A DNA stretch of 64,000 bases from positions 182,965-246,964 of the forward strand of contig CAJINV010000019.1 in the NCBI GenBank assembly GCA_905178155.1, written 5' to 3'. Shown piece after piece: positions 1-64,000 of this stretch. The notes beneath the pieces are model-generated. The model ran no database searches. It was not told the origin of the DNA and saw only the letters and a list, made by a program, of their open reading frames with translations. Position numbers and translations under genes: made by a program. How positions within the stretch are numbered: the stretch's first letter is position 1; each line of letters starts with the position of its first letter. The DNA is from Amoebophrya sp. A120 (Eukaryota > Protista > Dinoflagellata).

Positions 1-100
1 AAATGCTGTTCCTAAGGTGGATCCGCATTACAAATTTCATTTCTCATGCTGAGGGAATTTGTAATGCATTTATACGAGTACGAGAGTTTTGCGCAGGATA
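1..100. mobile_element. Introner family B, partial (right end only)
   Basis: Ends TACGAGTACGAGAGTTTTGCGCAGGATA, like other B copies. Confidence 0.8.
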
Positions 101-3100
101 GTAAATTTCCATGCGTATACCGAACAACTTGAGTTCGTCACGCACACACAGCATGGCACATATATTTCAACGAGCACCTCCTTCACACGTATTGAAAAAG
201 ACATTGATTAATCTTACTTGGCATCTCCGCGTTGGTCTCTTCAAAAAAGACCCTCAATAAAATCCCGCCCGCCGCACGCATCCTGCCCCGCTTCGAGGAT
301 AAGCACTGCCCCAACTCGCCCAATATGATGTTCGATCCCGTGCTCGTCACCTTCTGCAGCAATTTCCGCCCCGCCTCAACTGCGTCATCGATAAAGTCTG
401 CCTGGTCTTCGCTCGCCAAGGTTTCCAGAATTGGTTCTAACACGTCGGTGATATGGCGGTAAAACAAATGTTCGTCTTCCAACTTCGACAGGGTCGACAA
501 TCCGTACAATTGCGCCGCACTTTGCCACGGCGGCCCGGCTTTGGGTAGCGTTTCTAGAATCACCGGCAGAACCATGTTCGACTGCCGCTGCAGCAACTGT
601 TCCAGGCCGTCGAGACATCTCGTGTCGCCCTTGGACAAGCCCTTCAGCAAGCCAGTAATGATCGGATTCGTCGCGGAGGTTCCGACGGAAGAGTAGAGTA
701 ACGCCGCGACTTTCGAAGCGGCGTTGCGGACCGATTCGGAGTTGTCGCACAAAGCTTGTCTCACCGCGGGAACAAGCTCCGAAACGTAGTCGACGAGCAG
801 TTGGCGGGAGCAGTTGTTGATTAACTCTGTTAATCCAATACAGACACCCTCGCGGACCTGTAGACGAGGTTGATTTTATGTTCATTTTAATATGCGTGAT
901 GTTACTGTTTTCAGTGAAGCTCCTGTAGCTGCGCACGATACATAGCACTGTGAAGATTGTGTGCATGCATAAGTAAGACCTGTTTTCATCATCAGACTGT
1001 GTGATTCTTTGTAAGTACGTCGTCACTGAAGTTTATTCGGGAGTAGACCAGCCGCACCTGAAAAAGACCCAGCGGAGAACCCCTCCGACGGATCAACTTC
1101 GTGGTACAAGACTGGAAAAATCTCGAATTATCAGCATCTACTATCCAGGATCTGCTTCTGTCATCATGATGGTTCATCTCTTGTACCACTGCGGTGGTCA
1201 TCTGTGATCATGTGTGTACGGCACCGTGAATTAGAATTATCTCCCATGTTGAACAAGATGCTAAACCTAAAACGCGCATCATCAACAACACAAGTAAAAA
1301 TACCAATTCCGTGCTTCCGTCTGTCGTCAGTGCTTTGAAGAAGATCGGCATGAGTTCTGGCAACACTCTGTCGCCCAACTTCCCCACCAATTCTCCCACG
1401 CACCGACTTGCGCACACCTGTTTCTCCTTCGAAGCGGAGGCAAGCAAGTGGATCAGTCTTCGCATTAGAATCGGCAGTAACTCCCGGACGCACCGCGGCG
1501 TGTTCTGCACGAGTTGCTTCCAAGCCGACGTGGCCGCGTGCTTCACCGCACCAGACTCGTCGGATCGGACAATGTACAGGGAGGACAACACGTAAGCGCG
1601 ACGCTCCGGGGGCATTACCTGATTGTTTTTGATCATCATGATATCGTGGGTTCACGCAAGACAAATCTTCGACGTTTCGAACGTCGGGCGCCGATAAAGC
1701 TGTGATGCACACAATTACGCATGACAAGAAGCAAATGTCATGCCAAAACTGCATCCGAAGCTATAGCCCTTAAGTACCTCCGCGCTCATGAGATCCACGT
1801 TATTCGTATTCATCCGGTTCGCCTTCAGCACTGACTCAATCACGTTCATCAGCAGCAGCACGGACGCGTGGCGTATCCTGTAGTCCACCTCAAACAGCCC
1901 CTCCTCCAAAGGTGGCAAAATCAGCGCCGTGTAGGTCGCGCCAAACTGCTTGCAAATACTGCTCGCCGCGCGGAACGCGACATCCCGCACCGTTTGGTAC
2001 TCTTCCTGCATACCGCGCAGTAAGCCATCCAGCGCCCGTTGGAACCACTTCTCGAACGACTTCCCGCCCATCGTCAGGGGCAAGTAGACGAACAAGCCCA
2101 GGTACCCCTCCTTCACCTCTGGTGGGGTGTTTGGCGCCGCGGCAGTTTCTAACAAATCGGGTAAGAAAGCGTCGACTCGGTTGGCCCCGAGTGCCATCAA
2201 TACTTCCGACAAGCCGTGCGCCGCACCGGACCGTTCCACGGGGGATTCCTTGGATTTCAGCATGGTGAATAACCATGGAAGCAAATCGCCGAGTAATTCC
2301 TCCGGCAGACCCTGGGCGAGGGTGCCGAAGGCTTTGGCGGAGGTGGCGCGGACGTCCGGGATGGGGTCCACGAGGGTGATTTTTAGGGCTGGGAGGAGAA
2401 CCGGTAAGTGCGGTTGAATGTCCTTGGGCTCCTTGATAAGGAGAACCATGGAACCGATGATTTGGGCACCTGGAGGTGTGATAAAATTTATTTTTTTTTG
2501 AGCAGAGCCGTTTGTTCCAAATGCAAGAAGTGTTGATGCCCCCGCCCTGAAAAACAATCATCAACATCAAATTGCTGCAAGTCGCAACAATCAATGGACG
2601 AAGTACTTGGTTGTGCAGACTATTTTCAGAACAGCGGAGAAATGTTGTCAACAAACTGCAACTTCCGAAAAGTCCCAATTCAGTTCTGTTGAGCTTGAAT
2701 AGATGAGAAGTCATCATTCTCTTGTGTACTTTGTTTCCATCGATCTCATGCACAACCAATGAGAACCAAGCGCAGTCGGTGATGCTGATGCGTAAAGCGC
2801 AAAAATATAAACGTACCTTTCCTCTTCATTTCCGCACTTCTCTCGCGCAGGGCCCGCAAGACCAGTGGACACAGCAAAGCCAGCGACGGCGCGTCCACGT
2901 TGTGCACGAAACTGGTCGTCAGCAAGGAATCCAGCGCTTTTCTCGTGCTGTTCTCCGTCACGGTGGAGAGACAGGTCAATAACTGCGGCGCTAATTGCCG
3001 GATCTCCGGATTCGAGATCACTTGTCCCACGCGCTCCATCGCGAGTTTAGCCGCGTCTTTGACCTTGGCGTGCGTGTCGTTCACCACTTCCGCGAGGACT

Positions 3101-6100
3101 GGCACCACCTTGGGTAAAGACACCGCGAGCTGCTTCGGCGCACCTTGCACCATCGAGGCCAGCATTTCGATAGACGCCAGCTTCGTGCGCCACTGCTTGT
3201 CATCGATACCTAGAGTGAATATATGTGAAATTTTGATTTTTGTTGATCATGCCAAGAACATCAATTCTACGATGAACGGACACGAGTTTGCGATTTTTGT
3301 GCTGATCTTCATGCATATTTACATGGAATCGATCTGTATCTGATCTATGAAAAACTCAAAAAAAATCACTCCTCAGCCAGTTGTAACACGTAGTTGTACC
3401 TTCCAGCAAATGCGGCAGCACCAATTTGACTCCGTGCGCGCTCAAATTTCCCATAATCGCCTTGGCCGTCGACTGCGTCGCGGTCCGCACAATCGGCGCG
3501 GAATCCGCAAAAGCCTTCAACAAGATCGGCAATGTCGCGATCACATAGGGTTCAAACAACCGTCCGAGAGATCGCGTCAACCCCTCCAGGCACATGATCG
3601 CTCCCTGCTTCGCCTGGGAGTTTGACTGCTTGCCGTTAACGATCTGCTCGATCTTGCTCATAATGTCGAATTGCTTCAAGGTCTGGATCGACAACCCCTT
3701 GACCACCGCCCCAAGCGCCAACGCCGCGCCTCTTCTGACTGTCTCAACCTTATCGGTAAACGCGACGTCGAGCAGATCCAATAACTTCGATTCAATTGTC
3801 GACTTCGAGTCCAACGGGATATCGGGGTCGGAAGTCAGTTTCGCGTTCTTCTCCACTTGCAATTGCATCTTGATCAAGGGCGGCAGAACCTTCACGACGG
3901 CGAGTTGCATATGGATTGCAAATAGGTCTGGGTCTGGACTTGTAATGCTAAAAGTGAATGATAGACGCATTGCGATACGCAGCTATGCATGACAATTAAT
4001 TTGGCTGCCATGTCCTACGTATTCCGCATGGCAAACTTCGTTTTTGCATGACAGGTAAGAGGACTTTTTCGTGCCTATGCAACACAGATTCTCGAGTCAT
4101 ACCAAACAAGCATGACAAACTTGCACTCTTCCAGACCCAGACAATTTTGCATTTGATATTGCACCGAGTTGGACGATTTCGCGTCCAAACACTGGGTGAA
4201 TAACCTCGGTAAAATCGCCCTCGTGCTGTCCGAATTTGGGTTCAAAAACTTTCCCAGCGCGCCGGAAAAGACCGCGGACCCAAGTTGCGATCCCTCAGGA
4301 GTAATTGCCGCGATTTCCAACTCATCGACAATTTTCGCGAGTTTCTCCCCCTGTGATTCCCCCAACACCTCGATCAACGCGGTTCCCGACGCGATCAAAA
4401 GCTCCCGGAGGTCGCCGAAAAGTTGGATGGCCGGGTCGATTTCTTCCAGTTCGGGAGAAGATTTGTTTTCGTCCTTTTTGTCGTCCTTCTTCACAGACCG
4501 AACGTCTTCGATGGTAGATTTCTCCTTGACTTCCAAATCCTGCAAGCGGTCGTCGTGTAAAGCCACGTGCAGTAAGAATCGTAAGAAATCCTCCCCCGTC
4601 GTCCCGTCCGCAATGCTCGCGGGTGGAAGTTGCACGAGGTTGTTGTGAGACAAGATGTGTTTGAACAGCAAAACCAACCCGTATTTCGCGGTCCAGTATT
4701 GCTTGCGGTTGATCTCATCTAACTCCTCGATCTCCTTCTCCAGAGCGGACTTCGGCGCGTTGCTCCCGGTCAAAAACTTTTTCGCCTCGACCGCGGCCTT
4801 CTTGTCTTCCGCGAGTTTGTCCTTTTTGAGTTTCAAATTCAAATAGAACTCTTGCTGTTTCAGGATTTCGCTGGTATACGCTTGTTTCAAAATGTCGAAT
4901 GCATTCCGCACGTAGTCCTCATTCGTCTCGAGCGGTCGGCCCGTTTTGCACAAGGACTTGGCTTGGGTGTTAATTCTGTACTGCTTCTCTTGCACCAGTT
5001 CCAACAGTTTCAGCATCGCCAGCCCGCCGAGCTTCTGGATCTCCCGGGCTTCGACGATGGGGGCGGGGAGGATTCCCTTGATGATTTCCAGCAGGTCGGG
5101 AAGAACTGTCGTAGTTGCGTCAAGACTGTCGGTCAACCCGAACGATTCGTAAATTTCCGCGGCAAGGGACTGGTCGGATGAACTTGGGTTATTTTTACCA
5201 TCTGTATTCCCGTTTCGCATTCCGTCGTCTTCATCGTGGTTGTCGTTTCCAGCTGCACTTCCTCCCCCACTTCCAGCGCTTTCACAGAGCCCGATCAGCA
5301 AAACCGCGTGGAACGCTTGCCTCGCGGTAGTCGTCTTCATTACGTAATAGTTCTGCAGCAACGCCGCGATACCGGGGAGCAAAACTACCTTCCGTGCTTT
5401 CTCACTGCACTGCAGATACATCCTTGCTAGCTTCTTGCACTCCTTTTCCGTCGCCACTAACCGCTTGCAGATCACCTCCAGTGTGTCCTTGCAGTTCATC
5501 GCAATGCGGGGTAGTTTATAGATGCAGGAGAACAGCCCTTCAAGCAGGTTCATCCGGATCTCGGTCGTCAACAGCGTCAGTTGCGTTTCCGACACAATCG
5601 ACAACTGCCGCGCTAGGATTTGCAATGCGAGCGAGCAGAGAGACTCAGATTTACTGTCCGCCTCTTGCAGAATCTGGATCAAGACAGGGACGAGGAACGA
5701 AAACCCGCCGGCGGTCAGTGGATTTTCGTGACTCACGCCGTGGAGAAGTGTGAGGAGCTGGGATTGCTGCCGATCGTTGCTGTTTTCGCTACCTTCTTGC
5801 TCGTTCTCAGCAGTCGTGTTTTCATTCAGCAACTCTTCGCTTGTACTATCTCCTTCTCCCACAGCAGAGACTATCGCCGATCTGATGTCCACCAACGGCA
5901 GCGGCTTCACGTGCTTACATTTCACGTCCCGCGCGATCTCGTTTCGCGCGACGAGTTGCAGGATATCCGGTAGTATCAAATGCAAAAATGTCTGGGTCTG
6001 GAAGAATGCATGTTTGTCATGCTTGTCTGGCATGACTCTTAAATCTGTCATGCACGTTACCCACGCGCCCCATTTTTCTGTGACGCAGAAACGTCGTTTG

Positions 6101-9100
6101 TCATGCGGAATAGGCAACACCTAGAAGCTCAGAAACTTGTCATGCTGAGCCAGCACTTGTGGCCTCATCATGAGACGCCACCCAGCATCACAAGTTTCCA
6201 GACCCAGACATTTTTACATTTGATAGGTAGCAGACATCTTGTACTGATCACCTGCTTCGGCACCACGGATTGGCATCAAACGCAAAAATGTCTGGGTCTG
6301 GAAGAATGCAAATTTGTAATGCTCGTCTGGCATGACTCTTAAATCTGTCATGCACATTACCAAAGACCCCCACTTTTCTGTCATGCAGAAACGTAGTTTG
6401 TCATGCAGAATAGGCAACACCTAGAAGCTCAGAAACTTGTCATGCTGCGCCAGCACTTGTGGCCTCTTCATGATACGCCACCCAGCATCACAAGTTTCCA
6501 GACCCAGACATTTTTACAATTCATAATTGGACGAAGGAGCGGATCCGCGCGACGGTGGATAACGCGGTCAGTGGGGAACCTAACAGAATCACCAAAGAGG
6601 GTAAAAGCTCCGGCACGTGCTTTTCCAACAGAGAAATGGTCCCCCCGCTAGAAGTATTAAATGTAAAAATGTCTGGGTCTGGAAACTTGTGATGCTGGGC
6701 GGCGTCTCATGATGAGGCCACAAATGGTGGCTCAGCATGACAAGTTTCTGAGCTTCTAGTCGTGTTGCCTATTCTGCATGACAAACTGCGTTTCTGCATC
6801 ACAGAAAAAAAGAGCTCCTGGGTGCCGTGCATGACAGATTTAAGAATCATGCCAGACAAGCATGACAAACATCAATTCTTCCAGACCCAGACATTTTTAC
6901 AGTTGATAAGAAGTTGTCTGGGACTTTTGTGGGATGAAACTGAAGGAAGAAAACATATCCTGTGCAAAAGTATCGTACTCGTAGTAATTGCAGTTATGCA
7001 TTACAAACCTCTTTCTCATAGGCAAATCCGCATTACAAATTTAATTTGTAACGCTGGGCCAATTTGTATTTCAATTTATACTAGTACGATACTTTTGCAT
7101 TTCATAAAACAAGTCGAGCAGCAACTCCGCCTCCTGAATCGTGTAGCGCATCCTTTGTCTCAGTTGCAGCTGCTCCAATAACTTCATCTCATTCTGCTCT
7201 TCTTTTGAAAGCGCGCCTTTATTCTTCAACATGGTCGTCCCAGGTCCTGCCGCTGCCGCCTTCGCGGGTGCCGCTTTGGCTTTCGCTTTCGACTTTGGGG
7301 CTGCGGCAGATTTATTTCCTCCTGTCGCACCAGCCTTTGCGGTCGTCTTCGGAGCCGCTGCTGCAACTGAAACTACAGCCGGAGCTGCGTCGAGATCCGC
7401 TGATTTGATTTTCGCCTGTGTATGGACTGCAAAAGTATCGTACTCGTATAAATGCGTGACAAATTTCCTCAGCATGAGAAATAAAATTTGTAATGCAGAT
7501 TTGCATTGGGAACAAGATTTGTAACGCATGACTTGCATTTATACGAGTACGATACTTTTGCACAGGATACTGTGCAAGCCCAAGCGAATCTTCGGCGGAA
7601 TTATACTCGGAGTGAAACACCTCAGATTCGTTATTGAGAGGAAAAATCCCCCCTCCCCATATTGAAAAGGTATGTTTCCAAAAATTTGTGTTGCGGATTT
7701 GAGGTCAAAAATCACATCTGTCTTGCAAGAAGACAAGGGCAGAAGCTTCCGCCCCATTATGGAAGCGATTTGTCATGCTGTCTGGCCTAAAGGGGGGCCG
7801 TTTCTCATGCTGAACTACTAGACCCATACGCCCCTACCTAGTCTGGGGATCTGGCCGCAGTGCCTCTGTGCAATACAAAGCTGATTTGTGGCCACAAATC
7901 AGCATCACAAATTTCCGTTTTGATATGGGGAGAGGGGATTTTTCATTTTGATATTCGTCCTGGAAAAAGATCGCAATCGCGTCGGATTTGCTATCGAGGT
8001 TGATTCTGTCGCTGACTTGCTTCATCTTTAACTTCACCTGAGTCATCAAAGACTCCAAATGGTTTCTCGCCGACGGCTTGTACAGCGACGTGATCGCCCG
8101 GACCGCGCCGATTCTGAGCGGATTTTGCTGGAGAAAATTCATCATCTCAGAAGAGCTCCAATCCAGTTCTTCAGACGCGAGCGCGAGCGCCTGTAACCGC
8201 GGGAAGCAACTGTCAAAAAACACATCCGGGCTTTTGATGTTCGATTGGTTCAGTTTCTCTTCCACCAATTTCGTCACCAGCTGCCTCCCACCGATCAAAT
8301 GCAAAAATGTCTGGGTCTGGAAAATTTCTAGACCTGTCATGCATATTTTCCATGAGCCGTGATGTCTGTGATGCATGCCGTAGCATCACAGATTTTCAGA
8401 GCGCTTTGCGATACCTCTACCGCATGAGAAATGCCGTCTCCGCGTAGCACAAACTGGAGCCCTCTTGCTGGTCATGCAGTACAAATTTTTTCAGAATCCA
8501 GAGACAGCATTACATGTTTAGAATGTTCCAGACCCAGACATATTTACATTTGATACCACCGTTCCTCGGGCAAATCGCGGGGTGGAAAGCCAGTGCGAGG
8601 AGACACGCAGTCACATCCGGGAATTCTGCGGTGAAAGGGAGGCAGGCGGACAAAAGGTCTAAAACAATCGCGCGGAGAACAATGTCGGTTTGCGGGATGG
8701 AATTATTTCCCTCCTCGGGAGAAGATATCGAGCTAAAACTTCCTGCTCCGGTCGAAAGACTTGCATTTTTTCCATCCCCGCTTGACGCGGCCGTAGTACT
8801 ACTAGAAGTCGAACCAATCGAACTGGTGGGGAAAAGCGCGAAGTCCTTTCTTCCCAAAACTCTTTTGAACCCATACGACTCGTTCAGAATCGTCGTCCCG
8901 CGCAATTTCCCGTTCTCGAAGTGTTTCTGCCCGCCGAGAACTTGGGAATTTTTCTCCGAGGAAGTCTGCAACATGTGGTGAAATATTTGCACCAAACTGG
9001 TGGTGAAGTGATGGAAAAGCAAATCCAAGTCCGGCTTGCACGCGGGACTGATGGTTTTATCCTTCTCCGAAACCGCTGCGGACTTGACGAGTTTTTCTAA

Positions 9101-12100
9101 CAACGTTTTGAAAAACGGAACAGAATCCGAATTCGCGAACTGCGCGTTATTTCCGGCGTAGCTGCTGGACAATACAGCGAGAAATTGTTTCAAAACCGGG
9201 TTGGTTTTCATGTCGAGAAGTTTCTGCAAACTCTGCGGTTTCAGCACCGGTTTCTCGGAATCGACGACGATGTAGCCCTATCAAATGCAAAAATGTCTGG
9301 GTCTGCTGGAAGGTTGTAACTTGTGATGCTGTCTTTGGAAGGTAAAAAAAATCTGTATTGCATGACCGGCAAGAGGAGTTCAGTTTGCGCTACGCGGAGT
9401 GGGCGTTTCTCATGCGGAATACGCATCAGAGGGCCCTTTAAAAATCTGCGATGCTAGGTCATGCATTACAGGCCTCATGGGCTATGAAAAATAAGCATGA
9501 CAAATCTCAGAATCTTCCAGACCCAGACATTTTTGCGCTTGATAAGCCCTCTTCCGTCTCCGTACAGCTGGACGTTTCCAACGACGCGGCGGTCGGCTCG
9601 ATGAAGAGCTGCAAAGAGGTATTGTGAGGAAAAATGTCCCCACTCTAGAGTCAAGATGGAAAATCTGCTAGACAAATCAAACAGCTTTCGCTGTTTCGCA
9701 TGACAATTTTGCCCTCAAAATAGTGTGATCCTGGTTCGCTAGTTCAGCAGCATCACAGATCTAGGTCTAGCATATCATGCTGGTTCTAGCATCACAAACT
9801 CAAAAAGACGACTAGTAAATGCCTCTTATGGGGCTTCGCATAAGAAACTTTTTTGGCTGGCATTGCAGATTTGCATGACAACTCTGGGGTGGGGACGTTT
9901 TTACTCAGCATAAGAGGATTGCTTCGTCAACGTGAGGGGGAACCTGGTCGCGAGATCGAGCTTGCTTTCCACCACAGCCGTTTCCAGCACCGCGGAAAAA
10001 GCGGCGCACCAGAGGTCCTGGGGTGCGATGGTGTTGTTCAGTTTGAAGTTTTCCGGGTTCAGGAAAAAAGACTCCGTCGCATCGGTGAAGAGGGCAAGTT
10101 GCTCTTTCTTCCAGTCCTTTTTCAAGTTCACGGCAGCCTCAAGCGGCAACGCGAATACCAACGCGGAAAGCATCCCGGAACGGAGCGCGACCTTCAGAGT
10201 GGCGGACCACAGGGTTGCGTTGATGATGATGTTTTCCTTCACCCAATCTTGAAAGGGAGACAGATCGTAGAGAATGGAGGTCTGCTTTTCTTGGGTACTA
10301 CTAGTTGTGCCGTTGTTTTTACTCCGTTTCGCGACCATCTCCGCTGGGGATATTGATGTTGGTCTACCTGTTTTTACAACTACCAATCCATTCACGCAGG
10401 CGGCCTTAATTGTGTCCTTCTTCTCGTTTGCTAGAACCTTCTTGATCACGTCCAAGACTGGTTGTGTCACCTGTTTTCGCTTGTCAAGAGAGCTGCTATC
10501 GGATTTGTCACCGAAGACGACCAAGTTCGCCAAGTTCACGATCAAGCCGCAATTTTTGATCGCCAACAGCCTCAAATCTTCGCTCATGCCCGGGCCGGTG
10601 GCTTCTTTCAGAAGCAGGCTGGTGGAGGTGGTGGCGCCGTTGACGAGAAGGGACTTGAAAGTGGTGACTTTTTCCAGGAACATGGTGTTGAAACAGGATA
10701 CAAGAAGTTGTGCCTGATGTAGTTGTTGTTCCTTATTTTGCTGTTCCTGTACATCACCGCCTGAACTACAAGCAGTCATTTTATACAGCACGCTCCCGAT
10801 CATCTTGGCCAGCATCTTGCTCCCCATCGTCAGCGCCGCAATCTTGTCCTGCGCCGGCGCGGTGTTTTTCGTGGTGAGGAGGGTGAAAACGTGATCGAGA
10901 ACGGCGGAGGTTCTAGGAAAGGTCGCTTTGTCCTCCTTCGCATCAGCCAGTGTTGCTTGTTCCGCGACCGCTTCGGACACTCGGGTACAGAATTCCCGCT
11001 GCTTCACGTGCAGCGAATGGGAGGTCGTGAGGAACTCGGAAAGCGTTTTGACGAATTCTTCTGACACTGACGTGCCTTTATTCGCGTTTTCATGCAAGTG
11101 GAACAACAATTCACACCCGCAAATTTCCATTAATCGCATGATGCAGCCCCCCGCCGTCTCCGGCTGCCTCTTCAGCATTCTGTTGCAGGTTTGCAGTAGC
11201 TTCTGGATTTCACCTGCTGGTTTGGAAGAAACAAGTTGCGCTTTCAACATGCTGCATACCCCGTCGACAACAGCGGGGTAAGAAGTGGCTGTGCTGGTGG
11301 TTTTCGCTTCTTCGAGCAGCTGTTTCTGGAGAAAGTCGCAGACCGGCTCGATGAAGTTATTCGTAGTGGTATTATCGCGACTCGTCAACAGCCCACCGAG
11401 CACCGCCGCGCCTGAAACCGCCTGCAAGGATCCTGCTGCGCTTATCAAAAGGAAAACTCCCCCCTCCCCATATCAAGAAAGAGCTTCTAACGCAGGATCT
11501 GCGTACACAAATCAGATTTGTCTTGCTGGAGAGGAACGCAGGCCCTTCCTAGGCCTAAGTCGAGCGGTTTTGGCCTAGGCGTCTAGCACGAGAAACGTCC
11601 ACGCTGTAGGCCCATGAGCATCACAAACCGCCTGCACAATGCTGCGGAGCTTGTGGAGTTGCCTTCTTGCAAGACAAAGGTGATTTGTGACCTCAAATCA
11701 GCAACACAAATTTTGGTGGAGCCATGCCTTTTCGATATGGGGAGAGGGAGTTTTTCCTTTCAATAGCGGTCGTGGTCGCCGCGAGCGCGTTTTTTCCGAT
11801 CACCGCAAAGCCGGCCTCGATAACTTTCTTCTGCGAAAAAAATTTCTCCTGGACCACCTTCCACTTCTTCTTCCACCTTCCCGTGGAGGTTCCGGCCTTG
11901 TTGGACAAACAGTACCGCATGAACAGTTGCAGGACTTTGGATAATCGGTTGGAGTCGATCTTTTCGACCACAGAACAAGAAGTCGCTGATGTGGCTGAAC
12001 TTCTACCCGCGATCATTTTCGTCAACATGTACAGGCCCAACACCAACGTCCTGCAGTCCCTTCCCACCTTGATCAATCGGTCCAAGAAGCAGTTGACACT

Positions 12101-12484
12101 CGTTTCGTTCGGAGGTAATATCCTCGCAATCTTGTCCACGAGCAGATACTGCAAATTCCGGGAATCAGAGCTCGCTCTCGGCAGAGCAGCCGCGGTGAAA
12201 TCCAGAAGCGCATCCTGCAGCGCTTTGGAGATGGTGTGTTGTTCTTGCGATAATTTGGCGTTTACTTTCGGGCATGTTATCAGCTTCGCGTACAGCACGC
12301 TATCACTGACGTTGTCCCCCCCGACAACTTGCTCGGCATCCTCGCCGCTGTTCGGTGCACCCTCGGCGAGGAACTTTTTCAAATTGGTTAAGGCCTTGCC
12401 GGTGGTGGCGCCCTGGACGGCGAGGGTTGCGGCTTGGAGCAGCGCGATCCTCGCACTGTCGTCTTCTAGAGTGATGCCGTCCAT
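1..12484 (-). CDS. GCN1: Translational activator GCN1 (HEAT-repeat, eIF2-alpha kinase GCN2 activator); multi-exon, 3' end runs off the window
   Basis: Spliced exons give GCN1-like motifs RGAALALGAVVKG, LGRLFEPYVI, GIDDKQWRTK, FVHNVDAPSLALL, LVDPIPDVRATSAKAFG, VERSGAAHGLSEVL, REGVCIGLTELI. Canonical GT-AG introns at 858-1303, 1619-1777, 2470-2816, 3210-3399, plus 11 complete introners between 3910 and 11765. ATG at 12484. Confidence 0.93.
3910..4158. mobile_element. Introner family A (TIR consensus TATCAAATGCAAAAATGTCTGGGTCTGGAA)
   Basis: TIR pair; TSD TTGCA/TTGCA. Confidence 0.9.
5974..6225. mobile_element. Introner family A (young subfamily A1)
   Basis: TIR pair; TSD GGTAG; excision restores ..RCLLPDILQ.. 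Confidence 0.95.
6274..6525. mobile_element. Introner family A (A1)
   Basis: TSD ATTGG; near copy of 5974-6225. Confidence 0.95.
6655..6908. mobile_element. Introner family A (A1, opposite orientation)
   Basis: TSD AGAAG. Confidence 0.95.
6956..7106. mobile_element. Introner family B (TIR consensus TATCCTGTGCAAAAGTATCGTACTCGTA)
   Basis: TSD AAACA. Confidence 0.93.
7421..7569. mobile_element. Introner family B
   Basis: TSD CTGTG. Confidence 0.93.
7632..7953. mobile_element. Introner family C (TIR TAT-N7-AAAAATCCCCCCTCCCCATAT)
   Basis: TSD TTCGT. Confidence 0.92.
8293..8555. mobile_element. Introner family A
   Basis: TSD CCACC. Confidence 0.93.
9279..9544. mobile_element. Introner family A
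   Basis: TSD AGCCC. Confidence 0.93.
9620..9912. mobile_element. Introner family D (TIR consensus TATCCTGAGTAAAAACGTMCCCAC..AGAGT)
   Basis: TSD AGAGG. Confidence 0.9.
11443..11765. mobile_element. Introner family C
   Basis: TSD GCGCT/GCGGT (1 mismatch). Confidence 0.9.
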
Positions 12485-13632
12485 GGTTGGTTTTGTATGC
12501 AGGAAATTCAGTCGCCGGTTGTACCTTCTGTGGTGGAGGAGGAGTACGAGAATAAGTTAAGGCTTCTTTGGCGGTAAATGCTACTGAGAAGGGTCGTGGC
12601 ACAGAAACAAGCAACTACTACTCATGGGACTTCCTTGTTTCCAGTCGATCACTACTAGGTGCGGAACTAATTCGGAACGATAGGGGTCACCTTCGCTAAA
12701 GGCATGCTTTCAATATCAATTATCATGTTTGTTTGTCGCTTTGGCATGATGGATGTGAAACATGTTGTGCGTACAGGTATATTTCTATGCTACGGCGGAA
12801 CCGCTGAAAAAAATGAATTGGTTTTTGTTTTGTATATTCGGTCTGAAGCCGCGTCAAATTCCAAATACGAGGTAGGTTTGTTTTTGTTTTTATATTCAGA
12901 TCGGTCAGAGAATTTCGTTGCGCCAGATGTAGAAAGATCACGACGAAAGAGTAGGGATCGGAAGATTACGCATAGCGCGCCGATGTCAACATGTACGTAT
13001 CAATCTGAACTGCATCATCCTGGTACGCGAGGGCAAGATAACTAGTGTGTGAAAAGGATCTGAACAAACCAATTATTTCCACGCATTCGGAAGTAGATCT
13101 TTCAAGGAGGAGCCTAGTGTGTCTACGAGAGCATGATGAACATCCTTGAACAATGTAATGGATTCAGTTGTTCTAGTTGCATGGAACGCAATGGCTGAGC
13201 ACCTTTTCCCAGCACACAGTGATGTAGTAGAATGGTCATGTCAAGGTGAAGGACGTGATCGATATCATCAAATTCTTGAAATAGGTTTGGAAGTTATAAT
13301 GTTAAGGAACTGTTCTTAGCCCGGACAAAAGTTGCAAATTTCAACTTCTTCGCGACCACCTGGTGCTGCTGGCAAGGTACCTGATAGATGATTCCACTCA
13401 GTTTGATTTTTCGTGAGGACCCATTCGAAAATACAGAGTTTCTGACGCAAGAAGAAAACGAGATAGATAATCTTTTCCTGTGGGGTCGACAGAGATAAAT
13501 CGAATTATTAAGGCATGAAAGCGCATGGAAGTAAGGGGCACGCAAGGAGTTCACAGCAGCCGAGGCGGATCATCAAATTTGCGTATGTTGAGTCAATGTA
13601 CTTACATCTCGTCCTCGTTCCGTCCTCATCTT

Positions 13633-14298
13633 CTAGGCGCCGCACCGATCCGCGGCTGGGACTCCGTTTGTTCCATCCGCAAAAGTGCAGCTCGACTCCT
13701 TGGGACCACAACTTCCAGGAACGAGAGAAGAGCCCTCCACAAGCGCGAGCAAATCAGAAACTTCGGCCTCGATCTTCGCTGCATCTCTGCTCTGCATAGA
13801 GATAGACCCGCACCCGAACATCGCCAACTGATAACGCTGATTTCCACAGCCACCCTCCCCGAACACCGCACGATAATGCTCCCGGAAAGTGTCTGGGCCG
13901 GTCATCTCCATTAGACACAGCAACGTCGGGGCCTCCTTCATTTGTGCGATTTCTTTCGTCAGCCATTTGTTGGCGTTTTCCCGCAGGGAAAAGTATAACT
14001 GTCCGGGCTCCACGACGTTCTCCGTCAACTCTTTTGGAACAGTACTACCCTTCGCCTTCCCGTTCGTGTCGAATGGGTTCTCCATTCTTTCATCAGGGAA
14101 TGTATAGGCAACATAAACAGTATCGATGGTTTTTCCGCCGGAGGAGCGCATTGTGCAGGCACGAATTGCCCTACGGGAGGAATAAAGCACTCGCATGGGG
14201 TGCAATCCTGTCGGAATAACTCTTGTTCTGTATGAAAAAAGAAAAAGCGGACGCACGTTCGTGCAGTGCGATCCCTTGTCTGCTGCTGAAGCCGCCAT
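13633..14298 (-). CDS. Hypothetical protein (~200-220 aa, possibly a short 5' intron)
   Basis: Long ORF with coding-like composition on the same strand as its neighbours; ATG at 14298; no family recognised. Confidence 0.5.
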   Translation of the reverse strand: MAASAADKGSHCTNVRPLFLFSYRTRVIPTGLHPMRVLYSSRRAIRACTMRSSGGKTIDTVYVAYTFPDERMENPFDTNGKAKGSTVPKELTENVVEPGQLYFSLRENANKWLTKEIAQMKEAPTLLCLMEMTGPDTFREHYRAVFGEGGCGNQRYQLAMFGCGSISMQSRDAAKIEAEVSDLLALVEGSSLVPGSCGPKESSCTFADGTNGVPAADRCGA

Positions 14299-15250
14299 CT
14301 TGATGGTGGCGCAGTTTTTCACGGCCAACCTCGAGAGAAACGCCGTAGCACAGATGAAAGAAAATACTCAAGGGGCGACTTCTGTAAAAATATCGGATGT
14401 TACTTGAAATTCGGAATAACAGGATAGGTCGCTACACGAAAGAATGTAGGTTGTGGCTTCGATGGAACTACCGCTGAAAAAGTTAGTGTTCTTTTGGAGC
14501 GTCAGGCCCTTCAAATTCAAATTGTGAATTGTTTCTTGCTTTCACAGGATCGTCGTTCAATCATGAAATTTCCTACTTCCGCAATAAAGTCTTGTCGATC
14601 TTCACAAAGAATAAAGACTCAGCATCAGCAGACGCAGTAGCCATCATTCAACAAAGTTGAAGTGCATTGTCATATTCAACATCATGACGCGGAAGTGAAT
14701 AGAGGTAGTGCATCAGGATCTTCTTCTTGCGCAACCCTCCAACATGTGGCTGAACATAAATTGAGATCGTCCTCTTGCGCGGTCGCGGTCGGACAGCCCT
14801 CTTAGCCGACCCGAGGACCATCCTCACCCGAGAATAGAGCACGGCTGTTGGGTTTCTTCCATAGTGAAAAATCAAAACCTTCAGAACCGGTATGAAAGCA
14901 CTCAATGCTCAGTCACATGATCCAGATCCACCAACAGAAACCTAGGCACCAAAATAGTCTTTCGTGAAAAATCGTGATTGGGATTTTGCATCGTTAATAT
15001 CGTAGGGGTACTTATTATCGCTTCGGCTTCCAGATTTGAAGTTGAAGCTCAAGTTTATGCAGTTTTCGTTTTCGACGTGTTCGACATGAACATAATTTCT
15101 CATACATTCTCGCTTAGTGCAGTTAGTCGCCAAATAAAAAATCTCAATCGCTGTGATATAAAACGGGAAAAATCATGTAGACGGATTCAAATGGTGTAAC
15201 CATGGGTATCGGTATGGTTCTTGTTCGCTTTAATATTATTCAATAACTGT

Positions 15251-15859
15251 TTACAGACTCACGGATGCTTCCACCATCTCCAAATATTCCAAAACATCCT
15301 CCCCGGCATTCCCGAGCTCGGTGACCGTTTTCTTACCTCCCCGCTGCGCTGACACTTTTTCTGAATCGCACTTGAAAACGAACACCGCCTTCTCCTGCAC
15401 CAAGTCTAGCAACCGAATTTCCCGCCCGGTCAGCTCCGAGGGCAGTTTCTCTTGCTGCTTCGCGATCCAGATGCCCGCAGCCTGTCGGGTCGTGAAGCAC
15501 ATCGCGGGAGCGATCTTTTGCAGACAGGCGTACAGCTCGGCGTAGGTGGTCTTTCCGATGGGGATACGACCGGCCAGCTCGTAGCAGAGAAACACCGTTT
15601 GCTCTTTAATGTCGTACTGGGTGCTGGGATCATCGCGAATATTTGTGGAGTTTCTTGGGTCGTTTGTTCCAGCGTCGCTACAATTTGTTGTTGGTCTCCT
15701 CCTCTCCTGGACTTTGACATTGGTACAGCAGGTCACAACGTGGCTAAATACCTCGTAGGACACGTTGTACGGGTAGGTTTCACATGTGGTAGTGCAGTGC
15801 ACCACGCTGACGATACACAGCGGACGCCAGTCGCGCTGCTCGGATTTTGTTGCTGACAT
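15251..15859 (-). CDS. Hypothetical protein (202 aa)
   Basis: Uninterrupted ATG-started ORF on the gene strand; C-terminal half looks globular; no family recognised. Confidence 0.45.
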   Translation of the reverse strand: MSATKSEQRDWRPLCIVSVVHCTTTCETYPYNVSYEVFSHVVTCCTNVKVQERRRPTTNCSDAGTNDPRNSTNIRDDPSTQYDIKEQTVFLCYELAGRIPIGKTTYAELYACLQKIAPAMCFTTRQAAGIWIAKQQEKLPSELTGREIRLLDLVQEKAVFVFKCDSEKVSAQRGGKKTVTELGNAGEDVLEYLEMVEASVSL

Positions 15860-17248
15860 AGTACTGGTGTCGCTTCAGGAACGGATGAGGAGTTGTAGGA
15901 ATTTTTTCTGTTGAAGATTACGGACTACGGACTCGCTCCTGCGGTGTCGCGGCTGGATCAAAAAAACGTGGCAGAGCTGTGAATTTTTTGGAAACGCTGT
16001 GGTCTAGTATGTCGTATGTATCTAAATGTATTTCAGTAGTACTGAACGAGGACACAACTCTCAACAAAACAATGTAGACTAGAAACGAGATATCAAAGGC
16101 ATTGTATGAAAGGAACTGCTCATCTACTATGATTGCACAACACAAGCATTGCAAGAAGCGGGCATGATCAGATTTTCGCTTTTGCACAACAGCACAATAA
16201 GTAGAGAAGCAGACAAGTCACACTAGTAAGTAGTGCTGACACCAAGCCGCTGTTAACGAGAAAATAAATACTGAGATCAATAGAAGTGCTTCGTCTGCCT
16301 ACGGTAAATAAGCATACAGGTCTGTTGTGCGCTTGTGGTGGCTGGGACCATGATCTATAGTAGCTATGATATCACTAAACGCCTCGTAGTACTAGACAAA
16401 ATGTTGTAGTAGGGATCGTTTTTCTTGTTGAGCTAGACGAGAAATAGATCATGATCATCACGCAAGAACGAGAGAGCTGCCATCGCGATCTGCTAGAACC
16501 TGTTCGCGGAACAAACACTGCTCATCCTGTGTTTTTTAGATCCTCATGATAGTCAGAACGTCGCACGCACTAGAGAGTGAAAAACAAAACTACTAGAGGG
16601 CGCAGATCTATAGCTGGAAAAGAGGACAAACGTCGTGATCCTTGTTGATGGAGATCTTTTCGTGCGCTGGTCCTTCTTCTGGTTCTGGCTGTAAAATGTT
16701 GACCACCTCCGGAACGAGATCTTACTACGAGACATCTCTGTTTTTTTTTATCCTTCTTGTCGTGCCGCTCCATATCGGACCAGCACCACATCTTTGGTTG
16801 GCAAACCACGAGGACATCAACACATCATGAAGAACTCTGGTCTACTTGCCCTTGCGCTTGATGTTGCCACAGGAGCAAATACGTGCATCAACACTCCTCT
16901 GCCTGCAAGGAGCTCCTGCAACAAGGTAGAACAAGTGTGCTGTACTACATTCGTAAACATTATGGTCGTGTTTTTTCCGTTCCAAATCCATTTCGAGTCA
17001 TGGGAGGTCGTACATCGACTATGAACAGAGTCTACTTCCGGTCGTGTAGAAGTCAAATGGTTAGACTCCACGTAACATCAAATGAGCCATAGAGGAGAAC
17101 ATCATAAAAACGGAGAAGACGACGAAACTAACACCACGACCAGCGAATCAAATTTCTATTCGCTACTCCTTTCCCGGCCGCGTGGTTTGTTTCGCTAGTG
17201 TCCTTCTCGACCGTCTCCGAAATAAACAAAGTACTTCTTTGTTGGAAC

Positions 17249-20200
17249 TCACTCCGTCTTCGCCCGTTTGGCGTCCGGTGGTCCTCCGTCGTTGAAACCG
17301 CCGGTGGCTATCCTGAGTAAAAACGTACCCACACCAGAGTTGTAATGCAGATTTGCACAGACAGGAAGACTTGTAATGCGCATCCGCATGAGAGCCATTT
17401 CCAGTCGTGTTTTGGAATTTGTGATGCTGTGAACAGGATGAGCAGATGGATCTGTGATGCGGCTGCACTTGCTAGTCTGCACTACACTGCAGAGTGCAAC
17501 TTGTCATGCGTGACTCACAAAACTCCTAGGTTTGTGTTGCAAAATCCCCATCCTGACTCTGGTGTGGGTACGTTTTTACTCAGGATAGCGGCGCCCATTT
17601 GTTTATCAAACGCCGTTATGAAATACAAAAGCATCGCACTAGTATAAACCGCATGACAAATTTCCTCAGCATGAGAAATAACATTTGTAATGCGGATTTA
17701 ACTTGACAAAGAAATTTGCAATGCATGACTGCGATTACTACGAGTACGATACTTTTGCAGTTCATAGCCTTGATCGCGTCCATGACGAAGTTTTTCCCTT
17801 TGCCCTGGTCTACCGCCGCGTTTATTATCTCCCCCTTCTTGCCCCCGATCTTCCCCGCCAGTTGCCGCAGCTGGGCTTTCTCCGCTTCGGCCGGCCCGGA
17901 CGGGGTGTTGTTCGTGTTCGTACTCTGGATATGGGTATCCTGTGCAAAAGTAGCATCTACTTTAATATCGCATTTTTCGCAGGCGTAGTACCCTGACAGT
18001 GCAGTTTATTTTACATGAAAGTAAAGACAAACCTCGCTTCTGCACAAAATCCGCATTAATTACAGTTTTTTCATATCTTTTCCTCGTCCACCTCTTCGGA
18101 ATTGTGATTGCAAAGCAATGCCTGCTAGAGCGATATTATTTCTAAATACTTTTGCAAAAATGCATAGATGGACATGATGTCTGCTCCCTCTGCCTTCACT
18201 TTCTCCATTAGATCCTTCACTGCCTCCTTGTCGTTGAGGTCACGAAGTCGCGCGATTTCAAATTTCAACGCCTCCGGCTGCTGAATCAGTTCCCGTACCC
18301 TCTCCTTGCTCAGAAAGTTCCGGTCCGTCTCCATCAGCTGCAGCTGCACCGGAGCATTTGATGGTCCACCGCCGCCGCCCATTGGGTTGCTGGACATTGA
18401 TTTCCCCCCGCCGAGAAAGCCGCCCTTCATGTTCCCGAAATCGGGTCCGCCTTCCGGCCCCTATCAAATGTAAAAGTGTCTGGGTCTGGAAGAGTCATGC
18501 TGTTTCTGCATGACACAGAAGGTCTGGCATGGAAGCTCTAGCATCACAGGTTTCGAGAAGCTTCCGCAATGCCGAATCCGCATGACAAATCCCCCACATT
18601 GGTGACAGAAAGTGAGCAGCTTTTGCTGCCTATGTATCAGAGATTTTTGTGTGTTCTGAAATGCGCATCACAAGTTACATCCTTCCAGACCCAGACAATT
18701 TTACATTTGATAGCCCCATGCCTTTTCCTAGTCCTTGTTTGCTCTTCTGGCCGATGGCTTGTATGATGTTTTGCTGCTCGTCGAAACTTGTGCAGTGAAA
18801 AAGTAGTACCGCACGACTGCTTGCAAAAGAGATTTTAATATACGAAAACTGTTCTCAAAAACAAAAATCGACTGTTGTGTCATGCAGATTCAGCTTAGAA
18901 TTAGAATGAAGCAGTTCTGTTTGCTCATGCAGATCATCAACTGCAGTTCCTATACAGTAGTGCGAAGATTATACTTTTTCAATGCGTAAATCCCTTCTGC
19001 AGCAACTTGTCCACGCCCTCGGGACCGCCCTTCGAGAGCAGGAACTCGATCACGTAGGGAGGTAGATTCCCCGCTTCGGGGTGTAAGCCGGCGAGGGCTG
19101 GATTGGTGGGTCCTTTACTAATGCTGCCCGGTCCACCCTTCATGCCGCCGCCGCCCCAGGAACTGCTTTCCTTGCCGGAGTTACTGTGCTTGTCGAAGGA
19201 CTTGTTGTGCCACTTGTCAAACGGGCCGCCGCCTTTCAGGTTGTAGTAGTTATCGCCCTTGGGATTACTACTTCCACCCCAGCCGTCCTTCCCGCCCGAA
19301 CTGTTCCAATCGTGGTCCTTTCCGCCTTTGCCCCAAGCATCCGGCCCTTTCGGCCAGTGCCTCGGGGACTTCCCCCACTTGCCCTTTGGTGCGCCCCAGC
19401 CCTTGCTGGGATCCATTTCGGGGGAAAGCCGCGGGGTCGGCATGCCCTTCGGCTGCTGCATGCCCTGGGGCATGATTGACGGGCCCTTCATGCTGTTCGG
19501 CGACGGGCCTGCTCCGCCGGGTAGCGGTGGCATCATCGGTCCTCCGGGGCCCCCCTTGTTTCCCGCCATGGGGACGACGGCGTTGGGGTTCAGTTTCAGC
19601 ATGATCTCGTGCAGCTTCGCTTTGCCGGATTCGGTTAATGACACAAACATCTGGTCGTCGGTTGCCGCCTCGATTTGAAAAAAATCCTTGTTTTCCTTCC
19701 CCAGGGCTTGGGTGAGCAGCTTCACAAACTTGGGTAGGTCGATGGAGAACGCGGGGAGGCTCTGCAGATAGTCCTTGTAAAAGGAAGCGCACTGTTGAAA
19801 ATGATTGTTGTTTTTCGCTTTTATTTCTTGTGTCATGTACTATGTCTTGCAACACAAACCAATTTTGCCATGCACTGTCTTGCATTCCACACATAAGAAG
19901 ATAGATGAAGAACATAAACATCTATCAAATCTATACCGGTTTATCCACGCACTCCTTCTTTACTAACTCGTGAAAGGCGATGAAGAGTGGATTCCTTTCG
20001 CCCGCGCACAGCTTTATCTTCCCTGGTGAGGCGTCCCATATGTGCTTCTGGCCTTCCAGCACCCGTCCCTTCTCGCCGTCGAAACACCGGAGAAAATCGA
20101 CGCACAACTGGGCCTTCAGTTCGTATACCTTGCAGATCTGCTGCAGGGCGAGCTTCCACAGTGCAAATGTGCGATTGCGCCTGAGGGAGGTTTTATTTTC

Positions 20201-22009
20201 TCATCATGATTTTATTTTTGATGGAGATGATGAACTTTGGTCAAAATTCTTGCAGTTTTCTTTTTCAGTAGGTACGCAAGATCACATCACTATCAACACG
20301 GTGCAACCGCCCAAGTAAAAAATTTTACTTCTAGTATAGATACGTATGCCAAGAGTCAAGTCATCTTACCTTCCCCGCAGCCACGCCTCGACTATATTTC
20401 CGCCCTGCTTTTTCACCACCTTTTGCTGTTCCGCAGTTAAATCCTCCGGCATTTTGAAATAATGGTCCGTTAACCGCTGGCACCACGTTTGCAAGATGGG
20501 CACCTTCTTCAACGCCGGGAGCGGTTTGGGGCCGGACCTCCCTAGGCTGATGGAGCAACCCAGGGCAAAGAAGAAACGCGTTTTTCTCTGGTAGTCGTCA
20601 TCATCCTTGGCGAACGCGAGAAGTGCGGACCCCGAGATCTCCTTCATCAACTCTTGGAGGCGCTTTTGCTGTTTTTTAGAAATGTTGATTTTCTCCTGGT
20701 CTTGAAATTGCGTAATATTGGTAAATGGGATTTTTTCCAACACTTTTCTTTTCTTATCGAGATTCTTGCTTGTCGATAAAATTTTTGTTCGCATGGTGGT
20801 ACGATCTATCAAAGGTGCGATTTTTTGAGTAGCGGACACTACAACATCCTTTTTTCACAATACCCCCAAAAGGAAACTCAAAAATTGTACCATGGAATTG
20901 GCTTCTTTTTCACTGCCGAAATTGTTCGTCTCGACGTCGTTTAGCCAGGAAACTAACCTATCCGTTACCAACTTTACCGCCTCGGGCAAGACGATTTTCT
21001 TCATCATCGGAAAACACTCGATGATAACCTGATTGAATTTTCAACTGCAAGAAATGCGTTTTCTCATTTTTGTACGTGTTTCTTATTTTCATTTGACAAA
21101 AATATGCGAATAACGACGGAACTCGCGGTTCTCATGCGAAAAAACGCATCTGCGCGTGAATGCTGCAAAAGCTGCAAGTTTCGCCGCAGTGAAAGTGCAT
21201 CATACCGTTGTGATTCAGATTCTGAAAATTTGAAAACCGACGGTATGATGTATTTTCAAATAAAACAAACAGCCAACACGTCAATCACGAGCTAATGGTG
21301 AGTTTATAAAAAATTCATGCAAGAATACAAACCTCAATCACGGCCTGAATGCGTTTTCTTCATTTTCGCGAGAGTACTTAAATGCAGTTCTATATGGAGT
21401 CACGATTTTGTAGAATCAATGAAATTTTTTGGCGATAAAGGACAAAAATTAAAAGTTTTCATCAAGAACCATCACCTAGTAGGTACTTACAATTGCAAGT
21501 TGACAAATATCAATCTAGTACCTGTTGGTCCTCCGGCTCTGCGGACTGAAATTTTGGGATGACGAGCCGAATGCACTCAATTCGGTGTCTATCGCAAGAA
21601 AAAGCTGCTTCACTGTAAACTTGTGATGCAGGAGAGAGACAATGAGATGCAGTTGCACAGAGGGGTCGTTTACCTTGCTATTTACAAAACTACATGTTGC
21701 AAGACAATCGGGGATGTTTAGCCGTGTTTTTATCTTTCCCGAGGAAGGACGACCGGCGCATGGCAATTTTTTTCATCATGTTGTAGAAAAGCAGACATTT
21801 GTGAAATACTTACAAGTACAACACAGAGAAGCACTTTATATTCTTCTTGGATACTTCCGCACTTCTTCGGGTAGATCACTCAGTGCGGAGGCGAAATCTT
21901 CTTCATCAATCGCCTTGGTCGTCATTGCGGTAATGTCCTCCCCGCTCAAGGCTTGCTTGTCCTGCGCTCCCGCGCTGGGGGACTTCGTAGCCGCGTCCGC
22001 GCCGGTCAT
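17249..22009 (-). CDS. Multi-exon hypothetical protein with helical N-terminal part and a Gly/Pro/Lys (KGG/WGK) low-complexity region, possibly RNA-associated
   Basis: Exons join in frame at the junctions checked: MTGADAATK..EEVRK|HRIECIRLVIPKF..DQQ|VIIECFPMMKK.. through ..GGFNDGGPPDAKRAKTE* (stop 17249). Six introner-type and several GT-AG introns. Confidence 0.7.
17309..17587. mobile_element. Introner family D
   Basis: Perfect 32-bp TIR; TSD GTGGC/GCGGC; near copy at 59583. Confidence 0.93.
17617..17766. mobile_element. Introner family B
   Basis: TSD GCCGT/GCCTT. Confidence 0.88.
17936..18166. mobile_element. Introner family B, decayed
   Basis: TIR remnants; TSD imperfect and offset by one base. 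Confidence 0.7.
18462..18712. mobile_element. Introner family A
   Basis: TSD GCCCC; near copy at 60818. Confidence 0.93.
18789..18988. mobile_element. Decayed B-like introner
   Basis: Ends TGTGCAGTGAAAAAGTA / TACTTTTTCAATGCGTA; flanks AAACT/AATCC; frame restored on removal. Confidence 0.65.
21590..21853. mobile_element. Introner family E, decayed, now forming GT-AG intron 21589-21854
   Basis: Similar to 54135-54343; TSD not retained. Confidence 0.75.
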
Positions 22010-24848
22010 TGTCGATTTTTTCCTTGTTCTTCACTTGAAGATGGAGTTGTTGTCGGTATTCAAGTAGAACTAAGAGTACTTGTCGTCCGTCTGCAGGACG
22101 AGTCGTATCGAGAAATTGGTCGTGGTCTTATTCTTGTTTCTCTTCCTTCTACTTCCAGTTTCGTCCGACTAGATGTTGTTCTGGCACGAGGACCAGGTGT
22201 GAGGAACACTTGGTCGCTGATGTTACTGATGGTGGCACTTGTTCGAGGAAAACCAAAACAGGGCGTCAGGGTCAGCGACCGGTACTTCTATATCGCTCTT
22301 CTTCGTCCTATGTAAAAGGTGGTGTCCTGGTGGTCCGTCGACGTGGTGAAGAGGAATTCGAATTTTTGACGTGCTCGGCGACGAAATGTTGCGAGATGTA
22401 CTTCTTTTATTTATGAGCGGCGATGTAGCACCACAGGCACAGGCGGATTGCTTTCAATTAATATTGTTCACTCAACCACTGCATCAGCAGAGTTGCTTTT
22501 TTCCGTCCTCGTCGCTCCGGCGATTTCGTTGTGGAACCAAGAGGTCGGGAGTAAGTAACTTCTTTGTCAAGCTGCTGGTGCACTGCTGTCTTGTCGCTAC
22601 TTTGTGCTGCCGCTGCGATGAGTATTACTTTCGGAGTCCGCCGTGGTGAACTGCAACTGCTCCTGATGTGCAGCTCCGTATAATCTACTGATCCCCCTAG
22701 TTGTATCGGAGACGCACACGTCGCAAGAAGTGCACTAGCAGGAATCGCTGGCGCGTGCTGGAGTTGTCAAAAGTACTCAACTGTACTGGGAAGTTTTTTT
22801 TAATTTTTCATCCAAGTAGATGTTTGCTTGTTTAATGTTTCCTCGAAAGAAGTATGATCCTCTTCAGAAACTGCTCTCACACGATCTGTGAAAGTAGGAC
22901 GGGAGAAGGATTTTTTTCTTTGCTTGTGCGGTTATCAATACCAACAAAATACGCATCCAGCACTTTCTTGCAAGACCCTTTATTAGTGCTGGGAATTCCT
23001 CGAAATTTCAAGTCGACAAGAATACATTCCAAGTGAACTACTACCCGACCAGAGGATGACAACTTGGTCAGAGTTCTGTGCGTTTGCGATACAAAGAGAT
23101 GGCGTCGACGTCCCAAATAAATTTTCTACGACTAGTACGTCCTTGCGCTGAACGACAAAAGATACTTCTGTGGAGGTCGCGAAGGGTATCATTCAGGACA
23201 ACTAGTTTCGACAAATCAAATCTTATTGCGAAATTGAATGGGAATTACTACATGCTAAGTGTCGCGCACTAGTGAAACAACAAGGAGGTCGTGTCGTGTC
23301 TGTGTGTAGCCTGTGGATTAAGTCGATTACAAGATGCTGGCTCTTAGTCCGCTAGAGTACTAGCAAGAGATCCCGATCCCCCAAATTGATTCTTCGCCAT
23401 TCGAAAAGACCACGGCGCAACATCAACTTCAGGCCAGAATAATATTACACAATGCCTTATTTTCCACCGCCAGCTCGTCAGACTGCAAAATCATATCAAT
23501 TTCTATTCCCGCCATACATCAATTTTGTTTCGATGTTAGCCGTACCACTAGTCTATCTACTTCGATGTTGCTTGTGGTGCCAGTGGGTCCGATCTTGAAC
23601 ACTGAAAAAACCAACAGATTTTTGTATTTTTTCGAAATTTCTCCTGTCGCAAGCTCGAGAGTTACTCAGTTGTGGCAAGCCGAGTAGTCTGAACTAGTTT
23701 CTCAATTGCAGAAAAAAACCACACGCTGTCTGTCCTCTGTGGCGGTAGTTCATCTCGACAGATTTGTCTTTGAAGAAGTTTCATGTCACTTGCTGGTGCT
23801 GTTTCTACTTTCAAATCTGAGCGCTTTTATTGTCGGAGATAACATCATTCTCATTTCAAGCATCCGCATTCTTTCGCTCATCTTGTTGCGCACAGGTGAT
23901 GGTGATGATCGTCCAAGCACCATAACAATACATCTCATTCTCGCACATGTCTGCCTCTGCGAGTGACTAGTACTAGTTCATCGCGTGCTGCTGTTGTAGT
24001 TGTATCGCTTCTAGTTCGTTCTACTACACGCTCATGTGGCCGTCGAGTGCTATAGTTTATACTGAAGCTATGTTAACTCAAAGAGCTGCTAGTACGGATT
24101 TTATCTACCACCTTCTTCGCGGTTTATTGATTATATTACAACTACCTTCTGGCTGAAAACTAGATTTGGATCCGGATCTCCATTTTTACTTCTCGAGTCC
24201 TAAATATCGAACGGCTTCATTTCGACGAGCATCGTTCTCTCACTCTTAGTATTTCTGTCGCGCAGCTAGGCAATTCTTCAAATTCATGTTCTTACTTTAT
24301 TGAATAGGAATTTTCTTGTTAGGCAGTCAACATCAGAGTGCAACATGGAAAATCCTGAATCCCATGAGAGCCCCTGGCTACCTACTTATTGACGATGCCT
24401 GCTAACACGAAGAATTAAAGTACCCCACTGCTGAGAAAAAACTCGTGGAAAAAAGCTCGGTCAAGTATCTACTACTCCAGAAAAAAAATGAGGTCGAACA
24501 AGGAAGTGCTCGATGTGTCAATGAATGCAAATATGTTCAAACTACGGAAAAAAAGAAAAAAACTGTGTACCTGAAAAACTACTAAAAACAAAAACTAGAC
24601 AGCGTCAGTGCCTGTCTGCTGCAGGTTGATATCCTGCAAAGTTGGAAACTACAGTAAAACCTTCTAACAACAACAAATAAATACGTCCATCGAATGGAAA
24701 TAGGGTCGGCTAATTTAGAAGAAGGCTCGAGCTGCACCAGCACCCCGTTCTTTCGTCGAGCAATTTGCGCGTACAGCAAGCAAAGTAAAAGTGCAACTTA
24801 TCTCGATTTTCTCTATCTAGTACTACAATTACAAAGACCTAAGGTTTC

Positions 24849-27800
24849 TCACATGATGACACAGCTGCAGGGCTGCGCATTTCCTTTTCGTTTCCCTCCA
24901 CCCCCTGCTGTGGCATCATCGTAGTTGTCGAATTGGTCCCGCTCCCAATTTTCGCCTGGCTGGGGCTCCCAGCCGTAGCCCTCACTTGATTCGGATTCCC
25001 CTTTTCTCTTGCCATACGCAGACCAGTGCTCGCGCTCGTAGCTCATGTCCTTTCTTCTAGACGGAGACTTGATAAAGTCCTTCCGGTATCAACTGCAAAT
25101 ATGTCTGGGTCTGGAAAGTTGTGATGCAGGTCACTGAATAATAACCACACTGTAATGCGCCCCCAAGCATGACGACTTCTGTGTATGTGTTGCGTATTCC
25201 GCATGAGAAACTGCGTGTTTGCATGACAGGCAAGAGGAGCTCCTGGTTGCCACGCAGTACAGATACCAGAGTCATGCCAGACTAGCATGACAAATCTCGC
25301 AATGTCCCAGACCCAGACATTTTTGCAATCCATATCCGGTGCTCGTACGTCGCCATCTTCAACGGGGAGCCGTGGCAGTGCCCGCACACCGTGGCGGCGC
25401 CGAAGGACCAATCGAAGTCTTCCCACTGCAGGAAGAACACGCCGTCGTCCGACTTCACAAAGCTGTTGTGAGGGTTTTTTTTTGGTGAGATAGTAAAATC
25501 CTTTCAGAATCATAGTGTTGTTCTTATAGTTGGAACAAGAGAAACAACACGAACTGCGATTCATCTACTCTGAAGGACGACGAGGCAGGATCCAGAAAGA
25601 CCGATTTTTTTGTTTTGTTTCTCGTCATGAATCTCTTATTTGCAGCATGCGTGGATTCTTTTTCTTGTTTTGTTTCCACTTCCCCACGATAATGCTAATG
25701 GCTCTTTGACATGGATAGTAGCAGCGCACAAAGGTTTTTCTTGTGTTCGTAGACCGACCGCTTGCTTGCTCTTTTTGGTCCTAGCGATAAATCTGACTTC
25801 TGATCGGTTGGTTCCGAAGGACTGAACTGCAGGGCCAGCAGATAGCAGAGGTAATAGAGGTAGCGATAGCCATATTAGGTCGTTCACAAAACGCGCAACT
25901 TCCTATGTATTCAATAGCTCTATCTTACAGTACGGGGCAACAGTAGTGCGTCGGGTTCATTTGGAAGCGAGGATGAGATGGTGCTAAGAAAGGCTTCTTA
26001 TTTCGGGCCGAGAGAGAGTACAAATTCGCCGCTTCATCTTCAGTTGGAGGTGGTGGTCAATGGGCTCAAAGGCGGAAAAGAATGGCACCAAGGGAAATGG
26101 GACAAGTATTAACGGGATGAAGTTAATATCATCTGCGGAGATGAGAATCCATCGCAGAACATGCGGGATAACGCCGTGGACAGGACCTTTCATCCTCCTC
26201 CGTGGCGCCACATCTACTTGGCCTCACTGTGGTCGGCGGGGCGATGATCATGCCGTTGATGGTACTTTCCGGCTTTTGAAGTAAAAGGAATTATTGCGGA
26301 AACAGGAGAGGACGCGAGGGTGACAAGAATAACTCAAGGGATGTCGGCTGGAAATAGTACGAAGGAAGCAACAACGCGAGCACGAAGAAGTGGCGGCCGA
26401 TTCAGACTTGAGTTCGATATATATCACATCTACATCATGCATAGAGGGACACCTCCACGCGTTTTCATTTCTTTTCCCATGATATATGATCACGATTTTC
26501 GTGCTGCTGAAAACTCTCATCTCGGTCAGAATATTGATGTTAGCGGCTCTTTCAATTATACAGACATGCTTTTGATTTGCTCCTTGTCATTAGCGATTGA
26601 AGATCTATCACCCTGAAGATCGGCTTTTGCGTATAAAATTTCCATAGGCAACCGTGATAGAGGTATCCGGAAAAAAAAGCATCCTTCCATTCCTTGCAGT
26701 TTTTTGTAGAATTACACCGAACTTCGAAGGTCAAGCGCTATGCTAATCTTGGGCTTTCTTGATGTAGTACAAGTGTGACAGCAGGATGAGGACCTACAGC
26801 TAGACACCAATCATGGCATGTAAATGCATACCAGCAGCTACAAAAGCTCGTCGCTTAAGTTCAGGATCAGCTGTTAGCGCGTCAGAAGATTCTGCTGGTG
26901 GTAGGGAGCTGCAAGAATTCTGCTCCATCTTAGCCCGGCTCCAGCAAATCTGCGCCCAGTCTCCGCCGGGCAGCACCACCCGTGCTTGCAGCATGACCGA
27001 CGCAGCGCGGCCAAGCGGATGAAAAGCAGGTCAGAATTATCTTCAAGACAAACCAGAAGCGAGGGAAGGTGGGAATAAAGGCTCTGGCAGAAATAATCCA
27101 CCGACGTAGTGGAGTGCTGGCCCCAGACGGAAGCAGAAGCGGAAGGGCTGCTGAGGGTGCGTACTGGGACTCCGGGACTGGACTACAACTCGTCTGGGTC
27201 TGCAAACAATCAGCGAAGTTGTAGCGCATCTAATGCGTCTTTCTTTGATCGATCTTCGAGTTGTGATATTGATCAGGAAGCTATAGTTTTTTCTTCGTTA
27301 ATTTACAGCTGGTGTTGAGCTTATCCGAGCGCTATAATGTAGCACATAGCTAAATAAGCACTGTAAGCATGATAAATTTTCTAGCTGCGCCAGGTTTCAT
27401 TGGTGCTGACGTTTCTCCTGCCACAACAATGGCACACGAAGAGCGAGTTCCTACTGTAAGTTGAAGGTCTTATATTGCATACTAGTTGTGTCATGCGAAC
27501 TGACGATGTCATTAGTACTAGTGGGCACGGCCGTATTAGAAGATAGGAGCAAGGTTGCATTTATTTCGTCTCAGTTTCCTCGAGCACCCTAAATCGGCGT
27601 GGCCGTGGGGATATTATCTTCTATGCCGTGTTGCAATACAAATTCCGAGTCCCCAATTTAGCACTATCTTTTTTTCGTTCATGCAACACGCCATTGATTA
27701 ATTAAAACTTCCCCTATGTACGTTACTTTCAGCTGTACTTGTGGACTAGCATCTTCATCCTGCCACCCTATTAATTTACACCTGTTACAACTTCTCTTTC

Positions 27801-30800
27801 CGAAGCCCCGCATTGTAAGTAGTGCCGCTGGCTGCAACATATTACGACCTCTACAAGAACCAGAGAGCTTCAGCCCTGCAGTTGCAGTTCATTCCATTTC
27901 CAGCATTGATTTCCAAAAACATAAGTCAAGCGCTACACTTTCCTTTCTCCTGATGTAATCTTCACGAGTACGTAGTGCAACGGTTGGTTTTATTCTAGAA
28001 TTCGCCTGCGTAGCGCTCCACCCAGCGGCCAGCGAATAGAATCTTCACGAAGAAGAAGAACGGCATCATGCCAGCTTCTAAGTAGAGACCACATTCATCA
28101 CTAAAGCAAACAAATGACAATAAAGAGTAGAGAAACCAAATCAAAATAAACAATAAGTACTTGAGCGCCTTGGCAATCTCGGGGTAGTAGTCCCAGACCG
28201 CGCTCTGATCGGCCCAGAGTCCCGTCCATTCCCCGTGCCCCCAGGGATTTCGGATTTTCACGAACTTCGCGCGGGTACCGCCCTTCAGCCAGTACTGCCC
28301 CGCCGGGCACTTTTCGTACATTTTCGCGGTGTCCGCGTGTCCGGCCATCTTCCGGATCATGGAGCCCTGCACCTGGTTTGGCTGTTTGAAGCTGATGGTG
28401 TCCTATGCATTGCAAAAATGTCTGGGTCTGGAAGAATGCAACTTGTCATGCTAAATCTGAAACATGCAAAAATCTGTGTTGCATGATTACCAATAAAGCT
28501 GTTCACTTTTGAGAAGGCCGAGAGACAGTTTCTCATGCGGAAAAGGCATGGTAAAGATCTCACAAAATCTGTGACGCTAGGGCATGCATCACAGACCTCA
28601 CACGTCATGCAAAACGTGCATGACAAACCTGGCAATCTTCCAGACCCAGACATTTTTGCATTTGATATGTCCCCGTTGCGCACGCTCAGCACCTCGTCCG
28701 GAAGAAAATTCTTCCCGCTCGTGGGCGTTTCGTAACACCTATCCACAGTAAATTTCCCGTACACGTACAAAGAAATGCGGTCTCTGCATGACAAAACTGG
28801 GCTCCGATCCTAGTCTAGCATGACAAGTGTTACACGGGAAATTGGTGAAATTTGTGATGCATTTTGTACATGTACAGGAAATTTGTATTTTTGCATAACA
28901 CCACTTCAGCTTCCCGTGGTTGCCCTCCAGCTTGAAGTCGTAACTCTTCATGGTCTTCTGCATCACCGTGCCCCGCCACTTCGTGGGGGTCTCCTCCGAG
29001 TAGTGCCGGAACCGAATCGGGCACCCGGTCTCGTTGACGAGGTGCAGGACCTTTTCGTTTTCCCGCTCCTGCGCGGAGATGGGGGTTTTCGTATGCATTG
29101 CAAATGTGTCTGGGTCGGGAAGGATGCAAAGTTTGCCATGCTTGTCTGGCATGACTGAAGAGTTTGTCATGCGTGTGCCAGAAGAGACCCTTTGACTTGT
29201 CATGCAAAAACGCAACGTGTCATGTGGAGAGCGCTACACTGAGCCGCGCAACTATTTCTCATGTTGCTTGGCTGATGTGCATTACAGAGCATTCACGATT
29301 CACAACTCGGCATTACAAGTTTCCAGACATCCAGGGATATTTGCAATGCATATTTTGCAAAGTCCTGCAAAAACTGCACGTAGCCGTCCCGGCCCCCGCG
29401 GGGCATCTCCATATCCCGCACGTCTAAGATGGAAAACACGTATCCTGAGTAAAAACGTCCCCACCCCAGAGTCACGTTGGTAAATCTGCAACACAAATCT
29501 CCAAGGTTTGGAAATTGTGCATGACAAGTTCTTTCCATCTGCAGTGTAGTGCTGTTTAGCAAGGGGAGCGCATGATAAATTCATTTTCTCATCGTGTTTA
29601 CTTACAGCATTACAGATTCCAAAACACGACTGGAAAGAACGCGTCTCATGGAGATGCGCATTACAAATGTAGTTCCTGTAGTCGCAAATCTGCATGACAA
29701 CTCTAGGGTGGGACGTTTTTACTCAAGATAACACGTGCCCGGGGATCAGCCCGTCCTTTCCCTCGCAGCCCGAGGTGGTCATCAGGAAATTTCGGCCGCG
29801 GAAGTCCAGCATCTTTTCCACCGTCATCTGCGGCTCCAGGATCTGGTTGTTGGGGTTGCTGTGCCGTTTCGAAGTTTCCAGCTCGTAAATCTCGGAGCCG
29901 GCCGTGAGGGCCTCCATCGCCTTGGTGGACCCGATGGGCGTGATGATGTTTTGCATCCCGCCCCGGAGGTTTTGGTAGCACCCCGCCCACTTCGCGAACG
30001 CCTTCTCGATCAGGACCGGCCAGAGCTCGCCCTGGGTGGCGGAGGAAACAAACTTCGGATTGGCGATGTTGCCCCGGTCGACCGGAATGCGGTCGTCGAG
30101 CAGCAGCCACCGGATCTGTATCCTGTGCAAAAGTATCGCACTCGTAGTAATTGCAATCATGCATTACAAATTTTTTTCTGAAGCTAAATCCGCATTACAA
30201 ATGGTATTTCTCATGCTCACGAAATTTGTAATGCATTTATACGATTACGAGTACGATACTTTGGCAATGCATAATCTGCCCCTCGACGACAATGCGAAAC
30301 GTGAACACCCCGAACTCCGGCACGTGCGTGATGGCCCGCTTCACGAACTCCGGGTCTTCGCGGTACGCGCACGCGGCCAGGATGGACGTGAGCCAGCAAT
30401 CGCCCACGTTGTGCTGTCGGATGTCCGTCTCGTGGACGCCGTCCGGCGCAATCAAAAACTCCGGGTGCGATATGTCCGGGTTGTTGGCGATCCGGGACTT
30501 CAGGATCCAGGGTCTCCGCCAGTCGGTGGCGTCGCAAACCTTCCCGTACCCGTTGTCTCCGTCCGGGTCGCATTCCGAGCAAATCACTTTCCGGTCGAAC
30601 GGGCCGTCGAAATTCAGATCCACAAAAAGCGTCGCGTCCTCGTGGATCAACTCTTTCACTTCGCTCGTGCGCAACTGCAGGTCCTTCCCCACGGAATCAA
30701 TCTGCTTCGCCGTTGCCTGGGTTTGCTCCTGCCGCACCTCGTTTTTACTCACCTCGCTCATCGCTTTAAAGTGCTGTTTCGCGATCACCGCGGTGATATA

Positions 30801-33800
30801 GCGCGCCTCCTCGACCGCAATATCGGAGTTGAAAGAATCCCGTTGGTGCTCACCCTCGAAGAAAGGACCACGGCGGAGGTGCTCCTGTGGGGCGGATGAG
30901 AAATTTGAATTTTTTATTTTCGATGTAGTAAACATGAAGTTGACCACCCCACGTCGATTCATGCTAGTTGTAATAGGCCGCCGTCATTTGTTCCCATTGT
31001 AGGGACCGCTGGTGCACGTCAAACACATAAACTATCATGCGGGGACTACTTCGAATGCTTTTGCTTGCATGTTTGTCGTGGTACCTATAGACACTTTTTT
31101 TCATACACTATGTCGACAGTGCTTAAGTTGTACATGGTACGTAGTGAAGCTGAAGATATTGAAGACTCATCAAACAATACAAGGTTTATCAAAGACAGTA
31201 AGTACAACTAAATACCCTCCTCCTCTCGTCCCGCGCGCGCTTGTCGATAGCATTCTGTACTTTCTCGTCCCGGTCTCCGTCGTCCGAGGAAGGGCTACTG
31301 TGAGAGGAAGTTGTCTCTACTTCACTGGCCATGTCCGCTTGCTGTTGTTCGCCCTCAAACTGCATCTGGACTTGTTCCGGCGCCGCTTCCTCCCCCTCCT
31401 GGGAATGTCTCAAGTGCACCGATATCAAATGCAAAAATGTCTGGGTCTGGAATGTTGCCGGGTTTGTCATGCATATTGTGCACCTAGACCAAACTACATG
31501 CATATTTTGCATGACCCAGGACGTCTGTAATGCATGGCCTAGCGTCACAGATTTTCAGAGGGCTTCCTGATGCCTATTCCGCATGACAAATACCCTCCCC
31601 GCGTAGCACAAACTAGACCCCTCTTGCTGATCATGCAATACAGATTTTTTTAGTGTCCAAAGTTAGCATCACAAGCTTCAACCTTGCAGACCCAGACATT
31701 TTTGTACTTGATAACCGACCTTCGCATCCCCGCTTTGTGGTTGGAGATCCGCGTCTATCCTGTGCAAAAGTATCGTACTCGTAGTAACCGCAGTCATGCA
31801 TTACAAATCTCCATCCTAAGGCAAAACAGCATGACAAATACCATTTGTCATGCTGAGCCAATTTGTAATGCGGTTACTACTAGTGCGATACTTTTGCAAG
31901 GCATAGCGTCCGCACCGAGGAGCCCTCCATGTTGGTCACCTTCTTCACCGCTTTTAGTGGGACCTCCTCGGCTATCAAATGCAAAAATGTCTGGGTCTGG
32001 AAGATTGGAAGATTTGTCATGCACATCTGACATGAGCCATAAAGGCTGTGATGTATGCCCTAGCATCAAAGATGTTCTGAGTGCTTCTTGATGCATATCC
32101 TGCATGAGAAATCAATGCCCTCTCTCCACGTCGCAAAAACTGGAGTCCTATTGCCTGTCATGCAACACACATTTTTTTTTATTTTTTAGAATCCAACAAT
32201 AGCATTACAAGTTGCATCCTTCCAGACCCAGACATTTTTACATTTGATATCGGCGTGCCCGTGCTTGTGGACCGCGGACACGCGTTTGTAGACCTCGACC
32301 TGCGTGCCCCGGCGGTCCTTCTCCAAGTCGGAACCCGGAAAATTCATGCTGTTGTCGTACTCCACGTGCGAACCCAGAATGGAGTCCGCTTCCTCGCTAG
32401 TTGGCAAAGAGCCGTATGCATTGCAAAAATGTCTGGGTCTAGAAACTTGTGATGCAAATCTACGAACAATGAATCTTCAATTGTGGGCGCGCTGCAATAT
32501 GCAGCCCAGCATGACAAGTTTTTCAACTGCTGTGTGTTTCGTTTTTCGCATGACAAACTGCGTTTTTGCATGACAGGCAAGAGGCCCTTTGCCTGCTCAT
32601 GCATCACAGATTTAAGAGTCATGCCCGACAAGCATGCCAAACCTTGCATCCTTCCAGACCCAGACATATTTGCATTTGATAAGCCATACTGGCTGACGAT
32701 CTCCTCCGGAATGACCCCCTTCAACAGGTTCCGGACGGCTTTCTGGATCTCGATGATCCGCGGCAGCGGGTCCTTGGTGTAGAAAATTGGGCCGGTGTGC
32801 TTAATATGCAATACAAATATCCCTGGACGTGGACGTCTCAGCGGAAGGATGAACCTGTATTGCGAGTCTCGCATTCCTGAAAAATCTGTATTGCATCATC
32901 TTCCTGAGTAACAAAAGTTCTCGCAGTCTCTCTTGTGGTCATGTTGCAAAAAGGCAGCTTCTCATGCAGACTGTGTATGAGCGGAGAAAGCGTAGTTCTG
33001 CAAATTTGTCATGGAGTATCCTGCATTTGGAAGTAGAGCTCTCATCAACATCATACACAGCTTAGCATCACAAATTTCCAGACCCAGGTTTCGATATTTG
33101 CAATGCATAATTCGAGTAGCCGTTCAGGTCCGTAATGGGGGCTTCCATCACGATCCGGGTTAAGGGGCACACGCGGGCTATGGAAGTGTAAGAATCGAAA
33201 TTGACAAAGTCGAAAAATTTGTGATGCACAAGATCGATACCAGTCGCGGCCTCAGGAGTTTTCAAGTGGCGCATGACAAATTTTGAGAGCAACAAAATCC
33301 GTCTGTCATGCTGTTTGGGTAAAGAAGACTGCTCCTGTCATGCTACTCTGGCAACACATTGCATACCCCTAAACAGGCCTGCAATCGGTCTCACTTGCCT
33401 GCTCCCCAATACAGGCCTACGGTGCCCTACATTTTATGCATCGCAAATTTTTCGACTTTGTCGATTTCGATCCTGACACATCCATACGGGTTTCGCGCTG
33501 GAGCCGCTCCAGGAGCGACAACCGGCGGAAGCAGTCCGTTGCCTATCCTGTGCAAAAGTATCGTACTCGTAGTAATCGCAGTCATGCATCACAAATCTCC
33601 ATCCCAAGGCAAAACAGCATGACAAATTTCGTTTGTCATCCTGAGCCAAGAATTTGTAATGCGATTACTACTAGTACGATACTTTTGCAGTGCATATTGC
33701 CGAGTACCAGCCCATTTCCATCGGGAGCTTCCCGCGCCGGCGGTTGCCGTCCAGCATGTAAAATTCGTCGAAAAAGACGTAGGACTGCGGGTTTCCCTCC

Positions 33801-34222
33801 TCTCCGTTCTTCGCCATCCGCTTGCCATCAGGCGCGACCACGCGCAACTCCTTCACCTCGCCCGCCACATACTCGGGCTGGTTTCGCGCGGTGGACCGGG
33901 TCCGCAGCCAGCACTCCTTGCCGCGGTCGGAGATCTCCGCGCCTGCGTGGATGTTCTCAATGTCCACCTTTTTGGTGGCCGTGGGGTTGCTGGCCGGCGC
34001 GGCCTCGAAGGTGGTGGCTTTCCCGAGCTGGATTTTTCGGGCCTTAATATCCAGGTAAAGCTGGTTCACCGACCTTATCGGCTGCTTGTTCACGTACAGC
34101 ACGCCCTCGTAAGCGGCATCCTGGCCCGGGATCTCGATCAAACAGGAAGTCTGCGGGTTGTTGTTCTTCAGCCGCTCCCCGATGCGGGCCGCGTGCGTGA
34201 AGGTGATCTCTCCGAACGGCAT
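24849..34222 (-). CDS. Calpain-like cysteine protease (peptidase C2/CysPc), paralog 1, C-terminal CAAX (CVIM)
   Basis: Catalytic motifs QHNVGDCWL (Cys), GELWPVLIEKAFAK, GLIPGHV|FSILDV (His), KIRNPWGHGEW (Asn), DDGVFFLQWEDF. 13 introners plus GT-AG introns 25463-28160 and 30885-31215. ATG at 34222. Confidence 0.88.
25087..25334. mobile_element. Introner family A
   Basis: TSD TCCGG; excision restores ..TYEHRKDF.. Confidence 0.93.
28404..28667. mobile_element. Introner family A
   Basis: TSD TGTCC. Confidence 0.93.
28740..28897. mobile_element. Introner family F (TIR TAT..AAATTTCCYGTACAYGTACAAA)
   Basis: TSD ACACC. Confidence 0.88.
29092..29352. mobile_element. Introner, A/G hybrid ends
   Basis: Left A-type TIR, right G-type TIR; TSD TTTCG/TTTTG. 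Confidence 0.88.
29441..29730. mobile_element. Introner family D, just after the calpain catalytic His codon
   Basis: TSD ACACG; excision restores GHVFSILDV. Confidence 0.93.
30119..30273. mobile_element. Introner family B
   Basis: TSD ATCTG. Confidence 0.93.
31423..31713. mobile_element. Introner family A
   Basis: TSD ACCGA. Confidence 0.92.
31756..31905. mobile_element. Introner family B
   Basis: TSD GCGTC. Confidence 0.93.
31973..32249. mobile_element. Introner family A
   Basis: TSD TCGGC. Confidence 0.93.
32415..32681. mobile_element. Introner family A
   Basis: TSD AGCCG/AGCCA. Confidence 0.92.
32805..33109. mobile_element. Introner, decayed G/A-like
   Basis: TAT..ATA ends with AAATATCCCTGG arm; TSD decayed. 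Confidence 0.75.
33179..33486. mobile_element. Introner family H (TIR consensus TATGGRAGTGTCAGRATYGAAAT..CAAAGT)
   Basis: TSD CGGGC/CGGGT; near copy at 55081. Confidence 0.92.
33544..33696. mobile_element. Introner family B
   Basis: TSD TTGCC. Confidence 0.93.
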
Positions 34223-35558
34223 ATTTGATTATTATTTGTGTTGCACAAGAAGGATGAATGTATATATTTGTGCTGTTGCAGAATCCACTAATCGAATATG
34301 TTCCGTAACTCGTAGAACGACGCGAGCGAAACGATTACCAGATACTGCAGGAGAACCATGATGTTGCGGGAGGATAAAAAATCACTTAGACGTCGTGATT
34401 CAGCATAATATATGTGGGGAAAAATAACATTGAATTACTGGGTGGGTATTCGTATTACACTGTTGTCGTCACTTTGAAATGAGCGATACAGGTTCTTGTA
34501 GATACATAGTGCTTTACTTCACGACATCAAACAACATTTGTTCATCCAAGCGCACGAACGACGGCAAGAAATGACACGACCTTCACCTTCAGGACAGTGA
34601 AAGGGTGCGATAATCGTGTTGTCCTCTTCTTCGTACGATGCAGAAGCTGAATAGCTGGAATTATGATACTTATACACAAAACTTGTGAACGAACCGAGCA
34701 CATTTTCCAGATGGGATATTCATCCACAGAGTCCTTGACTCCACCGACTGTAAAATCCGTGGGCAAAACAAGGCAAAACCGAAGTGTAACGGCGCCTGCT
34801 TCCCTCTTGAGCAGGCACGAGGCAACCGCAACGAAAATGCGGAGATAAAACAAAGTAAAACAAACCGAGGATGATTGGTAGAACCAGGTCGGGAGCCGAA
34901 AAACCGAGGCGAAAGGCCGGCGAGCGAAGAAATATGTCTTCGGACCGATAAAATCAAATGGCTTCGTTTTTAAGCGTGTACTGAAATTTTATACGAATGA
35001 AGACTAAAACCGATTCATTGGCGAATTTGAAACCGATAGTTCATCTCGAAGTGAGTTTGCTTTTGTAAGGACATCAACTACAACTAGTAGTGGTAGCATG
35101 ATAGGCAGAGACGACAGAATATTTTTGGTTTGTGGTCGAGAAGCTTACTTTCACAATTCCTCTCCACAAGCAGCTGGCTTCTTGCATTTGGCAGCTGGCT
35201 TCCTGCATTTTCTGAGTGAAAAGCTCAAGTTCTTGTTCCCATTCTTGTTTGGGATTCTTGGTGCTCTTGGGAGGACAAGAAGGGGACAAGAAGACGAGAA
35301 TTTGATCCGGTGTCTTCGTGTTGCTTGACTCAACATGGTTGTACAGCGCGAACTGAATGCAACATGGGTGGTAGAACCAACTACAACATATGATCTTCAG
35401 GGAAAATAGAACTAGAAGCGGGTAAGCTGTACGTAAGAACTTCGAGATACAACGCTAGAAGGTTTGCTTTGATGATTCCAATGTATTCGTTCGAAACAGC
35501 AGCTCAGCGCTAGAATACACGGCGAGTACTACGCCAAAATACTTCAACTTCATCTTGC

Positions 35559-37716
35559 TCAACGCATCTTCACCCTGGGGGGTAGTTCCGTGGTCAATTT
35601 TTGCGCGACCGGAACTACCTTCTGTCCATCACCGCTTTCCTTTCCCTCCCGTGGGTCGTGGTCAACATGAATATGATCCGTTTTCTTGTAAAGCTCGTCA
35701 CCGTGATAGTAGGCATCCCAGGCCCCCTCTCCGGCCTGCGCCGCTTTGCCATCTGGAAACTGGATCGCGTCTGCATGGGCGTGCTGGGAATCGGATTCCT
35801 CCCAGATGCGGTCGACAACGTGGTCCACATCATGATGAATTTTGTGCCACAAGTCGTTGTTTTTGTCGAGCAAGTCCGCTTGAAGCCCGTCGGTGGCGGT
35901 GTGCACGGTGTCCAGCAGGATTCCCATATCAACTGTAAAAATGTCTGGGTCTGGCAATTCTGAGACTTGTCATGCACTTCGCAATGCCTATTCCGCATGA
36001 CAAATTCCCTCTCCGCGTAGCAAAAATTGCATTCCCTTTGCTGCTCATGCAATACAGATTTTGTTGGAATCCAAATTCAGCATCACAAGTTGCATTCTTC
36101 CAGACCCAGACATTTTTACATTTGATATCCCATTCCCTCCAGCAACTTGTCCGTTTCGCGGTGCAGCTCCTCCGCCACGAGCTGGTATCAAATGTAAAAA
36201 TGTCTGGGTCTGGAAACTTGTGATGCTGGGTGGCGTCTAATGATGAGGCTACAGATGCTGGCTCAGCATGACAAGTTTCTGAGCTCCTAGGTGTTGCCTA
36301 TTCTGCATGACAAACTGCGCGTCTGCATCGCAGAAAAAGGGAGCCAGCTCTTGGGTAACGTGCATGACAGATTTAAGAGTCATGCCAGACAAGCATGACA
36401 GACATGACTTCTTCCAGACCCAGACATTTTTACAGTTGATAGCTGGGTCTGCGCTTCCATTTTCTGCTCCACCTCATTCACAGCCAGCAGCTGCAAATCG
36501 CCCAGCTGATCGCGCAAGTCGGACAGCATATTATTGGTACTACTAGTAGTTGTACCGGTGCCTGGCAGTGGCAGACCTGGTTGTACTTCTGCATCAGCCG
36601 GTGCCTCCTTCTCCTCCGCGGGCCTGGCCGTCCACGCCCGGGCCCAGTGTATGGGGGTGTCAGGATTGAAATCGTCAGAATTGAAAAGGCTTGTCATGCA
36701 TAAAATCTAAACCACTTGGACCCCCAGTTCCCAATCGGCGCATGACAAATTTTCCTGGCCTCTGAAGCAAGTCTGTCATGCTGTTTAGGGCAAGAGGGCT
36801 CCTCGCTGTGATGCTAGCCAGCAATCCAATTTATGACCCTTGCCAGCACTATTATATTCTGCTTCCTTTGCGTCCTCTGCAATAGAGTCAGTCTTTGTGT
36901 CGCAGTTTATGCATGAGAAATCATTTCAACTTTGTTGATTTCAAACGACCTGACACATCCATACAGTGTGCCGTCGTCGTCACGGTTTCGGTGGTGGACG
37001 TGGAGGTCACTGTAGTGCTGATGTTCTCCTCTGCAGTTGTTGTACCTCCAGGAGCTTCCGCGTAGTTCTTACCGAATCTCTTTTGGTACTCTGCAAGGAG
37101 CTATCAACTGCAAAAATGTCTGTGTCTGTGGAAGAATTCATGTTTGTCATGCTTGTCTGGCATGACTCTTAAATCTGTCATGCACGTTACCCAAGAGCTG
37201 CGTTTTTCTGTGATGCAGAAGCGGAGTTTGTCATGCGAAATAGGCAATACCTAGGAGCTCAGAAACTTGTCATGCGGGGCCAGCATTTGTGGCCTCATCA
37301 TGAGACGCCACCCAGCATCACAGGTTTCCAGACCCAGACATTTTTACTTTTGATAGGAGCTGGTCAGTCATCAGTTTCTCCTTCTCCTTCCTGGCGGTGT
37401 AGTCCAACACCTCCTGCTGGAGTTGTAGGTCAAGGTCCGGTTTTGCCGCTCCGTCCCCCTGGTCCTCTCCCCGCGTGTTTGTGGAAAAATTGTGCCGACC
37501 ACGACGACCGCGCAACAGACGCTGCCGCGTCCCCAACTCGAGAATCTTCTTCCCGGAAACAAGTGGTCCGAAGAGCTCGGAAGATTCTTGATGTACACTG
37601 AGCAGAACAAATTGTACGTGTACCGTGGCGGCAAGAAACGAGGTTTTATTTCCTCGGGCCTTGTTTCTAGTATGAATATTCATTTGCGGCGCCATGATGT
37701 TCATTTTCGTCTCCAT
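35559..37716 (-). CDS. Hypothetical protein with His/Asp-rich C-terminal exon, 4 introners
   Basis: Open exons separated by TSD-flanked elements at 35927, 36186, 36650 and 37102; stop at 35559; start position uncertain. Confidence 0.6.
35927..36127. mobile_element. Introner family A, internally deleted
   Basis: TSD TCCCA; 201 bp. Confidence 0.92.
36186..36441. mobile_element. Introner family A (A1)
   Basis: TSD GCTGG. Confidence 0.95.
36650..36963. mobile_element. Introner family H
   Basis: TSD CAGTG. Confidence 0.9.
37102..37355. mobile_element. Introner family A (A1)
   Basis: TSD GGAGC. Confidence 0.95.
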
Positions 37717-50300: not shown

Positions 50301-51432
50301 TAACATCTGAGGAAGCCATATGGTCGAGAGCCACTTTCTGCCCGTTGTCCGCCGTAAACTGGGTCCCTTTCGTCAGCCGTTTCCGCTTGTCCTTGATCAT
50401 CTGTGCGAGCTCCAGGATCGTCCCGGTCACTTCCACGTTGTCCATTTTCAGACTTGCGGTTTCGGCCGCCGTGTCGCGCTGCGTGGCCTCGGTGTTCACA
50501 ATCGCCGCGCATCTTGGCGACGCCGCATTTTCCAGAGTCACGAGACCACTGTGGCTGAACAGGATCTTATGGAGCTCTCAAATGTTACATTCTCAGCTGT
50601 TACATGAATTTGTAATGCAAGAATGGGATGAAAAGTGGAAGGGGGGAAGTTGCGCCTATTGCATTACAGGTTTGGCGCAGATTCTCAGCCTCTTGGGCTC
50701 TTCGACAATTTGTAATGCGAAGCAGCTTGATCGTTTCGATTTCTGATTGCCATTTTGCATGACAAACAAGGCCCACCCGAGCGTGGGGACAGGGTCCCCA
50801 CGCTGGGGCCTTGTGCCCTTCCCTAGTGGCGCTAGTGGGGGAAGGGTGTTCGGCATCGGGGCGGACAGCGTCCGCCCCTCGCCTCACACCAGGCGCACGC
50901 ATGGTGGCTCAGTGCGCGAAGCACTAGTGGGGGAAGGGTGTTCGGCATCGGGGCGGACAGCGTCCGCCCCTCGCCTCACACCAGGCGCGCGCATAGTGGC
51001 TTAGTGCGCGAAGCATTAGTGGGCGGGGGAAGGGTCGTGTTCGGCATCGGGGCGGACAGCGTCCGCCCCTCGCCTCACATCAGGGGCGAGCATAGTAGCT
51101 TAGCGCGCGAAACGCTAGAAGTGGGGGAAGGCAGGGCGTTCACCCGTCGCGGGCACCTGTCAAGGTCACCTGTCAAGGTCACCTGTCGAGGTCACCTGTC
51201 GAGGTCACCTGTCGAGGTCACCTGTCGAGGCCACCTGTCGAGGTCGCCTGTCAAGGTCACCTGTCAAGGTCACCTGTCGCCGGGGGTATGCCGTACCAGA
51301 GCCCGGAAGTCAAGCAATGTAAATATTAATCATGTAACAATTGAGAATGTACCGTTTGAGAACGCCATAGATCTTTGTGGCATCCTGGGAAAGGACTCGT
51401 CCTCTACTGGTGGTGCGCGAAGGGCGAGGCAT
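41340..51432 (-). CDS. Calpain-like cysteine protease, paralog 2
   Basis: QHNVGDCWF, GELWPVFVEKAFAK, GLIPGHVFSLLDV, KIRNPWGHGEW, DDGVFFQQWEDF; colinear with paralog 1. 19 introners plus GT-AG intron 44461-44703. Candidate ATG 51432, TAA at 41340. Confidence 0.87.
41470..41691. mobile_element. Introner, decayed singleton family
   Basis: Ends TATCACAC../..GTGTGATA; TSD TCGCG/TCGCA; frame restored. Confidence 0.75.
41752..42840. mobile_element. Introner family A carrying a nested insertion
   Basis: TSD GCCTT; 1089 bp. Confidence 0.9.
41837..42652. mobile_element. Nested 816-bp insertion with 11-bp TSD (possibly SINE/non-LTR-like)
   Basis: ATTGCATGACC at 41826-41836 and 42653-42663; no TIRs; no long ORF. 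Confidence 0.75.
42919..43230. mobile_element. Introner family H
   Basis: TSD CCGTC. Confidence 0.93.
43297..43548. mobile_element. Introner family A (A1)
   Basis: TSD GAGAA. Confidence 0.95.
43989..44340. mobile_element. Highly decayed introner-like intron
   Basis: TAT../..CATA ends; interrupts LEGxNGKLKWC, which is contiguous in paralog 1. Confidence 0.55.
44938..45256. mobile_element. Introner family A, decayed
   Basis: One clear A arm; TSD lost, but removal of element plus 5 nt restores frame. Confidence 0.75.
45391..45572. mobile_element. Introner family B, partly decayed
   Basis: TSD AATGA. Confidence 0.88.
45698..46094. mobile_element. Introner family J, decayed
   Basis: Ends TATAACCTGCTCA../..TGAGCAGGTGATA; TSD CATCT/CATTT. 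Confidence 0.78.
46116..46264. mobile_element. Introner family B
   Basis: TSD TTTTC. Confidence 0.92.
46307..46627. mobile_element. Introner family C
   Basis: TSD GGTAC. Confidence 0.93.
46825..47131. mobile_element. Introner family K (TIR TAY-N7-AAAAATGCCWCCAMC)
   Basis: TSD GAAAG. Confidence 0.85.
47194..47458. mobile_element. Introner family A
   Basis: TSD ACGCG. Confidence 0.93.
47511..47775. mobile_element. Introner family A
   Basis: TSD GGGTC. Confidence 0.93.
48247..48509. mobile_element. Introner family A
   Basis: TSD CGTGG. Confidence 0.95.
48876..49133. mobile_element. Introner family A (A1)
   Basis: TSD CAGCA. Confidence 0.95.
49434..49768. mobile_element. Introner family C
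   Basis: TSD AACAG. Confidence 0.92.
49795..50029. mobile_element. Introner family I (TIR TATGGMGTTCTCAAMTGTTACATTCTCAACTGTTACATG)
   Basis: TSD CGGTC. Confidence 0.92.
50065..50320. mobile_element. Introner family J (TIR TAT..CTCAG.TGTTACAATCTCAAA)
   Basis: TSD TGGTC. Confidence 0.92.
50832..51131. repeat. ~92-bp tandem repeat, 3 copies plus a partial, each with a GGGGCGGAC-AGC-GTCCGCCCC hairpin
   Basis: Unit starts at 50832, 50924, 51016. Confidence 0.9.
51136..51278. repeat. 13-bp tandem array (RAGGTCACCTGTC) x ~11
   Basis: Directly visible; first two units are degenerate. Confidence 0.95.
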
Positions 51433-52509
51433 AGTGATCGAATGATCTAAGTACGGTCTCCTGCAGCGTGGTAAGTAAGTTTTTTTAAAAAGAGTGCGTG
51501 ATCTGGTGGTGTTGAAAATTTTATCTTAGCAGGTCGTTATCTTCTCGCGAAGACAATAGAAACTACAAATTTGCGTGTAAAAATCTTCTTCGATCGGCGA
51601 CCATGTCGTGGTGAGTCATTTTTCATGGTTCGCTGCTGCAATCTTACTTCTAATTAGCGATTCTTACACCAGAGGGAAGCCTAACTGGGAGAGACGAAAA
51701 CTAAAACGGCAGCAGCCGCAACTAAAACCGATAGACATGATGAACCGCGAGGACCAAAACCACACTACACCAGGTAGAAAACGAAAAGTAGAGGAAAATT
51801 TTCTGCAAGAAGTGAGAGTGTAGAAATGAAAAGCTGAAGATGCAAAAATCACAGTGGTATGAGTTCTTTCTACGACGAGACCATGAAAGTTTAATGTTGA
51901 CGATGAAGAAGCTTATTACAAGGACGACACGTCGGCGAGGAGACACTTCAACCTGTGCTAAACCAGGACTGAAGGACGAGCAAGGAACGACTATTATGCA
52001 ATCTATTCAACGAGAAGGAGAACTTCGAATGCGGACGGACATGACTGTCTGTGGTCCTGATCGTGAACGACAACGCACGTACGTGAACGCAACGATGAAT
52101 TGACGACGGCGAGGTAAAAGTAAATTCAAGAACGAGTGGAAGAACCAACGTTTCGTACTTTGTATATTTGTGGTGACAGCAGCAGTATTAACTCTTTATT
52201 CATGCTCCCGTTACACAACATACATAGTTAGTTAGTACTCCTAGTGTCAACATCGTTTTCTCGAACTGTAGTCGGTGCTAAGCAAGCTGTTGTTCATGCA
52301 CGGAGCCGTGTGCTATTTGTTCGTCCACAGAATGTTAATTTCACTTCCATTCGTTGCATTTTTTTGCACGGTCGTTGCATTCCAACAGAGCAATGGCAAT
52401 CACATCAATCTATCAGCGCAAATCAACATGAAGCAAAATGTGCTTTTAGTTCCGATAACTACTTTCAGAATATTGATCAATCCACACCGCTGACGAAATT
52501 TTCCTGGTC

Positions 52510-55500
52510 CTACTCCGCCGGGTCATCCTTGCTCATATCGGCTGCGCTGCTCATGTCTATATTGGTGAACTTCTCCTCTTCGACACCCTCGTCTTGCTCC
52601 GCCGCGCGGATCAGGCTCGAGAGCCCCGTGTTGGTCGCCTGCTCCAGGGAATCCAGCACGTTCGCGTGGGTCTTTTTGCTGCCCATCTTCTGGCACACGA
52701 AGAAAAGCATGGAGGCGGAGAGTATTATCACTGCTGCCCAGAGGAAACCTGGGTCGATGCGAGAAAGTGAAAGATCATGCACTTTTTTCCTCAAAACCAA
52801 AAACTACAGGCTGCTCTGTCAAGAGACAACACACGAGTGAGTCTGTTTGGAAGAATAAGAACGATAGACTACAAGTACCAAATTCTCTCGATTACAGTGC
52901 ACGACCATGACTATCAAAAGCACTATGTAAAGCCCACCTTTCAGGATCTTTTGCGATTTGTTCACATCGGCGAGGGGTCTTCTCACGAACAAGCTCGCGT
53001 TTCCGTAGCTAAGGCGGTTTTCCATGAGCGCGCCAGTTTCGCCAGCAAAGAAGGTGCAGTGGTGGGAACCGTACATGACAAATCCCGTACAGCCGATCTG
53101 TACGCACTTTTCTTCGCACCGTGTTTGCGACGATGCAGCGTTGATGCGCCCGATCTCCCCGTCCTCTATCATCGTCGACGGGTATTGTACGAATTCTTTC
53201 GTCATAAAAGCCGCACTATCCAGTGCAAATATGTCTGGGTCTGGAAGATGATTACGAAGTTTGTCATGCTTGTCTTCCATGACTTTGGGCTCTGTGTTGC
53301 GTATTCCGCAAGAGAAACAGCGTTTTTGCATGACAGAGTACATGTCATCGTTTTTGCATGTTGACACTGACAGAGTGCATGTCATACTTGCGGGTGCATT
53401 ACAGAGTGCTATATTATATAACTGACTTGCATCACAACCTTTCAGACCCAGACATATTTGCGATGCATACGCATCAAACCGCGTTGGATTGGTGATTACC
53501 CGGTCGAGCTCCTCAATCGCGGTGTGGACCTGATTAGATTTGTGACGTCAAAACCGAATGTGTTCAAGCGAGCCCAGCATTACAAATCAGGCAAACAAAC
53601 TACAGGCAGCAAGTATAGTAAGGAATATGATCATCTTGGAGGTAAAACTACGATACGGATTATAATCAGCATGGTATGTAAGTACCCACGTATGCCCTAT
53701 CGGCCGGCTCATGTCCGCCTGTGTCTTCGGCAAATAGCGGAATCGCCTTTTTTCGTTGTACAACACCAGTTCATTGGGCGACACCGAAAAGAATTCAAAG
53801 GCGTACTGGGTTCCGTAAAAATTTCGTTGATCCAACAGCAGCGACGCGGGGGACCCTTCCGGTTGCGGGATCTGGTGTGGTAGCGATGATCATCGTGGTA
53901 ATGGTATTGTTCGAAATAGGATAAACAGATGCGCTTGGCTGGTCAGAAACAGAATGTTAGTGTTACACTTACAGCTTATGCGCCTGCATGAAGATAAAAA
54001 TCTTCGCATGATCATGTGTATTACTGGTACTGCATGAGAACCGAGAAGTATCAAAAGGGTATTATATCAAGTTCCATACCTTAGAGCACGAACTGGAGTC
54101 CCAGCCGAGGCCAAAGCTGAGGATCGCGACAAAGTATCGCAAGAAAAAACTCTTTCACTGTAAACTTGTCATGCAGAAAATGTATCTGAGAAGTATTTGT
54201 CTTGCTACACATGCAAGACAATGGATTTTTAGCTGTGTTTTCCCTTTGGAGTCTCGCATGGCAAATGTTCTCTGTGATGTAGAGCAAACTTGTGATGCAA
54301 AACTTGCAAAATCCTTACAGTGAAACACTTTTTTCGTCCGATACAAAGTGTATCTCGGGAAAGATTTTCGCCAATTGCGCAAAATGCCGGTACTGGGTTA
54401 TGACCTGCTCAAACGTTACAATCTCAAACGTTACAATAGAATTTGTATTTGGATTTGGTGTTGCATGTTGACGAGCATGACAGACTCGGACAGCATTCCA
54501 CTTTCTGCAATAAGAATTTCGCCAGATTGTAGTGCAGTTTGGGACGACTCCGGAGCTTGTCATGCGCAATCCTATGAGAGTTGGCTACATGATGCACCTC
54601 TTGCATCACAGATTTCGACATTCTATTGTAACGCTTGAGATTGAAACACCTGAGCAGGTGATATGGGTCCGGCTAAAGTCTGAGTCTGCGTCGAGGAACA
54701 ACAGCGCGAGCGGGTATCAAGAAGAAAAATCCGGCCTCCCCATATCAAAAGAAAATTTCTGATGCTGGATTTGCGTACACAAATGAGGTCTGTCTTGCTG
54801 CCAGGAATTGCGGGCAGATTCTTAGGCTGTTTAGGTGCGCAACGGTCTAGCTGTTTAGCATGGGAAACGCCTGCCCCGTAGGCCAAGCAGCATGACAAAT
54901 CGCATCCATAATGCGGCGCATCCCTCAGCGCTTGCCTTCTTGCAAGACAAAAATAATTTGAGACCGAAAATCTGCATCACAAATTTTGCGACGGATGCCT
55001 TTTCAATATGGGGAGGGGGGATTTTTCCTCACAATAGCGGGCCTTTCGCGTTCAGGGTCCGCGATACGCCGACGCAGGATTATGGAAGTGTCAGAACCGA
55101 AATTGACAAAGTCGAAAAATTTGTGATGCACAAAACCGCCGCCAGTTAGAGCCTCAGTTTCCAAGTGGCGCATGAGAAATTTCGGGAGCACCCAAATCCA
55201 GTCTGTCATGCTATTTGGGCAAAGAAGACTGCTCCTGTCATGCTACTCTGGCAGCATATTGTATAGCCCTACACAGGCTTGCCATCGGTCTCATTTGCCT
55301 GCTCCCCAATACAGGCCTTGCGGGCCCTACATTTTATGCATCGCAAATTTTTCGACTTTGTCGATTTCGATCCTGACACTCCCATAAGGATTTCAGCTGA
55401 AATAGCCCGTCATTTGGGAGCGCCAGGGGCGGAAACGAAGTTGGGTAGGCGGTGACGGGGGACACCAGTGAAGATGATGATGATGTTATCGTCGTTATAG

Positions 55501-55549
55501 TACAGCCTAGGAAGACGTGGGAGAGGAAAATCCTTAATATCCAGGACAT
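52510..55549 (-). CDS. Candidate type I membrane protein with signal peptide, PAN/apple-like Cys motif, TM helix and acidic tail
   Basis: N-terminus MSWILRIFLSHVFLGC; CEEKCVQIGCTGFVMYGSHHCTFF; TM FLWAAVIILSASMLFFVC. 5 introners plus canonical-looking introns; middle exons only partly traced. Confidence 0.55.
53217..53469. mobile_element. Introner family A
   Basis: TSD CGCAC/CGCAT. Confidence 0.9.
54135..54343. mobile_element. Introner family E (TIR TATCG..GAAAAAA...TTTCACTGTAA)
   Basis: TSD CAAAG. Confidence 0.9.
54399..54663. mobile_element. Introner family J
   Basis: TSD TGGGT. Confidence 0.9.
54715..55036. mobile_element. Introner family C
   Basis: TSD GCGGG. Confidence 0.92.
55081..55386. 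mobile_element. Introner family H
   Basis: TSD AGGAT. Confidence 0.93.
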
Positions 55550-56948
55550 AATGCCGGTTGATGTTCCAGATGAGGTCGTCGTCCCACGTGATGCCCGTGG
55601 GCCCCTTCTGTAGTGACCTCCGCCGGACACCTGCATTTTTGTTGTATCGATTCCCTCCTGCGCGGACGCGGCCTCAGATAGAGGCCAACACACGAACAAA
55701 TGGATTACAGATTCCAGGACCCGGTTGCCGCGGCGGTATAGCAGTAGTTTGAAGCTTCTTCTATCTCAATAGGCAGCTGGGCCTCGTGAAGAGAGCCCCT
55801 TTTTCTTTGGAACGAAGGAATGTTGACCAACATCATCCAATTCTTGGTGGGAATTCCAGATAGCAACCTGATCCACGCAAAGATGACAGACCACGAAGGT
55901 GAATGATCAACCGAATCATTGCTATTCATACGTCGGACAAGCCGGTGGAAAAGATCTTTCTCAGAAGAACTCAAACTGGATTCCCCTCCTCCGGGGCTTT
56001 ACTGTTCCCGACCGCAACAAGACCCCGCCGTCAAGAGGTTGGTAGAAAAGCACTTTCAGATTTGCACGAACAAATCATTTTTATTCCATGTTGTGTTTTA
56101 CCAAGCCAACTACATTGAGAAAATTTTGGAAAGAAGATTTTCGCCCAGATTCGCGGGTCATCGTCCAGCAGGACCTCGCCCGTGCTGTGTGGTCCTCTAT
56201 TTCTACATGTTTTATTCACAATGGTTCTCATACGAAAATGGATATTTATAAAATCTAAAGCTAAACACAATAGCACAACAATGTGGTCAGGTTGAAAAAG
56301 TTCTCGGCCGGTTCGTGGCTCTTCAAACGATAGCTGTCACGCCTGTGTATCGCAAACACTTCGGACGACCATGCCTGAACTTTCTTAGGCAACAGCTGCT
56401 GCACACGGAAATGTAAATGACAAAATGCTGACACTGAATTGACGTTGACCGGTATGTGATTGTCTTTGTCAGCATTGAATTTTGCATATATTCATAGACG
56501 AACGCGTGCAACGCGCAAGAAATAACGATAAAGCGAAAGCGAAACTAAAAGTGCATTTTTTTTCATATGACATTCGATTTCAACAAACTACAGCGCAACG
56601 GCACTGGTAAAACAAGTTGAATAAACTTGCTTCTGCAGTTTCTCGTGCAAGCTCGCATTTAAATTTGAATAATTTCGTCCGTTACAATGAGTACGCAATT
56701 TCATCGCGAAGGAGGATTCAAATTAGGATGCTGGCTTCTAACCACAGTGGCAGCCCGTCATTTGCATTTCTTTGTCTCAATAGTGTGTCTGTCTTTGTGT
56801 TTAAGCAACTTCATTAAAGCATCACGTAGTATGTAACTTCTTTATGCTTATCGTACAAGTGAAACTAGACTCCATCACTAGACGGTAGCGGCCGCGCTAG
56901 TGAAAGATAGAGGACCGCCTGCTTGTTCAGCAAAAAAGCGTTAATCGC

Positions 56949-59900
56949 CTAGTACTTCTGCGATTCCTCCACCGCTCCAGCTTTCGCCGCGCCCGCGTCT
57001 TCCAAAACCACCGAAGCCTTACTCAGTTGCATGGAGGTTGCTTCTTTGGAACTCACCCGGATATCCATGATTTTGACCGCCTCTTCTGGTTCGACGCCGT
57101 TCTCGCACGCGCCCCCGTTGAAGACGGACAGCATTACATCCTGTGTAAAATAAACTACGCGGCCCAAACCGACCTCAGAGCTGTCGTGCAAAGTACTATG
57201 TGCCTTCCTGAATGGTTTCTCATGCGCACCCACATTTTGAAATTAGGCTTTTTCTAACGCTACCTGAGAGCTTGTCATGCCAGAATCAGGATGAGGATGA
57301 GCTGGTCGATTAATCACATGAGGCTGCACTAGGTACACAAGATGGCAGTACAAACCCAAACACGTCAACATGCGCAACAGCCAAAATAAACTTGTTGATT
57401 TGTGTCGCTGCAACATGAAGATGTCCGTCTTGACAGCTCTAGTAGAGTGGGGACTCGTTTATCATTTTACACAGGATATAAGACCGGCAGAATGATCAAG
57501 GAATTGATGAACCCGAAAGGATATCAAACACAAACAAATATCAATATGTCATCTCGAAGGTCTGGAAAATAAGTGCACCTACCTGCTTTGCCATGCATAG
57601 ATATGTTACATGACCAATGACGCTCCTCGTCTGTGATATGTGTCCTAGCATCACAAATGAAGATCTTCTGAGTGCTTTTTGATTTTGATGCCTATTCCGC
57701 AACGTGAGAAAGACTCAGACTCAGACATAGATACTTATTTGCAGTTGATAACAAAACGACCAGCACCAACACCTTGAAAAAGACGGAAAACACGTAGGAT
57801 GCGGAAAACGCCAGCACAATCACCGCGAGCAGTGTGGACAAGAGCGCTATGCATTGCAAATATCCCTGGAAGATGTCTGGAAACTCGTGATGCAAGGAAG
57901 GGGATTATAGCAAGCACACTGTCACGCGCTGCCAAGCATGACAAGCTTTTATTTCGTGGCTCTGCTTCTGAGTTGCGTTGTCCGCATGAGAAACCGCGTT
58001 TTTGCAACATGACAGGCATAGGCGAGAGGAGCTCTCATTTGCGGCCACGCAACACAGATCCCAGAGTCATGCCAGACTAGCATGACAAACCTCGCGATCT
58101 CCTAGACATCCAGGGATATTTGCATTTGATAAGCGCGTTCAGCACCGAGATTCCGATCCGGTTCACCGCGTCAACTATGCAGTGCAAAAGTATCGCGCTG
58201 GCATTGCAATCATGCATTAGCATTACAAATCTTTTCCCCAAGGTAAATCAGCATTGCAGAATTTATTTCTCATGCTGAGAAAATTTGTAATGCATTTATA
58301 CGAGTACGATACTTTCACAGTTCATAGCAATGGCTTTCTTGTTCCCCGTGCTCTCCACACTGTGGCGGAACATGTGCCCGATGTGCGCCGAGTAATCGAC
58401 AGACAAACCGATGCATCAAATGCAAATATGTCTGGGTCTGGAAGAGTGCCAGACTTGTCATGCAGGTTTTCCATGACCCATGAGGTCTGGTATGTAGGAC
58501 ATAGCATGACAGATTTTGTGAGCGTTCTATCATGCCTATTCTGCATGAGAGACTGCCTCTCGATTAGGTCAAAAGTGAACAGCTTTTGGTAATCATGCAA
58601 CACAGATTTTTCCATGATTCAGATTTAGCATGACAAGTTGGTTCCAGACCCAGACACTTTTGCATTTGATACGATGCAGATCACCGTGTAGATCGAGATC
58701 ACGCCGTTGATCGGCTTATGGAAGCGTCAGAAGTGAAATCGATAAAGTTGAAATAATTTCTCATGCATAATTTGCGAGGCATGAAGTGCCTCTCTTGCAG
58801 GGATGGCAAGAGAAGCCGACTGTAGACCTGTTTGAGGTCTGCGAAAGAGCTGCTATAAAGTAGCATGACAAAAGACGCCTTCTGTGCCTAAAAAGCATGA
58901 CGCGCTGGATTTAGACGGTGCCGAAATTTGTCATGCGCCGCTTAGGCTTAGAACATGGGTTGCCAACTGGTTGTATCGATTTTATGCATTACAAGTTATT
59001 TCTTCAACTTTGTCAATTTCAATCCTGACACTCCCATACGGCTCGCCTAACCAGTAGTAAAACCCGACCACGTTCAAAATGGTGGACAACACGGAAATAT
59101 CCTGTGCAAAACTATCGCACTCGTAGTAATTGCAGTCATGCATTACAAATTTTTTTCCTAAGTTAAATCCGCATGACAAACTTTATTTCATCTCATGCTG
59201 AGGAAATTTGTAATGCATTTCTAAGAGTACGATACTTTTGCAATGCATAGGAAATGATCACCGGGATGTTTGCGCGGAAGGAGGGAATCATGCAGAGGAT
59301 AATAGCGAGAATCACGCCGGAACAGAGCAACGCGTTGCGCACAAACTCCGGGCCCGTGTAGCCGACCTCCTCCCACCAGAGGAATTCGAAGCCAAAGGGA
59401 AAGGAATTCCCACCCGCGCAGAGGTTTGGCACTTCGGACCGGAGCGCCTCCATCGTGTCCCATCTGTCCGTGCCCTCGTTGATGTACTGCTTGCGCAAGA
59501 TTCCGTTGGAAACGCGGACGGCCTGGAAGCCGCTGCTGGGCACCGCGGCGTTTACCCAGGTGAAGTCTTCCGCGGTGCCGGATATCCTGAGGAAAAACGT
59601 ACCCACACCAGAGTTGTAATGCAGATTTGCAAAGACAGGAAGACTTGTAATGCGCATCTGCATGAGTGCCATTTCTATATCGTGTTTTGGAATTTGTGAT
59701 GCTGTGGACAGGATGAGGAGGTGGATTTGTTATGCGGCTTCCCTTGCTAAACTGCACTACAATACAGCCTGCAACTTGTCATGCGTGACTCACAAAACTC
59801 CTAGGTTTGTGTTGCAAAATCCCCATCCTGACTCTGGTGTGGGTACGTTTTTACTCAGGATACCAGAAGCCCCGTAGGTACTCGTTTCCCATATGAATTG

Positions 59901-62370
59901 CAAAAGTGTCTGGGTCTGGAAGATTGCAACTTGTCATGGTAAATCTGAAGCATGCAAAAATCTGTGCTGCATGAGTGCCAAAAGCTGTCCACTTTTGACC
60001 AAGTTGGAACGGAGTTTCTCATGCAGCATAGGCATGGCAGAGGCCTCGCAGAGTCTGTCATGCTAAGTCCCGCATTCCAGACCTCATGGGTCATGGAAAA
60101 TCTGCATGACAAGTCTACACTCTTCCAGACCCAGACGTTTTTACATTTCATATCCCAAGCCTTCACCTGGTCGTAGAAGGCGGTCAAAGTGCTAGTGGCG
60201 CTGAACGCCGTCACCTTCTTCACCCAAGAGTCCCGCATCTGCGCCTGGTCAAAGTACTTGCTGGTCTGCATGTAATTCTCCACGTTCGTCAAGCAGTCCT
60301 TCATGGTCTGTTGTGTGAAAGCGGTGCTGGGATTGCGAATGTAGATCGAGGCTCGGGTTCCCTGGCTGAAATAAGCGTCGCTCCAGTCGAAGTAATCCAC
60401 GACGTAACTGTCCTCCGGGAAAAACCACTCGAGCTGAAAGTCCGCTTTCTGCTTCGCCAGCCCGACGGCGGAGAGGGACATGAAAATTGTGAAGATGACG
60501 AAGGCGAAGATTTTGCCGGGGGTAGTTAAGAGCATCCGGACGTTGAAATACATATGCATTGCAAAAGTTAAGTATTGTATCGTACTAGTATAAATTGCAT
60601 GACGAATTTGGGCAAGCAGGAAAGTGGAATTTGTAATGCTGTTTCGCCCTGGGAGAAATGTTTGTCAAGCATATTTTCAATTACTAGTGCGAGTACAATA
60701 CTTTTGCACAGGATAAGTCAACAGCTTCGGCAACATCGGCTCCGACTTGCACCCCGGTACGGAATTACTGCAGAATCCCGTCGGCTTGTCGAAGGGGTGC
60801 TCGCTCTCCGCTTTGCATATCAAATGTAAAAATGGCTGGGTCTGGAAGAGTCATGCTGTTTTTGCATGACACAGAAGGTCTGGCATGGAAGCTCTAGCAT
60901 CACAGGTTTCGAAAAGCGTTCGCAATGCCGAATCCGCATGACAAAACCCCCATTTTGGTGACACAAAGTGGGCAACTTTTGCTGCCTATGCATGAGAGAT
61001 TTTTCTGTGTTCTGAAACGCGCATCACAAGTTTCAACCTTCCAGACCCAGACGCAGACATTTTTGAAATTGATATTGCAGCAGCAAAAGCAATCCAGCCG
61101 ATTGTGGCCCGCTCGTTGCGCGTTGATTGCCAAACATGGAACGAAAAAAGTCAGCTGGAACAGGAAGCAGAAGGTCACGGAGAAGGCCGCGTAGAAGCAG
61201 AAATAGCGCAGCGCGGGCACGGAGGAGGTGGCCGCGATAAAGAACGCGACGGCGTCCGTCTATGCTGTGCAAAAGTATCATAGTCCCTCGTAGTAATTGC
61301 AAACATGCATTACAAATCTTGTTCTCCAGCTAAATCCGGATTACAAATTTATTACATGCTGAGGAAATTTGTGATGCAATTATACGAATACGATACTTTT
61401 GCAATGCATACCGTCAGGGAGGTCACCAGAATCGACATGCCGCCGTACTTCACAATCTTCCCGATTTTTTCCTCCAGCGTGAAATCCGGATGGATTTTCA
61501 TGACACGGTTGTACTCGGAAACCAGTACAAACGCGTCGTCCACCCCGAGACCCAAATGTCAACTGCAAACATGTCTGGGTCTGGATGTCATGCACGTTTT
61601 GCATGAGCCGTGATGTCAGTGATGCATGCCCTCGCATCACAGATTTTTTGAGGGCTTCTTGATGCCTATTCCGCATGACAAACGCCCTCGCCTCTCCGCA
61701 TAGCAAAAATTACATTCCCTTTGCTACTCATGCAATACAGATTTTATCGTACAGCTACAGTCCAAACCTAGCATCACAAGTTCCATCTTTCTTCTAGACC
61801 CAGACATATTTGCAGTTGATACCAAAATCAGGAAGTAAATGTTGAACCGCAAAACGCAATCCTTGACGCCGAACCAGTAGGCCAGGCCCAAACCCGCACT
61901 GCAAGCCAGCATGACGGAAAGCACCGATCCCCACGACAGAGCAATCATGGAATGCACAGAGTCGCGCTTTCCGAGCATCGCCACCAGGTAAATGATGATC
62001 TATCCTGTGCAAAAGAAGTATCGTGCTCGTAGCTCGTCGAATGAAAAAGATCGCAGTGACGCGTGACAGACCTCTCTTTCTACCTGTGGTCTAGCATGAC
62101 AGTAGGTGCATAGATTGTTCTTGTCATCATGCAATTGGTACATAGTACGATACGTCTGCGAAAATGCATATGATCAAAAAGATCGCGATGCCAATCAGCA
62201 TCTGGTCGCCGCCAATCGTCCGAGAGAATTCGTCAGAAATCGACCGGCCAAAATAAGCCCGGGTTTCCAATCCTGGAAGTTTGTTCGCTTCACAGCCGGT
62301 AGCTTCGTCCTTCAGCTTGTCACGGTCCTTGTTCGCGTTGATCCCGAGGTAGCACAGCGCTTCCCGTTCC
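56949..62370 (-). CDS. Patched/NPC1-family sterol-sensing-domain (RND-type) membrane protein; 5' part lies beyond a large insertion or outside the window
   Basis: Spliced motifs LILGLGVDDAFVLV, GMSILVTSLTDAVAF, VPALRYFCFYAAFSV, FFPEDSYVVDYF, IGLSVDYSAHIGH, VLFGFINSLIILPV. 15 introners. Confidence 0.88.
57137..57478. mobile_element. Decayed B-like introner
   Basis: Ends CATCCTGTGTAAAAT../..ATTTTACACAGGATA; TSD decayed. Confidence 0.72.
57522..57750. mobile_element. Introner family A, decayed
   Basis: TATCAA../..TTGATA; flanks AAGGA/ACAAA; frame restored. Confidence 0.72.
57848..58131. mobile_element. Introner family G (TIR TAT..TGCAAATATCCCTGGA..TGTCT)
   Basis: TSD AGCGC. Confidence 0.92.
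58176..58326. mobile_element. Introner family B
   Basis: TSD TCAAC/GCAAT (2 mismatches). Confidence 0.85.
58414..58671. mobile_element. Introner family A
   Basis: TSD CGATG. Confidence 0.93.
58717..59038. mobile_element. Introner family H
   Basis: TSD CGGCT. Confidence 0.92.
59098..59249. mobile_element. Introner family B
   Basis: TSD GGAAA. Confidence 0.93.
59583..59862. mobile_element. Introner family D
   Basis: TSD CCGGA/CCAGA. Confidence 0.93.
59892..60152. mobile_element. Introner family A
   Basis: TSD TCCCA. Confidence 0.93.
60553..60715. mobile_element. Introner family B, partly decayed
   Basis: TSD ATACA/AGTCA. Confidence 0.82.
60818..61074. mobile_element. Introner family A
   Basis: TSD TTGCA. 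Confidence 0.93.
61261..61410. mobile_element. Introner family B
   Basis: TSD CCGTC. Confidence 0.92.
61557..61821. mobile_element. Introner family A (left end TGT)
   Basis: TSD CCAAA; excision restores LILGLGVDD. Confidence 0.92.
62001..62170. mobile_element. Introner family B, decayed
   Basis: TSD TGATC. Confidence 0.82.
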
Positions 62371-62499
62371 TATCCAACAAAAAAAGGCTGTAGGTGTCAC
62401 TTTGTGATGCGCAACATGCGTCATGATTGCCAATGCCACGCTCGTGGTCATGCATTCTGTTCTAGGGTCCAGCATACAAGCTATTTTTCATTTCAAGTA
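62371..62499. mobile_element. Left arm of an introner-like element, partner end not in the window
   Basis: TATCCAACAAAAAAAGG start at the exon edge, followed by a TTGTGATGC motif; right limit approximate. Confidence 0.6.
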
Positions 62500-62660
62500 C
62501 AAGTGCTAGCCTCTTGACGCGGGCGCCCCGGACGCCCGCTGGGCTAGTAGATTTAAAGATAATTCTAAAGATGGGAATGTGTTCAGAAGGTCTGGCTTGG
62601 AGTCGAATAGAATGTGGCGAGAAGGTTGAAAAGCATAGCGCTGCCTGCCGCGAGGAAGAT

Positions 62661-62950
62661 CGTTGCCGCGCCTGCGCCTGTCCTAGCGGCCTCGCAGCTT
62701 TAACGCCTTTTGCGGTCCGGCGTCCAGGACGCCGGCCCGCCGTCAGCCCTTTAGCCGCGTTGCCGCGCCTGCCTGCGCTTGCCCTAGCGGCCTCGCCGCT
62801 TTAACGCCTTTTGCGGTCCGGCGTCCAGGACACCGGCCCGCCGCCAGCCCTTTAGCCGCGTTGCCGCGCCTGCGCTTGCCCTAGCGGCCTCGCCGCTTTA
62901 ACGCCTTTTGCGGTCCGGCGTCCAGGACGCCGGCCCGCCGTCAGCCCTTT
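62661..62950. repeat. GC-rich ~97-101-bp tandem repeat x3
   Basis: Units start at about 62661, 62758 and 62859 (..CCTAGCGGCCTCGC.GCTTTAACGCCTTTTGCGGTCCGGCGTCCAGGAC..). Confidence 0.92.
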
Positions 62951-62999
62951 CAGGCAGACAGGCCCGGGCGACCTAATAACTTTAATCGGACTCTAAAAA

Positions 63000-63975
63000 G
63001 TTGCTAATTTGCAAATCCCCCGAAGCCAGAAACCATGCCCGGAGGCACAACAACAAGAAGCCTGCCAACAAGGACGAAGGAGGACGCGACGACCTGCCCT
63101 CTAACGCAATTCAGATAACAAAGCCAGACAACTACCGGAAGCCGGTTCTCGCGAACAAATACGAGCGCCCAAGCGCCCGGCCAAGGTAGCCCAAATATGT
63201 CCGCACGGAAACCAACCTCGGAGATAACCGTGCTAATTTGTCTGCTAATTTTACCCCCCCGACCCCCTCGCGGGAGTCTGCTAAACGCCACAGACGATTC
63301 CAAGAAAGCCCCTGCTAATTGGGTCTTTAATTGGGTGCTAATTTTTTTTGGTGTCTGCTAATGCGTCTGCTAATTTGTCTGCTAATTAAGCCCCCCCCGG
63401 GGCGCGAATGCGTCTGCTAATTTGTCAGCAAAGCCAAAAACCAATGCGATTTCCCTGCTGTTCACACCCTGCTCGAACAACAGGGAAATCCCATTGGATT
63501 TTCTTGCCTTGCGCAATTAGCTCCAGGTTAGCAGACCCAAAACACAACGCCCGAACCAATTCGATGACTATTAGGAGTGGGGTTAGCAGACCCCTTCCGG
63601 AAAAGGCCCAAAATTTTAGCTGACTATTAGAAATGCAAATTAGCAACTGCGTTCTGGGCACTTTTCTGAAAATTTGCGACCCGATTAGCGGACTAATTTA
63701 GCGGACTCCGGAACCCTACCCTGCCGAAGGCCGGAATTTCCGAGCCGGACCCCAGAGAGACAAACCGGCAGGCCCGTGCCACAAAATACGCGCAAGACGG
63801 GCGACATACCCACCGTCCGGAAGGCCGCCGAAAATGCGGCCAAGCCCCCAAAGCTGGAAACCCAGAGAAGAGCCGGCTGCGCGGCTGCGCTGGGCCTTGA
63901 AAACACGGAAAACCCCAAAGCCTGCCGGGGCCCGGGCGCCGGTTCAATTTAGCAAGTTTTTAGTCTGCAATTAGG
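63000..63975. repeat. Dispersed (TC)TGCTAA(TT) motif cluster: forward copies, then inverted copies
   Basis: Forward copies at ~63002-63423; TTAGCAGA/TTAGCGGA-type copies at ~63515-63955. Confidence 0.75.
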
Positions 63976-64000
63976 GCGGGACTTCGCCCGGGCCTGTCTG

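Follow-up and report, generated by a model that had tools for sequence, protein, structure and literature searches.

A nine-base motif repeated inside the introners of Amoebophrya sp. A120 is a probable inherited binding site on double-stranded DNA

Nearly all introners of Amoebophrya sp. A120 that start with TAT and finish with ATA carry a 9-mer, GCATNACAR, repeated two to six times in their interiors. We have characterized this motif in a 64,000-nucleotide stretch of contig CAJINV010000019.1 (positions 182,965 to 246,964; referred to here as the window) and in a second assembly of 145 loci (L121-L265, ~580 kb of distinct sequence) recovered by a TIR scan of metagenome contigs. The 9-mer is genuine and prominent in an introner system that is already known, and it has apparently not been described before. 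We think it probable that it is an inherited double-stranded binding site for one shared transposase or helper, and that splicing relies on the element ends. The finding bears on both the spread and the splicing of tens of thousands of non-canonical introns in Amoebophrya. The original prediction was made without knowing of an earlier description, and we found none, although an earlier mention is possible: an internal motif does not appear in the portions available of the text and supplement text of PMC7789003 and PMC12130899, or in the passages available of PMC9860276, PMC11282704, and PMC12005148. The matches listed in a literature search with the motif string were unrelated, as judged by title.

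There are 223 strict matches to GCATNACAR in the window (122 on the plus strand and 101 on the minus strand), compared with 4.98 expected and no more than 12 in any shuffle, and the enrichment over background on which the prediction depended is thus clear. The fifth base is G in 110 matches, C in 68, T in 44, and A in just one – that is, G, C or T in 222/223 – and the true word is GCAT[CGT]ACAR; a family-weighted matrix widens it to approximately GCAWBRSARA plus a weak run of T. All but six of the matches (217/223) lie inside 68 curated TAT...ATA elements that together occupy 18,351 bp of the window. Five of the six others (25, 59, 1700, 1719, and 62402) belong to cut-off or old elements and the last, at 53577, is in an apparent canonical intron. 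Outside the elements in the window the 9-mer is at or below chance, with one clear copy in ~44 kb. Element profiles cover 20% of the second assembly, and this fraction contains 1151 of its 1258 strict copies. This assembly contains the same subfamilies, with copies up to 98% identical to those in the window, and is therefore a larger sample rather than an independent lineage. Two TIR scans of viral contigs gave no matches, and a motif-pair scan of viral contigs gave 120 loci, 98 of which have just two seeded copies and are taken as chance or tandem matches.

The family A introner at 6655..6908 (254 bp) is located in a coding exon of a minus-strand GCN1-like gene, and is flanked by 5-bp target site duplications at 6650..6654 and 6909..6913 (both given on the plus strand). 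Its left TIR (6655..6684, plus strand) contains the TAT start, an A-tract at positions 11-15 that is found across families, and a family-specific inner arm at positions 16-30; the right TIR (6879..6908) is on the minus strand. Six copies of the 9-mer had been reported here and all are at the positions and on the strands given. The first is on the minus strand at 6687..6695, pointing outward with its centre 37 bp from the left end, and the other five are on the plus strand at 6735..6743, 6776..6784, 6796..6804, 6829..6837, and 6860..6868; the last three start 20, 33, and 31 bp past the copies that precede them, and the final copy is centred 45 bp from the right end. Removal of this element together with ten others, each with 5 nt, leaves a 2109-aa stop-free frame with Pfam HEAT/GCN1 matches, and for the 6655 element itself this frame restoration is the only evidence of removal. 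The GCN1-like gene also contains a short and very degenerate TAT...ATA segment (1642-1765) with two copies of the 9-mer.

The same architecture is seen throughout. The elements start with TAT, finish with ATA, and have an A-tract at 11-15 (weaker in families H, I, and J) followed by an inner arm that is particular to each family. All families share a target duplication of 5 bp without a fixed sequence. The duplicated bases match at four or five of the five positions in 57/59 curated elements and exactly in 49, and exact 6-bp duplications are found in 0/59. The elements have all of the features expected of MITEs: they are short and non-coding, have TIRs and target duplications, and are present in many copies. 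The summed depth of DNA contigs over the A arm is ~8e5 relative to ~30 in unique sequence, which is a rough comparison and not a copy number. The TIRs had been described as unrelated, and this is so for the inner arm but not for the outer ends, which are common across families; identity among the 12 family consensuses is 0.76 at positions 1-3 and 11-15, and 0.36 at positions 16-30. The outer TIR was also considered as a degenerate copy of the 9-mer, and this was rejected because only subsets of the A, B, and E ends score (6-26%) and none do in the other nine families.

A search blind to the motif – using inverted arms and an exact 5-bp duplication, in the window and the second assembly – gave 363 matches, 342 of them starting with TAT, and beyond the window 287 of the 297 TAT matches contain a strict copy of the 9-mer. 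The matches form 12 multi-copy families and five singletons. No member of the 12 families is without a matrix site, and this includes the smallest family, whose 109 bp comprise two TIR arms and two sites 32 bp apart. The proposal that the 9-mer is present in every family therefore holds for 12/12 multi-copy families, but one of the five singletons lacks any site and a few old copies have lost it. Ten elements besides 6655 had been named, and all ten carry the 9-mer, with two to five strict copies each: those of family B (33544..33696; 153 bp and three strict sites), C (54715..55036), D (17309..17587), E (54135..54343), F (28740..28897; with its sites laid out as in B), G (57848..58131), H (33179..33486), I (49795..50029), J (54399..54663), and K (46825..47131). 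They were said to contain it in both orientations, which is correct for six of the ten but not for C, D, E, and G, where the strict copies are all on one strand; family D remains one-directional even with the relaxed matrix. Additional GCATG/CATGC half-sites are common in the element interiors across families, as are recurring, closely spaced opposite-strand pairs at 16-17 bp.

The families are probably distant relatives rather than unrelated, as judged by sequence comparison, and the 9-mer is therefore likely inherited. Family G arose from A, families I and J are relatives, and the interiors of C and H align over ~150 nt despite their differing inner arms. Many cross-family pairs are above a null in which the sites stay in position (Z 4-9, probably inflated by motif flanks), and unmasked profiles cross-match between families over up to ~240 nt. 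When the sites are masked, a single cross-family pair is left, in which the H profile matches 3/31 C copies; because masked profiles find almost solely their own family, the 9-mer is the part of the interiors that has survived. The likely history is of a single ancestor that already had the 9-mer, with the 9-mer resisting change since then. A hybrid element at 29092-29352, in which the left arm resembles that of A and the right arm that of G, suggests how new TIR types arise.

The positions of the sites fit the geometry of double-stranded DNA. Measured from the element end, the first outward-pointing site has its centre in one of three narrow ranges (36-37, 44-48, or 56-59 bp) across differing inner arms. 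These distances advance in steps of 10-11 bp and are phased, with R = 0.84 at a period of 10.4 and also at 11, and 0.25 at 16 (19 family-end classes, which share ancestry and are thus not independent trials). In 11 of the 12 multi-copy families there are same-strand pairs separated by 31-33 bp, although the spacing of all pairs is ambiguous between a 16-bp lattice (0.352) and 10.4 bp (0.344), and its signal weakens from p = 0.01 to ~0.05 when pairs at 31-33 bp and at multiples of this distance are set aside; the shared ancestry of the families applies here also. The large subfamilies differ in length by one turn, with 251-252 versus 262 in A, and 311 versus 321-322 in C. The motif is thus at a fixed distance and phase from the ends, as in a subterminal repeat, with the periodicity ambiguous at the level of pairs.

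Changes within the elements suggest that the 9-mer has been held by selection. A profile search gave 497 near-full-length copies, of which 482 were used (those with nearly intact ends and at least two of five duplication matches). Changes shared by at least three copies strike the motif core at 0.23x the interior rate, and private changes in the motif, corrected for saturation, are at 0.37 of the interior rate overall, with a deficit for every base class. It had been asked whether the 9-mer in old copies is conserved or decays, and the outcome is a partial decay: as the target duplication decays, private changes in the motif rise from 0.30 to 0.38 and 0.54 of the interior rate, whereas those in TAT are at 0.33, 0.11, and 0.07, and the TAT/ATA ends do not decay. 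Mismatch in the duplication climbs 1.2-1.3x as fast as that in the motif, which is approximately the expectation for neutral decay. An apparently neutral motif in older copies (a naive singleton ratio of 1.06) was a saturation artefact in variable columns, and is 0.45 when corrected. These patterns favour selection on the motif in donor copies, with selection after insertion holding the ends instead. Nonetheless, the motif in old copies is still below neutral (0.54, CI 0.40-0.78), which could reflect constraint after insertion, an unsampled donor history, or bias in the profile search, which favours motif-keeping copies; the copies sampled represent a small part of the total, and end-finding favours TAT. 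Among elements found by their outer ends alone, 359/362 keep at least one site, with three lacking a site at the threshold used. A second role for the motif, in splicing, would be compatible with this partial decay.

Removal of the elements appears to be at the RNA level. We used run X3, which is taken as RNA (a guessed type; it skips CT..AC-bounded introns), and run X1, which behaves as DNA. Between the pieces of one 4554-nt X3 contig there are 696 and 1088 nt, and these lengths correspond to the loss of 13 elements, each with 5 nt, and of two canonical-bordered CT..AC introns. The 13 elements lie in one gene, within 25082-33696, and represent six types (A, B, D, F, G, and H), including the B, F, and H elements at 33544, 28740, and 33179, and their removal together with the two introns results in a 931-aa calpain-like frame. 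In all 13, removing the element and one 5-bp duplication restores the pre-insertion coding sequence, whatever the duplicated bases. Because X1 contigs continue across the boundary between exon and element without a break and at the depth of a single copy, removal is at the RNA level, at least in its major form; DNA-level excision was considered and is ruled out as the major form, with the caveat that rare forms would drop out of contigs. The TIR stem is predicted to be paired at 0.88-0.98 in folds. In the same region, the RNA contig skips a 2698-nt CT..AC-bounded stretch (25463-28160) that is unusually long for this genome, and low-depth RNA contigs are present inside it. Over 56,900-62,400, runs X3 and X4 at 100% likeness gave neither exon coverage nor junctions.

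The 9-mer shows no preference for the strand of the gene. A codon model called the gene strand for 305 of 461 elements, and these have 418 strict sites in sense and 463 in antisense, with 51 sense-only and 63 antisense-only elements; one-directional family D is split 15 to 17. In the window, 53/53 calls are to the minus strand, in agreement with the ORFs and reflecting a co-oriented gene block. A family D element at 29441..29730 has all of its sites on the plus strand, antisense to its minus-strand gene, so that its transcript has only reverse-complement sites, yet it is removed from the RNA contig; the D element at 17309..17587 is in the opposite orientation with all of its sites sense in the transcript, and its removal is inferred from the frame. 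The absence of strand bias and the removal of the antisense-only element make a single-stranded RNA signal unlikely. In predicted folds, pairing of the 9-mer equals or exceeds that of the remaining interior, with no exposed-loop signature.

The prediction of a shared cis-code read by one factor is supported. Two types of factor had been put forward, and the data fit a common transposition protein that binds DNA but not a single-stranded RNA signal. The favoured reading – an inherited double-stranded site for a shared transposition protein – is to be weighed against four others. An RBFOX-type RNA element is a strand-specific GCAUG in the transcript, and an RBFOX-like splicing factor reading the single-stranded 9-mer in pre-mRNA would account for its near universality in spliced elements and for GCATG being the most frequent core (110/223). 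This analogy, raised with the original prediction, fails on the 418 sense and 463 antisense sites, on splicing of the antisense-only D element, on position 5 being G in only 110/223 and C or T in 112/223, and on the folds; it is already largely refuted and we regard it as highly improbable. Scarcely more credible is that the 9-mer is a functionless leftover of an internal repeat in the ancestral element. The prediction was to fall if the motif was simply shared ancestry, and half of this holds, in that the families are probably related, with aligned C and H interiors, cross-family Z of 4-9, and unmasked cross-matches to ~240 nt. However, only one cross-family pair is detected with sites masked, shared changes are depleted about four-fold, and private changes are deficient across every base class; the 9-mer is not simply ancestry, having persisted as the spacers and inner TIRs diverged.

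Two further readings retain a double-stranded site, although both are unlikely. In one, the array is occupied not by a transposase but by a host chromatin or DNA-binding protein that the elements exploit, with a role in silencing, bending, or the placement of nucleosomes. Helical phasing would suit any DNA-bound scaffold and no transposase was found, but a general host site would not be expected to be at or below chance outside the elements, nor to have its position tied to element ends, and we consider this quite doubtful. In the other, to which we give a small but somewhat greater chance, the protein that occupies the 9-mer on DNA would have the added task of flagging the element for co-transcriptional removal, so that these introns would be DNA-defined: a DNA-binding transposase, helper, or domesticated copy would both mobilise the element and mark chromatin for exact removal of the element plus 5 nt, a combination that we rate equally low. 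This would explain splicing in both orientations, the private motif changes staying at 0.37-0.54 of the interior rate, and retention of at least one site in 359/362 end-found elements, and the report that U1 snRNA is undetected in A120 (PMC7789003, in the part available) is in keeping with it. Against it, the 9-mer is lost in older insertions about as fast as the target duplication whereas TAT is retained, old motif-poor copies still interrupt frames, and selection for mobility alone suffices for the conservation. If it were true that the array also licenses splicing, this would be a new way of defining introns, and marking on the DNA side would provide strand-independent intron definition in a lineage without detected U1 snRNA.

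Under the favoured reading, the shared transposition protein is predicted to be an integrase-type transposase or its helper that mobilises all families, which would derive from one ancestor already bearing the 9-mer. Several protomers may bind the array on one helix face and pair the two element ends, with cutting at the TA ends and a 5-bp stagger on insertion. A copy would continue jumping for as long as its array is intact, and the array would for this reason be conserved despite drift in the spacers and inner arms. Splicing would not require the 9-mer and would instead use the TIR stem together with the TAT/ATA ends, a suggested division of labour with the ends serving splicing and the array serving jumping.

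Candidates for the mobiliser were sought in the window and the second assembly. No autonomous element was seen, as the long TIR-bounded elements in both carry only foreign inserts, and 80 long ORFs (76 of the 134 in the second assembly and four in the window) have no match to a transposase family. The 9-mer would serve as bait in a pull-down, and as a signature by which the autonomous element or the jumping enzyme might be recognized. Farhat 2021 (PMC7789003, in the part available) reports no transposase in A120 and 1954 introner families, and rules out general mobilisation by transposases. The best lead, from its description, is A120 family 38, which has a 5-bp TSD, TA/TA termini, a Ginger label, and Copia/Gypsy-like ORFs (PMC12130899, in the part available). 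As far as the available parts of the earlier accounts go (Farhat 2021, PMC7789003; Gozashti 2025, PMC12130899), A120 introners likewise have TAT followed by seven variable bases and at least three A, are non-canonical, ~150-330 nt long, and in coding exons, and have similar family lengths (109, 149, 209, 235, 252-262, 278, 305, and 321). The border direct repeats are given as 3-5 nt in the part available of PMC7789003, compared to 5 bp here. Unlike the view in that part of Farhat's account, the fixed 5-bp duplication, the one phased motif, and the homology across families suggest a single related group served by one protein, and thus one mobiliser.

Comparisons with other systems, each to the extent of the source available, suggest that the elements may behave as MITEs that depend on an integrase-type transposon. 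MITEs are known to have repeated subterminal motifs to which transposases bind (PMC1636448), and in the non-autonomous Emigrant/Lemi1 system described there (which also cites CACTA, hAT, pogo, and Sleeping Beauty) a short motif is likewise repeated inside the ends in either orientation. The Emigrant motif is part of that family's TIR, whereas here the 9-mer is distinct from the inner TIR, is present in 12 families with differing arms and throughout the interior, and has predicted binding. IS1535/IS607 similarly have helically phased 9-bp motifs, some 20-60 bp inside the end, but these use a bacterial serine transposase and lack TIRs and target duplications, so that the likeness is an analogy only (PMC6188088). 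Among integrase-type DNA transposons, IS3EU/GingerRoot have TA..TA termini as here (PMC10045372, PMC6839031) but mostly 6-bp duplications rather than 5 bp (PMC10045372, PMC6839031, PMC12730594), and Ginger2/TDD have 4-5 bp duplications, as here, but TGT...ACA rather than TAT...ATA termini (PMC2836005); going by these descriptions, the combination of TAT with 5 bp fully fits neither. Non-conventional introns of euglenids also have a TIR stem that joins the ends, non-canonical borders, and TSD-like repeats, but differ in their conserved end bases, and no internal motif array is described in the passages available (PMC11282704).

An old B-type element at 17936..18166 retains TAT/ATA ends without the motif (best matrix score 2.3), and the frame is broken if it is kept; it could use a canonical GT-AG pair. 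The motif-poor element at L149:4816-5015 in the second assembly also breaks the frame if kept, and a canonical route is possible for it. An old E element at 21590-21853 has flanks that give GTAT...ATAG on the gene strand, and may have turned into a canonical GT-AG intron with one added codon, though by length arithmetic the +5 non-canonical and +2 GT-AG junctions both fit. Four swollen introners of 0.8-1.1 kb (41752-42840, 50568-51369, L136:505-1608, and L188:11014-11985) contain foreign, partly tandem-repeated inserts and keep intact ends and duplications. The region at 62371-64000 begins with an E-like left end, followed by GC-rich ~100 bp repeats and many GCTAATT-type repeats to the window edge; it contains no ORF above ~120 aa and is possibly a large nested element. 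Calpain-like genes or domains are present twice in the window, at ~28-34 kb and at 43-50 kb, and their insertion sites differ; at L133:2625-6080 in the second assembly a C5 cytosine DNA methylase domain is split over two ORFs.
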